Position numbers and translations under genes: made by a program
Shown: in pieces, positions 1 to 64,000 of the stretch
Position numbering within the stretch: the stretch's first letter is position 1
Layout of the letters: every line of letters begins with the position of its first letter
Source: a virus
Strand: one strand, 5' to 3'
IMG/VR virus record: IMGVR_UViG_3300037245_003639
Length of the DNA: 64,000 nucleotides
Notes under the pieces: generated by a model
The model's input: only the letters and a program-made list of their open reading frames with translations
Told to the model about the DNA's origin: nothing
Databases searched by the model: none

Positions 1-329
1 ATCGGCATACAGAAATATTCGACGCAACAAAGCGGGTCTGTCACTCTATGCGCATCATGTCCAAACAGGGCCTCTTTGTACTTCGCAATGGTCGAACACA
101 GTACACCTGTATCCTGAATACATTCACATGCAGTCTTGAATCTATCCTCTATTTCGCAATAGGATGACCAGCAGTTGGTGCATACACATCCGACATCCAC
201 GTTTTCACCACATGGTTCTGTTCCATCCAGTTCAACGCATCGATATGGTTTGATGGGATCATCTGCCTGGATGAGTGCAACTGCCAGCAGAACAACAGAC
301 AATCCGATGAAAATCTTTCCAAACTTCAT
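1..329 (-). CDS. Partial CDS whose 3' end runs off the left edge of the window. Secreted Cys-rich protein, N-terminus MKFGKIFIGLSVVLLAVALIQA.
   Basis: ATG at 327-329 on the minus strand is preceded by AGAGGAG and a 5-nt spacer. The reading frame stays open for about 109 codons to position 1. The N-terminus is a signal-peptide-like hydrophobic stretch followed by many Cys. It is absent from the ORF track because there is no stop codon inside the window. Confidence 0.55.
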   Translation of the reverse strand, partial: MKFGKIFIGLSVVLLAVALIQADDPIKPYRCVELDGTEPCGENVDVGCVCTNCWSSYCEIEDRFKTACECIQDTGVLCSTIAKYKEALFGHDAHRVTDPLCCVEYFCMP

Positions 330-343
330 GTTTACTCCTCTAA

Positions 344-1663
344 TTAAATCGGTCCCCGTTTCTTCTGTTCACGCGTCAGAATGCTATCCAGTCTCGGCTT
401 GAGATAATTCTCGAAGATGTCGTCAATCGGCTTCCTGAGATTGTCCCGCCTTTCAAGTAACTGTGGGTTCTTTGCATCACTCGCTATCTGGGTATCAAGC
501 CGGACAATATCATCTGCTTTTTTCCGCAGATAATTTTGCGCTTGTTCTTTACAGCGACCGTGAACCTGCCATGCTTTCTGTTGTTGCTCATCGTCTAGTC
601 GGTAATGTCGGATAAAATTCGCAACGTATTTTTCCCACTCACTTAACGTCAACTTTTTCTTGACCGGTTCCATGCGGACGAGATGTTCCGTTCCGTGTTT
701 CCATGCATATTCAATAGATGGTCCCGGTTTCTTTATGCCCGATTTGACGGCAGCACTCCATTCCTCGGCTGTCACAATCTCCTGTCCGTCCCATATATGT
801 TCCCCGGTTGGAACGAAAATTATGGTGCCAGCTTCTATCCCAATATCGTTAGGTTTGATCTGTTTAAGTGTGGCATCATCGAATGTGGCGCTCTCAACTT
901 CGATGACCTTTTGGAGTTCACCACTTACGTAAAAAGAACACATTTTGGGAAACCATGTGCCGTTTGGACTTTGAGAAAGCTTGCTTATGACAGAAACTTC
1001 GTTGTCTTCGCCATATTCTATAGCGACCTTTTCTGGATTCCAACCCTTGTTTGGGTTGATATGCCACACCCAGGTCGGTCCTTCATCCTGCACAGCCCGA
1101 AGAACGTGAACACCGTCCTCATTGATTTCCTCTGTTATCTCCGTACCGATGAGACCGAATACGTCGTCAGTTCCCATGAACCGGTTTGATGGAAACTGAG
1201 TTATTAATCCTAACGAGCGAATATCATAAAAGCGACCAATGCGTAGCCGCCATTCTTCTACGTTTTGATCTTTCCAATGCTTGGCCACAAGCATGCCTTT
1301 GAGATGTGACCATACTTCGCCATTTTGCCTGATAAGACCGCCTCTTGTGGATGTGATCTGAGGAACGCCATCCTCATCGTACTGGAATACGCCTGACAAA
1401 TCCCCTCGATCGGTGTACGACATGTCACCATTCAACGCGTAGCGCGAACGATGCAGCCGCTCAACGGTCTCAGAAGTGCCTGCCCAGTTATTTCTTCGAT
1501 CCGTGGGATCTTTGTTGAATTCGATGGATTTCCAACGAATATCCGCTCCGGCGAGACTCTTGCGACTCTCCTCCGCCATCTGCAACGCCATAGGCATATC
1601 TCCGTGGGTCAAAGACGCACCAGAGATAATGATAATCAGCCCAACTAAAAACTTCCCAAGCAT
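344..1663 (-). CDS. Secreted or periplasmic protein of unknown function with an N-terminal signal peptide (439 aa)
   Basis: The ORF is 439 aa and starts MLGKFLVGLIIIISGASLTHG, a signal-peptide-like stretch. The RBS GAGGAG lies 8 nt upstream of the ATG. I recognise no catalytic motif. Confidence 0.6.
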   Translation of the reverse strand: MLGKFLVGLIIIISGASLTHGDMPMALQMAEESRKSLAGADIRWKSIEFNKDPTDRRNNWAGTSETVERLHRSRYALNGDMSYTDRGDLSGVFQYDEDGVPQITSTRGGLIRQNGEVWSHLKGMLVAKHWKDQNVEEWRLRIGRFYDIRSLGLITQFPSNRFMGTDDVFGLIGTEITEEINEDGVHVLRAVQDEGPTWVWHINPNKGWNPEKVAIEYGEDNEVSVISKLSQSPNGTWFPKMCSFYVSGELQKVIEVESATFDDATLKQIKPNDIGIEAGTIIFVPTGEHIWDGQEIVTAEEWSAAVKSGIKKPGPSIEYAWKHGTEHLVRMEPVKKKLTLSEWEKYVANFIRHYRLDDEQQQKAWQVHGRCKEQAQNYLRKKADDIVRLDTQIASDAKNPQLLERRDNLRKPIDDIFENYLKPRLDSILTREQKKRGPI

Positions 1664-1679
1664 TTCAAGTTCTCCTCTT

Positions 1680-2627
1680 CTAATGAACCATCACGCTGCC
1701 GCGTCTACCTTGAGAATCAGTTATTGATATTTTGACCGCTGACGCTATCTCCGTCTGTTTCGTAAGTAATAGCCCATCCTCAACGACCTTGGCTAGAACA
1801 GCGTCATCAGAATCAACAGTAACGATATCGACTGTTTCACCTTCAGTATCGAAAAATTGAACAGTATTCTGTGATCCTACAGGAAGGACCATGCGTGATG
1901 GAATTGCACGCAGTTCTTGAGAACCGACAGCTTTTACGAGAAGGACTTGTTTCGATACATTGTCGTCCGACGTGGTTATTCGCAAAGTCCCAACGTTGAT
2001 GCCAGGAGAAAGCCGATCCTTATCGATTTTCACAACAACGGCTGTTTGGCGCAGATCACCGTCATGCCTTTCTTCTTCGACGTATTCTGCAATCAACCAT
2101 GCCGAGTTGGTTTGAGGTTCACCGACCAAGAAAAGCGATTCACCTTCGAATATAACTGAATCGGAATATTCCGCATCGTCATTGAGCGGGATCTGACCAA
2201 AATCCATAACGCGTTTAGTCAAGGTATACGTGGGGACAACCGTAACGGTCATCTTACCTTCATGCTCCTGACCATCATCGGTTGTGATTTTAAGTCTCTT
2301 GACTGAACGTCCAGGAACTACCCCCACAGCGAAATTCAAATCTAATTCGATATATTCGCCGGGTCGTATCTCAGAACCCATGTATTTCTTGGCATTCATC
2401 CGGGTGCAGCCACAATCCTTGCCGATGCCGCTGATGGTAACTAGATGATCGGTGTTGTTGACGAACTTCCATGGAAAATTAACTTCGGATTTCCATGTTC
2501 GCTCTCCCAAATCAGTTATTGGGGGATCAAATCCAATAACTACACCGTTTTTTTGTGGTTCAGGATTCCACCAATAAAACCCCACAACGACCACAAGAAC
2601 AATAACAACAGAAATTAGTTTTGACAT
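1680..2627 (-). CDS. Membrane-anchored protein with two DUF1573-like repeats (DCGCT motif), about 315 aa
   Basis: The true start is the ATG at 2625-2627 (MSKLISVVIVLVVVVGFYWW), preceded by AAGGAGAGG and a 4-nt spacer. The extra N-terminus in the ORF track (MACHLPVTCLSPACHLPACHL) is a translation of the upstream tandem repeat. The sequences ISGIGKDCGCTRMN and MDFGQIPL resemble DUF1573 (FDFG..., SCGCT). One N-terminal TM helix is present. Confidence 0.65.
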   Translation of the reverse strand: MSKLISVVIVLVVVVGFYWWNPEPQKNGVVIGFDPPITDLGERTWKSEVNFPWKFVNNTDHLVTISGIGKDCGCTRMNAKKYMGSEIRPGEYIELDLNFAVGVVPGRSVKRLKITTDDGQEHEGKMTVTVVPTYTLTKRVMDFGQIPLNDDAEYSDSVIFEGESLFLVGEPQTNSAWLIAEYVEEERHDGDLRQTAVVVKIDKDRLSPGINVGTLRITTSDDNVSKQVLLVKAVGSQELRAIPSRMVLPVGSQNTVQFFDTEGETVDIVTVDSDDAVLAKVVEDGLLLTKQTEIASAVKISITDSQGRRGSVMVH

Positions 2628-2683
2628 GTAACCTCTCCTTTGACGAACCTGACATTCATCGTTTGTATATAAAGAGATGTGAA

Positions 2684-2720
2684 AAGTCAAATAAAAAGTC
2701 AAATAAAAATCAAATAAATG
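2684..2720 (-). repeat. Three tandem AT-rich 12-bp repeats, (A)GTCAAATAAAA. On the minus strand they read TTTTATTTGACT, each carrying a -35 like TTGAC.
   Basis: Direct repeats at 2684-2696, 2697-2708 and 2709-2720, about 60-95 nt upstream of the DUF1573 gene start. A TATATACA box follows downstream on the minus strand. Confidence 0.5.
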
Positions 2721-2775
2721 ACAGGCAGGCAGGTGACAGGCAGGTGACAGGCAGGTGACAGGCAGGTGACAGGCC
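2720..2775. repeat. About 4.5 copies of a tandem 11-bp GC-rich repeat, GACAGGCAGGT. An iteron or operator-like array.
   Basis: A perfect tandem array is visible. It is intergenic, upstream of gene 1680..2627. Confidence 0.7.
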
Positions 2776-2787
2776 AAAAGCGAGCCT

Positions 2788-2820
2788 CCTAAAAGGTGTC
2801 GGGCCTCACATTACCCCGAC
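2788..2820 (-). terminator. Possible intrinsic terminator: hairpin GTCGGG-N11-CCCGAC followed by a U-rich tract on the minus strand
   Basis: The inverted repeat is at 2798-2820. An A-run at 2788-2796 on the plus strand gives the U tract on the minus strand. It lies about 150 nt downstream of the gene 2974..3729 stop. Confidence 0.3.
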
Positions 2821-2973
2821 TGGGAGCGTTATAGCTATGGCTTAACTCGCTGCCCTCACGGCCTTATCCGTAAGCGTAGTCGCATTTGGTAGCGTGCATC
2901 ACGCTCGACTTGCCCATCACGACTCCAGAACAAGTCAACCCTTGGGTATGATGCAAATGTCATTTTTATCCCA

Positions 2974-3729
2974 TTACAAAGATAGGGCGTGAATAACACC
3001 AGTGCCAAACAGTCGTCTCTCCCAGCGCATTGCAGGCGTAATATGCTGGCATTGCCAATCCGCACAATCCATATCCTCATCAAAAACCGCTATTGTGTTC
3101 AAAATACAGTCCAATTCACCATGGCCATCACCCAATTCGATGGTTTGACTGCCGCTGGTCTTAGCTTTAACCCTTACTTTCGCGACCGTTACTGGACATG
3201 GCGGACTACCACTGCTACAGGTATTCTCGCACCAAACACACTCAACTACTCCATGTTCCTTATCGAACCTAATCACCATAAACGCGTAATACCCAGTAGT
3301 GTTATCCAAATACCAATTGGTGAAATTTAAATCGTCAAGGACGATCGTCGGCGGCCCGTCTTCAACCTCGAACAAATCTGGATCAAAATCCAAAACCGCC
3401 TGAACACCGTAACTTGCCTCGTTATCCGAATCGCCGTCATCACTCTCCCAGGCAACCGCTAACTCCACCCAAAACCACTGACCCACAGCAACCGATGAAG
3501 GAGCGGAAAGGGACAAGTAACTGCACGCATTTGTCTCGCATTCGTCTTCACAAGGAGCCCCACCATCCATCGCCGGCGTGCCCGTGCCTCCCCCATAGTT
3601 CAGGATATCGTAATATGGAAATTCCAAAACCATCGCAGCTTGCGCCTCAGGCGCGGGTGAATTAAATACGAACCATCCTCCTACAATAAGCAGGAATACA
3701 ATACAACCTAACATCTTTTTACTTCTCAT
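2974..3729 (-). CDS. Secreted Cys-rich protein of unknown function (251 aa)
   Basis: The N-terminus is signal-peptide-like: MRSKKMLGCIVFLLIVGGWFVFNSPAPEAQAA. The RBS AAAGGAGAAAGA precedes the ATG. There are many Cys and Asp residues. Confidence 0.6.
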   Translation of the reverse strand: MRSKKMLGCIVFLLIVGGWFVFNSPAPEAQAAMVLEFPYYDILNYGGGTGTPAMDGGAPCEDECETNACSYLSLSAPSSVAVGQWFWVELAVAWESDDGDSDNEASYGVQAVLDFDPDLFEVEDGPPTIVLDDLNFTNWYLDNTTGYYAFMVIRFDKEHGVVECVWCENTCSSGSPPCPVTVAKVRVKAKTSGSQTIELGDGHGELDCILNTIAVFDEDMDCADWQCQHITPAMRWERRLFGTGVIHALSL

Positions 3730-3755
3730 TCTTTCTCCTTTCAGAAAGAGTTAAA

Positions 3756-3768
3756 GGGCATAATGCCC
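3756..3768. promoter_or_regulatory. Perfect palindrome GGGCAT-A-ATGCCC between the -10 box and the RBS of gene 2974..3729. Candidate operator.
   Basis: A 6-bp inverted repeat with a 1-nt spacer sits in the 5' leader. Confidence 0.35.
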
Positions 3769-3775
3769 ATCTAAG

Positions 3776-3795
3776 CATTCATTATACACGCAGAA
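3776..3795 (-). promoter_or_regulatory. Sigma70-like -10 region, GCGTGTATAATGAA, first copy of the recurring (G/T)TGTATAATG motif
   Basis: TATAAT with an adjacent TG lies about 55 nt upstream of the ATG of gene 2974..3729. The same box recurs at 7319, 10529, 11967 and 53478. Confidence 0.5.
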
Positions 3796-3841
3796 AAGGA
3801 CGGACTCCGGAGAACCGGTGGTTGTATATACATGCCGCTTG

Positions 3842-4093
3842 TCATTTTTTATCCCAATTTATCTCTTTAGGCGTCCCATCTCCATAAAGAAAATACCGAG
3901 GCGGATGATCGCAGACATCATCGCACATGCAAGATGCTGTGCGAGCTACATGCCGCTTGTCATCATCACACCACCACGACGTGCATCCGTCATACTTCCA
4001 CTTGCCACCGAGGCGCTTTTCAAGATATTTGGTTTTGTTCTTGCAGTGGAAGTTTAAGTCCAGCTTTTTCACGTTGGTCCATCCATTTCTCAT
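3842..4093 (-). CDS. Small Cys-rich protein (83 aa)
   Basis: The ORF has about 9 Cys. It overlaps the 3' end of the HNH gene. Confidence 0.4.
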   Translation of the reverse strand: MRNGWTNVKKLDLNFHCKNKTKYLEKRLGGKWKYDGCTSWWCDDDKRHVARTASCMCDDVCDHPPRYFLYGDGTPKEINWDKK

Positions 4094-4403
4094 GTCGAGC
4101 TTTTACATCCCCATGCTTCTCCACAATCACAGAACATTCATATGCAAAATCCATAATGTTGTTAGTGGCTTTATGCCCCTTGATGCAATGATGAACGTTG
4201 AATTGGCTCTCATTCTCAATCAAATTGACTCGACTACAGGAATAGCACTCAAAACTGTCGCAACCCCATCGGTGATGGGGAAGAGAATTGTAACTTCCAC
4301 ATTGACACTGATACACCCACGTAAAATGTGTTCCGAAGTTATTATTCATACCCGCTAAGGGGACTATATCTCGTTTCTTTCGTTTAGTCAGGTCAACGAT
4401 CAT
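4020..4403 (-). CDS. HNH endonuclease (small, 127 aa)
   Basis: A Cys pair (CQCG ... CYSC) flanks the sequence VHHCIKGHKATNN, which fits the HNH H-N-H pattern. Confidence 0.55.
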   Translation of the reverse strand: MIVDLTKRKKRDIVPLAGMNNNFGTHFTWVYQCQCGSYNSLPHHRWGCDSFECYSCSRVNLIENESQFNVHHCIKGHKATNNIMDFAYECSVIVEKHGDVKARHEKWMDQREKAGLKLPLQEQNQIS

Positions 4404-4420
4404 TCTAATCTTTCTCAGGG

Positions 4421-4705
4421 TTATATATAACGGTCATCTGGAGGCTCAGCCCGAGAACCTGCTTCAGACCGCAATTTTCGCAGTTTGTTATACTCCACAT
4501 CAAATTCACGAAATAGGTCACGTAACGTTTGGAAGATATCATACGAAACACCACCAGCGTCACTAAATCGCACTGATTCCCGTAAAATATTTTTCATGCA
4601 TTTCTTTTCACATTCCTCAAGCATCATGTCTATCGCATCAGTCTCATGCTCATAAAGTTGACCATCAGGCGTCTTAAACGCGGTTATCTCTGTGGTGCAT
4701 CTCAT
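4421..4705 (-). CDS. Hypothetical protein. Corrected start at MRCTTEITAF.
   Basis: The ATG at 4703-4705 is preceded by TTTGGAGAAG. The ORF-track start at 4810 would overlap the upstream gene by 92 nt. Confidence 0.5.
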   Translation of the reverse strand: MRCTTEITAFKTPDGQLYEHETDAIDMMLEECEKKCMKNILRESVRFSDAGGVSYDIFQTLRDLFREFDVEYNKLRKLRSEAGSRAEPPDDRYI

Positions 4706-4718
4706 CGTCTTCTCCAAA

Positions 4719-4931
4719 TTAGGATTCAACATCCGGATTAAAAGGTGGAGGCCAATTCTTTTGAGTTTCTCTAATCCGTTCATAAAGAAAATCGCTTGCT
4801 TGCTCATCAAGAACTCGTTGCACTCGCAGAGCCACCGCTTTCCATTTCACAGGGCCAACTTGATCCAACAAACCAACAATATCATCTGCCGCTTGCTCTG
4901 CTTCAGGACTTATCTTTGTCGAATCTTGCAC
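4719..4931 (-). CDS. Hypothetical protein (70 aa, GTG start)
   Basis: GGAGATTGCA precedes the GTG at 4929-4931. Confidence 0.4.
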   Translation of the reverse strand: MQDSTKISPEAEQAADDIVGLLDQVGPVKWKAVALRVQRVLDEQASDFLYERIRETQKNWPPPFNPDVES

Positions 4932-5137
4932 TGCAATCTCCTAATTCCCGCCAACCGGCGAAATGGTTCCACCATTGCTTGAGAAAGAGCAACGCGACCT
5001 TCGTCGGTGTTCAATGTTTGTGCGATGATGTGATTCAAATCTACAGTACCACATTTTGGACAATAATTGAATTGTCTTTGGTCACCATGCTTGCATTTAC
5101 GACATCGCTGGAGATTATCCAGTTCCATTTTCGGCAT
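4910..5137 (-). CDS. Small protein with an N-terminal zinc ribbon. Its C-terminal half copies the capsid N-terminus.
   Basis: The N-terminus is CRKCKHG...CPKCG. The C-terminal half, IIAQTLNTDEGRVALSQAMVEP, matches residues 14-36 of the 289-aa capsid candidate. The DNA at 4981-5030 is about 48/49 identical to 15246-15296. Confidence 0.5.
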   Translation of the reverse strand: MPKMELDNLQRCRKCKHGDQRQFNYCPKCGTVDLNHIIAQTLNTDEGRVALSQAMVEPFRRLAGIRRLQCKIRQR

Positions 5138-5309
5138 CTTTAGTTTTTACTGTAGTTTGACAATCATCACAGATAAAAGAATCATCATCTTCATTTATGT
5201 ATTCATTGAGAACATTGTCACCACATTTATCACAAATAGAATGAGAAGTGCAATAAGTACAAGGCGGATTAATGTGACACGAACAACCTTCTGCTTCTTC
5301 AAATGCCAT
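5115..5309 (-). CDS. Cys-rich zinc-finger protein (64 aa)
   Basis: Motifs CSCH..CTYC...CDKCG...CDDC are present. The RBS is AAGGA. Confidence 0.5.
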   Translation of the reverse strand: MAFEEAEGCSCHINPPCTYCTSHSICDKCGDNVLNEYINEDDDSFICDDCQTTVKTKDAENGTG

Positions 5310-5314
5310 CTTAT

Positions 5315-5536
5315 TTAGTCCTTGGATCCAAACTTTACCGTCTTGGGATGTGAATATTGAGTGCCATGAACATGGATATGCTTATAACCCAATTCAAGAC
5401 CAACCACCTCTCCTTCATCATCATAGACAGGCTTGTGATCTTGTTTCAAATCAATATCACATGCATCCGCCATAAACTCGTGAGTGAGCCCTTTTCCGTC
5501 TTTATCAAAAAACTCAACAGTTATTTTTGCTTTCAT
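5315..5536 (-). CDS. Hypothetical protein. Corrected start at MKAKITVEF.
   Basis: AAAGGAGAAGTT precedes the ATG at 5534-5536. Confidence 0.5.
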   Translation of the reverse strand: MKAKITVEFFDKDGKGLTHEFMADACDIDLKQDHKPVYDDEGEVVGLELGYKHIHVHGTQYSHPKTVKFGSKD

Positions 5537-5546
5537 AACTTCTCCT

Positions 5547-5933
5547 TTATTCAGCAATTAAGCATGACTTGCAATACCACTGTTTGTTTATCCGTCGCCA
5601 TCCCGTCTTTTCGATGTCCATGACCGATACTCCCTCTTCAATACACTCAAACGAACCGTATTCATCAACTTGAAACACTGAGCATGCCTCATAAACACCA
5701 CAAGAACATTCAAATATGAGTTTCTCTGTACCAGGAATTGTGCTCATTCCAAATCTCTCAGAGAAAAATGTTAGAGCCCTTGTGAGCAAATGCTCTTTTG
5801 CCATTCGCAGATGCAATTCACATGCGTCCTCACAATGCTTGCTGGCAGGTTCGTCGCAGTATCGACATTTACCCATGGTTGTTCCTGTCATTACGAAACC
5901 AATATTAGTCATCTTCTTCTTTGAACTCATCAA
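5547..5933 (-). CDS. Cys-rich protein with CxxC motifs (about 120-128 aa)
   Basis: The sequence contains CRYCDEPASKHCEDAC ... CSCG ... CKSC. The start is ambiguous: 5933 or the ATG at 5912. Confidence 0.5.
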   Translation of the reverse strand: MMSSKKKMTNIGFVMTGTTMGKCRYCDEPASKHCEDACELHLRMAKEHLLTRALTFFSERFGMSTIPGTEKLIFECSCGVYEACSVFQVDEYGSFECIEEGVSVMDIEKTGWRRINKQWYCKSCLIAE

Positions 5934-6246
5934 CTAAACCCTCCAGCATCTCGTCATCCACATCTTTGTAGAACAACCTCAAACGCAAACTGCCATCCCA
6001 ATAAGGATAAAGTTGAACTCCATCATGCTCCCCAAAACCATAATCATAAACGTAAACATATTCCCATTGAGAAATGTGCAAAACCAACTCCTCAAAGGAC
6101 GAACATCCATCGAAGGAATAATCAAAAGACAACTCCAGGTCCAAATTCGAATCAGATGAATGATCTGCAATGACCCAGAGACAGTCTTTGCTGAGGTTGT
6201 CAATAAACTCTACGATACGCTTAAGCAAATCTTTACGAGAACTCAT
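5905..6246 (-). CDS. Hypothetical acidic protein (113 aa)
   Basis: The ORF is preceded by the GCTGCGGAGAAT motif. Confidence 0.45.
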   Translation of the reverse strand: MSSRKDLLKRIVEFIDNLSKDCLWVIADHSSDSNLDLELSFDYSFDGCSSFEELVLHISQWEYVYVYDYGFGEHDGVQLYPYWDGSLRLRLFYKDVDDEMLEGLVDEFKEEDD

Positions 6247-6275
6247 ATCACTCTATTCTCCGCAGCATCTTGGCC
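6247..6275 (-). promoter_or_regulatory. Conserved leader, GATGCTGCGGAGAAT-N-ATG, copy 1 of 2
   Basis: The plus-strand sequence attctccgcagcatc recurs at 6983-7010. Confidence 0.35.
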
Positions 6276-6283
6276 CACTCCAA

Positions 6284-6568
6284 TCAGTCATCGATGGTTT
6301 CAAAGAAGCCTTTGTATAGGATGAAACTGAGTGTTTCTTCGTCGGGATCTTCGTCGAAGACCTCATTCCAAACCTGTCCGATTTTGTCGATCAGGTCTGT
6401 ATTGTTCACAATCTCTTTGGTCGTATCCCCCTTATGAGCACAACAAATGACCCTGTACATCAATTTGGACATTGCCAAGCGAAAATTATCTTTGTTGACT
6501 TTGAACTCCAAAGTGGGCGGATAAAGAGACCGACATATTTGTTCAATATCGATACTTTGATCAGTCAT
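6284..6568 (-). CDS. Hypothetical protein (94 aa)
   Basis: The RBS is AATAGGAGTTGAA-ATG. Confidence 0.45.
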   Translation of the reverse strand: MTDQSIDIEQICRSLYPPTLEFKVNKDNFRLAMSKLMYRVICCAHKGDTTKEIVNNTDLIDKIGQVWNEVFDEDPDEETLSFILYKGFFETIDD

Positions 6569-6586
6569 TTCAACTCCTATTTCATA

Positions 6587-6982
6587 TTAGACAGGTTTCA
6601 CTTGGTCCTCTCGACCGTGCTGATCAATATTTTCAATTAGCACAATAGCGTAATCATAAGCTATTGTCGGAGTCCAGGCATGAACCTCGTAAGAGCCATT
6701 GTTCGTCTCAACTACAACTTTCCACCTAATGGATGAATACCCATCGTCATAAAATGGCTCTTCATGAATATCCTGAACTGTAACACCAAATTTTGCGTGG
6801 TACTTACGCAAGGTATCCTTTGCACTTTCAATGGACTTGTGTAAAAGTTCGCTGAAGTCTCCACCATTGCCAATCTGTGCAATTCTCCAATCAGAAGCTA
6901 CAAGACCAACATCTATATGTAGACCGGAACCTGTTGAGTCAAAGATAGTGTCAATTATCATGTCATTCTCCGCAGCATCCAC
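6587..6982 (-). CDS. Hypothetical protein (131 aa)
   Basis: The ORF is preceded by copy 2 of the GCTGCGGAGAAT motif. Confidence 0.45.
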   Translation of the reverse strand: MDAAENDMIIDTIFDSTGSGLHIDVGLVASDWRIAQIGNGGDFSELLHKSIESAKDTLRKYHAKFGVTVQDIHEEPFYDDGYSSIRWKVVVETNNGSYEVHAWTPTIAYDYAIVLIENIDQHGREDQVKPV

Positions 6983-7301
6983 TTGAGATCAGTGTGTCAC
7001 TAAGAACCTTGACCGCTTCATCCCAATCATCTAAGAGTATTTGCAGCGATTGAATATGAAGTCTAACAGGGTGGAATTTAGCCAAAGTCTTTTGCCCATC
7101 TTCGTCCATTCGCTGCAAGATGGGGATAGTTTGTTCTATCTCAGCTTTCGTGACATAGTGGCTCATACCGAGGCCGGGTTTAATGCACATTGCGATATTA
7201 GAGTTATTTAGATTGAGGTTATTCATGGTTGCTATCTGTTGACCATTTTCATCGAAAAACTCCACTGTTTTGTACGTCTGAGACTGAACTTGAATAGACA
7301 T
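6963..7301 (-). CDS. Hypothetical protein (112 aa)
   Basis: TGTATAAT and AAGGAGA lie upstream of the ATG. Confidence 0.45.
   Translation of the reverse strand: MSIQVQSQTYKTVEFFDENGQQIATMNNLNLNNSNIAMCIKPGLGMSHYVTKAEIEQTIPILQRMDEDGQKTLAKFHPVRLHIQSLQILLDDWDEAVKVLSDTLISSGCCGE
6983..7010 (-). promoter_or_regulatory. Conserved leader, GATGCTGCGGAGAAT-N-ATG, copy 2
   Basis: Same 15-nt core as at 6247-6275. Confidence 0.35.
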
Positions 7302-7318
7302 AATTGTCTCCTTACCTC

Positions 7319-7348
7319 AATTATACACTGGGCTTAGCTCCAGGCCCA
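7319..7348 (-). promoter_or_regulatory. Sigma70-like -10 box, CAGTGTATAATTGAGG, with an upstream imperfect hairpin. A degenerate copy of the 65-bp repeat.
   Basis: Compare with the repeats at 10529 and 11967. Confidence 0.4.
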
Positions 7349-7371
7349 CGTCAGCGGGATATGATCGAGAA

Positions 7372-7680
7372 TCACGCCTCAGCCCCACCAAATCCTCGAC
7401 AATAGAACTCTTTGTTACAGTGAGGACAGGTTATATCCTGCGGATGATCATCTGTCGGCTCTTTGCTGCAAAAAGGAAGGTTCTCCAGCCGATCATATTC
7501 AGCCTCTTCTGCGGCCTGGGCTTTCTCCCCTTCGGTCAGCTCCATAGGAAAACCATGGGCCAGCCGCAATGCCTTGTCAAAATCATATCCGGCTTCTTCA
7601 ACAAATCTTTTGCACTCTAATATAGGCAGAGCTGTCGCCTTACGCAATCTTACAATGACCGTATTTGGCAAAGAAAACAT
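7372..7680 (-). CDS. Hypothetical protein with a C-terminal CxxC motif. Corrected start at MFSLPNTVIV.
   Basis: The ATG at 7678-7680 is preceded by the conserved GGAGATTGAAG motif. Confidence 0.5.
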   Translation of the reverse strand: MFSLPNTVIVRLRKATALPILECKRFVEEAGYDFDKALRLAHGFPMELTEGEKAQAAEEAEYDRLENLPFCSKEPTDDHPQDITCPHCNKEFYCRGFGGAEA

Positions 7681-7715
7681 CTTCAATCTCCAGATACTTC
7701 GCGCTTTGCTAATTC
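7681..7715 (-). promoter_or_regulatory. Conserved promoter-like element a: GCGAAGTATCTGGAGATTGAAG-ATG
   Basis: One of eight copies of the 35-nt consensus. Confidence 0.5.
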
Positions 7716-7894
7716 TGCATGTACAAATAAGCGCAATCAATCCAGGTGCGCTCAAATTTCTTGTTCTGATCTTTCAATTTATGAGCTTCCCGTTTTGTTT
7801 TACATACGGCACGAATTACAGCATCGTGACTCACTAATTCATAAAGCACCCAAAATTTACTGCGAGTTTGCACAACCTTGGCAACCTTTGCCAT
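7709..7894 (-). CDS. Hypothetical protein. Corrected start at MAKVAKV.
   Basis: The ORF-track TTG start lies inside the motif. The ATG is at 7892-7894. Confidence 0.45.
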   Translation of the reverse strand: MAKVAKVVQTRSKFWVLYELVSHDAVIRAVCKTKREAHKLKDQNKKFERTWIDCAYLYMQN

Positions 7895-7928
7895 TTCAAT
7901 CTCCAAATATTTCTCTAATTGAAGAAGT
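7895..7928 (-). promoter_or_regulatory. Conserved promoter-like element b: GAGAAATATTTGGAGATTGAA-ATG
   Basis: Motif copy. Confidence 0.45.
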
Positions 7929-8283
7929 TCGTTGTTACATCAAGTAAGTTTGGAGCGACAAATGCACCACGATAAGAACTGTCGATTACTTCAAACAAAT
8001 GCAAATAACCTTTTTGCACTTGTAGCAGTTTGTCAATCTGATCTTCAAATACGGTATCAGTTATAGCATACGCAGGCACAAGAAAACATTCACCACAATC
8101 GATAATGTCAGGAGAACTTCGGTTAGCCATAACCACGACGCGCTTAGAATACCGATTAAAACAGATTGCTCTGTCTTGTGGCCACTTGTAATAGGATGCC
8201 TGGATAGTGTTATGGCTGGTTTTGATTGTTCCTATGGTATGCGTCCACCAGGCAATTGTTCTAACAGGCAACCAAATTATCAT
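7915..8283 (-). CDS. Hypothetical protein (122 aa)
   Basis: The RBS is AAAGGTGA. Confidence 0.45.
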   Translation of the reverse strand: MIIWLPVRTIAWWTHTIGTIKTSHNTIQASYYKWPQDRAICFNRYSKRVVVMANRSSPDIIDCGECFLVPAYAITDTVFEDQIDKLLQVQKGYLHLFEVIDSSYRGAFVAPNLLDVTTNFFN

Positions 8284-8474
8284 TGTTTATCACCTTTGAA
8301 ATACCGATACAATTCACCATCAGAAAATGTTCTCAACTCATCAGAATGATACAAACGAGGACGGATGGGTTCGGTCATCATGTAAACATATATGTTGTTT
8401 TCATAACGTGGATTGTTTTTAAGTTCATCACCAACTACTTGGTCATGTATGCGAGATGTTCTATTCTGTTTCAT
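8280..8474 (-). CDS. Hypothetical protein (64 aa)
   Basis: The ORF overlaps its neighbours by 4 nt. Confidence 0.4.
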   Translation of the reverse strand: MKQNRTSRIHDQVVGDELKNNPRYENNIYVYMMTEPIRPRLYHSDELRTFSDGELYRYFKGDKQ

Positions 8475-8989
8475 TGGTTGACTTCCAGAAGTGACAAAAT
8501 TTCATCCATTTTTATCTGCTTGATAATATCAGATGCTTCATCACGCATAGATAACTGAAGATCATAAACCTTCTTGTGCCAATCATAATGTATGTTAGGA
8601 CATTCATGCTCGTCCTGTTTTGTTGTTGGACTTCCAGCAGCAACATATTGCTTGTGAGAAACAGAACAACAACTACCCAAAACCTTGCGAACAACACTCC
8701 TGTTAACGTTCATCTTCGTATCACAAATGCCACAATAAACACTCTCATATTTATCCGGACTTGTTGATAGTTTGTCCTGAAAATGTGCATTAGGCTCTTT
8801 TGTCGAACGTTGAGGAAACATCTTCTGTTTGCCCGGGGGATAATAAGATCCTGGATTGGGAGCAAGCGGCAACTTGCCCGCATATACTCGTCTGTTGTTC
8901 TTATCCCTTATGACAACTTCAGCGTCACCAGCAGGATTTTCGTGAACTTGCACCAATTCAAAATCCGCGAATACTTCCTCATTCATCAT
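8471..8989 (-). CDS. Hypothetical protein (172 aa)
   Basis: The ORF is preceded by motif copy c. Confidence 0.5.
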   Translation of the reverse strand: MMNEEVFADFELVQVHENPAGDAEVVIRDKNNRRVYAGKLPLAPNPGSYYPPGKQKMFPQRSTKEPNAHFQDKLSTSPDKYESVYCGICDTKMNVNRSVVRKVLGSCCSVSHKQYVAAGSPTTKQDEHECPNIHYDWHKKVYDLQLSMRDEASDIIKQIKMDEILSLLEVNQ

Positions 8990-9272
8990 TCAAATCTCCA
9001 GATGCTTCTCTATCCGGTGAAAGTCTTCCGTTCTCTCTCTCGGATTCATAAAGTGAAAGCGCAACCTCTACCAACTTTTTCACCGCATTATCATATTCTT
9101 CGTTCATCCGAAGACCAGATCTCCAATTGTCCAAAGCGTGTTTCAAACTTCTTATATACAGATCATCTTGAAGAGGACAACCAGCACCAGTTGTACTCAT
9201 ATTCACTTTTTCGGCAATTGATAAGAGCCCTTCCATGTTATTAACACCAGGCCACCATTCAGGACGATACAT
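8979..9272 (-). CDS. Hypothetical protein. Corrected start at MYRPEWW.
   Basis: The ORF-track start is a TTG inside the motif. Confidence 0.45.
   Translation of the reverse strand: MYRPEWWPGVNNMEGLLSIAEKVNMSTTGAGCPLQDDLYIRSLKHALDNWRSGLRMNEEYDNAVKKLVEVALSLYESERENGRLSPDREASGDLNDE
8990..9030 (-). promoter_or_regulatory. Conserved promoter-like element c: CACCGGATAGAGAAGCATCTGGAGATTTGA-ATG
   Basis: Motif copy. Confidence 0.45.
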
Positions 9273-9318
9273 CTTCAATCTCCAAATACTTCGCTATGCG
9301 GTGAAAATCACTTTGTTC
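9273..9318 (-). promoter_or_regulatory. Conserved promoter-like element d, full consensus: TTCACCGCATAGCGAAGTATTTGGAGATTGAAG-ATG
   Basis: Motif copy. Confidence 0.5.
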
Positions 9319-9341
9319 AGCTTTATCTTCCATGTCGTTTT

Positions 9342-9683
9342 TTAGGGCAAAGGATCAACCATACCATGTTGACGCATAAATCTCCGACGTTCCATTTTAT
9401 CCTCAAATATTTTGTTCGGTGTTAACTCACGATCCCGTTTCTCAAGTTCCTCTTTAAGTGGAACTGTTTCTTCTTCTTCTTCTTCTTTTGCCCACTTTTT
9501 GCGGGCTTCTCTGGCTGTTTTCTCTCCCACTATGTTACATAGATAACCACCGCATGACCAACACTCCCATTCACAACATTCTTCAAGAGTGGGATCAACA
9601 ACGTTGACTTTCTCGCATTTAGAGCACACTTGAGATAATATATGCTTGTTATTTTCCGTTAACTTTTCGCCAATCTTTGTCAT
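9342..9683 (-). CDS. Zinc-ribbon protein with a Glu-rich tail. Corrected start at MTKIGEK.
   Basis: The sequence contains CSKCEK...CCEWECWSCGGYLC. The ATG is preceded by motif copy e. Confidence 0.5.
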   Translation of the reverse strand: MTKIGEKLTENNKHILSQVCSKCEKVNVVDPTLEECCEWECWSCGGYLCNIVGEKTAREARKKWAKEEEEEETVPLKEELEKRDRELTPNKIFEDKMERRRFMRQHGMVDPLP

Positions 9684-9915
9684 CTTCAATATCTCCAGAT
9701 ACATACTTGTCGCTATCGTCTTCTCTGGGTTCTGCCAGTCGAATGATTTCTTCCAAATGTTCAATTATAAATGGAGCAACAGTATACGTCTTCATGCCAC
9801 TTGAAAACATCCCTCCAAAATCATCCAAATCGTCTTTGTGTTCGCAAAGAAATCGCTCGATACGACCAATAGGATTGTTCTTAAATGTCACGGTTTTTAC
9901 TCGTCGCTCGGTCAT
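9649..9915 (-). CDS. Hypothetical protein. Corrected start at MTERRVKT.
   Basis: The ATG is preceded by motif copy f. Confidence 0.45.
   Translation of the reverse strand: MTERRVKTVTFKNNPIGRIERFLCEHKDDLDDFGGMFSSGMKTYTVAPFIIEHLEEIIRLAEPREDDSDKYVSGDIEDDKDWRKVNGK
9684..9722 (-). promoter_or_regulatory. Conserved promoter-like element e: CGATAGCGACAAGTATGTATCTGGAGATATTGAAG-ATG
   Basis: Motif copy. Confidence 0.45.
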
Positions 9916-9950
9916 CTTCAATCTCCAAATACTTCCGACAAACAAGCCCT
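9916..9950 (-). promoter_or_regulatory. Conserved promoter-like element f: GTCGGAAGTATTTGGAGATTGAAG-ATG
   Basis: Motif copy. Confidence 0.45.
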
Positions 9951-10524
9951 AAAATTTGTTGTCAGCTTTGGCAATTAGCTTGTCAAACGGAGCCAGTTTT
10001 TCTACAGGCACCGATAAACCTCTATGCCCTGTCCTGGGAATATTTCCAAGTTTACCATGCTTCTTTATAATCGATCCATTCGCAGAGCATATACCTGCAA
10101 TATGAACATGTGGTTCATTGGTTTCGTCCAAATGGACAAAGACCTGCATATAGCCAAACACGTTCGCTTTCTTTAGTTCTTCCTCTTTAACAAACAGATT
10201 CAGACCGCCTCTGAAAGGAGCATATTTGCTTGTTTTGATATTCCAAATAGTCGTCTTGCCAGAGATATCTATGTGGACATCCCCTTCATCCCCTTTACCA
10301 CAAACCAACTCCAACGAACAAATCTTCTTTGCTTTGCCAAGTTTATCAAAGACGATGAGACTACCCAACAAATCCAGAAAATCACCTTGCCCCCTAAACT
10401 GCTCTTCTATTTCGTTAAAACCGGATCTGCGTTGCTGAGGAACGAGGTTTTGATAGAAGTGCTCTGCAAAACTAAGCAAGGGCTGAGGGATGGCTATATA
10501 AAAGTCGTTTAATATTGCTTGCAT
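9949..10524 (-). CDS. Hypothetical protein (191 aa)
   Basis: The ATG lies immediately downstream of the 65-bp repeat with a TATAAT box. Confidence 0.5.
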   Translation of the reverse strand: MQAILNDFYIAIPQPLLSFAEHFYQNLVPQQRRSGFNEIEEQFRGQGDFLDLLGSLIVFDKLGKAKKICSLELVCGKGDEGDVHIDISGKTTIWNIKTSKYAPFRGGLNLFVKEEELKKANVFGYMQVFVHLDETNEPHVHIAGICSANGSIIKKHGKLGNIPRTGHRGLSVPVEKLAPFDKLIAKADNKF

Positions 10525-10528
10525 TTTT

Positions 10529-10595
10529 CATTATACACTGAGCTTGGCTTCAAGCTCGGCAATTTCAACCCATTATGAGAGACCACGCAGCATCT
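10529..10595 (-). repeat. 65-bp repeat, copy 1: hairpin GAGCTTG-AAGC-CAAGCTC followed by the -10 box AGTGTATAATG
   Basis: It is near-identical to 11967-12030. Its 3' part encodes the C-terminus AAWSLIMG of gene 10565..10783. Confidence 0.6.
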
Positions 10596-10783
10596 ATAAG
10601 TTCATCATCCCATGTCTCTACATATTCATAAGGCAATCCATGTTGAGCCGTCCGAGATGATATGACGTGAATCTGCAAATCTCGGAATTCTTCTTCAGAC
10701 ATGTCTACTGATTGGCCTGGAGCAACAGACCTATTATATAAGTTCATTTTTGTTGATTCGATGTTGGCGATTGTTGTGCTCAT
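10565..10783 (-). CDS. Hypothetical protein (72 aa)
   Basis: The ORF is preceded by motif copy g. Confidence 0.45.
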   Translation of the reverse strand: MSTTIANIESTKMNLYNRSVAPGQSVDMSEEEFRDLQIHVISSRTAQHGLPYEYVETWDDELIDAAWSLIMG

Positions 10784-10830
10784 TTCATCTCCAAATACTT
10801 CGCTATGCGGTGAAAATCACCCTTCTTGCA
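10784..10830 (-). promoter_or_regulatory. Conserved promoter-like element g: TTCACCGCATAGCGAAGTATTTGGAGATGAA-ATG
   Basis: Motif copy. Confidence 0.5.
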
Positions 10831-11026
10831 CCCACGAATTTGATACACCCATATAGTATATTCGTTCCAAAACGCGAGAAGCAAATCGACTGTCACATTT
10901 GGTACAAATCATCAATGGCTCACGCCCGCGATGTTTACCTCCATTCTCAAGATCTGCTAGGAACGCATTTTGGTTAGTTGTGCCACAATTCGGACATTCA
11001 AATTGGTAAACTCGTTTCTTACCCAT
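10817..11026 (-). CDS. Zinc-ribbon protein. Corrected start at MGKKRVY.
   Basis: The sequence contains CPNCG...CTKC. The ORF-track N-terminus is translated through motif copy h. Confidence 0.5.
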   Translation of the reverse strand: MGKKRVYQFECPNCGTTNQNAFLADLENGGKHRGREPLMICTKCDSRFASRVLERIYYMGVSNSWVQEG

Positions 11027-11072
11027 CTTTATCTCCAGATACTTTTCTATGCGGTGAAAGTCACCTATAGAT
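11027..11072 (-). promoter_or_regulatory. Conserved promoter-like element h: TTCACCGCATAGAAAAGTATCTGGAGATAAAG-ATG
   Basis: Motif copy. Confidence 0.5.
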
Positions 11073-11092
11073 TCAGGTTCTAATACTTGCAT

Positions 11093-11347
11093 TTACTTGA
11101 CCCAACTTAATGACCAACTGTCTCCAGGAGCACTATCAATACTGCCAAGCGGATGATGAAAATACAAAGGGTAGTCTTTCCCAAAACAACCGTTAGAACA
11201 GGTGCATTCTTTCCTTTGTGGGTGGTCAGCTTGGGCTGTGTGGTATTTCTCTATTTCCTCGTCACTCACAGCTTTCGTCCAGTCTATTTCTGGCGGTGGT
11301 GGCAAATCGTGGATTTCTAATTTATTTCCGCACACTGGACAGTACAT
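11093..11347 (-). CDS. Zinc-ribbon protein (84 aa)
   Basis: The sequence contains CPVCG ... CTCSNGC. The RBS is AAAGGTGAATC-ATG. Confidence 0.5.
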   Translation of the reverse strand: MYCPVCGNKLEIHDLPPPPEIDWTKAVSDEEIEKYHTAQADHPQRKECTCSNGCFGKDYPLYFHHPLGSIDSAPGDSWSLSWVK

Positions 11348-11374
11348 GATTCACCTTTACTTTCATGTTTTCTT

Positions 11375-11530
11375 TCAATCTGGCCATTTCATCAACTCGG
11401 GCAATGGGAGCGGCAACCATTCTCCGCTACATTTAGGACAACAGTGTTCATCTTTTTTTGAGGCGGGAATTTCTTCGCCGCAAAAAGGACATGTGAGAGT
11501 GACAAATTCGATGATGGTGATTTCAGTCAT
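11375..11530 (-). CDS. Micro-ORF (51 aa) encoding a zinc-ribbon protein that is missing from the ORF track
   Basis: The protein reads MTEITIIEFVTLTCPFCGEEIPASKKDEHCCPKCSGEWLPLPLPELMKWPD. Its ATG at 11530 overlaps the stop of the upstream gene (GATGACTGA), which suggests translational coupling. Confidence 0.45.
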   Translation of the reverse strand: MTEITIIEFVTLTCPFCGEEIPASKKDEHCCPKCSGEWLPLPLPELMKWPD

Positions 11531-11948
11531 CAATCATTCCCCATCCACCTTTGCGAGGCGGTGGACGACGTTCCACTTTTTTATCGTTAACAATACAAGA
11601 ACCATCTTTACTCAATTGGAGGCTCCCACTTAATCGCCCGTTGGCCAAATCAACCCACATGGTTTCTTCGACCTTCCCTGCATGAGTGGTGTCGTCTGTA
11701 TCCGAAATACAAGGGAATGCATACTTGAGTTTGTCCGCCAATGCTATCGTAAAATCTATTTCCCCCGATAAAAGCCCCTCCAGGGTATCCATGCTAATTC
11801 CAGCGTTTTCGCAAACTTGTTCGTTCGAAAGTTTAAAGAGTTTTATGTGCCCCAACAGTGTATCAGATACAGTTTTGCATTTCAGAGCATCTATATCTCG
11901 ATTTTCTATCCACTCCATGTTTTTCATATCATCTTCTATTAGATCCAT
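11523..11948 (-). CDS. Hypothetical protein (141 aa)
   Basis: CTCAGTGTATAATGAATCTGGAGATATGAGAC-ATG lies upstream, giving a -10 box plus an RBS. Confidence 0.5.
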   Translation of the reverse strand: MDLIEDDMKNMEWIENRDIDALKCKTVSDTLLGHIKLFKLSNEQVCENAGISMDTLEGLLSGEIDFTIALADKLKYAFPCISDTDDTTHAGKVEETMWVDLANGRLSGSLQLSKDGSCIVNDKKVERRPPPRKGGWGMIDD

Positions 11949-11966
11949 GTCTCATATCTCCAGATT

Positions 11967-12030
11967 CATTATACACTGAGTTTGGCTTCAAGCTCGGCAA
12001 TACTCAACCCATTATGAGAGACCACGCAGC
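11967..12030 (-). repeat. 65-bp repeat, copy 2: hairpin plus AGTGTATAATG. It carries a 27-aa gene-fragment paralog ending AAWSLIMG.
   Basis: About 90% identical to copy 1. Confidence 0.6.
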
Positions 12031-12121
12031 GACGATGGGCTCATATTTGTCACAATCACATTTCCAGATCCAATGTTGAGCATTCATATAGTTCTCGCCA
12101 ACGAGTACAATCCAAGATGAC

Positions 12122-13306
12122 TCAAAAATCACCCAAATCCAACCCTAGCTCTTTTAGTTCGTTAAAAATCCTTGCAGAATTTACATATGACTGAGTGTAA
12201 TTTGGCTCAGTGGCAATAGTTAGCAATTTGGATTGACGAAGTAAAAAATTGAGTAATGAGAAATCGTTCTTCTGGAATTGTCGAGAGAAATCTTCCTTAT
12301 CCCAGATTCTTGGATCAAAACCATCAATATCATGAACAGCAAAATCCAAATCAATATCAAACCACACAGGTACATCCCAATTTTGCAAAAGACCATGATC
12401 TTTTATAGCATTCTGGTCTAAATTTAATAATTCCCTTATTTCTTCCAATCTCTCATCTTCAGAGAGATCAGAGTGAAAATTTTCAAACAATCCCAAATAA
12501 TAATGAGGGACAGATCCATGTCTCTCTTTTTGTGGATAATTACCCTCGGCTGGGCAATCGGCAAAGAAGGTTATAACGCCTTTCACCATACCCATTTTTG
12601 CTGCCACATAAACCCATGAATCATCTAAAGGGGCTAATTTATTAGCAAATGAGAGGCATTCATCAACATCAGTTATATCATTCATTCCAAATGATCCAAG
12701 TGAATCATAATAATGATCAGGACAGGCATCATTATGTTTGTCAAATCGAATCAACACTGGTGGAGATGTAAATATTCCATCTTTGAATGCAGCCCATATT
12801 GCAGGAATCACCGCCCGATGATCTTCAATGAAAACATCCGTTCTTCCATCTATAGGATAACCTCTATTCACTCTGAAATTCATGCTTTGGTCAAGCCTGT
12901 CCATGTGACAATAACAATCACGATAAGAACTTTTGTCCAATTCAAGAATACCCGACAAGATGGAAACGAAATCGTCAATTTCCTCATCTGAGATACCGCC
13001 TGATTGTCCATCCATATCAAACCAGGCTAACTCAAAAACAACAACCGCGTTTCTGTTATAAATGCTAAACCCAATTATGTTCCCGCGTTTATTTTTAGCC
13101 TTATGAACATCTATGGCCCTCGAAATAGATTCCAAAGCATCCCAGGCGTCATCAGTGGGATTCACAACAAAATTAACATAAAATGCCCCATGCTCAACAT
13201 GCTCAGTATCAGGCTTTTTGTGACCACCGCATGAAGATGCTACCCGAACATCCGGAATTGAATTGAGCACCTCAATGAGTTTTTTAACTCTCTTTTCGAT
13301 CATCAA
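12122..13306 (-). CDS. Hypothetical protein (394 aa)
   Basis: This is a long ORF. It overlaps the LAGLIDADG gene by 4 nt (ATGA). Confidence 0.55.
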   Translation of the reverse strand: MMIEKRVKKLIEVLNSIPDVRVASSCGGHKKPDTEHVEHGAFYVNFVVNPTDDAWDALESISRAIDVHKAKNKRGNIIGFSIYNRNAVVVFELAWFDMDGQSGGISDEEIDDFVSILSGILELDKSSYRDCYCHMDRLDQSMNFRVNRGYPIDGRTDVFIEDHRAVIPAIWAAFKDGIFTSPPVLIRFDKHNDACPDHYYDSLGSFGMNDITDVDECLSFANKLAPLDDSWVYVAAKMGMVKGVITFFADCPAEGNYPQKERHGSVPHYYLGLFENFHSDLSEDERLEEIRELLNLDQNAIKDHGLLQNWDVPVWFDIDLDFAVHDIDGFDPRIWDKEDFSRQFQKNDFSLLNFLLRQSKLLTIATEPNYTQSYVNSARIFNELKELGLDLGDF

Positions 13307-14295
13307 TATAAGTCTCCAGCCATGATCAGTTTCTTTGCACTCTCAATATGCTCAGGCATCATCCTCGGCCTACCTTTAGCACTCGCTCGATAACACCCCA
13401 GCCGACCCGTCTTCACCAGATGACTTAATCTATTATACTGGACGCCAAGCTCATCAGCGACCTCTCGCAGGCGCTTAGCCTCAAATCTCCACTCTGGCAG
13501 GTCGAACTTATAGTCATAACATTTGATGGGAGATTGGCGACCTATAAAATCGAAGAAGGCAGGAATGCCTTTGGCTTTTATCCAGATGCGGTTGTCGTTA
13601 TTACGGTGACAGGCGATACCTTTCTCTCTCAGCTTTTCCGCGAGAAATTCGACATTCTCAGGTGTGAAACCATCAGTTGAAAGGCGGACAACGATAGCAT
13701 CACCAGTCTGAACCAGAGACCCATCACCGAGATACCACATCATAACTGACTTGGGGGTTATGCGCACATCTTCAGGAGGTTGCTTCTTGCCTCCGTCCGG
13801 ATACCAACGAAGATACTGTTTATGGAAATCAGGGTGCGTCTTCGTTTGCCCATTCCACCGAAACCCTGATTTCATACTTTGATCTCTATATTGTGCGGTT
13901 TTTGGCTTGTATCGATGGAAGGGAGTCATCATGTGGTAACAGAAGCCTTCGTGTTCTAAGCCGCATGTAAGCCTTGCGACTTCGGTTTTGCTTCTACTGT
14001 CTGTTGAGATACATCCATCTCCTAAAAGGAATCCATCTAACGCTTCGACGGTGGGTTCCGTCATGTATGAGATCTCATAATCCAGAGGATCAGGATCTCT
14101 TTCTCGTTTGGCTTCAGATCTTGTCCTCCCTATTCCATGTTTCTTAGCATACTTGAATAAAGTTCCGATTGAAATGTCTATACTTTGTTCAAGAAGCATC
14201 GCTCGGATCTTAGGATAAGACATCCTCGCTTCAACATAGTGAGTGACAAAAAACTCTTCAGTCAACAGATCAGAATAATGCGGTTGCTCTCTCAT
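13303..14295 (-). CDS. LAGLIDADG homing endonuclease with two motifs
   Basis: The motifs GFLLGDGCIS and MWYLGDGSLV are two LAGLIDADG-like dodecapeptides. The RBS is AAGGAGAT-CGAAA-ATG. Confidence 0.75.
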   Translation of the reverse strand: MREQPHYSDLLTEEFFVTHYVEARMSYPKIRAMLLEQSIDISIGTLFKYAKKHGIGRTRSEAKRERDPDPLDYEISYMTEPTVEALDGFLLGDGCISTDSRSKTEVARLTCGLEHEGFCYHMMTPFHRYKPKTAQYRDQSMKSGFRWNGQTKTHPDFHKQYLRWYPDGGKKQPPEDVRITPKSVMMWYLGDGSLVQTGDAIVVRLSTDGFTPENVEFLAEKLREKGIACHRNNDNRIWIKAKGIPAFFDFIGRQSPIKCYDYKFDLPEWRFEAKRLREVADELGVQYNRLSHLVKTGRLGCYRASAKGRPRMMPEHIESAKKLIMAGDLY

Positions 14296-14384
14296 TTTCG
14301 ATCTCCTTCGGTAGCATTATACACTTCTCGCTACAAGGTTACCGAAATCTCACTATAATTTTCGTCGCTTTTCATTTTCCACAA

Positions 14385-14424
14385 ATGAACATAAAGAAAG
14401 GAGCGACCCTTTCGGGCCGCTCCC
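14385..14424 (-). terminator. Rho-independent terminator after the capsid gene
   Basis: A GC-rich hairpin, GGAGCGGCCC-GAAA-GGGTCGCTCC, has 9 of 10 bp paired. On the minus strand it is followed by the U-rich tract CTTTCTTTATGTT. Confidence 0.55.
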
Positions 14425-14466
14425 TTGAATCTACTGAGTTGTCACGTAAGTCCTTATACTACAGGA

Positions 14467-15336
14467 CTATGTGCCACTCGTGACTTCGATTTTCGAGACC
14501 GCGTAATCGTTGATGATAACGATTCCTACCTCTTCATAAATTACCCAACCCAGTCTTAATTTTTTGGGGTCATCAGCGGGCAATACGGTGATATCCTGGC
14601 GAATCGGGAAAGCGCCGACGGTGTCGGGGCTCGCGACAATCAGGACAGTATCCGTATCCATCTTGGACGAGACGTGAATGTCAGCCGTCCAAAGGTGACC
14701 AAACAGACCACTGGTTAGGATCTCTCTGGTCGTGGCTTCGTCATAGAAGTCCTTGCCGAACACTCTGATGGCAGCATACTGGTTGGCGTGGACAACGATC
14801 TTGGTGGCAACGAGGTCGTGCTGCTCAATGAACCTAAACGCGGTGTTCAATGAAGCAGGAGACAGCGAGCCAACGTTGGTGACGATCTGGTCGCCACGGT
14901 TGTCAACAGCCGCAATAAGTGCATTAAAGATGTTCGCATCCTCTTCCTTCTGGATCGCTTCTTTGGCCTTGATCTGTGCGCGGTCTACGATGTAGAACCT
15001 ACGAGCTTTGATCTCGGACAAACGAACCTGTGGGTTCGCAGCGATTTCGAAAGTTGGGACAAGGATTTCTTCGCCTTCCTGAATTTGGTCAGGTACAGCA
15101 CCTCGGCGTGAGATGATGTGGGCGATTGCTGCAACGTCGCGCTCGTAACGAGCCAGTGCGCCTTGCGGAAGCTCGTCAACTAACAGGAGCTTACGGCCAA
15201 CGGCCTGGTATTCAAGCGAACGACGAATTGGCTCTACCATTGCCTGAGCGAGAGCAACGCGACCTTCGTCGGTGTTCAATGCTTGTGCGATGATGGCTTC
15301 TTTTTGTTCGTTCGTAAGTGAATTCTTATCAAACAT
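14467..15336 (-). CDS. Putative major capsid protein, HK97-fold and encapsulin-like (289 aa)
   Basis: The N-terminus LTNEQKEAI...QAVGRKLLLVDELPQGA resembles the encapsulin and HK97-like motif LTEKQ...YGRKFVDV. The gene is the last in the structural operon and is followed by a strong terminator. Part of its N-terminus is copied in ORF 4910..5137. Confidence 0.5.
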   Translation of the reverse strand: MFDKNSLTNEQKEAIIAQALNTDEGRVALAQAMVEPIRRSLEYQAVGRKLLLVDELPQGALARYERDVAAIAHIISRRGAVPDQIQEGEEILVPTFEIAANPQVRLSEIKARRFYIVDRAQIKAKEAIQKEEDANIFNALIAAVDNRGDQIVTNVGSLSPASLNTAFRFIEQHDLVATKIVVHANQYAAIRVFGKDFYDEATTREILTSGLFGHLWTADIHVSSKMDTDTVLIVASPDTVGAFPIRQDITVLPADDPKKLRLGWVIYEEVGIVIINDYAVSKIEVTSGT

Positions 15337-15399
15337 TTATATTTCTCCCTTGGTGTCAGCTAAGAGTCCTTCAACATATTAGCTGAACGAAGTTCAGAT

Positions 15400-16083
15400 T
15401 TAGTGATGCAGTTTGATGTGCAGGAACTGACCCCACTGGATCGAGTTAGCACCTTCTTGGCCACCGAGGCCAGAAGCGAAACCAACATCTGTGCCGGGAA
15501 CACCACTCGGATAGGCCAGCGGGCCATTGAGTGTGAGACCAGCAATCATATTAAACGGTGCAGTTCCTGGCTCTTCAGTAAAGCGACCAGCGCGAGCAAC
15601 AAGCTCACCTGTACCAACGGCTTCGCCGGCACCTGATGCATACAGAATAGATCCAGGATTAAACGCGTTGACGGTCGTGCCGTTCGCCCATGCGATTTCG
15701 TACTGGTCTGTCCAGAACTCACCACCTGAGTGATAGACTGTCATCTGCCCGGAGGCAAGAACTTCGTTGTAGTTATCTGCTATACGGTTCTGGGTAAAGC
15801 GAACGGACGCTCCCAGAGCCCCGAGGACCAACGCGCCCTCGAAAGGTGAAGAAGCCGGGTCACGGCTTTGTGCCGATCCCGATTCGGGTGTGTAACTTGT
15901 AATGCCGGTGGAGCGAGTATCACCTGCAATGCCGAGAGGATACATTGTATCACCATCGCACAAAGTAATCTGGCCGTTCGCCGGGTTTGGCGTGACCAGG
16001 CATCCCTGAGGAATGTTGGTCGTATCGTCGGCGTCGATTGGGTGATCGCTAGCAACGACATGAAATACTTCAATAAGTGCCAT
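15400..16083 (-). CDS. Gly-rich structural protein of 227 aa, possibly a decoration protein
   Basis: The ORF lies immediately upstream of the capsid candidate and has a Gly/Ala/Thr-rich composition. Confidence 0.45.
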   Translation of the reverse strand: MALIEVFHVVASDHPIDADDTTNIPQGCLVTPNPANGQITLCDGDTMYPLGIAGDTRSTGITSYTPESGSAQSRDPASSPFEGALVLGALGASVRFTQNRIADNYNEVLASGQMTVYHSGGEFWTDQYEIAWANGTTVNAFNPGSILYASGAGEAVGTGELVARAGRFTEEPGTAPFNMIAGLTLNGPLAYPSGVPGTDVGFASGLGGQEGANSIQWGQFLHIKLHH

Positions 16084-16147
16084 TGGGATTCTCCTTGGAT
16101 TCTATGGCTTCTATGCTTACTTGTTTATTGCCACAGCTTGTGGCAGT

Positions 16148-19100
16148 TTAGCGCCACAACTCGTGGCTTCCTTTGTCGTCTGATAGTTTTCGATAATCCT
16201 CATTACGCTTATCGAGCGTAAACATACTCTGGACTGTTTCTCTCAAATCACTTTTGTTGTCATCCTGTGTTCCAGAGGTTTTTAGGAGAAACGGTGTTTC
16301 AACTGAATCTTTCGATGCTTGCCGACGCAACCCCTTAGTTCCTAATGCTTTTGTAATCAACTTTTGATAGTCAGCTAACATTTCGGTAGATGCTTTGGAC
16401 AACTCTTTTACTTTTCCTGGTAGTTCGTCTATTGAGATTTCATTGAGTTTCAACAGTTGTCCAGCAATCTTGGTTGCTGTTTCTACTTTTGAGGCCATTG
16501 CGGCAATATCGTTTTCTTTGCCCAAAATCTGTTCCTGTTTCTCAGGATCGTATTTTTCTACTGTGTCGTATTCGGGATGGCTGCCTCCGCCCGCTGGGTA
16601 CTCAGGGCCATCCAACTCATTCGTGTATGTATGTTCACGGGCAAGTTGGCCGCCTTCTGGTGCCTCGGGGACGCTTGGTTCGCTCATCCCTTCACTCGGC
16701 TTCTTCTCGTCAACTCCCAGGCTGTGTGATTCGTCAGCGTGTGTCTTACCTTGACCTGGGCCAGAGCTTGGGTTTAGATCTGGATCGTCTTCTAACTTCC
16801 TTACGTTCTTCGTTGTAACTGTTTGGCTTTCCTTTATTTTCTTGTAATTTTGTGCTTTACGTCCACAGGTACATGGACACTTGTCACATTTTTCGCATAC
16901 TTGCTTATCTTCCATGGGTTTGAATTTGGCGATCAGGACGACGTTTTCGTTTTGATCTACATTGAGGTCATAGATCATGCCGTCTGTCAGTTTGACCTGT
17001 TCTTCACCTGCATCTGCCTTCTTCATAAAAGCCGCATAGAATTTGTGGTCTTTTGAGACAGTCCAGATGCGGGCCGTTTTGGTATTTGCCATATCGTTTC
17101 CTTCGCTAGTTGTAGCGGCAGTTTTGACTGGTTTCTTCGACGCAGCCGCCGAAGTCATTGGCCCACCGCCCTGGTTTCCATCAACCACATTGCCTTTTTC
17201 TGGCTTGAAATGTTGCTCACCAGCCATGAGAGGCGAGCCATGCGGGACAGTAGGCAGATCGCCAGTCTCGCTAATAGTAATATCTGCTGTTTCATCACCC
17301 AGCGTGGCTTGTGCCCGTGGGACATCTGGTTTCGACTTTACATCGGTGGTAAATGAATCTTCATGGCCCATACTCCCACCGTCTTTTATTTTTCCAATCC
17401 CGTCAGTTTCTTGGACAGGAGTTGCTTTGATCTTTTCGCCTTCACTGGCGCCTTTGTACTCCATCTTTTTGACATCGCCGTCCGACTTAGCCGCAGTTTT
17501 CTGAGCAGCAGCTTCGGCTTGGGCCAAAAGACCTCCAAAAACGCTATCGAGAGAGTTTTGGTAAGTCTTGATGGTGCCGCGCTTCATGCCGTATAGCTCG
17601 TCGTCAAGACTTGCTTCTTTTACTTGCCCCTCGGTTTCTGCGAAGGGGAGTCTAGATTCTGGCTTTGGTTTTGACTGGATTTCTGGTTTGGATTCCATTG
17701 GCATTGGTTTGGCTTTTGCTTCTGGAGCTTCCATTTCCATTTCCTTGTCTTCGCCAGTAGTATGCTTCTCTAGCATCTCCTTTTCTTCGGGCTCTTCAAA
17801 GGGATTTCCTTCAGCCTCGGGTTCTCCTTCGGGCTCTTCTTCAACCAGCCCTGGAATCCCCTCTTCGCTTTCTTCCATTCCTGGAATTCCCTCTTCGTCT
17901 TCACCCTCTTCCACGGTATCTTCGGTGATATCTCCGACATCGAGTATGTCATCACCTGTCTCATCAATCATGCCTTCGCCAAGTTGTCCCTGGAGAGCAT
18001 CAAAGAGTACTTGAAGGGCTTCCATGGCATCTGGAGGGAGCTGAATCGTGATACCTTCGTCACCGAGACCAATGAGATCATCGTTGGCCATTTCATCGAA
18101 ACCGCCATCCATGTCATCGAAACCGCCATCCATTTCAATGCTCATGTCCATCTCGGTACCGTTGTCTTCAGCCATATCCATACCCATCTCATCGGTATTG
18201 GTTATGACATCATCCATTGGCTGAGGAATGTCAGGCATTTGTTTCATGCCGCCTGGTTCACCCATCGGATCTCCTAGCGGAGAGCCGCCCATTGGACCCG
18301 CCGATGGATCTGCCATAGGATCTGCTGCTCCCGGCTCAGCCATTGGCTTGGGCATAGGAGAAAGCATCTGATCTGCTGGGGCAGCGCCCATTCCTGGAGC
18401 GCCCATTGGTTTCGGTGCCATTCCTGGAGCGCCCATTCCTGGAGCGCCCATTCCTGGAGCTTCCATTGGCTTCGGTGCCATGCCTGGAGCGCCTATTGGG
18501 TCTGTCGGAGGAGCCATCATTGGCTTGGCCTGACCGCCACCTGGTAGCTTCGGCGTCTTAGTTGCCGGGTCCATTGCTCCACTTGGAGCAGGCATTGGTT
18601 TGGCATGCATTGGTTTGGCACGCATTGGCTTCATCTGAAGTGGATTGATCTGAGCAATAGATTCGATGACCAATTCTTCAGCAGAAGCATATGCTGCTCG
18701 GAGAGAGTCACAGACCGTGCAAGCATCGCCCACGTCCATGTTGTTATCACGGACGAGCATAGCCACGCAGGTCTTCATTGGGCTACTGACCATGGGGTTC
18801 TTGTTGGCTTGCATCGAAGCAACCTTCGCTGCCAAGCCATCGGAATAGATACCCATCGAAGAAAGCTGACCACAAACGCAATTAGCTAAAGGTTTGCCTT
18901 CACATGGACCGCTCATTGCCGTGGCATTTTCACCAAAGCGGCGAGCGATACGTTCCATGCAACTGGCGGATGGGAATTTATCAAATTTATCGTAACCCTT
19001 CCAACGTGCGGAAGCGGCAATCTTCTTCAACGGTAGAGGCTCTTGCATTGCAGCCTCAAGGTCGAGTGTACCAGCCTTGGCCATCTTCAAGATGATTTCA

Positions 19101-21583
19101 CCCTGCTCTGCTGCGCCACGAAGTTGACCAAATTCACCCCAAGACATGCCGTAATCGTTCAGCGAAGTGATAAACGCCGTGCGAAGACGATTACAACCAG
19201 AGCAAGATGCTTCGCTTGTCATGGGTTGCCAAATATACTGGCCATAGAGACGATTCTTTTTGCCTTTGGCCATTTTGACTTGGACGTTGAATTCTTGCAT
19301 ACATTCCCAACAGATTCCATCGTTGCCTTTATGTGTAGCAGACTTATCTATTTCAGTGTCGCTGCTACCACAACTGGGGCATACTTTACCAAATTGAACT
19401 TCTTGAGATGCAAGTTTCTCAAGAATTCGTGGGGTCAGGCGGAAACTGGCTGCGACGGGGACATTAGGAAGTGTCGTGCCACCTTCTTCTATGCCTGCTT
19501 CCATGCCAGCCTCTTCGGCTCCGATGCCCATGCCTTCTTCTTCTCCAAGCCCAAATCCGCCTTGTTCCTCGTCGCCTGTCTCTTGAATGGTTTCAGGCCA
19601 CTTGGCGACATCGAGTTTGACACTAATATTACCTTCGGCTCCACAGTTATTACAGCGGAACTCACCATTATCTACGTCAACGTCTTCACCGCCACATGCT
19701 GGACAAACGGAACCTGGTGGTTTAGGTTCACTTCCGCCAAGTCCCTCTTCCTCTCCCATCATAGGATCTTGTGATAGTGCTTCACCGGCAGGAGGTTGAC
19801 CCATATCTCCGCCGCCGGGTGGAGGTGCTGGATTGGCCATGTCTGGTCCTGCTGCTGGCGGCATGCCGCCTGCTCCACCCATTTGAGCGGTTTTGACTGT
19901 TTCTGGGTTAGAAGTCCTTCGAAAGAGATTTACTCCACTACCTTCTCTTGCTTTCCTTTCCTCTTCTTCTGCTGCTTTTTCTGCTGCTTCTTTTTCTCTT
20001 CTTGCTAGCGTAGCTGCGCTCGGAGCATTTGCTTCTTCCTCGGGTGTTTCTTCTGCTTCTTTAGCCAGTTTTCGACGATTCTCTGCTCGCTTGGAGAGTT
20101 CTTTCTCGTGTCTACTGGCTTCGATGAATTGAATCTCAAAAGCCCCCTTTTCAGTATTGACATCGAGCATATTGGGGACAAGTTCTATTTTCTTTCCTAC
20201 TTTGGCTAAGATCTTCTCAGAAGCAAATTGAGCTGCTGCTTTAGCAAACTCATCTTTGTCTTCAACTTTCACACCAGTTGCTTCTACTACTTCTTCAACT
20301 GGGCCAGCGTAGGCATAACGGCCATCCGAATCATCGCCTTCGACGATATCTTCTCTTCCTGCCAGAACTTGCTGGAAGACTGAAGTATTCTCTGATTCTT
20401 TGACGTTGCTATCAGAGTTTGCAAGCACTTGGTCTGATGCATCGTTGATGCGGTCAGCAAATGTTGCATCAGCGGCCATTGCGACGAGACCCTCAACAAT
20501 ATGGCGAGGGTCATAAGCGATTTTGGCTAATTGACGAATAAGGACATCTGCGGCCAAGAATTCTGACCACTCGGTACCAGTGTTCGCTGTCTTGCCGAAG
20601 TGTCTGGCTTTTGCGATCTTCTTATTAATGACAGAAACGTCATGCTCAGCATAACGTTTCAGGGTATCAGCCAGAACTCTGTATTTTGTTTCATCCGATA
20701 CAAGCCGACTGGCAATGCCTGCCAATTCTTGAGGGGTAATACCTACGGAGATAACTGTCTTGCCGAAAGCATCCAGAGCCTCTTTGATAATCTTCCCAGC
20801 AATTTCAGCCGTCAATCTGGCGAGTTCGCCGTCTTGCTGAGGGAGCTGGTCTTTACCTTCGGTGACTGTTAGAGGTTCGGTCCATTTATGGTGACGCAGC
20901 AACTCCATGAGTTGCTTCTCGCCGGTTTGTTTGTGTTGTTTCTCTAGACCGCCGTCATATTTCGATCCGATTTCGCCACGCTCTGAAGCTCCAACGTCGG
21001 TATAGTCATCGACGCCTTGGTTGAATTGATCTTCGGTGACAGTGTTGCGGTCTTCTTGCTTCCAATCACCAGCGGTTCGGTCAACCCCATAAAAAGTAGT
21101 CCGCTCATCGCGGAATTGACCTTGGGTGATAATGTCGTAGGTTCCAGGGCGCTGGCCATGTTCTGGAAGTTGTCTCTGAGTAATATTAGTATAGTAGTCT
21201 TCCCAACGAGGGTGAAGACTGGTTTTCTGGTCGTCAAACTGTTTTTGGGTAATCTTGTCAGAGGTGTCAGTGTCAAGAGTGGCATGCGCTGCCTCTTTTT
21301 CCATCTCTTCTGCATCAAAGCTCGCTACAAATTCACCTAAAATTTCTTGTGCTGCGTCCTGAGGATCTGAATTTATGAGTTCGACAAGACTGTCATCTAG
21401 TTCCGCAACCCTTATTGCAGCAATTTTCTCTCCATCGAAAAAATGATCGATGCTGGTTTTGGAAATGATGATTTTGTATTGGCCTTTCTCGGCCTCTACT
21501 TTGGTGGATACGTTAGAACTCGCTTGCTTGATCCGGTTTCGGAGCTTGTGGACGAGTTCTTGACGTTTGGCTGTATCTAACAT
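16148..21583 (-). CDS. Giant acidic protein of about 1811 aa with Pro/Met/Gly repeats and two Zn-ribbon modules. Likely an internal virion protein.
   Basis: The corrected start is MLDTAKRQ, preceded by TAGGAGCC and a 6-nt spacer. It contains (GAPGM)n repeats, the motifs CPACGG...CNNCG and CPSCGSS...CWEC, and long Asp/Glu-rich tracts. Confidence 0.6.
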   Translation of the reverse strand: MLDTAKRQELVHKLRNRIKQASSNVSTKVEAEKGQYKIIISKTSIDHFFDGEKIAAIRVAELDDSLVELINSDPQDAAQEILGEFVASFDAEEMEKEAAHATLDTDTSDKITQKQFDDQKTSLHPRWEDYYTNITQRQLPEHGQRPGTYDIITQGQFRDERTTFYGVDRTAGDWKQEDRNTVTEDQFNQGVDDYTDVGASERGEIGSKYDGGLEKQHKQTGEKQLMELLRHHKWTEPLTVTEGKDQLPQQDGELARLTAEIAGKIIKEALDAFGKTVISVGITPQELAGIASRLVSDETKYRVLADTLKRYAEHDVSVINKKIAKARHFGKTANTGTEWSEFLAADVLIRQLAKIAYDPRHIVEGLVAMAADATFADRINDASDQVLANSDSNVKESENTSVFQQVLAGREDIVEGDDSDGRYAYAGPVEEVVEATGVKVEDKDEFAKAAAQFASEKILAKVGKKIELVPNMLDVNTEKGAFEIQFIEASRHEKELSKRAENRRKLAKEAEETPEEEANAPSAATLARREKEAAEKAAEEEERKAREGSGVNLFRRTSNPETVKTAQMGGAGGMPPAAGPDMANPAPPPGGGDMGQPPAGEALSQDPMMGEEEGLGGSEPKPPGSVCPACGGEDVDVDNGEFRCNNCGAEGNISVKLDVAKWPETIQETGDEEQGGFGLGEEEGMGIGAEEAGMEAGIEEGGTTLPNVPVAASFRLTPRILEKLASQEVQFGKVCPSCGSSDTEIDKSATHKGNDGICWECMQEFNVQVKMAKGKKNRLYGQYIWQPMTSEASCSGCNRLRTAFITSLNDYGMSWGEFGQLRGAAEQGEIILKMAKAGTLDLEAAMQEPLPLKKIAASARWKGYDKFDKFPSASCMERIARRFGENATAMSGPCEGKPLANCVCGQLSSMGIYSDGLAAKVASMQANKNPMVSSPMKTCVAMLVRDNNMDVGDACTVCDSLRAAYASAEELVIESIAQINPLQMKPMRAKPMHAKPMPAPSGAMDPATKTPKLPGGGQAKPMMAPPTDPIGAPGMAPKPMEAPGMGAPGMGAPGMAPKPMGAPGMGAAPADQMLSPMPKPMAEPGAADPMADPSAGPMGGSPLGDPMGEPGGMKQMPDIPQPMDDVITNTDEMGMDMAEDNGTEMDMSIEMDGGFDDMDGGFDEMANDDLIGLGDEGITIQLPPDAMEALQVLFDALQGQLGEGMIDETGDDILDVGDITEDTVEEGEDEEGIPGMEESEEGIPGLVEEEPEGEPEAEGNPFEEPEEKEMLEKHTTGEDKEMEMEAPEAKAKPMPMESKPEIQSKPKPESRLPFAETEGQVKEASLDDELYGMKRGTIKTYQNSLDSVFGGLLAQAEAAAQKTAAKSDGDVKKMEYKGASEGEKIKATPVQETDGIGKIKDGGSMGHEDSFTTDVKSKPDVPRAQATLGDETADITISETGDLPTVPHGSPLMAGEQHFKPEKGNVVDGNQGGGPMTSAAASKKPVKTAATTSEGNDMANTKTARIWTVSKDHKFYAAFMKKADAGEEQVKLTDGMIYDLNVDQNENVVLIAKFKPMEDKQVCEKCDKCPCTCGRKAQNYKKIKESQTVTTKNVRKLEDDPDLNPSSGPGQGKTHADESHSLGVDEKKPSEGMSEPSVPEAPEGGQLAREHTYTNELDGPEYPAGGGSHPEYDTVEKYDPEKQEQILGKENDIAAMASKVETATKIAGQLLKLNEISIDELPGKVKELSKASTEMLADYQKLITKALGTKGLRRQASKDSVETPFLLKTSGTQDDNKSDLRETVQSMFTLDKRNEDYRKLSDDKGSHELWR
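18384..18500. repeat. In-frame tandem repeats, cattcctggagcgcc units, encoding (GAPGM)n in the giant protein
   Basis: Direct repeats of 15 to 30 bp are visible. Confidence 0.6.
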
Positions 21584-21674
21584 ATTTTTGGCTCCTATTA
21601 GTATGCACAATAGGTAGACAATACCCCATAGGCATTGAATTTTCTTTCAAATTCTGGCACAGATTTCCTTTGTA

Positions 21675-21705
21675 TTTTTATCAAAACCCGTGTCGAAGTG
21701 TCAAA
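21675..21705 (-). promoter_or_regulatory. Candidate sigma70-like promoter upstream of the giant gene: TTGACA-N17-ATAAAA with TG
   Basis: The minus-strand sequence TTGACACTTCGACACGGGTTTTGATAAAAAT lies about 100 nt upstream of ATG 21583. Confidence 0.3.
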
Positions 21706-23116
21706 TCTGGAATGGTAACTGAAGTTTTTTCTTCGGTTTTATTTCTAGTTCTAACCTTAAGAGTTTTTCCCTGGTAAAGTTCAAGTCAGTCTTTAGGTCC
21801 AATTCCTTTTCCTTTCGAATCAACTGGCTAGACAACTTATCAAAGTTTATTCTTCTTGTAGTTGCTTGTGGAGAAGTAATAGTCCCCACCTGACCTGCTG
21901 GTCCTGACTTTATTCCACCTCCAGGAGCAACTGAGTGAGTAGGAGGTTGATCACCCATTTCCGGCGTAGGGGGTTGCCCTGGAACTTCAGCCTCTGGTTG
22001 TCCTGTTTCTGGTGGAGATTGAAGGCGCCCATAACCCTGTTGCGTCAATTCATCCGTCACGGTTTGAAGATCAGCCAGAACTTTTACTAAATCGCTCAAA
22101 AACTCCAGATCAAGTTGGTCTTTTTGTGCCAACATAGATTGGGACACAGAAGTTATAGCGTCCAATGCGTCCTGTAATTTCTGAATCTCATTTTGCCCAG
22201 CCAATTTCATGCAGCCTTGATCTGAGCACATGACATCAGTCTCAGCCGCAATTCTTAGCAATTTCGGTAGCCGCTGTCCTATATCAGCCACTTTTGCAAG
22301 AAAGTCCTGGGGATCTATTACTTCTGTGACACCGCAATCTGAGCAAGCCGGGTTGACAACGAAACTGTTCTCGATGAACTTGATGCCGTAGTTGTATTCA
22401 TAGGCTTTATCACTGACTGCATAAGTATTTGTTTCACCTTTTTTACACTGACAGAGAGGACATTCATCTTCATCGCCATGTTCATGGTATTTGCATTTCT
22501 GTTTCTTGGCTTCGATCTGCCGAGTTTTTCTCTCTCGAATATGCTCACAATACTGGTCAGGAGTCTCTGCTTTATTGTGGCAGATAGAGCAGATAGAATA
22601 CTTGACTTGGCATCCCATTGAAGTTCCCATGATATATTCTTCTTTGATACCACGGGCCAATTGGGGATAGGCTTCGGCATCCACCCGAGCAATAATCATG
22701 ATGCCTTTACGATTTTCATCCCACCAAGAATGAACGACTTTACCTCGGGCAGCTTCGGCATCAGCGTTATTGTGGTTTGTGAAAACCGGAACTCCTACAA
22801 ATGTAGATGTGGCTTCCTTTAGTTCGGTATATCCAAACCAGTCACCGTTATCGTTCATCTCATCTGCTTTGATGGCAAAGCATTTGACGAATAGAGAGTC
22901 AGGGTGAGATTTGATTTCTGCTTCAAGATCGAAACGAGTAGCGTCACTATCCGTTCCCATCTCAGCCTCTTTATTGGATGCCGTGATTATCCGCAATGTA
23001 GCAGCTAGAGCTTCCTTATCCGCTTCAACTGCCTGATCTTTGAAAAACGAATATCTTGTCGGCGTATTGAGGAGCTTTGGTTCTATGAATATGAATTGGG
23101 CTATTTTTTCGAACAT
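21701..23116 (-). CDS. Cys-rich protein in the structural operon, function unknown (471 aa)
   Basis: It carries a cluster of at least ten Cys residues with CxxC spacing (CSICHNKAETPDQYC, ECPLCQC, ACSDCG and others). The C-terminus is Pro/Gln-rich. Confidence 0.55.
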   Translation of the reverse strand: MFEKIAQFIFIEPKLLNTPTRYSFFKDQAVEADKEALAATLRIITASNKEAEMGTDSDATRFDLEAEIKSHPDSLFVKCFAIKADEMNDNGDWFGYTELKEATSTFVGVPVFTNHNNADAEAARGKVVHSWWDENRKGIMIIARVDAEAYPQLARGIKEEYIMGTSMGCQVKYSICSICHNKAETPDQYCEHIRERKTRQIEAKKQKCKYHEHGDEDECPLCQCKKGETNTYAVSDKAYEYNYGIKFIENSFVVNPACSDCGVTEVIDPQDFLAKVADIGQRLPKLLRIAAETDVMCSDQGCMKLAGQNEIQKLQDALDAITSVSQSMLAQKDQLDLEFLSDLVKVLADLQTVTDELTQQGYGRLQSPPETGQPEAEVPGQPPTPEMGDQPPTHSVAPGGGIKSGPAGQVGTITSPQATTRRINFDKLSSQLIRKEKELDLKTDLNFTREKLLRLELEIKPKKKLQLPFQI

Positions 23117-23117
23117 A

Positions 23118-26100
23118 TTACTCCTCGTTTAGGACTTGTAGCAAAACATCTAGTTTGTCTGCTAGTTTAGTCTGCCCTTGTTTATCCAGTTTGTTTGCCA
23201 AACTAAGCAGAACATTTTCTTTAGATGAGTGCCGCAATTTAGCTAGCATAGGATCTGGACCTTTACGCACAAGCGGCTTCATCTTTTTTCGTCTACCAAT
23301 ATAACCAGGCTCTGACATGGGGAATTCTTTGGGCGCCGTTGGCATAGCTTTTGGCATAGCATTGGGTTCTTCCTCTTCCTGCCCTGGAGGAAAAGCGATC
23401 CCGGGTTGGCCCGGAGGTATCTGTTCTTCCGGTAATCCTGGTATCTGTGGTGCGAGTTGTCCAGGAGTAGGCTGTTCCACTGGAGGAACTTCTTGTATTG
23501 CTGGAACTATCTCTTCTGGCTGTTGCGGTGGCGCTTGCTCATAACCTGCTCCAGGGGGAGCCGCCATAGGTTGCTCTTGCACGTTAGCCGCGGTCTCATC
23601 ACCCGCTGCCATAATATCTTCTAAAACTGCTGCTGCTCCCAAATCTTGAGAATCAACGATGCGAGACCTATTCATTGGGTCAGTAATAGCGATGTCCAGA
23701 TCAACTCCCATTTGTACAAGTTCTTCTTTCACTTTGACCATGGTTTTGTCCATGGCTTGCTTGAGTTTTTCAATATTCAAACTTATAGGAACAAAAATGA
23801 TTGCCAAGTCTTCCTTGAGTTGAGGATAGAGTCTTTCCAGCTCAGCTAAGGCATCTTGGTATGAATACGTATTCGGCAATCGGACAGAGAATGACTCTTT
23901 GGTCTCTTTACCGCGCAGAGTTCGCGCGAAACCAGATCCGGAACTTTTTAGCCCTATCCAGAATGTCATATCTTCCATCACTCGGACAATCCCATGCGGA
24001 CGTTCTGGCTGGAAGACTTCTTCTCTTTCTATTCCTTGTTGAGGATGCTGTGTCACACGTCCTGCTGCCGGATCTGGAGCCCCTTCGGGAGCAGTGTAAA
24101 GCCCGGGCTCTGCCGCGCTTCTTCCGGGTCTTGCTGCGCGGGGCCTTCTGCGATGTTTACTCGAAAGTTCTGACAATAATGGATCGTTCGAACCCTCCGG
24201 TGAAGTGAAAGCATATTTGATACCGAAGGTGATTTTACCACCATCATTTTTGCCTGTGGTTGAAGAATAGCTTCTTCCAAATGATAGATGATGAGCTTCG
24301 TCATCCGCAGTACGCTTTTCTTTAGGTACTGCGGCCATATCCAAGGGCTTCAGCCCCGCAGCTTCTCGTTTGGCATTTTTTTGTTCAATTATTTTCTGAG
24401 CAGCATCAGGATCGTATTTTTGGACAATACGTTCTTCACAAGCTCTTACCATCAGAGCATGTAAGAAGTCCATCATCTTAGATACTGCATATCCGTTTTG
24501 ATGAAGTTGCTGGTACAGGTTGTCAGAAATTCCAGTGCTCTTCGCCTTTTGCGGTTTTCTGCCACTGGCTTTCAAAGTGCTCAACAGAGCTTTCTCTTCT
24601 TTGCTCTCACCTCCTGGCCGCATACTGTTTAGTCTTTGTAATCCTTCAGGGTCAGATTGAATGAGTCTGATGAGTTCGGTGGATTCTGCCTTATCAGAGA
24701 AATTTACATCTTGAACCTTGTTAGTAAAAAATGCTGCAATTCTTTCTCCGTCACGCAGATGTTCTAGCCAACCTGAATTTAATATCTGTTCAGCTTTTTT
24801 GCTGACTATCGCTTTATTCCACTCTGACGCGTAAGACATCTGAAGATATTGCTCCAACTCATCTTTGCTTCTGGGTTGCCCTGTGGCCGAATCGTAGAGA
24901 AGATTTTCCTGGAAAGATTCGGCGCTAGTGCGATTTCCAAGGCTATTTTGTCTCTGGTACTTTCGATCCAGTTCTTCTTGAGCTAAGTCCAATTCTTCTT
25001 GGGTTCTGGGCCGTCCAGTGGACGGATTATTTGGCTCCACTTCAGTGCGCTGTCCCACTGTACCAATGTATTTGGACCAAACATCCATTGCTCCCCCGAT
25101 GTCCTGGCCTCGTCGAGCTTTGTCGAAAAGCTTTTGGACATTTTTGCCAGAAGCTTGGCGTGTTCTCTGCCTGCCAAATTGTCTTCGACCTGTATATTCT
25201 GGGTTTGGCTCTTGTAATGTTGCTAACGCTTTAGTGGCCCACTCCCCCACTCTTGGGTCAGCGAAGAATTTCTCTACTAATTCGTTGCCGGTATTGACCA
25301 AAACGCTTCTGCATAAATTCCCCTGATCAGTGTTATATGTAACTCCTTCACCCATATGCTTGGGTAAAGATATCACTGGAGGAAGCACCATCATCTGAGG
25401 AGCTAACATGCCTGGCGAGACTAACGACGGATCAGAATCAAACCCATTGGATGTATAAGTCATGCTGTAACCAGGGACAATAAATCCACCCTTTTGGGGA
25501 ATATTCTTCGTGGTTGTATTCAGCTTCGCTCTCTGGACTTCACCGGGTTCATGCTTTTGTAAAGCATACAACAGATACTGAAGCTCTTTGTTATTCAAAT
25601 CAAGACAATAAGAGTTTTTAGTTAGTCCTTTACCCTTTAGAGCATTTGTTCTAAACCCTCGCATGGGTTGTCCTTGTGAGTCAGTCCCGAAATTAGCCAT
25701 TTGAACGTTCATTTGTTCGGGTTGCCAGTTTCCGTCTGGACTTAGTCGCAATACCTCTCTTTGTATGTCTGCCTGAGTCGGAGCAGAGATGGATTTCTCA
25801 TATTGCTCGATAATCTTTGCTTCTTGTTGTTTTGCTGCGTGACGTAAAGTCTCGTAGCGTATTCCTTTGTCCTGTGATTCTGATGCTCTGCTGGCCGTAA
25901 TGGCTTGATCAATATCTTTACGGATAACCTGACGCAGCAATCTCGGGTCCATTCGAAAGCCCTGGTAAATCTTCGTTTGTATAGCCCGCAATAGATATGT
26001 AGGATATGTGATTTTGAAGACAGCATCGGGACCGAACTCTCGGTCGTTACTGTTTTGGTAAGTGGCTTTAGGTACACCTTGATCTGGTTTGTTCATGCGA

Positions 26101-26834
26101 TTTGCATGTTGAGTCCAGAATTTGGTAAGAGGGATTTGTCCTGCTGATGTCGGAATAGCATGTCCAGCAACGCCTCTTTCGGTTTCGCTTTCCACAAACG
26201 TCCTTAGTTGCTTTTCGGTTGGCCTGCCATATTGCAGATTCGCCGTATATCCTGGGACCAGTGGTACTCGATGCTCATTTACTGCATTCACAAAATCCTT
26301 GAATCCAGGAACTGCTTCATCTATAAGACTGACACTGTTTTCGGCTGCTTTGGCAAAATCACCAACAACAGGGACTACTAGTCTTTGGAATTCGAATTCC
26401 ATACGCAGTGTGGAGCCCTCTTCTTCCTCAGATATGTTGACTTCTTCATTCCCCGGGAAATATGCGTTCAAAGCCCTGTCAAGATTCTGGCCCTGACTGA
26501 GTTGATTTTTAAGATTTGGAATATCGCGAAGAAGAGGCCTAAAATAAGGCTCGAAAGCTTGAACCAACTCACCTTCAATTTGTTTGATGCGCTCAGTCTT
26601 AGGAGGAATAGTCCATTTCGTGTTAGCCCGAGCGTTTTTCAGTTCTTTGTTCGACCATTGAGCCATTGCTTCTTTGCGAAGCGCTGCTTCTTTAATTCGA
26701 TATAGCCGCGTCTCCGCTTCTTTTATCAATATGGCCGTAATAGAGGCGTCCCCGCTGGCAGTTTTTTGAACGCCATGCAGCTTCCCGTTAGCTTCCTGAA
26801 GCAATTCTTTTTTGAATTCTGCTAGGTCGATCAT
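23118..26834 (-). CDS. Large virion-module protein of 1238 aa with a Pro/Gln-rich N-terminal region
   Basis: The ORF is tightly coupled to its neighbours. I recognise no motifs. Confidence 0.55.
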   Translation of the reverse strand: MIDLAEFKKELLQEANGKLHGVQKTASGDASITAILIKEAETRLYRIKEAALRKEAMAQWSNKELKNARANTKWTIPPKTERIKQIEGELVQAFEPYFRPLLRDIPNLKNQLSQGQNLDRALNAYFPGNEEVNISEEEEGSTLRMEFEFQRLVVPVVGDFAKAAENSVSLIDEAVPGFKDFVNAVNEHRVPLVPGYTANLQYGRPTEKQLRTFVESETERGVAGHAIPTSAGQIPLTKFWTQHANRMNKPDQGVPKATYQNSNDREFGPDAVFKITYPTYLLRAIQTKIYQGFRMDPRLLRQVIRKDIDQAITASRASESQDKGIRYETLRHAAKQQEAKIIEQYEKSISAPTQADIQREVLRLSPDGNWQPEQMNVQMANFGTDSQGQPMRGFRTNALKGKGLTKNSYCLDLNNKELQYLLYALQKHEPGEVQRAKLNTTTKNIPQKGGFIVPGYSMTYTSNGFDSDPSLVSPGMLAPQMMVLPPVISLPKHMGEGVTYNTDQGNLCRSVLVNTGNELVEKFFADPRVGEWATKALATLQEPNPEYTGRRQFGRQRTRQASGKNVQKLFDKARRGQDIGGAMDVWSKYIGTVGQRTEVEPNNPSTGRPRTQEELDLAQEELDRKYQRQNSLGNRTSAESFQENLLYDSATGQPRSKDELEQYLQMSYASEWNKAIVSKKAEQILNSGWLEHLRDGERIAAFFTNKVQDVNFSDKAESTELIRLIQSDPEGLQRLNSMRPGGESKEEKALLSTLKASGRKPQKAKSTGISDNLYQQLHQNGYAVSKMMDFLHALMVRACEERIVQKYDPDAAQKIIEQKNAKREAAGLKPLDMAAVPKEKRTADDEAHHLSFGRSYSSTTGKNDGGKITFGIKYAFTSPEGSNDPLLSELSSKHRRRPRAARPGRSAAEPGLYTAPEGAPDPAAGRVTQHPQQGIEREEVFQPERPHGIVRVMEDMTFWIGLKSSGSGFARTLRGKETKESFSVRLPNTYSYQDALAELERLYPQLKEDLAIIFVPISLNIEKLKQAMDKTMVKVKEELVQMGVDLDIAITDPMNRSRIVDSQDLGAAAVLEDIMAAGDETAANVQEQPMAAPPGAGYEQAPPQQPEEIVPAIQEVPPVEQPTPGQLAPQIPGLPEEQIPPGQPGIAFPPGQEEEEPNAMPKAMPTAPKEFPMSEPGYIGRRKKMKPLVRKGPDPMLAKLRHSSKENVLLSLANKLDKQGQTKLADKLDVLLQVLNEE

Positions 26835-26835
26835 G

Positions 26836-27243
26836 TTAGCCCTTTACATGCTTAGGTATATCTATTCCCATTAGCTCGTTCTTTTGGTAGTTTCCTGCAT
26901 TCTTCGGCATTGGGACGCCCCACATATCTGTGGCGTGAGAAAGAGCACCCTTCAATGATTCAAAATACTTACCTGACGGGGAATAGGCTTTCTTCTTGGG
27001 GTCTTTCGGCATTCGCTTAACCCCAGCAAAAAAAGATTTTCCATAACGCTTGGAAACAGCAGGGCCAACCACTACGTAATAGGGATGGCCTGACTCGTGA
27101 TCAAAACCTTCCCATCTGAAATAAGAACCAGGTAAAATCTTCTCGAATTTTACTTTTGCATCTTTAGATTTCTTGCCGTATCGTTCTTCCCAACGAATAT
27201 GTCTTTCTTTTAGCCGTCGCCGGCCCGCGATGATAGTTTTCAT
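26836..27243 (-). CDS. Small basic protein (135 aa)
   Basis: The RBS is GAGGGTG. It overlaps the upstream gene in an ATGA arrangement. Confidence 0.5.
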   Translation of the reverse strand: MKTIIAGRRRLKERHIRWEERYGKKSKDAKVKFEKILPGSYFRWEGFDHESGHPYYVVVGPAVSKRYGKSFFAGVKRMPKDPKKKAYSPSGKYFESLKGALSHATDMWGVPMPKNAGNYQKNELMGIDIPKHVKG

Positions 27244-29675
27244 TGTTGAAACACCCTCGAAGATGCTTGTTTGTTGTATTCGGTCACCGAGAAATCACCG
27301 GGAGTCTGCCCAAAGCTTTGTCCCAGATACGACTTAAGTCGTCCGAAATATTTCCCGTAATCGCGGTGACAGTTTTTTAGTCTTCCTTCCTCGTCAACCG
27401 AGAAGAGATAGACATTATGTCTGTGTCCATTACCATTAGAAGATGCGTGTTTCTGTGGCCCTTTCATCAAAGTTTGGGTATAACTAGATACAGTCTGCTT
27501 CACTGCCTGTGGAGATTCCTCAATAGCTTTATCATCAAACCTCAATACGCTCCATCCTCGTTGAGCTAACAAATTGTCTCTTTCCTGATCGTCTAGCTGT
27601 TGCTCTGGCTGTCCGTGCCAAATCTCGCCATCACATTCAATCGCTAATTTGATTGGAGGTATGGCGAAATCCAGCAAGAAGGGTTTGCCTCCCTTGGGAT
27701 TCTCTATGGGAAACTGGGCTTTGATAACTTGTTGAGCGTTGATACCAAGATTAGACATCACATCAGTTAGCATGCCAGCCATGGACTGTTCGATACGGGT
27801 TAGCTTGACCATGGGACTCATGGCTGCCATTTCCTCTGGGTCCATTTCCTGACCTTTGCCACCTTTGCCCTTTTTCATTACCTTGCCACCTTCAGCAGCC
27901 GGTGACATTGGCATTCCTCCGCCCATGCCCATATCTCCGCCAGGCATTCCTCCGCCCATGCCCATATCTCCACCAGGCATTCCACCTGGGGCCATGCCAC
28001 CCATCTCGCCACCAGCGCCACCGGCCATTCCACCAGCACCCATTCCGCCCATGCCGCCCATGGCTCCTGCTCCTGCTCCGCCAAGCATGCCACCTGCCGG
28101 ACCCATCTGAATCTGTTCATAACGCTGACGTTTAACTTCCTGGTCATAGTCTAGATCCATTTCCTCCATGAGTGTTTGGGTAGAAATGACTTGTTTATCG
28201 TGAAGTTGCATCAACTTCTCATACCATTGATTCTTGTCTTTCAGTTGCAAGTCATTCCATTTGATAGTCGGATACAAGAAGACCGGCTCGCCAACTTCAG
28301 CGCTGGCTTCTTCGTCGATGAAACCTTGCATTTCCGCGATAGGTTTGAAGATGTTCTCTTCTGCCCATTCGGCCAAAGTATGACGCCAAGACTCGATACG
28401 ACGGATAAGTGTTTCGACGCCAACCTGAGCACTTTGATATCCAGACATCTCGCCGTTGAGCAAAGACTGGTTCAACATAAAGCCATCAAGAATCTCTTTG
28501 CCAACGTATTCCATTTCCTGAGTGACCTGTAGAATCTTGCCAGTTGCCCCATACCACTCGTATTCAAAGTTATGGTGTGTAACAATGGTAAGATTCGGGT
28601 CGTTAGCAGTTGCTGCCAATTGCTGTTGGACATCAGCAATGTCCGCGCTGGTGGCAGGACGGTTATCGCTACCAATCTTGACAACTCTCACTGGAATAAT
28701 CAGTCTCTCAGCGACAATCCAGTTAGCAGTCATGATTTTGGTTTTGTATGCCAGAGTCGTAAACAAACGACGAATCAACGACGATCCATAAGTGCCATAA
28801 GGAACTGGCATATGTCGGAGGTGAGAAACTGTCCTGTTCGATAGCGGAATTGGTTTATTCTGTAAGACCAGACTTTTGACATAATCTGGGATGCGGTCAT
28901 AGACTACCTTGGGTTGCTTGTAAAAGACAATTCGCTTCAGTTCTTCGTCGGGAACCAGGACTACTGCGGGCTCATCCGCTAAGACCGACTGCTGAACTTC
29001 AATCCAGTCAGGATTAAGAACAATCAATCGTTTGAATGAGCCACCCGGATGGTCGCATTGCTCACCAGAATCGGGGTCAACACCTCTGCCCTCACAAACT
29101 GGACATTCCACGTCAGTATGGATAAAGACATCTCCGAGCATGAAATATTCAGAGGCAATCATCTTGAATTTCTCATTAAGTTTAAGACGTTTGACTACGT
29201 GATGTTCAAAGAACTTCAGGACTTTACGACTGGTACATTCTAACTTGAAGCCATTCATAGGGAAGCGACTGTAGAAGTCGATGGCAGCAGCAACTTTAGG
29301 TTCATTTTCGTAGAAGAAACGACACCATTGATAGATTTCACGTCTACGGGATGCAATTTGCCAGTTCTGGGGAGTATGTAATGGAGAGAACCACATAGGG
29401 TTCGTCATCATATTACTAACGCCAGAAGCCTGAGCCATTTTTACCCAGGCATCGGGAGCCATTGCATATTGAGTGCTAGCGTATTTGAAATTGGGATCGT
29501 AATATGGGAAAAGAGCTTGGCTGTCTACAGCTCGCTCAGCATCAAGTTGTCTAATGCGATGTTCCGAAGCCATCTTTGGTGGCATGGCATTGGGATCTTT
29601 ATATGTATCTCCCATCACGATTGGCTGATGCCATTCGGGATCATCGGGAAGAAGTATATTGCGGCCTTGTAGCAT
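27240..29675 (-). CDS. Large structural protein (811 aa), portal-like by size and position (hypothesis). It has a Gly/Met-rich linker and a C-terminal DUF559/Vsr-like endonuclease domain.
   Basis: The C-terminal region PFLLDFAIPPIKLAIECDGEIWHGQPEQQLDDQERDNLLAQRGWSVLRFDDKAIEE matches the DUF559 or very-short-patch-repair-like PD-(D/E)xK fold pattern (VDF...IEVDG..H.......D..R...L...GW.VLRF). A (GGM)n linker precedes it. There is a CPVCEGRG...C zinc knuckle mid-protein. Confidence 0.6.
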   Translation of the reverse strand: MLQGRNILLPDDPEWHQPIVMGDTYKDPNAMPPKMASEHRIRQLDAERAVDSQALFPYYDPNFKYASTQYAMAPDAWVKMAQASGVSNMMTNPMWFSPLHTPQNWQIASRRREIYQWCRFFYENEPKVAAAIDFYSRFPMNGFKLECTSRKVLKFFEHHVVKRLKLNEKFKMIASEYFMLGDVFIHTDVECPVCEGRGVDPDSGEQCDHPGGSFKRLIVLNPDWIEVQQSVLADEPAVVLVPDEELKRIVFYKQPKVVYDRIPDYVKSLVLQNKPIPLSNRTVSHLRHMPVPYGTYGSSLIRRLFTTLAYKTKIMTANWIVAERLIIPVRVVKIGSDNRPATSADIADVQQQLAATANDPNLTIVTHHNFEYEWYGATGKILQVTQEMEYVGKEILDGFMLNQSLLNGEMSGYQSAQVGVETLIRRIESWRHTLAEWAEENIFKPIAEMQGFIDEEASAEVGEPVFLYPTIKWNDLQLKDKNQWYEKLMQLHDKQVISTQTLMEEMDLDYDQEVKRQRYEQIQMGPAGGMLGGAGAGAMGGMGGMGAGGMAGGAGGEMGGMAPGGMPGGDMGMGGGMPGGDMGMGGGMPMSPAAEGGKVMKKGKGGKGQEMDPEEMAAMSPMVKLTRIEQSMAGMLTDVMSNLGINAQQVIKAQFPIENPKGGKPFLLDFAIPPIKLAIECDGEIWHGQPEQQLDDQERDNLLAQRGWSVLRFDDKAIEESPQAVKQTVSSYTQTLMKGPQKHASSNGNGHRHNVYLFSVDEEGRLKNCHRDYGKYFGRLKSYLGQSFGQTPGDFSVTEYNKQASSRVFQQ
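27911..27990. repeat. 33-bp in-frame tandem repeat, 2.3 copies, encoding GGDMGMGGGMP
   Basis: The sequence gcattcctccgcccatgcccatatctccgccag is directly repeated. Confidence 0.6.
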
Positions 29676-29688
29676 AATGTAACCTCAC

Positions 29689-32613
29689 TCAGCCGTCCAT
29701 TTCTAGGTCTTTACTTGTCTCATCAACATCGTCCTGGACGCGTTTGACGATTTTAATCAGCACCTGACTATCAGGGGCGCTGTCAATTATACCTCTTTCA
29801 TGTTCATCGCAACTATCTAAGAAGTTATGGATGTCATCTTCATCCCTATTAAAGAGATCCAGCAACTCGGGCCGGAGTCTTATCGTTGGGGTTTCTTTAT
29901 GTAATAGAGGTTTTGCTCTATTGTAAGGAAGTGATCTGCGTATAGGTTCTACCGTTGGTCGTCCTATAGGAGGATCGGTTTGCTCTCTGCTTAGATATGC
30001 TTCTCTGAAGGCGTCGAAATGGCCTTTGTCTGCTGCGGATGCTCTTTCATTCCACGTTAGCTTTTTTTTTTTAGGTTCTACGTCCTCGGGCTCTATGTCT
30101 TTGGGCTCAGGGAATCCACAGAATCCACACGCTTGTTTGTAATTCCAAGAAGATGCTTTGCGACAGTCTTTGTCTTTCTTTTTGTCTTTCTTTTTGTCTT
30201 TCTTGTCGTCTTTCTCTCGGTCTTGCTCTTTCACATGCTGGACGCAGCGTTCGAATTTTGCTTCACCTTCGTCTTTGCCACCGGTGGATTTATTGCAAAC
30301 AGCCCAAGGGTTGTATTCAAAATGTTCACCCTTATAGGTGACACCTTTCTCTTTCTTCGCCTGTTTGTCATGAGATTGACATTTTTGATTGAAGCAGCCT
30401 CCCTTTCCCATCTTTGAGCCACATCTCCGACAGGTGGGCACATCAAATGGTTCTGTGCTAAGCCGTCCGTCAGGGCTACGTCGGCCTCCATCTGCAAACC
30501 CAGTAGACAGGTTGCCTCCTTGGGCAAATCTGTTCATATCGAAAGATATTTTGCGAGTGTTGGTTCTGCTGGCAACTGGGCCTACTCCGTTATGCTGTTT
30601 TTTGGGGACTAACCATAAGGCCGGTCCTGAAGCAGTTGAAACGGCATAATCTGACAGGTGATAATATGCTTTGCGACTTTTTTGAGAAGGATAGACTACA
30701 ATTCCTCCTGCTTGTGATTGTATTGAATCTCCCGTAGCATTTATTAGCTCTTGTAGTGTTTTGGATTGTCTCTCTTGGTCTATCAGATCCATTTCTTCGT
30801 TAGTATACGGTTCTCCCCCATCAGCATATCCGTCATCAGGTATGATCTGAGCAAATCTTTTCATATTGAAAGATGCCTGGCGTTTGCCATTACCGTTGTT
30901 GACAATGACCGCCTTATCTCGGATCTTCTTTAGCCTATCAATCTGCTTAGGATCTGTTTCCTCGGGAGCAGGTAGTGTCATATTGTTTTCGTCCACTATG
31001 GATTGTAGTCTATTATAAGGTGCTTTAATATCACCCATTTCTACATCTGCTGTTTTGAGACTAGATAGGTTGAAACCCTTCTTTGCTATTTTGGGTTGGT
31101 TTTCTTGTTTTGTTTTGTTGGTATACTGAACTGTTTGATGACCACTGGCCTCTTCTCGATTGTCACGAGTTGACTGGGGCTGTTGGACATTATTCTGGTC
31201 TACATCCGTATTCCATTGGAATGGGTCGCCCGTGTTAGTGTCTGGACGATAGCCCCGGTCTTTGCCCTCTGCTTTACGCATGGCTTGCATACGGGATTCA
31301 GTATTGCCCCATGCCGGTGGACGAGCTTTTCTGGTCTCGCCTGGCTTGAGCCGCATTTTGTTTTCTTCAGGGACATTGCGGTTGATTTCAAATCGTTTGT
31401 TGAGATAACCGCCTTTGATATTGCCATCTGCATCAACGTATTCACGGGAGAATTTATCCATGGCGTCAGCTCGCCATAGGGCTTCGCCACAGATGGTCTT
31501 ATTGTCATCGATTACGATTGCATCATGGCAATGGTGCCGACAGATATACTCAGAGACAACATCTCCTGAGCCGGATGGTCCACCTCCTTTACCTCGAAGT
31601 TTCGGACAGATGCGTTTCTCAGTCGGACCATATAGAAGATATTGCTGCCCGAATTGATCCGCAGCCGTTTTTATCACCGTATGGCTATTATTCAAGACCT
31701 GTTCAGACAGGTTGAATTTGATAATACCCTTCGGGTTTTTGTTATCGCTCATTACTGGCTCCATAGGTTGAGGCTCGGGCTGCATAGGTTGAGGCTCGGG
31801 CTGCATCTGGCTTTCGACAGCCGCAGGAGCAATCCAGTTATCGAAGATATATGCCAGATATTGCTCTGCTTCCTGCTTGTCTATTTGTGATGAAAGCCCC
31901 TGAATCTTCTCAAGAGGGCTATTGACCTCCTCATGAGCAGCGGGGCTGACCATTCCCATGATCTCGTTTTTGGCCTGTTCTGATATAGCGTCTTCTCGCC
32001 CCTTTTTACTGTCGTAAGCAAGCAAAGCATCAACGTAGCGTTCTATAAATAGCCCTTTATCAGCAACGTTAGTTTCCAGCGGTTGCACTTGAGCCATTTT
32101 TCTTGATGCTGCCACGGGCATCATCATTTCATTGCCCTGCTGATCTCTTTGAATTCTCAGTAGATTTTGAATCGTCTGACCCAACGGGCCATTCATGACC
32201 ACTTGCTCTGCCTTCTGTAAAAGTTGCGGCTCCAGTGACATCAACTGGGGTTCAGTAGTAATTTGGTCAGATATGTCTCGGTACCTGGCATCATTTGCTA
32301 CGTCTTGAGCAGCAAGTTCGTTAATCAATTGATACCAAACTGTGCGTCCCTCTTGCCCTTGGTTGAATAGATATTCCTGGGCCTGTTTGAGTGTAAAATC
32401 ATCCACAAGCATATCTGCTTGTTCTGCCAATTGTCTATCTTGCAAATCCTCAGATTCAAACTCTTGTTCTGATTGACCTCTATCAACAGCTATTTCATCT
32501 TGACCCTGTTCATTTAACTGATCTGCGATATCATCTAAACGACCGGCCTGCCACATATCTGTGACAGCACCGCCGCTGGGAATATCATCCGCAAACTTCG
32601 AGAAATTGAACAC
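29689..32613 (-). CDS. Large protein of 974 aa with an internal duplicated segment, a Cys cluster and a (DKKK)n tract
   Basis: The internal repeats are ASFNMKRFAQIIPDDGYADGG and ISFDMNRFAQGGNLSTGFADGG. DNA tandem repeats lie at 30167-30216 and 31762-31806. Confidence 0.55.
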   Translation of the reverse strand: MFNFSKFADDIPSGGAVTDMWQAGRLDDIADQLNEQGQDEIAVDRGQSEQEFESEDLQDRQLAEQADMLVDDFTLKQAQEYLFNQGQEGRTVWYQLINELAAQDVANDARYRDISDQITTEPQLMSLEPQLLQKAEQVVMNGPLGQTIQNLLRIQRDQQGNEMMMPVAASRKMAQVQPLETNVADKGLFIERYVDALLAYDSKKGREDAISEQAKNEIMGMVSPAAHEEVNSPLEKIQGLSSQIDKQEAEQYLAYIFDNWIAPAAVESQMQPEPQPMQPEPQPMEPVMSDNKNPKGIIKFNLSEQVLNNSHTVIKTAADQFGQQYLLYGPTEKRICPKLRGKGGGPSGSGDVVSEYICRHHCHDAIVIDDNKTICGEALWRADAMDKFSREYVDADGNIKGGYLNKRFEINRNVPEENKMRLKPGETRKARPPAWGNTESRMQAMRKAEGKDRGYRPDTNTGDPFQWNTDVDQNNVQQPQSTRDNREEASGHQTVQYTNKTKQENQPKIAKKGFNLSSLKTADVEMGDIKAPYNRLQSIVDENNMTLPAPEETDPKQIDRLKKIRDKAVIVNNGNGKRQASFNMKRFAQIIPDDGYADGGEPYTNEEMDLIDQERQSKTLQELINATGDSIQSQAGGIVVYPSQKSRKAYYHLSDYAVSTASGPALWLVPKKQHNGVGPVASRTNTRKISFDMNRFAQGGNLSTGFADGGRRSPDGRLSTEPFDVPTCRRCGSKMGKGGCFNQKCQSHDKQAKKEKGVTYKGEHFEYNPWAVCNKSTGGKDEGEAKFERCVQHVKEQDREKDDKKDKKKDKKKDKDCRKASSWNYKQACGFCGFPEPKDIEPEDVEPKKKKLTWNERASAADKGHFDAFREAYLSREQTDPPIGRPTVEPIRRSLPYNRAKPLLHKETPTIRLRPELLDLFNRDEDDIHNFLDSCDEHERGIIDSAPDSQVLIKIVKRVQDDVDETSKDLEMDG

Positions 32614-32614
32614 A

Positions 32615-33631
32615 TTAAGTATCCTTCTTCTCCATTACATCGGCCAAGCCCTCAAACAACTTATCTACCGATGACCGATGTAAAGACGTTCGATGACCGT
32701 CATTGGGTAATTCTACTTCAGGGTCACCGAAAACAAAATTGCCCGTGTTGTCGGCTTTCTTCGTTGCCACAGTCTTATGCCATTCTTCTCTGGCCTGAGC
32801 TTTCTTTTCTGCTCTTTGTTCTACTTGTTGTCTAAGAACCTCGCCAGCCGTTTCTGAGGGGAGATTTTCAAAATCCCGATCATCGCTAAACATGCTCATT
32901 GCATTTTTGGGAATATTGGGATTGAAATCACTTGAAGCCTGAGTATGAATAGGAGTTATTCCATCGTGGAGATTCTGTGGGTCAGACAGTTTATCTTGTA
33001 GTGACTGCCAGAATTGAGACTTCTGGTCGTGAGCATAATCCTTTTGAGCTTGCTTACTGACTGCAATCTGCTCATCACCCATTTTGTCTTGATGCTCTTC
33101 GGGCTCTTGGGCCATCTTATGGAGAGACTCGGAATCCCAAATCGTATTGGGGTTCTTTGACATGCCCATAAAGCCGCCTTTGTGACCTTGGTTATTTTCG
33201 CCGCCACGCACATCCATCGGGAGAATCGTGCTTGCTCCAGCTTGACGAATCAAAGTCTCGGCATCTATTCTCATAGTTCCTTGAGGAGGAGTAACTTCTC
33301 TTTGTAGATCGCAACAGTAACGACGGGCTGCCCGTTCAAGACCTTTGCCACGTAGACTTTCGTGTTTGGCCTGATGAGCAAATACTCGCAGATCATCACC
33401 GGTTACATCGACGCTGGCTTGTTTAGCAGCAAACAGTAGTTCGTTTGCAATGAAACGAAGCTCCTCCGACAAGACGCCCCTGAAGGTATCTTCGGTTACT
33501 GTCGTAAAGTTGAAGTCCACCTTTGGAGCGGCTTTCTTCTGGGCTTCTTTCTTGAGGACGACATCACCCTTGAGACCGTCGAGCAAGCTCGCAAAGATGT
33601 CGTTATCGTAGTTATGTCCTGAGAGCTTCAT
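32615..33631 (-). CDS. Hypothetical protein (338 aa)
   Basis: ORF in the structural operon. Confidence 0.5.
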   Translation of the reverse strand: MKLSGHNYDNDIFASLLDGLKGDVVLKKEAQKKAAPKVDFNFTTVTEDTFRGVLSEELRFIANELLFAAKQASVDVTGDDLRVFAHQAKHESLRGKGLERAARRYCCDLQREVTPPQGTMRIDAETLIRQAGASTILPMDVRGGENNQGHKGGFMGMSKNPNTIWDSESLHKMAQEPEEHQDKMGDEQIAVSKQAQKDYAHDQKSQFWQSLQDKLSDPQNLHDGITPIHTQASSDFNPNIPKNAMSMFSDDRDFENLPSETAGEVLRQQVEQRAEKKAQAREEWHKTVATKKADNTGNFVFGDPEVELPNDGHRTSLHRSSVDKLFEGLADVMEKKDT

Positions 33632-33642
33632 TGTTTTCTCCG

Positions 33643-34296
33643 TTAATTTTTCCCTGGCGGTTTAATTCTGTTAGGAGCACCCATGCCTTGCGGAGTGTAT
33701 TCCAGAGTCATAGGACCACCTGTGGAAGCGGCAGGGGTTTCCTCCCCCTTCCAGGCACCACCGACATGCTGTTGTAAACCTTCCAAAAGCCCGCCAATAT
33801 CAACAGGTTGACCTTGTGGAGGTATAACAACCACTTTCATAGAGCCATCGGTGCCTGGGCTCATTTTTACGCCATAATTCTGGTAACCCAAGAATTGTCG
33901 AATCCTCTGTCTTTCCTCGGCAAACCCGTCTACAGGGTTTTGATCTTCGACTGGCGCAGGTCCAAGGAACTGATCCGCGGGAGCACTACCTTGGCTACCA
34001 GCAGGGGCAACCCCATCGTTACCCAGACCAGTATCTTCTTGAGATCGTAAATCTCCCATTTGAGGAGGAGCATTACCTGAGATACCGGGAGAGTTACTTC
34101 CTGGGCCGAGTGCTTGATCAAGACCACGACGTAAATTACTCTTGTCAGCATCTGGCGCCGTAGGGGCTCCGAGAGATCCACCTGGAGGGCCTTCTACCGC
34201 GATAGCCACCTTCTCAAACAGCTTGTCGAAGATGCTCTCGTTTTGACATGGCCCCTGAGCGACCTGTTTGCGTCTTTTACCCGAAGGTACAATCAT
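33643..34296 (-). CDS. Gly/Pro-rich protein (217 aa)
   Basis: Low-complexity ORF. Confidence 0.45.
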   Translation of the reverse strand: MIVPSGKRRKQVAQGPCQNESIFDKLFEKVAIAVEGPPGGSLGAPTAPDADKSNLRRGLDQALGPGSNSPGISGNAPPQMGDLRSQEDTGLGNDGVAPAGSQGSAPADQFLGPAPVEDQNPVDGFAEERQRIRQFLGYQNYGVKMSPGTDGSMKVVVIPPQGQPVDIGGLLEGLQQHVGGAWKGEETPAASTGGPMTLEYTPQGMGAPNRIKPPGKN

Positions 34297-34310
34297 AATA
34301 AACTCCAGAA

Positions 34311-35150
34311 TTAGCGATCAGCGACCATCTCTTCAACGTAACTCTCTGGATAAAGAACGTTCCAAAATGCTCGGAACCACTCTTTCTCGTCATCCTGCAT
34401 GTTGGCATAGGTCTCACCAACCATTGCCTCGACATAAGCGAGCGATGGCTTGCGGGTTGTACCTTCAGCAGTCTTCTGAGGAAGATGAGTGTTTGACTTC
34501 TGAGCAGAGAGGTAAGCGAAGAGTTGAAGTTTCTTCTTACGATTTAATGATGCAATCTTCTCAAACTTAGCTACAGCAGATGAAGATTTGCCGGCAACCG
34601 GTTCACCCGGTTGTTTCTTGGAATCGCCCTTTGCCTTGGCAGGATCGGTGGATTCACCTTTCTGGTAATTCGGGTCATTGTTGATTAGGATCTTGGGTTC
34701 TGGATTCTCATCATCCCCCGGACCTGCCTCAGTGTGGTCTTCGGTGACTTTGCCCGCATCATCGGACCCGCCCATCTCCTTACCACATGTGGCCTCAACG
34801 ACCTTTTCGACAGACACTGCGCCCTTGTCGGTTTGCTTCTCTGGCTCATCGCCAGTATCAGTCTTGCCGCCCTTATCTTTTCGAGCATTTCCGCCCTGGT
34901 CGTTTTTACCATCAACGGATTCGCCTTCTTGATAACTATGGGCACCTTCCTCGTTGTCATTATTGATCACTTGACCACGTTGCTGACCGCGAGGTTCGTT
35001 GCCTGTGTCCTGGCCCAACCCAGGCTTTGCCTCAGAAGCTACTTTCTCTTCCTGAGAGGCGTGCTTGGTAAGGAATTCAGCGAGCCATTCATCGAATGAT
35101 GCGCCGCCATCCCCTGCCGGGTTCACAATTTTATGCGTGAAGAAATTCAT
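34311..35150 (-). CDS. Gly/Asp/Lys-rich protein (279 aa)
   Basis: Low-complexity ORF. Confidence 0.45.
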   Translation of the reverse strand: MNFFTHKIVNPAGDGGASFDEWLAEFLTKHASQEEKVASEAKPGLGQDTGNEPRGQQRGQVINNDNEEGAHSYQEGESVDGKNDQGGNARKDKGGKTDTGDEPEKQTDKGAVSVEKVVEATCGKEMGGSDDAGKVTEDHTEAGPGDDENPEPKILINNDPNYQKGESTDPAKAKGDSKKQPGEPVAGKSSSAVAKFEKIASLNRKKKLQLFAYLSAQKSNTHLPQKTAEGTTRKPSLAYVEAMVGETYANMQDDEKEWFRAFWNVLYPESYVEEMVADR

Positions 35151-35227
35151 GAGTCTCTCCTAATTTGCCTCTTCTATGTTGGACACCGTTATTTGGCGTT
35201 CCTCCCTTAAATTATGTTATTCTTCTA

Positions 35228-37084
35228 TCAAACTTGTAGTTCCTTTACTGGAACGCTGAATTCCGGAAACGTCAAGTCGATAATGGGCTTTTTATACTCT
35301 TTAATGAACTCGTCTAATATATCGGCTACATCCCCATCGATTTCATCAACTATGTCAGCGATTTTCACTAAATCACTCATCTTGATGATACTGTTGTCAA
35401 ATCTAAAACTTTCTGTCCCCATCAATTCTTCTAACATACGATCTGCGGCAGTCTCATCTCCAATATCTTCGCTAGCATCTTCGGTTGGAGCTACTGTAGT
35501 TTCTTCACCAACCTGAGGAGTTCCTACCATTTGTTTTTGCTTCTCGATGGCTTCAACAAAATCTCTGATTGTTTTCTGAGCCTCACCTTTGAAAATAAAG
35601 GACATCCAACTCAAAATCTTAATCACATCATCATATTTGAAAGATTCTCTGTTCATATCTGGGAGAAGACCATCATATAACTGTCCGAGAGCTTTGTCGT
35701 TGACAACCTCCTCAGCGACGGCTTCGGGAGGTTGTTCTTCGTCTGGCAGCCCTTGATCATATTTATCACCATATTCTTGCGGACCAGCGGCTGGAGTCTG
35801 GAGCCAACTTTGCATGCCTTCATCAGATTCTCTATTGATGTAGCGAAGTTTATCCCATAAACGCCCATGAGCCTTTTGAGCATACCATTGGGCTTTAGAG
35901 TTCATGGGATTCTGGTAAAGACGTTCTAATATCTCCTGGAGAGTAGCGTATTCCTCTGCCGGCGAACCCTGAGCGAAGGGATTTCTGCGGCCCTGCTCTG
36001 TAAGTCCAACATCTCTACCGAGAATTGGTTGACGAGTTCTGAGATCTTGCATACTCTCTTGAATGGAGTTGATATGTGCATATACTGTTTCCATAGATGA
36101 GAATATCTGGTCTATCGATTTTTCAGCCCGTCCAAAAATTTGTTGGTTGTATTCATTCTGAACTGGAGTATTATCTAATAGATGTTTTAACTGTTGCAGG
36201 ACTAAAGCGCTGCGATTCCAGTCATCTAACTCCACTCCTCTTATTGTTTGAACTACATTTTGAAGAACGTCAACATCTTCTTGGGCTGGCTGTTGAGTCC
36301 ATGGCAATTCTCTTCCCGAACCAGCAGTATATCCCTCAGCTTCAGCTTTAAGCCGGGATATCTGCGTTTTGATTTGCTGGGTGATTCGAGTGATCGATGA
36401 TAAATCGTTGAGAATTGCATCAAGTTCTTGGATGGCATCTAAATCTTGACCGCGCTCCCGGGCGTCTCTGGACCAACGACGTGGATTAAAGGCGCTCCAA
36501 AAGCTGCCTTTATCACTTGGGTTCCAAAAACGCGACCACCATCCTCTGCGGGGCGCGGCTAACTTAAAATTTGAGTGAGTTTCCGAATCTTTTGATAGAA
36601 GGTTACCCAATGTTCCAAGGTGACCTAAGATCGAAGCGAAAACCTCCTCTTCGATTCCGTTGTCTTCGAGCATCACTGCAACCTTTTCTACCTTCTCGAT
36701 ATGCTCGCTGATTTTTCCTTCATCACCGACCGTGGACAAGAAGAAGAGATGGGCCACATCGAATTGCTGAGGCTCATGTTGAATCACCTGAGCATATTTT
36801 GAGGTCCACTCAGTATCATGGTAATCCTGTCCATCTTGGTATTCTTTCAAGCAATCCAGAACAACTTCTTGCATAGGAGATTGTGAACCCGCTCTCTTCT
36901 TGCGGATACAATTACCCATTGCTCGGTTTTGCTTGAGAACGTATCCAATTACCCCAACATATTGAGCCAACTTTTGCAATGATGCTGTTTTGACTAAATC
37001 GTCCACAGCATCAGCACAAATTTGTTTGCCCTGCTTGTCGAGGCGGTCAGATAGTTCAAGTAAATAGCTCTGCAAACTACCCAT
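35228..37084 (-). CDS. Hypothetical protein (618 aa)
   Basis: Long ORF. Confidence 0.55.
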   Translation of the reverse strand: MGSLQSYLLELSDRLDKQGKQICADAVDDLVKTASLQKLAQYVGVIGYVLKQNRAMGNCIRKKRAGSQSPMQEVVLDCLKEYQDGQDYHDTEWTSKYAQVIQHEPQQFDVAHLFFLSTVGDEGKISEHIEKVEKVAVMLEDNGIEEEVFASILGHLGTLGNLLSKDSETHSNFKLAAPRRGWWSRFWNPSDKGSFWSAFNPRRWSRDARERGQDLDAIQELDAILNDLSSITRITQQIKTQISRLKAEAEGYTAGSGRELPWTQQPAQEDVDVLQNVVQTIRGVELDDWNRSALVLQQLKHLLDNTPVQNEYNQQIFGRAEKSIDQIFSSMETVYAHINSIQESMQDLRTRQPILGRDVGLTEQGRRNPFAQGSPAEEYATLQEILERLYQNPMNSKAQWYAQKAHGRLWDKLRYINRESDEGMQSWLQTPAAGPQEYGDKYDQGLPDEEQPPEAVAEEVVNDKALGQLYDGLLPDMNRESFKYDDVIKILSWMSFIFKGEAQKTIRDFVEAIEKQKQMVGTPQVGEETTVAPTEDASEDIGDETAADRMLEELMGTESFRFDNSIIKMSDLVKIADIVDEIDGDVADILDEFIKEYKKPIIDLTFPEFSVPVKELQV

Positions 37085-37093
37085 TTCGTTCTC

Positions 37094-37669
37094 CTATGTT
37101 ACTCCCCTCATAATCTCATCCAGGGGTGTAAAGACTACCTTCTCATATCTTACGCCCCCTGGATGGATGTTTCCTATAATAAACGCACGGATATCATTCA
37201 CATCTCTATCCAAGGTTACTATTACTTCATTGCCCGTTGTAGGCGCCACAAATGCATAGTGTGGTTCTACAGTGCGGCGGCCTGCATAGTAGCCATGTCG
37301 ATTTGTATATTCGAAGGAAACCACTTCTGCTTTATCCATGGCATCGTACAGAAGTTCTTGAGATGACTGGTACTGGATCTCACGAGTTCCTTCTGGAATG
37401 CCTAATAACTCGCTTCCAGTGGGAATTTCCTCTCGCATTTCATCGATCTCAGTAGGAACCGGGTGTCTTCCTTTTGGAGTTTTAGGTTCTTCATCTGGTT
37501 TCTCTACCTCATCCACCAAATAATCATTCAGATTATCCTCATTGACGATCCCGGGTGTATCCGGCGTATCAAATGTGCTGGGTTCATCATTCCCCCAATC
37601 CACATTCCGGATTTCATCCCTCCAATATTGCGATCGCTTACGAAGTTGTGGACTGCGTAGTTTGAGCAT
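37094..37669 (-). CDS. Hypothetical protein (191 aa)
   Basis: ORF. Confidence 0.5.
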   Translation of the reverse strand: MLKLRSPQLRKRSQYWRDEIRNVDWGNDEPSTFDTPDTPGIVNEDNLNDYLVDEVEKPDEEPKTPKGRHPVPTEIDEMREEIPTGSELLGIPEGTREIQYQSSQELLYDAMDKAEVVSFEYTNRHGYYAGRRTVEPHYAFVAPTTGNEVIVTLDRDVNDIRAFIIGNIHPGGVRYEKVVFTPLDEIMRGVT

Positions 37670-37671
37670 TA

Positions 37672-38040
37672 TTACACCTTGAAAATTACCTCTATCTCTT
37701 TGCCGTCCTTATCTGTTATAAACTCTATTTTGTGTCCAACTCGTATATTGTTCTTGTTAAAAAACCCCGCATTAGCTTCCACTGCCATAATACAGTCACC
37801 GTTGCTACGAACAACCCTGGTAGACATGGGGACAATCGGTTTGATCGCGGTAATCTCATTCTGGTTATTTACAAACGCCACATCCAATGGGATATAAGTG
37901 TTTTTCCCCCAAAAGTTGGCTTCCAAAATCCTTGGAAACTTAAACAGCATGCCTTTATTCTTAGGAAGTTCATTCCTATACATTAGCCCTTGGGCCAAAG
38001 CCGAAGGGGTTTCTGCTACTTCTATCGAAAGTTTGGCCAT
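37672..38040 (-). CDS. DUF192-like protein (122 aa)
   Basis: The sequence GLMYRNELPKNKGMLFKF...NTYIPLDVAFVN...G fits the DUF192 pattern (GLM.R..L....GMLF.F....M.NT.IPLDI.F.D). Confidence 0.55.
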   Translation of the reverse strand: MAKLSIEVAETPSALAQGLMYRNELPKNKGMLFKFPRILEANFWGKNTYIPLDVAFVNNQNEITAIKPIVPMSTRVVRSNGDCIMAVEANAGFFNKNNIRVGHKIEFITDKDGKEIEVIFKV

Positions 38041-38390
38041 TAATCACCCTCCCAGTCGAAAAGAATGTTTTTAGTGTAGAGTTCTCTTGTTACATCATCG
38101 AACTCACCCGCTGGGACATCTATCATAACAAAATGACTTTTCGCGGAACTCAGAATAGGAAAACCGCTGTTTTCCACCCAGTCGGTTATTTTTTCATAGT
38201 TGTTTTCTGTAATCCATTCTTCGGCATCTACAACGTAAGGAACGCTTCGTTTGAGAGCCGGATTATAACGAAATCGCATCTCTCCTCCACGGCCTCGCAG
38301 AACTTTCTGCGTATGAGTGTCATACCACTGAAAGTCCTGAATAACTTTCTGCTTGACGCGTTTGTTTGTGGCTCTAAGTAGAATTTCCAT
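38040..38390 (-). CDS. Hypothetical protein. Corrected start at MEILLRATNKR.
   Basis: The ATG overlaps the upstream stop (ATGGAAATTCTACTTAG). The ORF-track start would overlap by 134 nt. Confidence 0.4.
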   Translation of the reverse strand: MEILLRATNKRVKQKVIQDFQWYDTHTQKVLRGRGGEMRFRYNPALKRSVPYVVDAEEWITENNYEKITDWVENSGFPILSSAKSHFVMIDVPAGEFDDVTRELYTKNILFDWEGD

Positions 38391-38841
38391 ATCTAAAAGC
38401 TCGTTGTACCCAGTTATTGTATTCTCTATCTGCCAAAGTAAATGCCACTTTACCTTCATGCTGTGAGGCTCTGTGAATAAACTCATAGTTGAAATCAAAG
38501 TCGTCATCTTCGAACGATGATTTTTCAGAATGCAAGATGATATTCCGGATAATCGTTTTCCCTTTGTCAGTTATCTCCACAGTTCTGACGGGTATTCCTT
38601 CCGCCCCTACTCGACTCATGGGTTTATTCTTCACCATGCCCTTCGATGTCAGAGATGCTATAACCATTGGGTCCACATCTTCTGGGACCACCAGATAACC
38701 ATATGAATCCTTTTCTCCCCGCCAAACAGAAAAAAGTGCTTTCGCTTCCTTGTCGGTGATAGGTGAACGAGGAATGATCTGAATTGATTGAAGTGGAAAA
38801 ACGTTAATAAAGTCAAGCAGCGACTGTGCTTTCTTCTTCAT
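38374..38841 (-). CDS. Hypothetical protein (155 aa)
   Basis: ORF. Confidence 0.45.
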   Translation of the reverse strand: MKKKAQSLLDFINVFPLQSIQIIPRSPITDKEAKALFSVWRGEKDSYGYLVVPEDVDPMVIASLTSKGMVKNKPMSRVGAEGIPVRTVEITDKGKTIIRNIILHSEKSSFEDDDFDFNYEFIHRASQHEGKVAFTLADREYNNWVQRAFRYGNST

Positions 38842-39643
38842 CTTTGGCTCCTAACTCTAGAAAATTCTCTACCTCTTCATTCATCAGTAATTTCCCAAGC
38901 CGAAATCTCTTAAACATATCAAGAGCTTTCACAGCATCTATCTTCAAAATACGCACCATTTCCTTGACGATCCTTTCATGAGTAATCATCTCAGGAAGGA
39001 GATGTAAATTCTTTTTCATTTCATTACGCAGATTGGCCTCGATAAAGAAGTCATAAGTAACAGCAAAGCGAATCGCACGCAGGATTGCTAATGGGTTATA
39101 TTTGATAAGCATGTCCGGCGGCAGTACAGAAATAATCCGTTTGCGTTTCAGGTCTCTAACAGCTTTACCCAGCGGATCCAATAGTTCATCTTTGACAGGC
39201 GAGTAAATCAAAGTGTTGATTGTAAAATCACGACCATAAATATTGTTCATCAAAGGAACATCGTCTACGTTTGACTGATGGAGATAATCCTTCACTTCTT
39301 GATTGTACATATAGGATTGGGCGCTTTTGCCTTGAAATTCTACTTTAATGGAACCCTGCTCGGACTTATACTCCAACACTGCTGTGCCAGTTCTTTGATA
39401 GAACTTCGGCATAGTATTCAATTCTTCTGATGCAAACAAACCGCCCAACTGAATGGCCTGCTCATGATATGCTGAAGCAACATCAATATCATTTGTTTCC
39501 CAACGGCGACCCATAGCCACAGAACGACAATAACCACCGACTATGAACAACGAATCTATACCATACAACTGAGTGAAGTGCCGCAGATGAGCAATCACTT
39601 CATCGATTAGAATCTCTTTGTTGATAATTTCTTCTTTGGTCAT
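38813..39643 (-). CDS. tRNA nucleotidyltransferase or poly(A) polymerase family protein. A minimal head-domain enzyme that may add CCA.
   Basis: GGYCRSVAMGRRWETNDIDVAS resembles the GGxVRDxLLG...DxD nucleotidyltransferase motif. GRDFTINTLIY resembles the RRDFTINA motif of class II CCA-adding enzymes. The protein is only 276 aa. Confidence 0.7.
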   Translation of the reverse strand: MTKEEIINKEILIDEVIAHLRHFTQLYGIDSLFIVGGYCRSVAMGRRWETNDIDVASAYHEQAIQLGGLFASEELNTMPKFYQRTGTAVLEYKSEQGSIKVEFQGKSAQSYMYNQEVKDYLHQSNVDDVPLMNNIYGRDFTINTLIYSPVKDELLDPLGKAVRDLKRKRIISVLPPDMLIKYNPLAILRAIRFAVTYDFFIEANLRNEMKKNLHLLPEMITHERIVKEMVRILKIDAVKALDMFKRFRLGKLLMNEEVENFLELGAKDEEESTVAA

Positions 39644-40419
39644 TATGGTATCGTAAGCAAGTGCCGCGATTTGTACGGCGAATCCGTCTTCATATCATTG
39701 AAACTGTAAGGATCACGATTCAAATCTTGCCAAACGTAGTAATATCCCTGAGCGTCATATTCAGGGTTGTACCGAGTTTGGTTGCGCTTAGACCTGCCTC
39801 GCATATCAAAATACTCCTGATCCTCCTCCCATTCCCAGACCCGCTCTTTCATGGGTAAATCAAGGTTGGCCCATGGACCTGAAATCTGAGCCATCTTATG
39901 GACTTTCATATAACGGCCCAAAACTTTGGAACGATATATTTCTCTCATTATCAGATGATGCAATAAACGAATCTCGATATATTTCCTATTGAACTTGGCA
40001 ATCAGTTTCTCATGGACTTCGGCTGCATCAATATGAAAAAGAGCCTGAAGATCGTCGGTGATTTCATTTAGGTCACTGAAATTACGTGAAAACAGATAAG
40101 ACTTCTTAACGGCATTTAAGAACAATAAGTTATCAAGACCTCCGTTATTCCCTGCTCCGTTCTCTACAATGACAACTGCCAGACGACCAAGGTCAATCCA
40201 GTCTTCCCATAGATGCTCTTTTAATTCAGATAAAGCTGCTTCGATATGCTCTTTACATTCTTGAGGAGAGTGTGATGAAATTTGTTCATCCCCAATATCC
40301 ATAAACCATTCATCCATACGATGTTGGATATCGAGGGCTCTAAGCTCTTGTAGCAACAGGTCTTGTGGGGATGCCTGGCGACTTTCTTGTTTCACCTGAG
40401 ATTTTTGCATGTTGAACAT
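39643..40419 (-). CDS. Hypothetical protein (258 aa)
   Basis: Strong RBS: AGAGGA plus a 6-nt spacer. Confidence 0.5.
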   Translation of the reverse strand: MFNMQKSQVKQESRQASPQDLLLQELRALDIQHRMDEWFMDIGDEQISSHSPQECKEHIEAALSELKEHLWEDWIDLGRLAVVIVENGAGNNGGLDNLLFLNAVKKSYLFSRNFSDLNEITDDLQALFHIDAAEVHEKLIAKFNRKYIEIRLLHHLIMREIYRSKVLGRYMKVHKMAQISGPWANLDLPMKERVWEWEEDQEYFDMRGRSKRNQTRYNPEYDAQGYYYVWQDLNRDPYSFNDMKTDSPYKSRHLLTIP

Positions 40420-40562
40420 TTGAGTCCTCTAACGCAGCTACGAGCTTTCGTACATACTCCCTGGGGTATATACTTCTGAAATAACGCTTCAAACTCCTGG
40501 AATTTTCAGGAGACAAGCTGGCGTAGAGACAAACCCAGTGTTCATCCGACAATGAAATGAAT

Positions 40563-41495
40563 TTATTCAATAGGCTCTACCTCGTTATCGTCCTCTCCTA
40601 TAATGGGAAGATTCGGATTCCGCCTCCTGCCCACATCCTCTAGATTCAATAGTTCTAAGTCCTCAGCTTGTTCTTGAGGTTTCAATGTAGGATGTTGTTC
40701 AATTCGTTCCTGAGTCTGCTCTTGGTCTACGAAGGCGATTCCTCTATTTGTCTTGGGTATCGTTACCGATGCGTTTTTCATAATTCTAAGAGGCTTGGCA
40801 CCTGTGGGATTGAAGATCACAGATTTCCCTAAAGCGTCTGGAATGTCCGATGTTTCAATTGGAGGCGGATTCTCTGTGTCGATAATTCTATTTGGTTCTA
40901 CTATCTTCGTAGGAGCAGAAATCTCTTCGTTGGTATCCAGCTTTGGTGGTTTCTCTGCTGTGGTTTCTTTAGCCTTCTGGGCAGCGAGCAAAAGGGATCG
41001 CTGGGCAGGACTTAGGTTTTTCAAGAACTCTTCAGATGGAGGCTGCGAAATATCTGGGACGGGAGCCTCAGTGGGAACACTGGGAGCCTCTCCAAGTTTG
41101 ATGAAGCCTTCTTCTTCTTCGTTGGCTACATCGACGGAACTTATAACTCCAATGATACCCTTCGCTATCGCGCTACGAATATCCATATTTTGTAATTCGG
41201 ATTCTCGAAGTGTGAATTGAGCGCCAGCAGAAATTGAGTCAGTTCTGCCAGGAAGATTTAGAGGAGTTTTATGCTTATTGACAAGTTTGATAACTCGTTC
41301 AACTTCTCCATCTGCATCCGGAAACTGTATAACATCACCAGTTGCGGTCAGATATCCCATCTTGAGAGCTATTTGAACGTCAGAACTCCAGAATTCAACA
41401 TCACTCAGGGGAACACTGTCGTCTTTACCAAGCTGTTTTTTGATATTAGGTAGGTCAAGCACGCCTCGAATACGAGGAGTTCCTTTGATAATCAC
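40563..41495 (-). CDS. Hypothetical protein (310 aa)
   Basis: ORF. Confidence 0.5.
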   Translation of the reverse strand: MIIKGTPRIRGVLDLPNIKKQLGKDDSVPLSDVEFWSSDVQIALKMGYLTATGDVIQFPDADGEVERVIKLVNKHKTPLNLPGRTDSISAGAQFTLRESELQNMDIRSAIAKGIIGVISSVDVANEEEEGFIKLGEAPSVPTEAPVPDISQPPSEEFLKNLSPAQRSLLLAAQKAKETTAEKPPKLDTNEEISAPTKIVEPNRIIDTENPPPIETSDIPDALGKSVIFNPTGAKPLRIMKNASVTIPKTNRGIAFVDQEQTQERIEQHPTLKPQEQAEDLELLNLEDVGRRRNPNLPIIGEDDNEVEPIE

Positions 41496-41516
41496 TTCAA
41501 GCTCCTTATCTCAGCT

Positions 41517-42005
41517 TTAATTCACAGGGTAACGTTTGTGAATTCGAGCGGGTTTCTGATTCATAACCTTGTTCAGATGATCTTGAATTCGTTTCTCTGT
41601 GTACGGGTTTGGAGACTCTTTCATGGCCAAATCTAGGAATAACTCATTATGATGTCCAGAATATGGCTCAACTAACTTTGGTGCAAATCCTGGTCCCGCT
41701 TCTTTCTCGTCCTGTTGAACGGCTGAATCGCCATCATTATACCCAGAACCTATTCCTCTGTGGGATTCTTCTTCATTCTTTTGTTCGGGACTCATGCCAG
41801 CCCCCGGATTGTTTTCGCGCCATTGCGAACCCATCCCCGGGTATAGCATAACGTTTTTTCGATGTGATCCACTATCTTCTTTGGTCCGGTAGCGGGGGTT
41901 TGTACCCCATAGACCTTCCTCCAGTTCCTTCCAAAAGTTGTCCTGGAGCAATTGTCCACCCGGCCAAAGAGCTACTTTGATGTTTGGACTGATTATTCGT
42001 TTCAT
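41517..42005 (-). CDS. Hypothetical protein (162 aa)
   Basis: ORF. Confidence 0.45.
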   Translation of the reverse strand: MKRIISPNIKVALWPGGQLLQDNFWKELEEGLWGTNPRYRTKEDSGSHRKNVMLYPGMGSQWRENNPGAGMSPEQKNEEESHRGIGSGYNDGDSAVQQDEKEAGPGFAPKLVEPYSGHHNELFLDLAMKESPNPYTEKRIQDHLNKVMNQKPARIHKRYPVN

Positions 42006-42709
42006 TTTGATAAGAGGTCTTTTGTCCTTGCAATCTTGAGATCGACAACCGCCCTACGTTCTACTGGGCTCAATTCTCGCTTCTCGGCGTATGCCTGTTT
42101 AAGAATAGCGATGATTGCAGTATCGAAGTCCACGGCTTCACCTGTTTTGATGCCGATGATCACCCTGTCTATATCAGCCGTCGTAATATCGCCAATAAGC
42201 GGTTTTACATCCCCTCCCGTTAGTTGGGTATCATTGGCTTTGAGACTGCTAAAGCGATCTGGGTCATTCTCAAGAACTATCTTGCCATGCTGCGGAGCAT
42301 TTTTCGGCCATTTGGGCAGAGTCCCTTGCTGGGTCTTATGTTCTGAACCTTGGCTCCAATGCTTTTCTTTTTTGACTTCCCAGTCTTTGTCGAAACGGGC
42401 TTGTCGCATTTTTTCCACAAGGGCTGACATTGGCGGAACTTTTAGCCAGGTCGTGTCGCTACGATGATCAACATATTTGCCGGCAGTTTCATTCAAAGCT
42501 TTTTCGATTATGGGAATATCGAGAGAGTCAGTATCTGCCTGAGCGTTTATTTGGTCCTCAGTGATTGTTTGTTCAAATCCATCGCGATGGGGAAGGCGCT
42601 TCTCATGAATGGGCTCATCTTCTCCACCTTTAGGTCCGACATTCTCGTCTCTAAGGTATTTCTCTTGAGGCTTAATGGCTATTTTCTCTAATTTTTTCCA
42701 GTTGAACAT
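42002..42709 (-). CDS. Hypothetical protein (235 aa)
   Basis: ORF immediately downstream of the large terminase gene. Confidence 0.5.
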   Translation of the reverse strand: MFNWKKLEKIAIKPQEKYLRDENVGPKGGEDEPIHEKRLPHRDGFEQTITEDQINAQADTDSLDIPIIEKALNETAGKYVDHRSDTTWLKVPPMSALVEKMRQARFDKDWEVKKEKHWSQGSEHKTQQGTLPKWPKNAPQHGKIVLENDPDRFSSLKANDTQLTGGDVKPLIGDITTADIDRVIIGIKTGEAVDFDTAIIAILKQAYAEKRELSPVERRAVVDLKIARTKDLLSK

Positions 42710-42758
42710 CGTTTATCTCCGTTTGCACAGATTTATACAAGAAAAAGGTTTACAACTC

Positions 42759-44669
42759 CTATCCTATTTTGCCGAACTTGCGATTTAAGAACTGCCATTG
42801 TTGAGGAGCATATTGTCCCCTGCCAATGTTCCAACTCTGTCCACCCACCGCTGCATCTCTACTTTGTGGCATATTGACTACGCCTCCTTTAGCGTAACCA
42901 GCATAATGTTGCTCCATTGCAACTCCACAGGCCCCTGCCAATGAGTCACAGCAGTCATCCGTGGTTGCAAGGGCATCGTCATCAGGTTGAATTTTAAAGC
43001 CCAAAGGTCCGTAAACACGCTTTAGACACTTTAATTCCATTGCCATCAATTCAGCATCGTGGCCTTTGTAAGGTAAAGCAAGCTGATGGTTTACCAGTAA
43101 GTGTTCAAGATGATTGTAAATCTGTATTTTGTATTGCTTGCGGAAGGGCGTCATCCGAGTTGGAATTCCCTTCGATCTTAACTTTTGAATACTCGCCATG
43201 GAATTCCAACTATCGTAAGTTACCAAAGCAAATCGGAACCGTTTTGCTAAATCTATGACATATTCGTCTACCTCGTGAACACTAATAGATCTGTCAGGAT
43301 AAGGATGCCATACTTTCACATGATCAACAACAAACAGTTTGAATTTCTCTTTTTTGGGAGGCCCGATTTCACTTTGGTTTGTTCTGATACGTTCCTCGAC
43401 ATGCAGAACGGTTAAAGCGTAATTATGTGAAGTAGCGGCCGGGTCCAAGTGAGCAAAATAGACCACTCCAGGGATGCCCTGGATATGCGCTCCACTATTA
43501 AGCCTGCGACCCATTTCAACTGCTTCTTCTATATAAATGTCTGGAATGAACTTCTCTCCTGCCGTTCCCGAAAATTCTGCTCCAAATTCCATCAAGAACT
43601 CATTAGGGTTCATGAATTTGAATTCTGAGCGTAAAGAAATTTCGCTAAACATCTGGTTTACTTTCCAGGTTGGCAGTTGGTAAGCGAGACGGTTGTGGTT
43701 TTTTGGAGCCGTATTGTATAGATGGAAAAGCATACCCTCTTCACCACGGGGCGATGAAATACTGATGATTTTACTATCCAAGAGAGGAACATCTTCACCG
43801 TTCTCATCTTTGTAAGTTTTGGTCGGATGCTTGAAGTCTGCGGTGGCGGGAGTTAGAGCAGAATAAATACGGTCACCAGATGTGGCTCCACCAGTCGTCT
43901 TAAATGATGCTACTTCGTCCAGCAACAAACAATAGATACGTTTACCCAGCAGACCTTCGCTGTTAGAGTGACCAGACATAATACAAATAGAACCCGGCGT
44001 TTGAGCCGTGGGTAATCCTTGCTTCACCAAATCAGCGTTATTCTTCTTATCTTCAGGGGTTAAGAACCACAATCTGTCAGCCTCAACTTTGCCTATTTTG
44101 CTCTTGAAATATTCCGAACCTTGCATTCGTGATTTAATTTCGTTGTACAAAATTCGCGCCTGATCTGCCGATGTAGCAACTGTGATGATGTAGATGGGAT
44201 TACCCGGAGCCAAACCGTAATAGCCAAAGGGACTTCCACTGGGACATTCCAATAGTTTCATGCACTCATAGAGAGCAATCATAGATGTCATAAAGTCCTT
44301 GCCAGAACGACGACCCAGGACCAGAACAAGCTCTCTAAACAATGCATTCGAGTGATATTTATCAAGAACTAACTGCATTTTGTTGGTAAACAACATCTCG
44401 ATTTCTTCCGGAGTCAATTTGATATGTTCATTTCCTGATTGCCCTCGGTAGAAAGATTTCAGGATAATCTGTTGCATTGGAAAGAGGTTAATTGGCCTGA
44501 CTCCAACCTTCCCGATGGCTTTCATATTGAGGTATTTCTTTGAATAGCAGAATTCAATAATATCAGGAATGTATGGTTCTGATGTGTCAGATGAGGAGAG
44601 GGCTACCTGCTCCTTTATCTTAGATACAACTTCACTTATACTAATTGCACTATCTTCGTCTTTTGACAT
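42759..44669 (-). CDS. terL: Terminase large subunit
   Basis: Walker A-like VLGRRSGKD and Walker B-like CLLLDEV are present. The C-terminal nuclease has the acidic residues FAHLDPAATS, VVDHV and DDCCDSLAG. The size is 636 aa. Confidence 0.75.
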   Translation of the reverse strand: MSKDEDSAISISEVVSKIKEQVALSSSDTSEPYIPDIIEFCYSKKYLNMKAIGKVGVRPINLFPMQQIILKSFYRGQSGNEHIKLTPEEIEMLFTNKMQLVLDKYHSNALFRELVLVLGRRSGKDFMTSMIALYECMKLLECPSGSPFGYYGLAPGNPIYIITVATSADQARILYNEIKSRMQGSEYFKSKIGKVEADRLWFLTPEDKKNNADLVKQGLPTAQTPGSICIMSGHSNSEGLLGKRIYCLLLDEVASFKTTGGATSGDRIYSALTPATADFKHPTKTYKDENGEDVPLLDSKIISISSPRGEEGMLFHLYNTAPKNHNRLAYQLPTWKVNQMFSEISLRSEFKFMNPNEFLMEFGAEFSGTAGEKFIPDIYIEEAVEMGRRLNSGAHIQGIPGVVYFAHLDPAATSHNYALTVLHVEERIRTNQSEIGPPKKEKFKLFVVDHVKVWHPYPDRSISVHEVDEYVIDLAKRFRFALVTYDSWNSMASIQKLRSKGIPTRMTPFRKQYKIQIYNHLEHLLVNHQLALPYKGHDAELMAMELKCLKRVYGPLGFKIQPDDDALATTDDCCDSLAGACGVAMEQHYAGYAKGGVVNMPQSRDAAVGGQSWNIGRGQYAPQQWQFLNRKFGKIG

Positions 44670-44735
44670 TTTAGTCTCCTTTGACTTTCAAGTATCCAAT
44701 TCAGTGTCTTCAATTTTCTGGACACATAATCCTGC

Positions 44736-45155
44736 TTATGGAGCACAAACTACTGGATCTCCATAATCTCGGATGTTAGCGGGTTCAATTGTTTCACCAA
44801 AAAGATTAGACAGAGAAGCGTATGTAGGAAGAACCTTTATTCCAAAATGCTCGACAAACGCGTTGACACTTTCATATCCTTCTATTCGACGAATGTGACG
44901 AGCCAATGATGTAAACGAATTCTCCATCGGCCTGGTAGAACTCATATTAGTGAAGACCACTTCATAAGCTGTTCGTATACCGAAATCCAAATCATCACGA
45001 GCCGTTTGGGCATCTTGGAAAATATCGAATGTCAGAATATCTATTTGCTGTATTGGGGATATGGCTCCGAACAGAGCTTGAGCTGCATGAATGCCTGCTT
45101 GAGCGATATAGGCATAGTAATCAGCATAAAATGTGAAATCACATGGATCTTGCAT
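44736..45155 (-). CDS. Hypothetical protein (139 aa)
   Basis: ORF upstream of the large terminase gene. It could be the small terminase subunit, but I recognise no motif. Confidence 0.45.
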   Translation of the reverse strand: MQDPCDFTFYADYYAYIAQAGIHAAQALFGAISPIQQIDILTFDIFQDAQTARDDLDFGIRTAYEVVFTNMSSTRPMENSFTSLARHIRRIEGYESVNAFVEHFGIKVLPTYASLSNLFGETIEPANIRDYGDPVVCAP

Positions 45156-45157
45156 TA

Positions 45158-47008
45158 CTATCTCTTAATGAGCAACTTCTGAGGATCTGTTGTCCAATTG
45201 CTAATAGCTGAACCTAATGAATCTAAAATTCTCCACCGAATGAAGTAAGTCTCTGTTCTAGTTAAATAATTGGCTTCAGGAGCCTGAAATCTAATACGTC
45301 GTCCACTAAAACTTGAAGAAAGTCCTTCACTGATAATTTGAACAAATCTATTGGTTTCTTGTTCGAATTTCCAACCTGTGTTGTCCGTGAAACTTGAACT
45401 ATCGACCGCCAAAACGGTGAATGCATTATTAGCTGCCACCTGTAATTCGAAGAAGACGTTTTCGTATCTCTGTCTAGGATGAATATAAGTAAACTCATAC
45501 TGCCAGCTTCCCTCTTCATAAATCAAAGATGTGGCAATTGAGGCAGTCGGTATCCCAGCGGTAATTAGATCGTTCAGGAACTCTGTTGTCTTTTCATTAT
45601 GAGCTTCTAGCCAATCAGCAAATTCCAAACCGGTAGTCAGGGGAATATAACGGATAAGTGCTTGCACCGCAGACGTAAACAGGCTATATTGTGACTGGTC
45701 ACTCCTGAGTGTTCTCCACTGATTAATGGGATAAAGAAGATCTATCTCTTCCCAGACTTCCTGTTGTAGATAAGCAAAGTCCAAAAGATTGCCTGCCAGT
45801 CGGGATTGACGCATCGCATAACCCACCGCTTCTTCGATGGCTTCCTTGGCTAAACGAATACCTTCGTCATTAGAAATTAACGAGTAACTCGGGTCATCTT
45901 CGTTTGGAATATCTACGGGGAAGTTAACAACCATCAGTGGGTCACCGATGAGAATTATCTTCCAATCGACGACAGGAGAAGCATATAAAAAGGCTTCACC
46001 AATGGACGCTCCCTGATGCAAAGCTGCAAAGAAAACTCTTGGTCGCAGATAGTTGGCTTCTCCAGGAGCATCTACTGCTCCAGCGCAACATGCGTAACCA
46101 GGTTCAGCATGAATAGCGACATTACACCATGGGTCACTTCCCTGGGAACTAAGTTCTTCAGTTATCGCTGATGCAGCATCCTCATCTGCGTTGTAGAGAA
46201 AGACTCGTCTCTGATTTTGATTCAGAAATAGACCGGTGGTATATCGTGGTGTAAACCATCCCCAGTAAAAAGAATCATATCTGAAATACCCCACCAGAGG
46301 ATCACTGCCATCTATAGGAAGAACGGTAATTTGGGGTTCCAACCCGAGGTCAGTAAGCCCATTGTTCACAAAATAAAGGATGTCATCACGGTAATCTTCT
46401 TGATCAGATGTAGCTTGCAGACCGTAGGGATCGAGATATACTTGTCCCGAAACAAAATGTTGATTATCGACATCGATAGCTCGGTCGATTAGTGTTAAAG
46501 CATCATCCTTGGTTGGGCCGTTGATAACAGCCGTCATATATAATCCGATTGAGTCTTCCTCGTCGAAATATTTGAAGACCTGCCTATCATAGAGATAGTT
46601 GGCAAATTGGTCTTCTTCTGTGAAGCCGAGACGATGCAAACGACTGGCTACTGCTTTGGTTGCTCCTGAGTAATAGGGGTCATATGGATCTTCTTCCAAA
46701 TAAGCCACAGGAACATTGTAACCAAGGATAATTACCCAAATCTCTCTTGCTCCACTGGAAGATAAATTGTCATCCAGGACAGCAATGGCAGTTGCCAGAG
46801 GTTGTTCAATGGTTGAGATGTAATCTGCGTAAGATATAATCTCATCGGATGCACAAGGAAGTGCAATTAAATTAGAAGCAGGTATGCCTCGAAGACTGCG
46901 GTAGTATTGGGCGACTTCCAGAGAATCTGCGTCACCCTGCCGGTAGGCAAAAACCACTCGGTCGGGCGTAACATTGTGTTGTACAGGAACATATTCAGTT
47001 ACTGGCAT
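45158..47008 (-). CDS. Hypothetical protein (616 aa)
   Basis: ORF. Confidence 0.5.
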   Translation of the reverse strand: MPVTEYVPVQHNVTPDRVVFAYRQGDADSLEVAQYYRSLRGIPASNLIALPCASDEIISYADYISTIEQPLATAIAVLDDNLSSSGAREIWVIILGYNVPVAYLEEDPYDPYYSGATKAVASRLHRLGFTEEDQFANYLYDRQVFKYFDEEDSIGLYMTAVINGPTKDDALTLIDRAIDVDNQHFVSGQVYLDPYGLQATSDQEDYRDDILYFVNNGLTDLGLEPQITVLPIDGSDPLVGYFRYDSFYWGWFTPRYTTGLFLNQNQRRVFLYNADEDAASAITEELSSQGSDPWCNVAIHAEPGYACCAGAVDAPGEANYLRPRVFFAALHQGASIGEAFLYASPVVDWKIILIGDPLMVVNFPVDIPNEDDPSYSLISNDEGIRLAKEAIEEAVGYAMRQSRLAGNLLDFAYLQQEVWEEIDLLYPINQWRTLRSDQSQYSLFTSAVQALIRYIPLTTGLEFADWLEAHNEKTTEFLNDLITAGIPTASIATSLIYEEGSWQYEFTYIHPRQRYENVFFELQVAANNAFTVLAVDSSSFTDNTGWKFEQETNRFVQIISEGLSSSFSGRRIRFQAPEANYLTRTETYFIRWRILDSLGSAISNWTTDPQKLLIKR

Positions 47009-47011
47009 AGA

Positions 47012-50000
47012 TTATCGCCTCGGGGGCTGCCGCCAAAGCTCGTCTAATTCCTCCGCAGGAGGAATAGCTACATCTTCTTCATATCCTTGTCGGCGGAGGC
47101 GTTCCTCCGTAGTTCCGGGATCATACACTCCTCCTTCGAACATCGCTTCAAGTTCTTCAGGGGAAACATCGCCTTCATCAGGTTCGCTGGGTTGCAATCC
47201 GGCAAATTCTCCAGGCCCCTCCTCCTCGAATGGATCGAAATTTTGGGTGTTAATTACATGCTGCCTGACCACAGATTTAGCCGCGGATCTCAAATCTCCG
47301 GTTTCATCGAACAGGAATGATAAATCATGAACTGCATTTTTCATCCATTCTGCGAAAATGTTACGGTTGTTTTCGTTTTGTTCCCAACCTCCGTTTTCTG
47401 TTTCAAATTCAGGCCCTCGTAACTCTGGGCTTTCTCTTCGCATTACTTCGAAGAACTTATCCAGACTGGTATGTAACATAAGAGCTTGGGAACCTGTTAG
47501 CGGAGTTTCCGCGTCGGGAGCGGCACGTTCGGCTCCAAGGCTGTGTTTTTCAGTAGCGTATTGTCTGGCCATATCTTCAAATCCAGGGGGCATTTTATCT
47601 CTTGCGATCTCAGCCCATAGATTAAAGATCTCTTCATCGCTATGCGTTCCTGCTGGTCTTAACTCATTGAAATACGCATCCAAAGTTGTCTGCCATATCG
47701 GAGAGTTACTACGAGGGTCTATGCCCTCCCATTCAGTGGCCTCTTTATAGAATGCTCGTTTTACCCAATTGTCCATAGTTTGCTTCCTCGATGCGTAACG
47801 CAGGTCTTCCCCGCCTAAGTCGATTTCGTACCAATTGCGGTTATACGCTTTCGCTGAACTAGCGCCATATTGTTGCGCAGTGCGATTATATATTCGTTCA
47901 AAAAGTTGTTTCTTTTCAGGGCCTCCAAATTCAGCCCAAATCTTCATAAGCTCATCTGCTGTAATAATTCGGACTTTCTCAAACCCTCTCCCCTTTGCCT
48001 CTCGGATAGCCACATTAAAAAACAATGGAATCCAATCTTTGAAGCGATTTTCCAGTTTGGACCGCCAATCATGCCATTTACCAGGATCTTTGCTTGTGTA
48101 CAGGTCCGTGTCGGTCTGAACACCCGATTCCATTTTGTTACGGGCATCTCGAAGTTGCTCCTCTAAACCCTCAAGTTCCATCGCGCTCTTAGACCGTCGT
48201 ATGGAATCATCAGCCCCTTCGGGCATCTGAGATAACTGTCCCTGAAGCTTTTCCAGCAGAACCTGGTTTTTCTGGAACTGAGTATCTTGCGGCTGGCCCA
48301 TTCTGGACATATATGTAAGTTGTTCTTGTTCCTTGTTTATAGCATCAATTTTTTGTTGGAGTTTGTCTCTAGGGCTGACTATCGGTTCTTCCATTTTCGA
48401 TCGGATTCTGTGAACCCGATCTTGAAGACGAGCAACCTCACCTTCCCAAAATTTAGTTACTTTCTTGGGATCTCGCATATAAGGAGTGCGTTGCATAATA
48501 TCACTCTGCACTTCTGTGATATACATCACTTTCTCACTATAATCGGCATAACCCCCAATCCAACCCAATGGGGGCACACCTTCCGTCTTCTGAACAGTGT
48601 GGAAAGGCAATTCGGTCATTAACTCACGCGGAATGCGGTCTTGTTCCTTTTCATTTGTCTCTCTCCCCTGAATCATTTCAGATCCAGGTGAAACAGAAAT
48701 CTGGAACGGCTCCAAGAAATCAGGCATCCCTCCGTGTCCCGAGCCAGGATAAGAACCACGCTGAAGACTATATTGATGTGGAAATGGTCTTTGAGATATC
48801 CCAAGTTCTTTCAGTTTTTGCAATTCCTCTGGAGAAAGTTGTTCCGCTCCCGGATTAAGCATATGATGATATTTCTCTTGTTCCGCTGCTTGTTGTTGTT
48901 GCTGCTGTAGGTAGAGTTGCCTGGCTTGTTCTTGACGTTCTGCATCTTGTTCTCGTTGAAGCATAACAGCCTGAATAGCATCATTGGCTCGAATGGATTC
49001 GGGAATAACCACATCACTTTTACCAATGGCTTCTTCAACCCCTCGTAATACTGCCCGAGGATCTGGGGCCAAACGGTTTATTTCGTTTGAGAACAACTGT
49101 TTCAAAGTATCATTGGAACTAATGATATCTTTAATGCCCTGGGTATACATGGACGTTGTGCCAACCACCTTGTATACACTGGATGCTATGCTCCCAGCTT
49201 CTTCCATCGCATTTAGAGCCGAAAGGATTTTAGATATGCTCATGTCTTTGCGTTCATCGTCTTCCTCTTCAGGCATGATATCGCGGTAATATTCATCTTT
49301 GAATAATTCGTAGGGATCGAATCCTAATCGATGATTCATTTCCCTGGCATGTTCCTTAGAATATTCAGTATCACTGTCGGATATACTTTGCTCCGCGTTC
49401 TCTTTGAGATCTGCTCCATGATACTCCGTGTACCAATCAGATACTGTGCTATCACGGTCAAAGGTATCATCAGCTTTGTCCCTCAACTGTGCATCATCAA
49501 CCCACTCGACATCTCCTGGTATCTCTTTTCGATCCCAAGAATTCATTTCATTATTCGACCAGATTTCTGAGAATAGTTCCGCAGTGAATTTAGCCATTGT
49601 TTCATAGAACTCTTCCATCGGCCTGACATTATCAGGGTCTTCCGCAGCCGTTTGGTAAGCTGCTTGAATGTCCGCAACTGATATATCTAACGGGATGCCC
49701 TGATTGGTAAAAGCTTGTTCATACTCTGTCATTTTCTCCCATAACCCTTGAAGTGCTTCGGGAGCGGGAAGATCGCGCTTACCTAATGTTTCTTCGTAGT
49801 AGTCTTTTAAAAGTTGTGGAAGGTTCGTGTCGTCATCAATGTATTTGAGAAAACTTTCCCATTGGTCTTCTTTAAGGCGAGTGAAGTCCAAATCAGCCAC
49901 GTACATATCAGCGTATGTGCCTATCTCATCTTTTACTCGTTCTTCATCTGGCTCATAATCAGGTCGAGGATAGTTGGTATAGTATGTGTCGTATACAGGA

Positions 50001-50299
50001 ATTCCCTGTTCATTTTTGATTATCTGTCTATTCTCGTCATATCGATATTGTCTCTGAGATTCTTGTTCTATTTCGATATCTTCATACAGAGTCTCAAAAA
50101 TGGTATGAAAATATTCCAAAGCAGTTGTCACTACATCTTTGAATTGGGCCGCACTACGCATTTGACGCAAATCAGCTACCCCCGGTCCTTCAAACAGATA
50201 GCCCTGACCTAACTGTTCAGGTGGTATCTCCAGGATTTGCTGTAAGCCATTGACTGATAATGGCACTATATGTTGTGAGAATTTGATAAGCCAGTTCAT
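47012..50299 (-). CDS. Large protein of about 1095 aa, paralog A of the 59025..61814 gene
   Basis: The corrected start is MNWLIKFSQ, preceded by GAGGCTATCC-ATG. The ORF-track TTG extension is removed. Shared blocks with paralog B are GWIGGYADYS..YITEVQSDIMQRTPYMRD and WHDWRSKLENRFKDWIPLFFNVAIREAK. Confidence 0.6.
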   Translation of the reverse strand: MNWLIKFSQHIVPLSVNGLQQILEIPPEQLGQGYLFEGPGVADLRQMRSAAQFKDVVTTALEYFHTIFETLYEDIEIEQESQRQYRYDENRQIIKNEQGIPVYDTYYTNYPRPDYEPDEERVKDEIGTYADMYVADLDFTRLKEDQWESFLKYIDDDTNLPQLLKDYYEETLGKRDLPAPEALQGLWEKMTEYEQAFTNQGIPLDISVADIQAAYQTAAEDPDNVRPMEEFYETMAKFTAELFSEIWSNNEMNSWDRKEIPGDVEWVDDAQLRDKADDTFDRDSTVSDWYTEYHGADLKENAEQSISDSDTEYSKEHAREMNHRLGFDPYELFKDEYYRDIMPEEEDDERKDMSISKILSALNAMEEAGSIASSVYKVVGTTSMYTQGIKDIISSNDTLKQLFSNEINRLAPDPRAVLRGVEEAIGKSDVVIPESIRANDAIQAVMLQREQDAERQEQARQLYLQQQQQQAAEQEKYHHMLNPGAEQLSPEELQKLKELGISQRPFPHQYSLQRGSYPGSGHGGMPDFLEPFQISVSPGSEMIQGRETNEKEQDRIPRELMTELPFHTVQKTEGVPPLGWIGGYADYSEKVMYITEVQSDIMQRTPYMRDPKKVTKFWEGEVARLQDRVHRIRSKMEEPIVSPRDKLQQKIDAINKEQEQLTYMSRMGQPQDTQFQKNQVLLEKLQGQLSQMPEGADDSIRRSKSAMELEGLEEQLRDARNKMESGVQTDTDLYTSKDPGKWHDWRSKLENRFKDWIPLFFNVAIREAKGRGFEKVRIITADELMKIWAEFGGPEKKQLFERIYNRTAQQYGASSAKAYNRNWYEIDLGGEDLRYASRKQTMDNWVKRAFYKEATEWEGIDPRSNSPIWQTTLDAYFNELRPAGTHSDEEIFNLWAEIARDKMPPGFEDMARQYATEKHSLGAERAAPDAETPLTGSQALMLHTSLDKFFEVMRRESPELRGPEFETENGGWEQNENNRNIFAEWMKNAVHDLSFLFDETGDLRSAAKSVVRQHVINTQNFDPFEEEGPGEFAGLQPSEPDEGDVSPEELEAMFEGGVYDPGTTEERLRRQGYEEDVAIPPAEELDELWRQPPRR

Positions 50300-50327
50300 G
50301 GATAGCCTCAACTATCCTATTTTACAC

Positions 50328-50358
50328 AAAAAAGGCCCCCATTCCTTGCAGAAAGGGG
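50328..50358 (-). terminator. Rho-independent terminator downstream of the RNR gene
   Basis: The minus strand reads GAGTCCCCTTTCTGCAAGGAATGGGGGCC followed by TTTTTT. Confidence 0.5.
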
Positions 50359-50382
50359 ACTCATTTAAGATAGAAACCAGAC

Positions 50383-52635
50383 TTATCCGCAGCGAGAGTG
50401 CAGACAGACAGGACACTTCAGACAAGCCGCATCTGATTGCATCTCCGTCTTCTTGCCCTTCTTAGCACATTTCTCGCAATAACGGTCCTCGGAAACAGCC
50501 AGAATCTCATCCACGGTCAAATAGTGTTTCTTAAGAATCCGTCCAACGGCTTTCGAAAAACTGGTCAATTTGTCGCTGCTCTTATCGATTTGCTGCACAA
50601 TATACTTCGGGAGGATGCCATGACGAAGCTCCAGACTGAAGCGCCGAGTCTCCAAGCCCAATCTGGGGTCAATTTCTTCTTCAACTATGTTTAGATTATC
50701 AATCAGAATCTCACCAGATTCGTCCAGAAGCGAGTAATGTCTTTTTTTCCTCTTCATTACCTGGCCTTGTGACGGCAGATTTTCGTAACCACCATTAACA
50801 GCAAAAATTTCATAAGGCTGGTTGTTCTCAAGTCCTACGATAATATGCCACTGCATGCCCTCGGCCGTCGTTCTGTAAATATCACAGGCAACAGTTCTGG
50901 GTCGAGGTCGAGAGAGATTAGCTCCATAGTTAGTGTTGGTTTTGTCGTCCGACGTAAGCACTTGAGATGTTTTGCACTCGTCTCGATAAATGGTGATTCC
51001 TTTACAACCTTTTTTCCAAGCCCGAAAATAAGCTTCAGCGATATTTTTCTTAGTCGCATTGTTAGGCATGTTGATTGTTTTGGAGATTCCCGAATCGACG
51101 TTCTTTTGGAATGCTGACTGCATATCTACATGCTGTTTCCAATCAACTTCTCGGGCTCCATCCCGATCTTTGTCTATGGCACATCTGAAATACATTTCAT
51201 CTGCTTGCGGATGCGACATCTTGTAATTACCAGTGTTATCTGAGCGATATGTAGTAGGGGCATAGATGGGTTCAGCCGAACTGGAACATCCTGCTATAAT
51301 GGCAATTGAACCTGTGGGCGCCAGCGAGAGGGTTGTGGCATTGCGACGGTAATCCAATTCTCGATACTTACAAGATTTTGGAGTGCCACGTTCTTCAGCC
51401 AACTCAACCGATTTCTCGTGAGTTACATCTTTGAAGAATTTAGACATCTTTTCCGCATAAACGATAGAAGGTTCTTCTCCATAAGCCATATGCTTCTTCA
51501 ACAATAGATCTGCCCAACCCATGATGCCCAAACCCACGGGGCGGTTGTCCTGAGCCCATTGCTTAAATTCTTCGGTGGGGAATTGATTCTTGTCGATAAC
51601 GTTGTCCAAAAACTGGAAAGATGCGCGAATGTCATCCCTTAGTTCATTCCAATTTACGTCATCAAAATCAGGAATGTAATATTTTGAGACATCGATAGAA
51701 CCTAAATTACACGATCCCCATTGCGGTAGCATTTGTTCTCCGCAGGGGTTTGTGGCCGTAAGCTCTTGTCCACTATGTTTGTAAGGCCCATTGTTAATGG
51801 CGTTGTAGAACAATATTCCTGGGTCACCATTGTTCCAGGAATTTGCTACAATTAGATCAAACACGTCATGAGCTTTGATGCTTTCGTAAACTTCGCCGCC
51901 GAAGCGTAAATCAAAAAGACCATCCTTTTCAACGGCCTGCATAAACTCATCAGTTATTAGAACAGAGATATTGAAATTGGATATAAACTTATCCAACATA
52001 ATGTTTGCATGTTCATGAGTATGACCGTTCAGTTTGTCGAAGTGATTGAAGAAATCTTCTTTGAGTTGGTATTTCAGGGCGAACTCGCGTTGTTTACAGG
52101 TAATGAATGTATGAATGTCAGGATGATCTACCCGCAGCACGCCCATATTAGCCATGCCTCGAAATCCCGCTTGAGTAATCGAATTCATAGCCTCAGATAC
52201 AACAATCATATGACGAACGGGGCCGCACGCTTTATAGTGAGTAGAGCCAAATACTCTATCGCCTGAAGGTCTGATTTGCGAGAAGTCAACTCCGCATCCG
52301 CCCCCACGGCGGGCAATATGCCCAAAGTTGGCTATGTTTTCACACATACCAATCCAACTATCTTCTGGGCTTTTGGTTACAAAACACGCCAGCAATCCAC
52401 CAACTGGATTGCCAGCGTTTACAAGACAAGGGGAGTTTGGAAGAAACCTGGTGGAGTAAAGCAGTTTCGAGATTTTCTTTTTGAACTCTTGGGATTCGTG
52501 GCCACAAACTGCCTTCGTTACCCTTTGAACTAACCCATCCCAGTCTTCAATGTTATTGCCATCATCATCCTTACGATAATATCGCGTGGCGGCGACGTTA
52601 CGCGCCGCGGCGTTGAGTGGACACTCTTTTCCCAT
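50383..52635 (-). CDS. nrdJ: Ribonucleotide reductase, class II type (NrdJ-like)
   Basis: The active-site motifs are NPCGEQMLPQWGSCNLGSIDVS and LAPTGSIAIIAGCSSSAEP. The C-terminal Zn ribbon is CEKC...CLKCPVC. The corrected start is MGKECPLN, preceded by GAGGAGA and a 7-nt spacer. Confidence 0.8.
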   Translation of the reverse strand: MGKECPLNAAARNVAATRYYRKDDDGNNIEDWDGLVQRVTKAVCGHESQEFKKKISKLLYSTRFLPNSPCLVNAGNPVGGLLACFVTKSPEDSWIGMCENIANFGHIARRGGGCGVDFSQIRPSGDRVFGSTHYKACGPVRHMIVVSEAMNSITQAGFRGMANMGVLRVDHPDIHTFITCKQREFALKYQLKEDFFNHFDKLNGHTHEHANIMLDKFISNFNISVLITDEFMQAVEKDGLFDLRFGGEVYESIKAHDVFDLIVANSWNNGDPGILFYNAINNGPYKHSGQELTATNPCGEQMLPQWGSCNLGSIDVSKYYIPDFDDVNWNELRDDIRASFQFLDNVIDKNQFPTEEFKQWAQDNRPVGLGIMGWADLLLKKHMAYGEEPSIVYAEKMSKFFKDVTHEKSVELAEERGTPKSCKYRELDYRRNATTLSLAPTGSIAIIAGCSSSAEPIYAPTTYRSDNTGNYKMSHPQADEMYFRCAIDKDRDGAREVDWKQHVDMQSAFQKNVDSGISKTINMPNNATKKNIAEAYFRAWKKGCKGITIYRDECKTSQVLTSDDKTNTNYGANLSRPRPRTVACDIYRTTAEGMQWHIIVGLENNQPYEIFAVNGGYENLPSQGQVMKRKKRHYSLLDESGEILIDNLNIVEEEIDPRLGLETRRFSLELRHGILPKYIVQQIDKSSDKLTSFSKAVGRILKKHYLTVDEILAVSEDRYCEKCAKKGKKTEMQSDAACLKCPVCLHSRCG

Positions 52636-52732
52636 GCTTACATTCTCCTCAATTCCATATAACGGTGAAGGCAATATTCACAAATTCAATCTCAGTTCCT
52701 TCACCGATTTTCAAAGGGACATAGAGCGTGGA

Positions 52733-53461
52733 CTATACTGCTGGATCGAAGAGACCTTCCTGTTGGGCTTTGTATTTTTCTTTGATTTCGACACGTTTTT
52801 GTTCGCGCTTTCTGGCCTTCCGGGTTTGCTGTTTTGCTTTCTTTAGCTCTTTCTGCGATTTCGGTTTCTTTGCACTGATGTTGGTTGTGCCGGTCGCTTG
52901 TAATCGCTTTCTTGCTTGTCTCTTGGCATGAATTTTGGCTTTACGCTTGTCGTTGCGTTCCTGCATTTTTTCTTGAGTTGATTGAACGGTAGGCAAATCG
53001 ACAAGTAATTTGCCCTCTAAATGGTCGTATTCATGTTGAACGATGACAGCCTCTGTCCAATTCAATTCTAAAGGACCATCGACATCACTCAGGAAAAAAC
53101 CATTTTGATCTTCGGATAATTCGACGATGCGATCCGCATCAATGACAACGCAAGCACACCTTTCAACAGTCCGCATGACGCCTGGAAGAGAAAGACAACC
53201 TTCAGTGGAAGGAGTTGTATTCTCACCCATCTCTTCAAACCTGGGATTTACAAAACCGTATCTGCGGTTCAAAGCAGGCAACCAGGCGATAAAGACCCTT
53301 TGTAATGTGTTTATTTGGGGTGCAGAAAGACCCAACTGTCTGTCAGGCAAGGAGTCGCATAAGTCATGGAGTAAATTGAGAGTTTCTGCTGATTTGGGAT
53401 CAACTGGTTCTGATTTTTGATGCAGCAACTCTCGGTCAGTAATGATAGTTCGCTTAGCCAT
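52733..53461 (-). CDS. def: Peptide deformylase with a long Lys/Arg-rich C-terminal extension
   Basis: The three PDF motifs are GLSAPQI, EGCLSLPG and QHEYDHLEG. The basic tail is about 80 aa long. Confidence 0.85.
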   Translation of the reverse strand: MAKRTIITDRELLHQKSEPVDPKSAETLNLLHDLCDSLPDRQLGLSAPQINTLQRVFIAWLPALNRRYGFVNPRFEEMGENTTPSTEGCLSLPGVMRTVERCACVVIDADRIVELSEDQNGFFLSDVDGPLELNWTEAVIVQHEYDHLEGKLLVDLPTVQSTQEKMQERNDKRKAKIHAKRQARKRLQATGTTNISAKKPKSQKELKKAKQQTRKARKREQKRVEIKEKYKAQQEGLFDPAV

Positions 53462-53477
53462 AGTAGTCCTCTTAGAC

Positions 53478-53492
53478 TACATTATACAACGA
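53478..53492 (-). promoter_or_regulatory. -10 like box TTGTATAATG upstream of the PDF gene
   Basis: The minus strand reads TCGTTGTATAATGTAGTCTAAGAGGACTACTA-ATG. Confidence 0.45.
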
Positions 53493-53738
53493 CTAAGCTT
53501 TGCGAAAGACGTTTATAGGATTGATCGCCCACAGGAATTTGTTGGACTTTGCTTGCGACTTCGCGTCCATTGCAACAATCTTTTTCTTATCGACCTGAAT
53601 CCTGCGATAAGTGTTAAAGATGATAACCAACAATTCACCGAGCGTCGCGGCGGCTCCAGCCAATATGACTTTGTGAGACGCTAAATATTCTATGAGTTCA
53701 CTTAGCATGGCCCCCTCCAAAAAAGAAACCAGCCCCAC
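53493..53738 (-). CDS. Small membrane protein of 81 aa with one TM helix. It is holin-like, but this is speculative.
   Basis: VILAGAAATLGELLVIIF is a hydrophobic helix. The C-terminus is basic. Confidence 0.4.
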   Translation of the reverse strand: MGLVSFLEGAMLSELIEYLASHKVILAGAAATLGELLVIIFNTYRRIQVDKKKIVAMDAKSQAKSNKFLWAINPINVFRKA

Positions 53739-53760
53739 AGTAGCGAGGCTGGCTCTTTGG

Positions 53761-54444
53761 TTAGTCCTCTAATTCTACGTTCCAGTATAGTTCGTCGTTC
53801 TGGACTTTCAAGAACTGAGCCCAGGACTTCGGGAACCGTTGGAAACGTCGAATAGAATAAATCGGGCTCCAGCATGGAGCTTTCGGACGTTCGTAGTATT
53901 TCGGTCGCAGGTGACCGTTTTTCTCGATCATCTGACGCAGAGTCATGCCTGCTTGCTCCGGGGTTCGGTTATCCTTGTGCTTGTTGCAACTGACACAAGC
54001 CAAAACGCAGTTCTCGAAGCAGGTCACGCTTTTGTCGTGCTGCTGTCGATTCCAGATCGCCTTCGGGACAACGTGGTCCACAGAGATCTCATCATGTCGT
54101 GGACGCTTACCACAATACTGGCAGCGGAAACGGTCCCGCTTCCATAGGTTGCGGCGAGAGAATACCACAGTACGACGAGGCACTTTGTCGTAGTGATTGA
54201 CTACGACTTCGGGAACCAGAATACGCTGACGAGCCGCTTGGATGAAACGACCGTCTCCGACTTCTTGCTCCATCCATCCTTCCATGTCATGGAGCGTAAA
54301 CGACTGCGGATGGACCACTCGCGCTTTTTCAGCCATTACGTCTGTAATGGCCTCACGCGCAGTTGTCGCATCAATTGCGAACCATCCCTTGTTCAAAACA
54401 AGGACTGGGCTATCCAGGGCTGTCGTTTCTAAAGTCGCTACCAT
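53761..54444 (-). CDS. HNH endonuclease
   Basis: CQYCGKRPRHDEISVDHVVPKAIWN...NCVLACVSCNKHKDNRT fits the HNH pattern C..C..H.....DH..P.....N...C..CN..K. Confidence 0.75.
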   Translation of the reverse strand: MVATLETTALDSPVLVLNKGWFAIDATTAREAITDVMAEKARVVHPQSFTLHDMEGWMEQEVGDGRFIQAARQRILVPEVVVNHYDKVPRRTVVFSRRNLWKRDRFRCQYCGKRPRHDEISVDHVVPKAIWNRQQHDKSVTCFENCVLACVSCNKHKDNRTPEQAGMTLRQMIEKNGHLRPKYYERPKAPCWSPIYSIRRFQRFPKSWAQFLKVQNDELYWNVELED

Positions 54445-54453
54445 AACATCACC

Positions 54454-54642
54454 TCACTCATACAACTCCATTTTTTTCTTACGTCCCTTGCCAACACATT
54501 TAGCTTGGAGCCGCTTTTGATGCGCCTCCCGGGCCTTTACGTCCTCGATAGTGGGGGAGAAATGCGAAAAATGCAGTCTCATCCACGCTTCGGAGGGAGC
54601 TTTAGCCATATTATAATGGATTAGTGCTTCTGTCAACCTCAT
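54454..54642 (-). CDS. Small basic protein (62 aa)
   Basis: The ORF overlaps the DHH gene stop by 4 nt. Confidence 0.4.
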   Translation of the reverse strand: MRLTEALIHYNMAKAPSEAWMRLHFSHFSPTIEDVKAREAHQKRLQAKCVGKGRKKKMELYE

Positions 54643-55763
54643 TTTTCAGTTATTTTCTGGAATTTCCGCTCGATATTCGTCTTTACCAAGTCCCAGAGGC
54701 CCGACATCTCGTCGGCTGGCATCGATGATACGTCAAAAACGTTGATCTGGACCTTGGCCCCTCCGATACCATGTTTGGCTCCACCGTTACCCTGACCGAA
54801 GAGTTCGTCCAAAAGATTCTGAGCATCCAGAGTTGAACTTGAAGTTCGCACACTTCCTCGCACAGCACCTTCCACAATAGCATATACCACAACTGTCTGA
54901 ATGCCCTGCAATCTCATGAACTTATCTGCCAAATAAGGAATACAATCGCTCTTGGAATCTTCCAAGAACCCTAAACCCGCAATCAAACTTGGGGGTTGAT
55001 AACTTTTGTTCTCCCAGGCGGTACGTTCCGCATCAAACACGTAAGGTGATAGTTCATAATTGACGATTTTATGGAATTTTTCGTCACTAAAATGACGGCT
55101 CAAAACTTTGTATGCCTGAAAATCATCATCTGTCGTGTTTTCTGTCAAAAAGTCCAGTGTGTCTGTTTTGATACCAACTGCTAAAGATGTGGCAATCTCT
55201 CTCATGTTGTCTGCATCAGGATCGAAACACTGAATTTGCTCATCCTCCACTTGTATGCAAAGCGAAAGCATCAGATCAACAATCAGGGTCGCACATGCTC
55301 CAATTTCATCATGAATCGAGAGGACGCCTCTGGCCGGGACATTTTTGTGATGATCCACCACAATATCAGGATCAAATGGAATGCTCATGTTATTTTGGCC
55401 GCCAACACAATCTACGAAAACAACAACTGGTTTCTCTTTGGCGTTGATGAACTCATTCTCGATGGTTTTTGTCCAAGGGTTGATCGGAATCTTCAAGACG
55501 GTTTTCATCGCTCGATTTTGTGGGTGAGAGATTTCTCCGCAGTAATACATTTTGATCGATTCTGCGCCCAAGAACGATAGAATATGGAACATTCCATACG
55601 CAGAAGCCAGTGAATCAGGATCGGGATTATCATGCGAACAAACTATAAACTGTCTATGTCGTTGCTCTTCAATAAATTTGCAAAAGGCATCTTTCTTGGC
55701 TTTGACCTTTTTGTTGCCAATTGGGGCGATTAGATTTTTGTGTTCTTTATTACTATCGGACAT
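54639..55763 (-). CDS. DHH-DHHA1 family phosphoesterase, NrnA or RecJ-core like
   Basis: Motifs present: VCSHDNPDPDSLASA (DHH motif I), VFVDCVGG, VVDHHKN (DHH), and Gly-rich GNGGAKHGIGGAK (DHHA1 GGGH-like). Confidence 0.7.
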   Translation of the reverse strand: MSDSNKEHKNLIAPIGNKKVKAKKDAFCKFIEEQRHRQFIVCSHDNPDPDSLASAYGMFHILSFLGAESIKMYYCGEISHPQNRAMKTVLKIPINPWTKTIENEFINAKEKPVVVFVDCVGGQNNMSIPFDPDIVVDHHKNVPARGVLSIHDEIGACATLIVDLMLSLCIQVEDEQIQCFDPDADNMREIATSLAVGIKTDTLDFLTENTTDDDFQAYKVLSRHFSDEKFHKIVNYELSPYVFDAERTAWENKSYQPPSLIAGLGFLEDSKSDCIPYLADKFMRLQGIQTVVVYAIVEGAVRGSVRTSSSTLDAQNLLDELFGQGNGGAKHGIGGAKVQINVFDVSSMPADEMSGLWDLVKTNIERKFQKITEK

Positions 55764-55772
55764 GACTGCTTT

Positions 55773-56201
55773 CTAGATGTTGCGGATGGCTTTGCGGGCG
55801 ATATCCATATGAGTCGAGAGATATTCGTTCACTATTGTACAACAAGTCTCCTCGATAATTTCAAAATCGCGTAAATCAAGTCCTTCCGAACTCTGAAGTC
55901 TTTTTCTTTGGGCGTCAATTAAATCAGATAGTTTGGTTTCATCCACGATAGCGCTAACCACCTGAAGCCAAGTTTCCCCATTGTCAAACGCAGCGTTGAT
56001 TTCGTCGTCGGAGGCTTCACCGAATAAATCAGCCAAACATTCGACATAACCGGTCTGGCACCCATCTTGTTGCTCCATGTCCAAACCAACGAGTTTTTTG
56101 GTTTCCCATTTGACTAAACTGGAGAATATCGTGACAATGAAATCATCTGTCAATGATGGTTCAAGTATATACACTGCCATATCAGTATTTTCCTTGGACA
56201 A
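55773..56201 (-). CDS. Hypothetical acidic protein (142 aa) within the RNA-repair operon
   Basis: The ORF is tightly packed between the HD-Pnk and DHH genes. Confidence 0.5.
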   Translation of the reverse strand: MSKENTDMAVYILEPSLTDDFIVTIFSSLVKWETKKLVGLDMEQQDGCQTGYVECLADLFGEASDDEINAAFDNGETWLQVVSAIVDETKLSDLIDAQRKRLQSSEGLDLRDFEIIEETCCTIVNEYLSTHMDIARKAIRNI

Positions 56202-57269
56202 TTATACATAGATGACCTCGTGGGCCTCGGTTAGATCAGGGACTTCCCATTTATTCAATAGCTTGTTGATAACGGTTTCGGGGACTGCATTTTTTCGGGC
56301 TTTGTTTTGCTTCCATAGGTTATCGTGATCGGTTTCAACATAGACTATACAGATACGGGCTCCGTACTGCCGAAGCAACGTGAGACATTTATTACGAACC
56401 ATTTTGCTTACGTTAGTAGCATTCCAAACAAAATCCCGCCTGGCACCCAATAGACGTTTCGCTTCATCCTTGGCCTGCCGGATGACCTTTGACTGATTAT
56501 CCGCAGGTCGGACTCGCAGACTCTCTCTGATTGCGTCAAGAGAAACAACTGGTAGACCATCACAGTTGGCATGGATATAATGGCTTTTCCCTGAGCCCGG
56601 TAATCCTGACATAACTATCACTGTCGGTCTAAGCGGCGGACGAGCTTGGCTGCGGATATCTTGGCCCAGGTTGAAATGAGCAACCCGGGCATGATCAGAA
56701 GCAAATGGGTAAGAAGCTCCCCAGCAACCAATCTCCTGACAGAATTTCCGGAATATATGAACTTTCTCAACACTTTCGCCCCCATCAGATAGACAATGCC
56801 GACCTTCCGCATCCGCCTCAGCCAATATAGCCAGCAAGTCAGTTCTGACGGACAAACTGATTTGTGCCACGTAACTTTCCATGTCAGATGCATCCAACAG
56901 ATGCAAAGGGCGCATATGATATTTGACCAGATTGCAAACATCTTCGCGGGCTCTGAAGTCGGCTCCGGCTTCCCAAAGAATGCGACGAGCCTTTATAGTC
57001 CCTTTGAGAGCATGGTTTTTGCTGGTAATGCGCCCATCAACAACATCGAATACGTCAGGCTTGGCACAGTCATGCAAGATTGCTGCCGTTAGGAGAATAT
57101 CCTGAATCTCATTTGGTTGTGCCTGATAAGCGCGGAGTCCACGTAGAGCCGAGCATACTAACTGCGTATGAACCCAAACATCGCCTTCTCCGTGATATTC
57201 GGGACTTTGCTCACATTGACGCATCGCATCAACCCAGGGAGCATCCAGATTATTCGGGTCGAGCAACAT
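56202..57269 (-). CDS. HD-Pnk: an N-terminal HD phosphohydrolase fused to a C-terminal P-loop polynucleotide kinase
   Basis: The HD motifs are HGEGDVWVH, ILHDCAKP, KYHMRP and EADAEGRH. The Walker A motif is VMSGLPGSGKSH. Confidence 0.75.
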   Translation of the reverse strand: MLLDPNNLDAPWVDAMRQCEQSPEYHGEGDVWVHTQLVCSALRGLRAYQAQPNEIQDILLTAAILHDCAKPDVFDVVDGRITSKNHALKGTIKARRILWEAGADFRAREDVCNLVKYHMRPLHLLDASDMESYVAQISLSVRTDLLAILAEADAEGRHCLSDGGESVEKVHIFRKFCQEIGCWGASYPFASDHARVAHFNLGQDIRSQARPPLRPTVIVMSGLPGSGKSHYIHANCDGLPVVSLDAIRESLRVRPADNQSKVIRQAKDEAKRLLGARRDFVWNATNVSKMVRNKCLTLLRQYGARICIVYVETDHDNLWKQNKARKNAVPETVINKLLNKWEVPDLTEAHEVIYV

Positions 57270-57978
57270 TACATTTGCATCCTTCGTTTATCTGGGTCTC
57301 GATACGTCTAATCTGCGAAGTCCAACAATCGATAGCCAAATAGCCACTTAGCGCATCAGCCTCGACTAACAGTTTGATTACTTCGATGGCTTGCATGCTA
57401 CCGACCATGCCAACCGCTGCTCCTAATACTCCTCGCTCAACATCTGGAGTACCGCAGACGCTGGCCTCAAATATGCACCACAAACAAGCTGTCTGGCCCG
57501 GGACAATAGCCCAGACTCTTCCTTCTGTTTCTGTCACTCCGCCGTAAACCCAGGGTTTGCGGAGTTTGATGGCCCAATCGTTGATGATAAAACGACTATC
57601 CATATTGTCTGTGCAATCGGCAATTACATCTGCATCCGCCAGCAACTCCTCTGCGTTGCCATCTGTCAGTCGTTTAGATTCCAATCGCAGCCGAATCGTT
57701 GGGTTAATTCTTAATAAACGAACTCCTGCTCGTTCAACTTTGAATTTACCCACGTCAACGCTGTCGTAAAGAACTTGACGAGGCAAATTGCTTGATGCAA
57801 CTCGGTCATCGTCAATGAGTGTTACGTTGACGCCTGAGCGAACCAAAGACGAGCTAACTACGCAGCCCATTCCTCCGCAACCAACGATGGCTACTCGTTT
57901 TTCACGCAGTTTAGTATGACGCTTCGCTCCCAGAAGAGCTATTTGCCGATTGTATCGGTCATCGGTTATGCGGCCCAT
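57250..57978 (-). CDS. E1-like adenylyltransferase of the ThiF/MoeB family
   Basis: Motifs present: RYNRQI, VAIVGCGGMGC, DDDRVASSNLPRQ, DCTDNMDSRF, plus the Zn motif CLWC...GCKC. The RBS is AGGAG with an 8-nt spacer. Confidence 0.75.
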   Translation of the reverse strand: MGRITDDRYNRQIALLGAKRHTKLREKRVAIVGCGGMGCVVSSSLVRSGVNVTLIDDDRVASSNLPRQVLYDSVDVGKFKVERAGVRLLRINPTIRLRLESKRLTDGNAEELLADADVIADCTDNMDSRFIINDWAIKLRKPWVYGGVTETEGRVWAIVPGQTACLWCIFEASVCGTPDVERGVLGAAVGMVGSMQAIEVIKLLVEADALSGYLAIDCWTSQIRRIETQINEGCKCNVARPE

Positions 57979-58754
57979 ATATCAACTCCTGGAGCCAGTT
58001 GATTTTCTACAATTGGTCGTTCCATCCAATGAGAGCCCGAATCAAGCAACTGCTGTACGAAACTGTGTCGCACAAACTTTAGTCGCTCACTGACAACTCC
58101 GTCTTCTTCCACTTTGATATATAGGCCCTCGGAGAGCCTGCTCATATCCGTCTCTGCTTTCGTGGCGTCAAACTCATGTTTGGCAGCTTCGGCTGCAAGT
58201 TCCAGGGCTAATTCCCAATCCTCACTTTTGTACAGAGAAGTTCCTACCAGCGAAAGCAGATGATCATAATCTTCGGCGGTTCCTGACCACAAAACAGGCA
58301 CGGAGATCACTGGCAATTTCTCCAGCATCGCATAACGCCGTGGAGTATCCAAAAAGACTTCTGTTTCTTTGTCGAAAATATCGAACTCCATGAAGAGATG
58401 CGGGAGCATGTCATAAAACTCGGTATGCTTAGCCTGCATCCATTCGCCGTACATAATATAGCGATTACCTAGCACCTTCCAGAAACTGTCTGCATGGCAT
58501 GGAGCCCAAGCTTTCAGCCTCGTGAAGTGGCGCTCGCGTGGACCTCCCCGCAACGCATGGCCTCGACTTTGAAGCAACAAATCACCTTTGCCATGAAAAC
58601 TGACAGCGCAATTGGCCCCGTCGAGTTTCTCTTCCACGACGATATGACGACCCTTCAAATCCACGAACGGAACCTGTGTCAGGTCTTCATCGCCTTGTTG
58701 AAGACGAGAACCTTTCAAGTGACGAGTCCTGGGATATTTGTAGAAGTCTTTCAT
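57966..58754 (-). CDS. ATP-dependent RNA ligase, Rnl2-like nucleotidyltransferase
   Basis: The N-terminal KYPRTRHL is followed by motif I EEKLDGAN (KxDGxN). The likely true start is MKDFYKYPRTRHL. The ORF-track start at 58781 is a GTG. Confidence 0.65.
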   Translation of the reverse strand: MKDFYKYPRTRHLKGSRLQQGDEDLTQVPFVDLKGRHIVVEEKLDGANCAVSFHGKGDLLLQSRGHALRGGPRERHFTRLKAWAPCHADSFWKVLGNRYIMYGEWMQAKHTEFYDMLPHLFMEFDIFDKETEVFLDTPRRYAMLEKLPVISVPVLWSGTAEDYDHLLSLVGTSLYKSEDWELALELAAEAAKHEFDATKAETDMSRLSEGLYIKVEEDGVVSERLKFVRHSFVQQLLDSGSHWMERPIVENQLAPGVDIWAA

Positions 58755-59024
58755 AATTTCATCAACCCTATAGCGTAACACTGCGGAGCCAATTTGTCAA
58801 GGTTTTTTGGCAGAACAAAAATAACGGCAACTGCCGCCAGGGTATAAAACTCAAAATTATATGGTCTTTCCTGGAATGATGACAAAAAAAGTCACCATCC
58901 GCCTCTCCAGTATTGGAATTAGACGATTTCAATGCAAGGATTTTCCTCTCACGGGCCGTAAATAAGATAACAGGACAATATCCATATAATGGTGTAAATA
59001 TTTTTCGGACTATAAGGCACAAAT

Positions 59025-61814
59025 ATGAACTGGTTATTTCGCTTCAAAAAACTGGCTCAACAAACCATTCCACTTAACATGAAGAGTCTGATGGAACTCG
59101 GTGAGAGTCCATATGCCGAGACTGCTGCTAGTCTTCTACGCATGTTTGATAAGATGTTTACCCAAATTCCTCAGCTTCTCACAAACGAACCAATACTCAC
59201 AGACGTTGATGCCAGCAATCTCGGTAACGAAATATTCATTGCAGTAAAAGAAAATGATGATCTTCAGTTCGACGATTGGGATGATACATGGAATTTTATT
59301 ACGACTGTTGAGAGTGAAAGAGAACATCTTAGATCTAAATCAGAACTAAGGACAAGTTTCCATATTGATGGCTTAACCTATTCAGAAGAACCAGGCGCTT
59401 ATGGACCGATGATTAACGGAATTGCACTTCGCCAGGCAGATCCTGCTACACTTAGCGAGTTTGTTAACAAAATAAGAAAACTTGGCGAATATATCGAAGA
59501 AGCTAAAGATATGGTTGCAGGCGAACCCGAAGAGGCAGGTGGAGACTGGAACTCAGAAATGATGGTGGGCAGTGGCTGGTGGGAAGGCAAAGAAGTCAGA
59601 CAGTTCTACGACCAGTATAAAGCTGGTCTAGAACAAATACAACTTGTTATTCAGCAAAATCCCGGCTGGCAAAATAATTTCAATGAGTTGGTGGATAGCG
59701 TCACTGAATTGTCTATTACCTTCCTGTCTTTAATGCGAAAAAGCGAAACAGGGGAAACTGTCCCTCCGCCACAACTTCCCTGGATTGATGCCGAATTATT
59801 CAAAAGAAGCATCAAGGCAAATAACATCAACAAATCCACCGAATGGTTTATGAACAAAAATCCTGAATTCAAAGCAGGACTTCTAGCAGATGCTCAACGG
59901 CGGCACAGAGATGCTCAAGTTGCTGCATTGGAAGATAGCAAAATCCAATTTGATCATGCCCACGGCATGGCAGACACCCCTGTAGGAGAGACTAGCTGGT
60001 TGAATGCCCTGAGGATGCCATTCAATGGTCTTGATGAAGGTGATCCTCGTCTTTCATTGGACGCTAAAACTCTTTCCACTATGTCTGGTCGTATAGCCGC
60101 ATTACAAGTGCGGGGAGCAAACGAGACAAGTCAAGTCATTGCACTCTACGTTGTTGCCATTCAAATGAAAGCCATGAGTGATCCCAACCTTACTGACGCA
60201 TTCGGTAATAGTTTGGAATACGCTCCTGACAGAGATCGAGCGCGAGCAGGAGCCATGGCAGCGGAAGGAACCTACACATTACCTGAAGTTTTCCAAGGCA
60301 GGAGTGTTCGAGAAATCAGCGGATCGATTGAAACGCACTTCAGTGAAATGAGAGATTTCTTCGAGAATATCAAACGAATTGTCAAAACCCGAAATTACGA
60401 ATATTCAGAAGCAGAAGCTGTTCGCCTAAGAGAACTGGGGATTTTGAGCAAACCGATGCCGGGTATAAAATATCGAGTCCAGGAAGAACGTTTTCCAGGC
60501 ATGGGTTATCTGGAGGGTGAAGAAGTTGGTCGCGTTGGAACTAACTTCCAAATTGCTATCGCTCCTACTGCGGAATACTTGCAACAGAAAGGTTTACCCG
60601 AGAAAATCTTCTCCAAATATGACGCCCGCGACAGCCAAAAAGGTATGCACCTGCACGGATCTGCTCGCGACATAGATGGATTAGCTCCTATCGGATGGGT
60701 CGGTGGTTGGGTTGATCCTGAAACCAGGGAAATGTTCGTATTCGAAACTCAAAGTGACATAATGCAGCGCTCCGGGTTCATGAGAGATTCAGTTAAACTT
60801 GAGGACGAACGAAAAGCCAGGGCATTCCAATTAGAAGCAGACATGACTGCCGTGCAACAACAGATTACGGATCTGCAAACAGGAGCCACTCAACCTAAGA
60901 AGAAAAAAGGTCCAAAAGACGCTATCCGGGCCAATATCCGACGCATCAGAGCAGATATAGAACAGGCTAAGGCCGATTTAGATCAATTATCTCAGCAAAA
61001 TCAAGCAATGGAACAGCAGGCAGACTTCGATCCTAACCACCCAGGTTACTTGCATAATAAACAAGTCATAGACACCAAACTAAAAGCAATCTCCAAATTT
61101 ACTCAACAACTCCAGAGGATGGAGGAAAACCTGGCTCGCATTCCCGATCCTGTCGAGCCCGAACTCGCGCCCGAGATTCAGCAGCCCGAGGGACAGCCCG
61201 TTGCACCTGAAGGACAACCTGTTGCACCTGAAGGACAACCTGTTGCACCTGAAGGACAACCAGTCCCTGAGTTGCCGCAACAACTTCAACAGAAAATAAA
61301 TAAACTGCAAAACAAACTACAGAATCTGGAAGTGGAGTTGATTGAATCTAAAAAGCCAGTTCAACCACTTACGGGTTCATACGTTTGGCCACATTGGCAC
61401 GACTATCGTTCTAAGTTAGAGACGGCTTTCAAAGACTGGATTCCGATCTTCTGGAATACAGCCGTTAGAGAAGCCAAGCAGATGGGTATTGTCAGTCTCT
61501 ATATCGTCCACTCAGACGAACTTATGAAGATATGGGCGGGCGTTCTTAGAGGCAAAACCGCTGAAGAAAAAGAACTTGTCAGAGGTTTGTACAAAAGGGT
61601 CTACGATAAAATTGCAGAGGGCTATGGTGCAACAGAAGTCAATTATAGGGGCAGAAAATTCTTCCGAATTGACATCAACGATCCAAACCTGCGATTTGCG
61701 TCTAATTGGTTTATGAGAGCCCCTTACGACTCTCCGTATGCCCGTCTGGTCAAAATCAACTGGCCTAAATCACACGGGTTACCCAACACAACAGGATTGG
61801 TTCGTAGATCCTAA
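59025..61814 (+). CDS. Large protein of 929 aa, paralog B. It is the only plus-strand gene and carries a (PEGQPVA)n repeat.
   Basis: It shares N-terminus MNWLFRF with paralog A, along with GWVGGWVDPETREMFVFETQSDIMQRSGFMRD and WHDYRSKLETAFKDWIPIFWNTAVREAK. Confidence 0.6.
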   Translation: MNWLFRFKKLAQQTIPLNMKSLMELGESPYAETAASLLRMFDKMFTQIPQLLTNEPILTDVDASNLGNEIFIAVKENDDLQFDDWDDTWNFITTVESEREHLRSKSELRTSFHIDGLTYSEEPGAYGPMINGIALRQADPATLSEFVNKIRKLGEYIEEAKDMVAGEPEEAGGDWNSEMMVGSGWWEGKEVRQFYDQYKAGLEQIQLVIQQNPGWQNNFNELVDSVTELSITFLSLMRKSETGETVPPPQLPWIDAELFKRSIKANNINKSTEWFMNKNPEFKAGLLADAQRRHRDAQVAALEDSKIQFDHAHGMADTPVGETSWLNALRMPFNGLDEGDPRLSLDAKTLSTMSGRIAALQVRGANETSQVIALYVVAIQMKAMSDPNLTDAFGNSLEYAPDRDRARAGAMAAEGTYTLPEVFQGRSVREISGSIETHFSEMRDFFENIKRIVKTRNYEYSEAEAVRLRELGILSKPMPGIKYRVQEERFPGMGYLEGEEVGRVGTNFQIAIAPTAEYLQQKGLPEKIFSKYDARDSQKGMHLHGSARDIDGLAPIGWVGGWVDPETREMFVFETQSDIMQRSGFMRDSVKLEDERKARAFQLEADMTAVQQQITDLQTGATQPKKKKGPKDAIRANIRRIRADIEQAKADLDQLSQQNQAMEQQADFDPNHPGYLHNKQVIDTKLKAISKFTQQLQRMEENLARIPDPVEPELAPEIQQPEGQPVAPEGQPVAPEGQPVAPEGQPVPELPQQLQQKINKLQNKLQNLEVELIESKKPVQPLTGSYVWPHWHDYRSKLETAFKDWIPIFWNTAVREAKQMGIVSLYIVHSDELMKIWAGVLRGKTAEEKELVRGLYKRVYDKIAEGYGATEVNYRGRKFFRIDINDPNLRFASNWFMRAPYDSPYARLVKINWPKSHGLPNTTGLVRRS
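61188..61270. repeat. 21-bp in-frame tandem repeat, about 3.5 copies, encoding PEGQPVA
   Basis: The sequence cctgaaggacaacctgttgca is directly repeated. Confidence 0.6.
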
Positions 61815-62064
61815 ACTGCCAACAATCTTTGTCCCATCGATTGCAGATGTTACGCTTGAATCCATCGTCGGGGTCATACCAGACCCGGAGAACGACATCT
61901 CCAAATCTGGCAGCAATTTCCTGGGAATCCGTCAGGTAGGTGCAGCGATTCGGGGCGAAACGGGCATACTCCGGTCCGCAGTCGCGTTTACCCCACAACA
62001 CGCCCTCCTGCTGAATGGCGTCCCACGCAGCAGGAGAGGTGCCATGGAAGAATCGCTGCATCAT
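61765..62064 (-). CDS. Hypothetical protein (99 aa) that converges on and overlaps paralog B
   Basis: The ORF overlaps the plus-strand gene by 50 nt. Confidence 0.35.
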   Translation of the reverse strand: MMQRFFHGTSPAAWDAIQQEGVLWGKRDCGPEYARFAPNRCTYLTDSQEIAARFGDVVLRVWYDPDDGFKRNICNRWDKDCWQFRIYEPILLCWVTRVI

Positions 62065-62495
62065 TCGGCGTTATCCTTCTTGCCATCATCATCGGAGCCA
62101 CCCTTCTGCCATTTCTGAAGAGCGTCATAATCGGCCTTGTTGATGCATTTGTCGATGGCCTTGTCGCATTTGTCGAGTCTTTCCTTGGCCTTTTTGAGGG
62201 TGTCAGCTTGTTTCTTCGAGAACAACTCAGCCTGTTTTTCTCCGTGTGCATTGTAAGTCACATTGTCAGGCTTGATTTTGTTCACCTCACGAGCTAGGTC
62301 TTCACGAGTGGCCAGAGCTTTGGCCAGCATTTCAGCGCGACGTTGGATTTCCTTTTCTACTAACTGATTTTTCACTCGTCCGCGGATTTCACCACGATCT
62401 TGCAATTCTTCAACCGCGGTTTTAACATCTTTTCGCAATTGTACGGCAGCCGGGATTCTGTTGGCATCTACTTCGACAGTTGCACTATCAGTCAT
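62061..62495 (-). CDS. Coiled-coil Lys/Glu-rich protein (144 aa)
   Basis: ORF. Confidence 0.45.
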   Translation of the reverse strand: MTDSATVEVDANRIPAAVQLRKDVKTAVEELQDRGEIRGRVKNQLVEKEIQRRAEMLAKALATREDLAREVNKIKPDNVTYNAHGEKQAELFSKKQADTLKKAKERLDKCDKAIDKCINKADYDALQKWQKGGSDDDGKKDNAE

Positions 62496-62910
62496 CTAAA
62501 AACTCCTTTGCAACATTTGTGGGGAAACGTTTCGGAAGAAACTTGAAACTGCGGCGTTGACGAGCGGTTGGGTTAAACCGCTTCGTACAGTGTTCACATG
62601 GCCAGATTGAATGAAGCAATTGCCTCAGAGTATTAGCATTTCTCTGAGCTTCATACAATAGTGGGCCATGGACGGACAAAGCGGTATGTTCTCGCCAATA
62701 GGGGGGATCATATCTAACGCTATGGTAGTGTTCTGCTACTCGTGTGTTAGCATACTGCCTTAGCAACTGCTCAAAATCCAATGCATTCTGAGGGTAGTCG
62801 CAATGGGGGCATCTAAGACCACGCGAACGGAAAGCCTTCTGGATGACTTCGGCGTTACGCCAATCGGCATCTTCAAATGCTTCGGCTAAAATGTCAGTAG
62901 CAACGCTCAT
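62488..62910 (-). CDS. Zinc-finger protein (140 aa)
   Basis: The sequence contains CPHCDYP...CEHCTKRF. Confidence 0.5.
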   Translation of the reverse strand: MSVATDILAEAFEDADWRNAEVIQKAFRSRGLRCPHCDYPQNALDFEQLLRQYANTRVAEHYHSVRYDPPYWREHTALSVHGPLLYEAQRNANTLRQLLHSIWPCEHCTKRFNPTARQRRSFKFLPKRFPTNVAKEFLDD

Positions 62911-62941
62911 TTTTGATGGAAATCTGATTCCAGCAGGAAGT

Positions 62942-63226
62942 TTAGTCTTCTTGTACTTTCTTCATATCTTCGAGAACAGCAACAATCTCGTTGCCATTCC
63001 CGAACCATTTGGCGATTTTGTGCTGCATCTCACCCGGCGCTTTCGACAGAATTTCAGCGAAGGCGACCGAGACGCCAAATGAGATGTAGCGTTTGAGCAT
63101 CGCCAAAGCAGTGAAGAGAGCAACCCAGAAAATCACTTGGCCAATCAGACCAACCACCAGTTTTGCACCGAAGTCTTCCATGTTATACTCGCTGGGATAT
63201 GACGACTTCCTCTCGCTGTCCGACAT
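62942..63226 (-). CDS. Small membrane protein. Corrected start at MSDSERK.
   Basis: The RBS is GAGGAAG with a 7-nt spacer. There is one TM helix. Confidence 0.4.
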   Translation of the reverse strand: MSDSERKSSYPSEYNMEDFGAKLVVGLIGQVIFWVALFTALAMLKRYISFGVSVAFAEILSKAPGEMQHKIAKWFGNGNEIVAVLEDMKKVQED

Positions 63227-63419
63227 GGGCAGCTTCCTCAATTACGGCTGCATCAGTCGTCATCTCAACGCAACCGGATTCTAGTAACTCAAAACGAGGC
63301 AGCGTTAAATTCGCTGCCTGTTGATAACCGACTGTATGGCCGAGCCGATACGCAATAGCAACAATGGCCAGCGTAGCTCCAAGGCACATGAACACCCAAA
63401 ATAAGGTTTCTGGCGGCAT
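63183..63419 (-). CDS. Small membrane protein (78 aa)
   Basis: The N-terminal TM helix is FWVFMCLGATLAIVAIAY. Confidence 0.4.
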   Translation of the reverse strand: MPPETLFWVFMCLGATLAIVAIAYRLGHTVGYQQAANLTLPRFELLESGCVEMTTDAAVIEEAAHVGQREEVVISQRV

Positions 63420-63428
63420 GGTCTATCC

Positions 63429-63665
63429 TTACGATTCATGGCTGCGTTTCCGCTCAGGTATAGCGATGAGACGCTGGCCAGAAGCTAACTCAATAACACC
63501 GTTAGTGTTATCATTGCATAACTCTTGAAGAAAAGCAAGCAATTTTGTCTGGCCTTCGCGGATGTCGAAATGAGGGAGACTGGCAGTGAGTTGTTTATCA
63601 TTGCACTTCAAACATATACCTGCTACCAAGCAAGTGACTTCCTGTTTACACTTGGAACATTTCAT
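63429..63665 (-). CDS. Zinc-ribbon protein (78 aa)
   Basis: The sequence contains CSKCKQ...CLKCNDK. Confidence 0.45.
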   Translation of the reverse strand: MKCSKCKQEVTCLVAGICLKCNDKQLTASLPHFDIREGQTKLLAFLQELCNDNTNGVIELASGQRLIAIPERKRSHES

Positions 63666-63676
63666 TTCCGCACCAT

Positions 63677-64000
63677 CTATGGCCTTTTATCGTTGCGCTT
63701 TCGAGAACTGGGTCTGACAGTATTGTCGAGCCAATCCGCGAAATCCTCCTGACAGGCGGGTTTGTTACAACAGGTTTCTTTATCGTCTTTAGCAGGCGTC
63801 GAGATTTCTTCACCACAAATTTTGCACTTCATCACAGACCTCTTTGTCGTCGATTTATTATGGTGACCAGTATAAGCAGGAAGATGCAAATTGTCAAGAC
63901 TTCTATCGAGATCTTCGCTACCAAATCCAAGAAATTTGAAAACACTCACTGTTTCCTTCCATTGGGCCAAACCATCAGCATTTCTTCCGCTGTTGGATCG
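63677..64000 (-). CDS. Zinc-finger protein. The start may lie beyond the right edge of the window.
   Basis: The sequence contains CKICGEE...CCNKPAC. The frame is open to position 64000, and the ORF-track start is a TTG. Confidence 0.35.
   Translation of the reverse strand, partial: RSNSGRNADGLAQWKETVSVFKFLGFGSEDLDRSLDNLHLPAYTGHHNKSTTKRSVMKCKICGEEISTPAKDDKETCCNKPACQEDFADWLDNTVRPSSRKRNDKRP

Follow-up and report, generated by a model that had tools for sequence, protein, structure and literature searches.

The closest described relatives of the locus analyzed here are bacterial clusters that pair a ligase with HD-Pnk. The LIG/HD-Pnk cluster of Runella slithyformis (Munir & Shuman 2017, as described in PMC6097658) encodes an HD-Pnk with kinase and 2',3'-phosphoesterase activities, whose ORF overlaps the upstream ligase ORF and which a cited title calls a DNA/RNA end-healing enzyme. 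The Runella ligase self-adenylylates and did not seal standard 3'-OH/5'-PO4 substrates, which makes the sealing step and the true substrate uncertain (PMC6097658). In Deinococcus radiodurans, DR_B0100 (ligase), DR_B0099 (PARG/macro) and DR_B0098 (HD-Pnk) constitute a radiation-induced operon, and resistance to ionising radiation and mitomycin C depends on HD-Pnk (PMC6300522). Jumbo phages, for their part, often carry RNA ligases together with kinases and phosphoesterases against tRNA cleavage (PMC7824862).

The present locus lies in a 64-kb window (the whole stretch of DNA analyzed) from a phage genome of ~403 kb, and it comprises seven closely packed, same-strand genes, from the ligase through an HNH-domain protein, between positions 53761 and 58781 (table 1). 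We propose, with a probability of roughly 65%, that this huge phage locus, which heads a long array of leftward genes, is built as a mosaic of three layers: a known ligase/HD-Pnk module, unusually split by a captured E1-like enzyme of the MoeB/ThiF type (herein ThiF), followed by a block of backbone genes. An initial annotation had placed the ORFs correctly on the minus strand and had reported overlaps of 13 nt for ligase and ThiF and of 20 nt for ThiF and HD-Pnk. Both overlaps are present, the first running from 57966 (ligase stop) to 57978 (ThiF start) and the second from 57250 (ThiF stop) to 57269 (HD-Pnk start), and the tight coupling of the three genes is real. The DHH and orf62 genes overlap by 4 nt (ATGA), and gaps of 9 nt separate orf135 from DHH and orf62 from HNH. 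Every gene from 344 to 58781 lies on the minus strand, so co-orientation alone tells little about the limits of an operon. At least five related contigs show this gene order at 55–85% amino-acid identity, with the complete order kept in L002, L006–L008 and L010, and pN is far below pS throughout; all genes of the locus are under purifying selection.

Table 1. Features of the locus and of the surrounding window.
Feature	Position	Strand	Remarks
sigma-70-like promoter match	58856..58885	-	TTGTCA-18-TATAAT, 11/12; best match; divergent intergenic region upstream of ligase
ATP-dependent polynucleotide ligase, Runella LIG/Deinococcus LigB type (putative)	57966..58754	-	262 aa from ATG 58754; HD-Pnk partner
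ThiF, MoeB/ThiF-type E1-like adenylyltransferase	57250..57978	-	242 aa; overlaps ligase and HD-Pnk on either side
HD-Pnk, N-terminal HD 2',3'-phosphoesterase and C-terminal P-loop 5'-OH polynucleotide kinase	56202..57269	-	Pfam
orf135, small acidic all-helical protein	55773..56180	-	135 aa; first backbone gene
DHH, stand-alone DHH-DHHA1 phosphoesterase like NrnA, Pde2 and the GdpP catalytic domain	54639..55763	-	PF01368, 1.4e-8
orf62, small basic protein	54454..54642	-	start overlaps DHH stop (ATGA)
HNH-domain protein, backbone gene	53761..54444	-	227 aa; HNH_5 2.6e-8, HNH 5.5e-8
terminator-like hairpin	53726..53755	-	13 pairs, then T-run; directly after HNH
backbone continuation	50383..53738	-	small ORF, peptide deformylase, RNR
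small ORF	53493-53738	-	backbone continuation after HNH
peptide deformylase	52733-53461	-	Pep_deformylase 5e-23
ribonucleotide reductase (RNR) large chain, putative	50383-52674	-	homologues carry Ribonuc_red_lgN/lgC
tRNA nucleotidyltransferase-like protein	38813..39643	-	276 aa; PolyA_pol head domain 2.4e-12

Pfam searches support the ligase, HD, kinase, ThiF and DHH assignments of the initial annotation. The ligase matches RNA_ligase (PF09414, 4.3e-30) as well as PHROG RNA ligase families; its KxDGxN motif, noted earlier, is present as EEKLDGAN, and motifs I, Ia, III, IIIa, IV and V do not vary across 15 homologues. Its ORF reaches back to a GTG at 58781, and the ATG at 58754 is most likely the start because homologues open with MKDFYKYPRT. 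The earlier label "Rnl2-like" is imprecise: the alignment with T4 Rnl2 is confined to generic nucleotidyltransferase motifs (hhalign probability 0.4%), and the phage protein lacks the Rnl2 C-terminal domain and, judged by sequence, is not specifically Rnl2-like; searches of its sequence against solved structures returned no match. In HD-Pnk, the HD (4.8e-6) and AAA_33 (3.2e-22) domains stand in the order previously described, and the tie to the Runella HD-Pnk type was likewise correct. The HD His/Asp, the P-loop GxPGxGK and one downstream Asp are invariant. Homologues number 3387 at E<=1e-10, with 40–48% identity in many bacterial phyla.

Of 80 bacterial loci spanning many phyla, 55 encode a ligase 46–60% identical to that of the phage immediately upstream of HD-Pnk; the two genes also adjoin on annotated plasmids, and a ligase gene precedes HD-Pnk in LR756500, the unrelated huge phage that was analyzed in detail. 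The predicted phage ligase and HD-Pnk are the known Runella/Deinococcus-type end-healing and sealing pair. The P-loop kinase would convert 5'-OH ends to 5'-phosphates, the HD domain would convert 2',3'-cyclic, 2'- or 3'-phosphate ends to hydroxyls, and the ligase would self-adenylylate at the motif I lysine and then seal the break. During infection the pair would most likely mend breaks that host nucleases leave with 5'-OH and 3'-phosphate ends, with tRNA or another RNA as the favored substrate; by analogy with T4, a counter-defense role in tRNA repair is plausible.

The same chemistry could instead act on DNA, at phage or host breaks with 3'-phosphate and 5'-OH ends, an idea put forward for the Deinococcus ligB operon, the best studied of the homologous operons. 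The Deinococcus homologues, with their radiation-induced ligB operon and the requirement for HD-Pnk in radiation and mitomycin C resistance, point to DNA rather than RNA, the cited title on Runella HD-Pnk names both nucleic acids, a Pseudomonas plasmid has a homologous pair close to an SOS-response-associated peptidase, and the phage locus adjoins the DNA-metabolism genes HNH and RNR. The protein families argue the other way: the ligase belongs to families of RNA ligases, the HD domain is nearest to those of CCA-adding and poly(A) polymerase enzymes, the kinase domain is nearest to the tRNA kinase PSTK and to RNA-repair Pnkp, and in Runella the pair is linked to Tpt1, an RNA 2'-phosphotransferase. 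We think repair of DNA in place of RNA unlikely.

The initial annotation had also cited a tRNA nucleotidyltransferase-like gene. The gene is present, and its product matches PHROG tRNA nucleotidyltransferase families (9e-20 and 2e-15); it is not adjacent, lying 15 kb from the locus past a terminase gene, and the window contains no tRNA genes. A "complete tRNA repair toolkit" is speculation.

ThiF carries a ThiF domain, as first proposed (PF00899, 1.8e-60), aligns over its full length with E. coli MoeB (1jw9_B, 3e-36) and conserves GxGxxG, RxxRQ, DxTDN and the four zinc-site cysteines; it is under purifying selection (pN 0.13 vs pS 0.77). Its clade comprises only five protein clusters, each in this gene context, and its closest cellular relatives are 42–45% identical, one of which (P0006) adjoins molybdenum cofactor (Moco) biosynthesis genes and a gene for a cysteine desulfurase-type aminotransferase. 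None of the 80 bacterial ligase–HD-Pnk loci has the gene, nor do four other huge-phage loci or the sister phages L017 and L015, and L017 is nested within the ThiF-bearing clade (support 0.91–1.0). We interpret ThiF as a lineage-specific insertion, probably captured from a cellular MoeB-like gene and placed between ligase and HD-Pnk in one sub-lineage. The embedded E1 is the sole new feature of the locus. With adenylation and zinc sites intact in sequence, ThiF would most likely act on a small sulfur-carrier or ubiquitin-like protein by adenylating its C-terminal carboxylate, the partner presumably being encoded by the host or in the remaining phage genome.

The exact placement of ThiF between two genes that otherwise overlap, together with junction overlaps of 13–31 nt kept across phages whose ThiF proteins are only ~56% identical, speaks for co-expression under selection and possibly for a common pathway. 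We expect ThiF to be co-translated with the ligase and HD-Pnk, yet dispensable for them. Were it instead a true third repair component, it might activate a protein cofactor of the ligase or restore a carboxylate- or thio-modified base of the anticodon loop. Besides the overlaps kept on both flanks, this would fit the poor activity of the paired ligases on their own in Runella and Deinococcus (PMC6300522 and PMC6097658), the tRNA-acting E1-like enzymes Uba4 and TcdA among the PDB relatives of ThiF, and the PARG/macro gene in the equivalent Deinococcus slot (PMC6300522). However, ThiF is missing from all other ligase–HD-Pnk loci examined as well as the sister phages, its resemblance to MoeB/ThiF far exceeds that to TcdA, its sequence changes faster than those of its neighbors (57% identity vs 63–75%), and the window contains neither a ubiquitin-like, ThiS/MoaD, JAB or PP-loop gene nor a small ORF in a real gene with a GG end; a repair role for ThiF appears improbable.

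The genes downstream of the pair have a different distribution. For orf135, reported at 142 aa, the start is most likely the ATG at 56180 because the alignments to most homologues, the 12 best among them, begin at residue 8 and an AAGGAA is found upstream; its representatives (n=41) are all ~130 aa, and the AlphaFold model (pLDDT 92, seven helices) found no informative match in PDB or BFVD. The gene lies directly upstream of DHH in phages lacking the ligase and HD-Pnk. The HNH gene is syntenic and 39–85% identical in all related phages; orf62, which matches no family, is 39–71% conserved in L002, L006, L015, L017, L098, L099 and L102. Five related huge phages (L098, L099, L100, L102 and L103) retain the block from orf135 and DHH via HNH and deformylase to RNR, with orf62 detected in three of the five, and have no ligase, ThiF or HD-Pnk. 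The genes orf135, DHH, orf62 and HNH are the start of a backbone block that continues to deformylase and RNR.

The initial annotation had read five or six of these genes as one counter-defense cassette that mends tRNAs after cleavage by anticodon nucleases, the E1 and DHH enzymes being extra parts of the repair machinery. The close spacing and overlaps from ligase through HNH, the order retained in related phages, the jumbo-phage pairing of ligases with end-healing enzymes against tRNA cleavage (PMC7824862) and the nucleotidyltransferase-like gene elsewhere in the window all favor it, as do a single upstream promoter-like site and a single strong terminator-like hairpin downstream. If that promoter and terminator are real, DHH would be co-transcribed with the repair genes in this sub-lineage and a local functional link would be possible. 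Promoter-like sites in the region are no more numerous than the shuffled expectation, so the match upstream of the ligase is a lead only; terminator-like sites are enriched (19 vs 8.0 +/- 2.7 expected), and the hairpin after HNH may be where the transcription unit has its 3' end. Against a dedicated cassette, the orf135–DHH–orf62–HNH block persists in related phages that have neither ligase nor kinase, L015 has ligase and kinase with no DHH or ThiF, L017 lacks ThiF, and none of the 80 bacterial pair loci has ThiF, DHH, orf135 or orf62 within 7 kb; moreover, the conservation is synteny inside one phage family rather than independent co-occurrence. We consider a single cassette quite doubtful and favor the mosaic.

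Of the DHH-DHHA1 call, the DHH part is supported by Pfam; DHHA1 has no Pfam match but is shown by the AlphaFold model (pLDDT 92.6), which can be aligned over its whole length to two-domain DHH-DHHA1 enzymes (8ioo, 5xsi, 9r7o, 5o25, 8iu7 and 5j21, at 1e-15 to 6e-18; NrnA, GdpP, Pde2, DhhP and TM1595 among them). Motifs I–IV are invariant in 51 homologues, the family occurs mainly on large, probably phage, contigs, and 26 of 27 viral DHH loci have no ligase and kinase. The enzyme, resembling NrnA/Pde2, would hydrolyze short oligoribonucleotides, pAp or dinucleotides, most likely serving nucleotide recycling or signal clearance and not end repair. A dedicated anti-signaling role, in which it would degrade the cyclic di- or oligonucleotide messengers of CBASS, type III CRISPR or c-di-AMP pathways rather than recycle nucleotides, is possible though not our preference: the c-di-AMP phosphodiesterase GdpP ranks among the top structural matches, as do the pApA/c-di-AMP enzymes DhhP, TM1595 and Pde2, the family is widespread in large phages, and a jumbo-phage review predicts such a role for phage DHH phosphodiesterases (PMC7824862). 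However, the nanoRNases NrnA and Nrn match about equally well, the kept position beside deformylase and RNR fits housekeeping nucleotide metabolism, and searches against PADLOC and anti-defense families gave no match.

Compared with known systems, the phage pair is expected to share the chemistry of T4 Pnkp and Rnl1/Rnl2, which repair tRNA against PrrC (a phage-borne 5' kinase, 3' phosphoesterase and ATP-dependent ligase), whereas T4 Pnkp places the kinase before a HAD phosphatase and phage HD-Pnk places the HD phosphoesterase before the kinase. By description, Runella has the same protein pair in the same ligase-then-HD-Pnk order, its HD-Pnk likewise combining an N-terminal HD phosphoesterase with a C-terminal P-loop kinase, and the ligase/HD-Pnk ORF overlap is common to Runella, L017 and Deinococcus sp. 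KNUC1210. Runella differs in having Tpt1 and a methyltransferase-HIT protein nearby, both absent from the phage locus, and in lacking the intervening E1. The Deinococcus ligB operon does have a third, unrelated accessory gene in that position, encoding a poly(ADP-ribose) glycohydrolase rather than an E1, and radiation induces this operon, which is linked to DNA-damage resistance; a homologue on a Deinococcus plasmid matches phage HD-Pnk over its full length (3e-22), at an identity of only ~29%. The DHH enzyme shares the two-domain fold of NrnA, Pde2 and the GdpP catalytic domain at only 15–18% sequence identity, with a variant glycine-rich DHHA1 motif (GNGGAKxGxGGA, usually GGGH) and with an additional N-terminal helix and a long C-terminal one. 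Finally, ThiF has the length, the ATP-binding motifs and the four zinc cysteines of E. coli MoeB and ThiF; unlike them, it has a CxC second zinc pair in place of CxxC, no MoaD/ThiS partner or cofactor-biosynthesis genes nearby, no C-terminal extension like that of ~100 residues in its nearest cellular relatives, and a position embedded within a nucleic-acid repair gene pair.

Seven closely spaced ORFs fill 53761-58781 on the minus strand (see table), and Pfam searches support all of the ligase, ThiF, HD, kinase and DHH assignments made in the initial annotation. Its further reading, that five or six of these genes form a single counter-defence tRNA-repair operon, survives as an observation of the gene string, and as an interpretation of the whole it is only partly supported. 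The overlaps it had reported at the Rnl/ThiF and ThiF/HD-Pnk junctions (13 and 20 nt, respectively) are indeed present, DHH and orf62 (a small ORF) overlap via ATGA, and Shine-Dalgarno-like sequences lie ahead of ThiF, HD-Pnk, orf135 and HNH. Homologue alignment places the most likely start of Rnl, the ATP-dependent ligase, at ATG 58754 (262 aa); the ORF listed as 142 aa exists, and its most likely start gives 135 aa instead (orf135).

Features of the ligase/HD-Pnk locus and its candidate transcription signals
Feature	Coordinates	Strand	Match or remark
Promoter-like site TTGTCA-18-TATAAT	58885-58856	-	Best in region, upstream of Rnl; consensus match only
Rnl	57966-58781	-	Pfam RNA_ligase (PF09414) 4.3e-30
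ThiF	57250-57978	-	Pfam ThiF (PF00899) 1.8e-60
HD-Pnk	56202-57269	-	Pfam HD 4.8e-6 + AAA_33 3.2e-22
orf135	55773-56201 (start revised to ATG 56180)	-	No Pfam match
DHH	54639-55763	-	Pfam DHH (PF01368) 1.4e-8
orf62	54454-54642	-	No Pfam match
HNH	53761-54444	-	Pfam HNH_5 2.6e-8, HNH 5.5e-8
13-pair hairpin + T-run	53755-53726	-	After HNH; terminator-like, consensus match only

Because the minus strand carries every gene from 344 to 58781, co-orientation is weak evidence for an operon. Co-transcription from Rnl through HNH would be consistent with the overlaps, the one promoter-like site and the one strong terminator-like hairpin. A short terminator-like hairpin with a T-run also lies at 58822-58839 (-), downstream of the best promoter-like site and ahead of the Rnl start codon; it may be an attenuator or a match by chance. 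The large terminase (42759-44669) and portal (27240-29675) genes identify the window as phage, and its source contig measures 403,172 bp. The gene order recurs in related contigs at 55-85% amino-acid identity, with the full ThiF-containing order in L002 and L006-L012 and the identical order minus ThiF in L017. Judged by their sequences, the locus genes are real and constrained; in all of them nonsynonymous differences fall far below the saturated synonymous ones. Searches of the window for RNA genes with ARAGORN (tRNA) and Rfam were negative, a nucleotide search of GenBank phages with 54000-59100 gave no match, and in PADLOC neither Rnl, HD-Pnk, orf135, DHH nor orf62 matched a defence system.

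Comparison with homologues establishes the domain architectures of the ligase and HD-Pnk (an HD phosphoesterase joined to a P-loop kinase), shows their predicted catalytic residues to be intact and places both in a gene pair found in bacteria. A threshold of E<=1e-10 gives 3387 HD-Pnk homologues, with 40-48% identity across many bacterial phyla. Its N-terminal domain (Pfam HD, residues 52-137) is similar to the HD domains of CCA-adding enzymes and keeps metal ligands H26, H66, D67, H86, H118 and D153 invariant in 12 homologues; the C-terminal kinase domain that follows (AAA_33 over residues 217-342) gives weak matches to bacterial Pnkp and PSTK, with G222, P224, G225, G227, K228, D245 and R248 likewise invariant. 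This order of HD then P-loop kinase, together with the conserved catalytic residues, bears out the earlier designation as a Runella-type HD-Pnk. Among 80 bacterial loci retrieved by HD-Pnk similarity, 55 encode a ligase 46-60% identical to the window Rnl directly upstream of HD-Pnk on the same strand. A ligase also stands immediately before HD-Pnk in L015 and L017 (sister phages without ThiF) and in LR756500 (L001), an unrelated 462-kb phage; in the window ThiF intervenes. The pair is annotated in RefSeq plasmids as "RNA ligase family protein" and "AAA family ATPase", with a 4-nt overlap in a Deinococcus plasmid, and in a cyanobacterial locus (L063) the two genes are separated by a 1-kb spacer without a credible ORF. 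Three Acidobacteria loci (L034, L035 and L079) carry a ligase-like gene downstream of HD-Pnk, 29-33% identical to the window Rnl, which by its position and identity represents a variant layout with a more distantly related ligase.

The Rnl2 family is marked by a C-terminal domain of ~90 residues past motif V. The label "Rnl2-like" does not fit the ligase, because only generic motifs align with T4 Rnl2 (I, III and IIIa) and only ~33 residues of the 271-residue ORF follow motif V (K235-R238), so that the Rnl2 C-terminal domain is missing; an hhalign profile comparison with T4 RnlB likewise gave a probability of 0.4% (E 0.16). Motifs I, Ia, III, IIIa, IV and V are all kept, invariant or nearly so in 15 sequences (K52 in EEKxDGAN, SRGH, YGEW, FxEFD, EGLYxK and RxKxVR). 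Sequence and profile searches of the PDB with Rnl returned nothing significant, and tblastn against GenBank phages returned only distant or host-derived matches (<=32% identity, the sole near-full-length one 27% identical), none in this gene context.

Several of the compared loci have features of their own. The final ~30 HD-Pnk residues of L002 lie in another frame (6433-6522), by frameshift or sequencing error. The LR756500 ligase is 364 aa long, has an N-terminal extension of ~170 aa and sits beside HD-Pnk in an island (2692-14634) that also encodes PARP-domain, R2K ATP-grasp, AAA ATPase, DFP (CoaBC-like) and macro-domain proteins and a major-vault-protein-like shoulder/SPFH protein, and that looks like an NAD/ADP-ribose conflict island. 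LAGLIDADG_2 homing-endonuclease-like ORFs occur in the window at 13303-14295 (-), far from the locus, and in L012 at 21-665, immediately upstream of the ligase; in L017, the sister without ThiF, a TnpB-like gene (OrfB_IS605 / Cas12f1-like TNB, 2708-3931) lies a few kb from the ligase. A divergent 929-aa ORF of the window (59025-61814, +), without a family match and with ~four tandem copies of PEGQPVA at 61185-61265, is kept beside the ligase in L002, L006, L015 and L017 (23-51% identity).

The proposal of one cassette that includes DHH and the small ORFs does not hold, as the block these genes form occurs in phages without ligase, ThiF or HD-Pnk. Homologues of DHH (the DHH-DHHA1 phosphoesterase) form ~100 clusters (45-82% identity), of which many come from contigs of 0.4-0.58 Mb. 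Three of these contigs (L098-L100) and two from IMG/VR (L102 and L103) share the order orf135, DHH, HNH, small ORF, peptide deformylase, RNR, and in each the 7 kb upstream contain neither ligase nor ThiF nor HD-Pnk; orf62 was found in three of the five, and L098 has an additional aminotransferase gene following HNH. Ligase and kinase are present in only 1 of 27 viral loci with DHH relatives (the L002 contig), and L015 has Rnl, HD-Pnk, orf135, orf62 and HNH and lacks DHH. DHH would hence owe its position beside the repair pair to the placement of that pair at the front of a backbone block, and the present evidence gives no grounds for classing DHH and the small ORFs as repair components. The tight gene packing of huge phages can thus disguise backbone genes as parts of an accessory cassette.

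Within this block, orf135 lies directly upstream of DHH (of orf62 in L015) wherever its context was examined in this huge-phage group, and its family has 41 representatives at 50% clustering. The protein is acidic and its predicted model a seven-helix bundle (pLDDT 92, pTM 0.85), for which the PDB and BFVD yielded no informative structural relative. The window RNR (50383-52674) is intact; RNR is interrupted by an insert of ~1.15 kb in L002 (10856-14281) and by several inserts in L103 (8180-15131), which also has a split HNH gene, and the L002 and L103 interruptions are probably inteins or introns. The window peptide deformylase (52733-53461, -) bears a Lys/Arg-rich C-terminal tail of ~85 residues outside its Pfam domain.

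The two-domain DHH-DHHA1 call is upheld by the predicted model (pLDDT 92.6), which aligns full-length with two-domain enzymes (Foldseek 6e-18 to 1e-14); its matches include a D. radiodurans RecJ-like protein, the GdpP catalytic domain, Borrelia DhhP, TM1595, S. aureus NrnA/Pde2 and Bacillus NrnA. The residues of DHH motifs I-IV (D48, D50, D118, D137, H138, H139 and D201) do not vary across 51 sequences. Pfam DHHA1 has no match in the window protein, and PF02272 is recorded for several homologues; the glycine-rich consensus GxGNGGAKxGxGGA, in which G323 and G328 are invariant, differs from GGGH, the canonical DHHA1 motif. Candidate substrates, judged from the model, are short oligoribonucleotides, pAp, and linear or cyclic dinucleotides. 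A family II pyrophosphatase, the best NCBIfam match (4e-6), was rejected as the leading idea because TM-scores are 0.55-0.62 with NrnA/GdpP-type enzymes and 0.39-0.46 with pyrophosphatases.

ThiF, a MoeB/ThiF-type E1, can be aligned over its whole length with E. coli MoeB (1jw9_B, 3e-36) and covers profile positions 1-237 of 238 of PF00899, and its ATP-binding-motif residues (R8, Q12, G33, G35, D56, R67, K80 and D124) and zinc-site cysteines (C165, C168, C234 and C236) are invariant. Every NCBIfam equivalog scores under its cut-off. Identity with TcdA (tRNA ct6A dehydratase) was rejected on a partial match of 45.8 bits against a cut-off of 304, and identity with CBASS Cap2 (an E1-E2 fusion) on PADLOC models that cover only residues 19-148, the Rossmann part, of a 242-aa protein with no E2 region. 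A search of a 5.8-billion-sequence database returned a clade of only five protein clusters, all located between Rnl and HD-Pnk. Beyond this clade, identity is 42-45% to cellular MoeB-like proteins of ~340 residues, one of which adjoins Moco-biosynthesis and cysteine desulfurase-type aminotransferase genes. Those closest to the phage ThiF (P0006, P0017, P0048 and P0056) have a C-terminal extension of ~100 residues, possibly a fused sulfur-carrier or ubiquitin-like domain, that ends in GG, GA or GS (e.g., ...YARYVGG) and is absent from the phage proteins. Scanning viral contigs with ThiF brought up no relatives, and its tblastn matches in GenBank phages were all distant or host-derived (<=36% identity) and outside this gene context. 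Within the 64-kb window no GG-terminated small ORF lies within a real gene, and Pfam searches of the other window ORFs (42 together and 19 individually, in the 64 kb visible of a 403-kb genome) revealed no ThiS/MoaD, ubiquitin-like, JAB or PP-loop family; no C-terminal feature of Rnl, HD-Pnk, orf135 or orf62 distinguishes ThiF-bearing from ThiF-less genomes. From the MoeB match, the conserved sites, the lack of a partner in the window and the poor fit to Cap2 and TcdA, we regard ThiF as an active enzyme of the sulfur-carrier type that adenylates a carboxylate, with its substrate encoded elsewhere.

By its distribution ThiF is a lineage-specific insertion: it is absent from all 80 bacterial loci, from four other huge-phage HD-Pnk loci (L001 and L003-L005) and from L017 and L015, which belong to the same phage family as the window. 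A neighbour-joining tree of Rnl + HD-Pnk built on 586 columns has the topology (L015,(L006,(L017,(window,L002)))), with support of 0.91-1.0; L017, in which Rnl and HD-Pnk overlap by 11 nt, is nested among ThiF-bearing phages, and ThiF would therefore have been lost or exchanged there. ThiF has diverged more quickly than the adjacent genes (window vs. L006, 57% identity against 63-75%), with pN 0.13 and pS 0.77 between the window and L002. Its conserved overlaps of 13-31 nt with both neighbours show, at the level of gene architecture, selection for co-expression with Rnl and HD-Pnk, which makes a pathway link possible, yet unproven. ThiF might ATP-activate a protein cofactor needed by the sluggish HD-Pnk-associated ligase, or, on tRNAs rejoined by ligase and HD-Pnk, it might restore a thio- or carboxylate-dependent modification of the anticodon loop. 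That ThiF is a functional third enzyme of nucleic-acid repair, through cofactor activation or tRNA re-modification, we consider unlikely (roughly one chance in eight); if true, it would be the first link of E1-like adenylation chemistry to RNA/DNA break repair. The phages offer a natural series with which to test a role of the E1 in repair, as L015 has neither ThiF nor DHH, L017 has DHH only, and the window, L002 and L006 have both.

We hypothesize that HD-Pnk heals 5'-OH and 2',3'-cyclic or 3'-phosphate ends, that the ligase seals the ends so healed and that the phage pair would thereby counter host nucleases. Four considerations favour RNA, and especially tRNA, as the substrate: membership of the ligase in RNA-ligase families; similarity of the HD domain to its counterparts in CCA-adding enzymes and of the kinase to PSTK and Pnkp; the presence of a tRNA nucleotidyltransferase-like gene in the window; and the common use by jumbo phages of RNA ligase, kinase and phosphoesterase sets against tRNA cleavage (PMC7824862). 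Repair of DNA by the same pair is a serious rival, supported by published Deinococcus data on DNA-damage resistance, in which DR_B0100, DR_B0099 and DR_B0098 form a radiation-induced operon that helps cells withstand ionising radiation and mitomycin C (PMC6300522). The ligase of this widespread pair is enigmatic in vitro, and for the phage copies the selective pressure (host nucleases) should be easier to pin down than for the bacterial ones.

By its published description, the Runella slithyformis cluster has the ligase upstream of HD-Pnk, as in the phage pair; its HD-Pnk has established 5'-kinase and 2',3'-phosphoesterase activities and an ORF overlapped by the upstream ligase ORF, and the ligase self-adenylylates and leaves standard substrates unsealed (PMC6097658). 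The D. radiodurans operon, again as published, matches the phage ligase and HD-Pnk, with the difference that a PARG/macro gene stands between the two where the window has ThiF (PMC6300522). T4 Pnkp + Rnl1 (kinase then HAD phosphatase) differs from the window in both domain order and phosphatase superfamily, and the bifunctional PNK-3'-phosphatase model returned only 0.009 for HD-Pnk. The ligase + HD-Pnk module is hence a known one, found here in another phage, and what is new is the E1 embedded in it.

Follow-up and report, generated by a model that had tools for sequence, protein, structure and literature searches.

In Runella slithyformis, Munir and Shuman described a ligase-like ORF located directly upstream of, and overlapping, the gene of a bifunctional HD-Pnk; Tpt1 and an MTase-HIT fusion accompany this cassette as accessory genes, an E1 is absent, and the ligase adenylates itself but failed to join the standard substrates with which it was tried (PMC6097658). 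The nucleotidyltransferase RlaP (PF10127) is another accessory of RNA-repair operons, present for example between RtcB and RtcA, and it is widespread, with more than 10,000 sequences (PMC12776372). ThiF-like enzymes are defined by carboxylate nucleotidylation (PMC12596934). The tRNA t6A37 dehydratase TcdA (CsdL; ct6A synthase) has a K+ site, has no Cys4 zinc site, has a unique C-terminal half which obstructs the surface where a carrier would dock, and shares only about 14% identity with MoeB (PMC4405576). In the literature searched, no RNA-repair cassette was described as containing an E1, in keeping with the first-pass annotation of the present locus, which had proposed a new functional association with RNA repair; the association itself proved to be optional and lineage-restricted. 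The locus lies in a window of 64 kb (the whole stretch of DNA analysed, 64,000 nucleotides) from a phage genome of 403 kb.

All genes of the cassette are on the minus strand. The ATP-dependent RNA ligase-like protein (Rnl) is encoded at 57966..58754 (Pfam RNA_ligase PF09414, E=4.3e-30); its ORF extends to a GTG at 58781, homologues begin at the ATG at 58754 (MKDFYKYPRT), the KxDG motif is conserved (EEKLDGAN), and a PDB sequence search gave no relative at E<=0.01. HD-Pnk (56202..57269; 355 aa) combines an N-terminal HD phosphoesterase (Pfam HD, residues 52-137) with a C-terminal P-loop polynucleotide-kinase-like domain (AAA_33, residues 217-342). It showed weak matches to bacterial Pnkp (NCBIfam) and, in both NCBIfam and PDB, to CCA-adding enzymes over their HD region; homologues from Myxococcota, Acidobacteriota and Planctomycetota shared 38-48% identity with it. 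By gene content, these two genes appear to form a Runella-type cassette for RNA end healing and sealing. The E1 gene (57250..57978; 242 aa, ATG start; GC content like that of the neighbour genes) sits between them, its start overlapping the Rnl stop by 13 nt (57966..57978; ATGGGCCGCATAA) and its stop overlapping the HD-Pnk start by 20 nt (57250..57269; ATGTTGCTCGACCCGAATAA), as read from the sequence. The placement noted at first pass is thus real and unusual, but the overlaps it had stressed are ordinary: 16 of the 58 same-strand neighbour pairs in the window overlap and 33 of the 58 lie within 20 nt, so the close packing says little about a shared function. The best sigma-70-like promoter match (TTGTCA-18-TATAAT, 11/12; 58856..58885, minus strand) was in the divergent intergenic region upstream of Rnl, and no comparable site was found before the E1; these matches are to consensus only, and their total in the region was not above shuffled expectation.

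Two more minus-strand genes lie beside HD-Pnk. The first (u134; 55773..56180) encodes an acidic 135-aa protein specific to the phage clade, with only 9 relatives among 5.8 billion proteins and no match in Pfam, PHROG, NCBIfam or PADLOC; its AF2 model was all alpha-helical (pLDDT 73) and had no PDB fold match. We considered this protein, which ends in an invariant RKAIRNI tail, as a carrier or substrate of the E1 and set it aside, since the all-helical model is not that of a beta-grasp carrier, no fold match was found and the gene is also present in a relative that has no E1. The second (54639..55763) encodes a DHH-family phosphoesterase of 374 aa (Pfam DHH, E=1.4e-8) with conserved HDNPDPD, DHH and GNGGAKHG motifs. 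For an NrnA/pyrophosphatase-like label we found only weak partial matches (NCBIfam Mn-dependent pyrophosphatase, over the DHH domain), and a PDB sequence search of this protein found nothing; the E1-less relative has this gene likewise.

The E1 matched Pfam ThiF (PF00899) with 204.5 bits against a cutoff of 28.1 (E=1.8e-60), and the match, far beyond what chance would be expected to give, ran end to end, with residues 9-235 aligned to positions 1-237 of the 238-position profile. Every motif quoted in the first-pass annotation was located: RYNRQ (8-12), GCGGMG (33-38), SNLPRQ (63-68), DCTDN (121-125), CLWC (165-168) and CKC (234-236); a DDD motif lies at 56-58. The adenylation set (R8-Q12, G33-G38, D56-D58, S63-Q68, K80 and D121-N125) aligned with that of E. 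coli MoeB/ThiF and, from the Arg finger to the Asp of DxTDN, was kept in 5/5 phage proteins. The CxxC...CxC zinc site also stood as a predicted Cys4 site (C165/C168 and C234/C236, a CxC variant), again kept in 5/5. The gene encodes a genuine, full-length ThiF/MoeB-family E1-like adenylyltransferase. Its scores with NCBIfam ThiF TIGR02356 (176.8 bits, cutoff 275), MoeB PRK05690 (167.4 bits, cutoff 266; MoeB-model scores are also given as 167-169 bits) and MoeB TIGR02355 (143.2 bits, cutoff 377) were all below the curated equivalog cutoffs, so that neither ThiF nor MoeB can be named specifically.

The AF2 model of the E1 (pLDDT 86.6) points to a MoeB/ThiF-type fold. Its best Foldseek matches were MoeB (1jw9_B) and ThiF (1zud), with TM 0.88 over 236-245 columns and rmsd 2.0-2.9, and the sequence aligned end to end with the E. 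coli MoaD/ThiS adenylyltransferases MoeB (1JW9) and ThiF (1ZUD/1ZFN) at 33-35% identity. The Arg finger, P-loop, SNLxRQ, Lys, DxTDN and first CxxC are common to all of them. The phage protein differs in its second zinc motif, which is CxC instead of CxxC, and in a crossover loop that is 2-3 residues shorter and has no Cys; unlike MoeB/ThiF, it is encoded in an RNA-repair cassette with no carrier, Moco (molybdenum-cofactor) or thiamin genes nearby. Taken together, sequence and model assign it to the MoeB/ThiF subtype and argue against a TcdA, MccB or Cap2 type; grouping with canonical MoeB/ThiF was one half of what the first-pass annotation had named as speaking against its own reading. An MccB/PaaA-type enzyme was rejected, there being no N-terminal peptide-clamp (RRE-like) domain, and the adenylation domain starting at residue 8 with RYNRQ; MccB aligned only over its residues ~111-264, and structurally over ~60% of the target (TMt 0.56-0.62).

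The E1 domains of CBASS Cap2 and Bil have the E1 nucleotide-binding core in common with the phage protein, but Cap2 is an E1-E2 fusion of ~500-600 aa, whereas the phage E1 has 242 aa and neither an E2 domain nor a catalytic Cys. Interference with these defence systems, also raised at first pass, is not supported: the best PADLOC E1-E2 (Cap2) match reached 70.3 bits over residues 19-148 with a model of 579 positions, and NCBIfam cap2_3 gave 42 bits against a cutoff of 320, compared with 177-204 bits for ThiF/MoeB. A decoy, that is, a cysteine-less E1 that traps the Ubl protein or the CD-NTase C-terminus of a host Bil or CBASS-Cap2 system, would fit the absence of the thioester-transfer cysteine from the crossover loop in 5/5 phage proteins, and the neighbourhood, where tRNA repair and phage tRNAs are probable counter-defence functions. 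The closest relatives of the E1, though, are MoeB genes with metabolic roles, and the loss of this cysteine need not mean a trap, as it is dispensable for the adenylation step of MoeB, which works without a catalytic cysteine; with the low Cap2 scores, this makes a decoy very improbable.

The closest cellular sequences were bacterial MoeB/ThiF-family proteins of ~340 aa, with 42-45% identity over the whole phage protein (NCBIfam PRK12475-like; P0006, P0017 and others), from Planctomycetota/Acidobacteriota-type metagenomes. Their genes were found in Moco or sulfur-mobilisation loci, one with MoaA, MoeA and cysteine desulfurase and another with MnmA, MobA-like, NifU and NifS. The description of the phage E1 as minimal holds only against these relatives, as its size is that of E. 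coli MoeB (249 aa) and ThiF (251 aa). The bacterial proteins have their own conserved C-terminal domain of ~100 aa and a crossover-loop Cys conserved at 97%, both missing in the phage clade, where the Cys position (ThiF C184/MoeB C187) is occupied by D, Q or K in 5/5 E1s. The C-terminal extension was also examined as a fused GG-ended carrier and rejected, with only 8 of ~100 sequences ending in GG and most in GA, YL or GS. This bacterial family is the likely donor lineage of the phage gene. In addition, 25 of 77 highly conserved core positions differ between the phage E1s and the bacterial relatives, and these changes, together with the replaced Cys, could signal a change of substrate.

A scan of IMG/VR with peptides of the window E1 itself gave no match, which places the contig of the window outside that collection. 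A tblastn search of INPHARED with the E1 gave only 26-36% matches, mostly bacterial fragments filed as phage; the sole apparent phage match, Stenotrophomonas phage TS-12, was really a bacterial NarHJI/MoaA/MoeA/MoaE locus. Between the window and a relative (L001), dN was 0.141 for the E1, 0.128 for Rnl and 0.099 for the DHH gene, with dS saturated and dN alone comparable. This low dN, and the retention of adenylation residues and zinc Cys, show that the phage E1 is under purifying selection. A decaying, non-functional remnant of a horizontally acquired gene would account for the loss of the E1 from one close relative, but 5 diverged lineages keep the ORF intact, with every catalytic and zinc residue conserved, dN is low where dS is saturated, and the fold prediction is confident. 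Judged by this conservation pattern, a remnant is already contradicted and has next to no probability.

We found Rnl homologues directly upstream of HD-Pnk in 67 of 80 metagenomic and 68 of 80 bacterial loci (with 81 nt as the median gap among the bacterial ones); Rnl followed by HD-Pnk is an ancient, ancestral two-gene unit. A ThiF-family gene was present at none of these anchor loci (0/80 and 0/80, by tblastn and profile HMM). E1s of this type were restricted to 5 protein clusters, all of one small clade of very large, uncultivated phages, and every E1 with more than 50% identity sat between Rnl and HD-Pnk, the junction being shared across lineages at 56-80% identity. The synteny thus held in every E1-bearing relative and failed in one close relative (L025/L026), where the gene order is otherwise identical, the E1 is missing and Rnl overlaps HD-Pnk directly by 11 nt. 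The tree placed this relative inside the E1-bearing clade with 83% bootstrap, and as an outgroup with only 10%; it is probably nested there, which implies loss of the E1. With its absence from this relative and from 160/160 wider loci, the E1 is an optional, lineage-restricted accessory of the cassette and not a core repair component. That a close relative has a working cassette without the E1 also speaks against the explanation favoured below.

The same absences are what a passenger would show, i.e. a captured MoeB/ThiF auxiliary metabolic gene that boosts a host Moco, thiamin or other sulfur-carrier pathway, came by chance to a gene boundary that tolerates insertion, and has no functional tie to RNA repair. 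The gene is closest to MoeB genes of Moco loci, overlapping ORFs are normal for this genome, and the cassette belongs to a long same-strand block that also holds unrelated HNH, peptide deformylase and ribonucleotide reductase genes. However, all known E1s of the clade, in lineages at 56-80% identity, are at exactly one junction, the other known inserts there are tRNA-repair enzymes, the conserved cysteine and C-terminal domain are gone, unlike in a like-for-like MoeB replacement, and no other Moco or thiamin genes were found in the ~73 kb surveyed (the window and 9 kb past its end). A passenger is a possible but rather unlikely explanation.

The first-pass annotation had seen no GG-ended MoaD/ThiS partner near the E1, and the wider search agreed: no plausible ThiS/MoaD carrier gene was found in the window or the 9 kb beyond, ~73 of the 403 kb. 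In particular, the window had a single GG-ended ORF of 40-200 aa, antisense inside a gene of 1820 aa, and the 21 small ORFs encoded over the 9 kb past its end all lacked a terminal GG. A Pfam scan of the 60 other ORFs of the window detected no ThiS, MoaD, JAB, PP-loop, rhodanese or desulfurase family, and the 9 kb beyond likewise yielded no PP-loop thiolase, desulfurase or rhodanese. As a positive control for the carrier search, a distant viral E1 (L192) had a ThiS-family ORF directly upstream. The lack of carrier and thiolation genes in ~73 kb, next to the ThiS of this distant E1, speaks against a carrier-adenylating enzyme that serves thiolation.

Several observations make a link of the E1 to tRNA plausible. 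In another lineage (L084), RlaP and a CCA-adding enzyme occupy exactly the Rnl/HD-Pnk junction, so tRNA-repair accessories do get inserted there, and a cluster of phage tRNAs on the strand of the E1 (two each of Lys(UUU), Lys(CUU), Phe and Met) lies about 11 kb (~6-13 kb) away from it. This setting would also suit a stand-alone adenylase acting directly on an RNA or small-molecule carboxylate, for example converting t6A37 to ct6A on tRNA-Lys/tRNA-Met with ATP, in the way of TcdA though outside that family, or activating a peptide or metabolite in the manner of MccB/PaaA. No carrier gene is nearby, the lost thiol-chemistry cysteine and C-terminal domain fit an adenylation-only function, the junction hosts tRNA-directed enzymes elsewhere, and 6 of the 8 nearby phage tRNAs read ANN codons, as do the t6A37-bearing species (PMC5389693). 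TcdA shares with the phage E1 the superfamily, the carboxylate chemistry and the N-terminal nucleotide-binding half, but the TcdA model scored only 45.8 bits against a cutoff of 304 (residues 8-146), and no TcdA chain was among the top 50 fold matches. In the phage protein the Cys4 zinc site is retained and the C-terminal half resembles that of MoeB/ThiF (TM 0.88 over 236 residues), where TcdA has no zinc site and a specific segment blocks the carrier-docking surface (PMC4405576). The TcdA/CsdL-like role raised at first pass is thus not supported; with no MccB-type clamp present, a stand-alone adenylase is quite unlikely.

We tentatively favour, at somewhat below an even chance for the explanation as a whole, a carrier-adenylating accessory enzyme with tRNA thiolation as its best-fitting use. 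A very-large-phage clade would have acquired a bacterial MoeB-type gene and trimmed off its C-terminal domain and crossover-loop cysteine. By homology, the product would be a Rossmann-fold dimer with a Cys4 zinc site that spends ATP to adenylate a carboxylate, most likely the C-terminal glycine of a ThiS/MoaD/TtuB-type sulfur carrier; we infer this substrate class because the whole C-terminal, carrier-docking half is MoeB/ThiF-like. Either the host or another part of the phage genome would supply the carrier in trans. Because the crossover loop has no cysteine, the enzyme would, like MoeB, go no further than the acyl-adenylate, and host persulfide donors would carry out the sulfur transfer. 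The end-use is speculative: the best fit would be thiolation of tRNAs that have been repaired or that the phage encodes, for instance s2U34 in tRNA-Lys(UUU). In most bacteria MnmA makes s2U34 and no E1 is involved, and a lone E1 would add little unless TtuA/TtuB-like partners are present. The earlier suggestion of a MOCS3-like E1 driving tRNA thiolation is borne out as far as a MOCS3/MoeB-like sulfur-carrier E1 is the best fit, and stays conjectural as to thiolation. It is doubtful that the E1 is dedicated to re-modifying tRNA in a repair-coupled way, whether by carrier-dependent U34 thiolation of tRNA-Lys(UUU) or as a MoeB derivative that evolved independently to adenylate a tRNA carboxylate such as that of t6A37; if it were, tRNAs that had been cut and rejoined, or that resist the nuclease, would decode fully again.

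Phages use tRNA-repair cassettes against anticodon nucleases, and the accessory genes in them hint at what else has to be mended after an attack. If the E1 serves tRNA, it would be the first link of RNA sealing to E1/sulfur-carrier chemistry and would show MoeB reduced by a phage to the adenylation core; should it be a passenger, the Rnl/HD-Pnk junction is still a recurrent insertion point for accessory genes. Compared with the described systems, the phage Rnl and HD-Pnk match the architecture of the Runella cassette, except that in the phage the E1 splits the pair. RlaP differs from the E1 in its unrelated fold and chemistry and in its wide distribution, compared with only 5 protein clusters for the E1 insertion; it is, all the same, a precedent for an accessory enzyme between two core RNA-repair genes.

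A genuine ORF at 57250–57978 (minus strand) encodes a 242-aa E1-like adenylyltransferase (E1). We recovered all the motifs quoted in the first-pass annotation (RYNRQ, residues 8–12; GCGGMG, 33–38; SNLPRQ, 63–68; DCTDN, 121–125; CLWC, 165–168; CKC, 234–236), and the Pfam ThiF domain spans the protein end to end (E=1.8e-60). Its reported flanks were likewise confirmed by ORF reading and Pfam: a PF09414 RNA ligase gene directly upstream (Rnl; 57966–58754, minus strand) and a fusion of HD and AAA_33 (P-loop kinase) domains directly downstream (HD-Pnk; 56202–57269, minus strand). The gene overlaps Rnl by 13 nt and HD-Pnk by 20 nt; these overlaps, noted at first pass, exist but are ordinary here, since 16 of 58 same-strand ORF pairs in the window overlap. 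The word minimal, used for the enzyme at first pass, means no more than that it matches E. coli MoeB and ThiF in size. Its GC content is like that of the neighbouring genes. A terminator-like hairpin with a T-run (58822–58839, minus strand) lies between the best promoter-like site (58856–58885) and the Rnl start codon, where it may serve as a leader or attenuator or have arisen by chance.

Among the NCBIfam models, ThiF (177 bits) and MoeB (167–169 bits) scored highest against E1, followed by SAMP-E1 (142 bits), with a steep fall to TcdA (46 bits) and Cap2 (42 bits); every score was under its equivalog cutoff. The PADLOC Cap2 (E1-E2) models reached at most 70 bits, restricted to residues 19–148, and an anti-Ubl decoy is a very improbable role. 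In a comparison with solved structures, E. coli MoeB and ThiF aligned over the whole length of E1. The AlphaFold model (pLDDT 86.6) superposed best on MoeB 1jw9_B and ThiF 1zud (TM 0.88), then on UBA5, Uba4, MccB and PaaA, and no TcdA chain was present in the top 50 fold matches. Two features define TcdA: it has no Cys4 zinc site, and its unique C-terminal half obstructs the surface where a carrier would dock (PMC4405576). In the phage E1, by contrast, the zinc cysteines are present and the C-terminal half resembles that of MoeB. Taken together, profile scores, structure alignments, zinc cysteines and C-terminal half identify E1 as a MoeB/ThiF-type enzyme, not a TcdA-, MccB- or Cap2-type one, and run against the TcdA-like and Cap2-related roles proposed at first pass.

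In a database of 5.8 billion proteins we found an identical E1 encoded on a 403 kb contig, a single protein 80% identical to it and three more with ~56% identity. The next relatives are ~340-aa bacterial proteins (42–45% identity) from molybdenum cofactor (Moco) and sulfur-mobilisation loci, one with MoaA, MoeA and a cysteine desulfurase, and a second with MnmA, a MobA-like protein, NifU and NifS. All five phage E1s lack a ~100-aa C-terminal domain conserved in bacteria (115 relatives compared), and all five have replaced the crossover-loop cysteine, the counterpart of ThiF C184 and MoeB C187, which is 97% conserved in the bacterial relatives. No adenylation residue has been lost in them, and the zinc site is retained, its second CxxC having become a conserved CxC. 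Between the window and the 80%-identity relative (L001), dN was 0.141 for E1, 0.128 for Rnl and 0.099 for the DHH phosphoesterase gene, with dS saturated. From these kept residues, a dN like that of its neighbours and the matching GC content, the gene is old in the phage lineage, under selection and functional; a decaying remnant is scarcely credible. The bacterial C-terminal domain (P0006, P0017 and ~100 other ~340-aa relatives) carries the motifs CGR..VQ and F.DGRAIV.GT...ARY[LV]G; with a GG terminus in only 8 of these proteins, there is no clear case for a fused carrier. One GenBank phage record (MW302330.1, 'Stenotrophomonas phage TS-12') contains at 24078–36803 a bacterial nitrate-reductase/Moco locus, with NarH/NarJ/NarI, a Crp-family regulator, MoaA, a 343-aa MoeB, MoeA, MoaE and MFS transporters, which suggests that the record includes host DNA or a misassembly.

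The claim that no GG-ended MoaD/ThiS-like partner lies nearby holds for the 64-kb window: the sole GG-terminal ORF is antisense, inside an 1820-aa gene, and the Pfam scan of the 60 other ORFs yielded no ThiS, MoaD, JAB, PP-loop, rhodanese or desulfurase family. The sequence in view is ~73 kb of the 403 kb genome. Carriers are detectable where present, since a distant viral E1 (IMGVR_UViG_3300007874_000004; L192:5619-8568) has a 96-aa ThiS-family ORF directly upstream. That E1 is MoeB-like and 32% identical to ours, with genes for an MFS transporter and a methyltransferase next in line; it forms a conventional pair with its carrier, in a putative virus or prophage flank. The clade-specific gene product u134 (55773–56180, minus strand) was ruled out as a carrier because it is all-helical and without a fold match. 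Nucleotidylation of a carboxylate is the defining reaction of ThiF-like enzymes (PMC12596934). Given the MoeB/ThiF-like docking half and intact active site, E1 would most likely adenylate a ThiS/MoaD/TtuB-type carrier supplied in trans, and the reaction would stop at the acyl-adenylate because the crossover-loop cysteine is missing. Direct action on tRNA or a small-molecule carboxylate is unlikely.

A contig exactly colinear with the window end (window 64000 = L188 8911) carries tRNA genes on the cassette strand ~1.9 to 7.2 kb past that end (L188:1713-3985 and L188:6902-6977): a tRNA-Met at 1.9 kb, then a cluster at 4.9–7.2 kb that brings the set to two each of Lys(UUU), Lys(CUU), Phe(GAA) and Met(CAU), the second Met included. 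Within each pair, the two copies are not identical in sequence. An unusual anticodon loop, UUCUUGC, with G and not A at position 37, occurs in one tRNA-Lys(CUU) (L188 3663–3736) and is reminiscent of nuclease-evading phage tRNAs. Phage tRNAs are reported to aid evasion of tRNA-targeting defences (PMC10264068, PMC11555353). In the E1-bearing L003, no tRNA gene was detected up to 9 kb away. In the window, a 276-aa ORF (38813–39643, minus strand) surrounded by large genes that are probably structural has a GGYCRS motif and a PolyA_pol head domain (pooled Pfam scan), and is a probable CCA-adding or poly(A)-polymerase-like nucleotidyltransferase. In another phage lineage, a bona fide RlaP (PF10127, E=6e-82) shares the Rnl|HD-Pnk junction with a CCA-adding enzyme of 443 aa (L084:6804-9040); gene spacing suggests the same for L077 and L096. 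Insertion of RlaP as an accessory is known from RNA-repair operons (PMC12776372). The Rnl|HD-Pnk junction thus recurs as a site where accessories of tRNA repair are inserted. The genomic context is suggestive of a tRNA link for E1, and tRNA thiolation, though speculative, is the end-use that best fits it.

Through u134 we found a relative (L025/L026) with the gene order of the window and no E1: a 920-aa divergent gene, Rnl, HD-Pnk (overlapping Rnl by 11 nt), u134, DHH, a 61-aa gene, HNH, a 70-aa gene, peptide deformylase and ribonucleotide reductase. L003 is no nearer to the window phage than this relative is (DHH identity 73.5% vs 83%). In a neighbour-joining bootstrap of concatenated Rnl and HD-Pnk (592 columns, five outgroups), it joined the window phage and L001 in 83% of replicates, and fell outside the E1-bearing phages in only 10%. 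The simplest reading of this small, moderately supported tree would be one gain of E1, then loss. E1 is dispensable to the cassette, and u134 and DHH are independent of it. Beside the cassette, a 929-aa ORF (59025–61814, plus strand) has no family match, is conserved and divergently oriented in relatives (911–920 aa) and contains a 21-nt tandem repeat (61191–61261; 3.4 copies) encoding PEGQPVA repeats. The peptide deformylase (52733–53461, minus strand) has 242 aa and a long lysine-rich C-terminal tail, its Pfam domain ending near residue 155; the ribonucleotide reductase (50383–52674, minus strand) has 763 aa, against 1134 aa with a LAGLIDADG intein in L001 (10880–14284). In two relatives the cassette is preceded, a few kb away, by a TnpB/IS605 OrfB (Cas12f1-like_TNB) gene (L001:75-1235, L025:2855-4078), and in L009 a LAGLIDADG_2 homing endonuclease gene immediately precedes Rnl. 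The locus is a site of mobile-element activity.

Each of the four E1 relatives with over 50% identity is placed between Rnl and HD-Pnk, and a ~134-aa gene and DHH come next where the contigs reach far enough. The wider survey was anchored on Rnl and HD-Pnk, not E1, against bias. Among metagenomic loci picked by an Rnl homologue (best 80 of 317 matches, 52–72% identity), HD-Pnk adjoined Rnl in 67 of 80, nearly always directly downstream. Among bacterial loci picked by an HD-Pnk homologue (best 80 of 488, 38–48% identity; Myxococcota, Acidobacteriota, Planctomycetota and others), Rnl adjoined HD-Pnk in 68 of 80, the median gap being 81 nt. A ThiF-family ORF was present in 0/80 loci of either set, and a 120-sequence E1 profile gave no real match among their six-frame ORFs. 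The Rnl/E1/HD-Pnk neighbourhood is shared by all the E1-bearing relatives and is missing from these anchor loci. E1 was also absent from five IMG/VR phage loci with Rnl and/or HD-Pnk, and a broad E1 alignment against IMG/VR recovered only 16 E1-like loci, with Rnl/HD-Pnk only in the known close relative; such collection scans depend on exact conserved peptides. With this distribution, an unrelated MoeB-like passenger gene is possible, if doubtful. No earlier report of E1 in an RNA-repair cassette was found in the literature searched, which excluded the key 2016 Burroughs and Aravind survey. The published Runella ligase/HD-Pnk pair has overlapping ORFs (PMC6097658), and the adjacency described here is in line with that arrangement. 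The E1-free loci and the Runella pair identify Rnl|HD-Pnk as the ancestral unit and E1 as a lineage-restricted insertion; the window thus has a real, curious but rare, optional variant of a known cassette, built with a member of a new clade within a known enzyme family.
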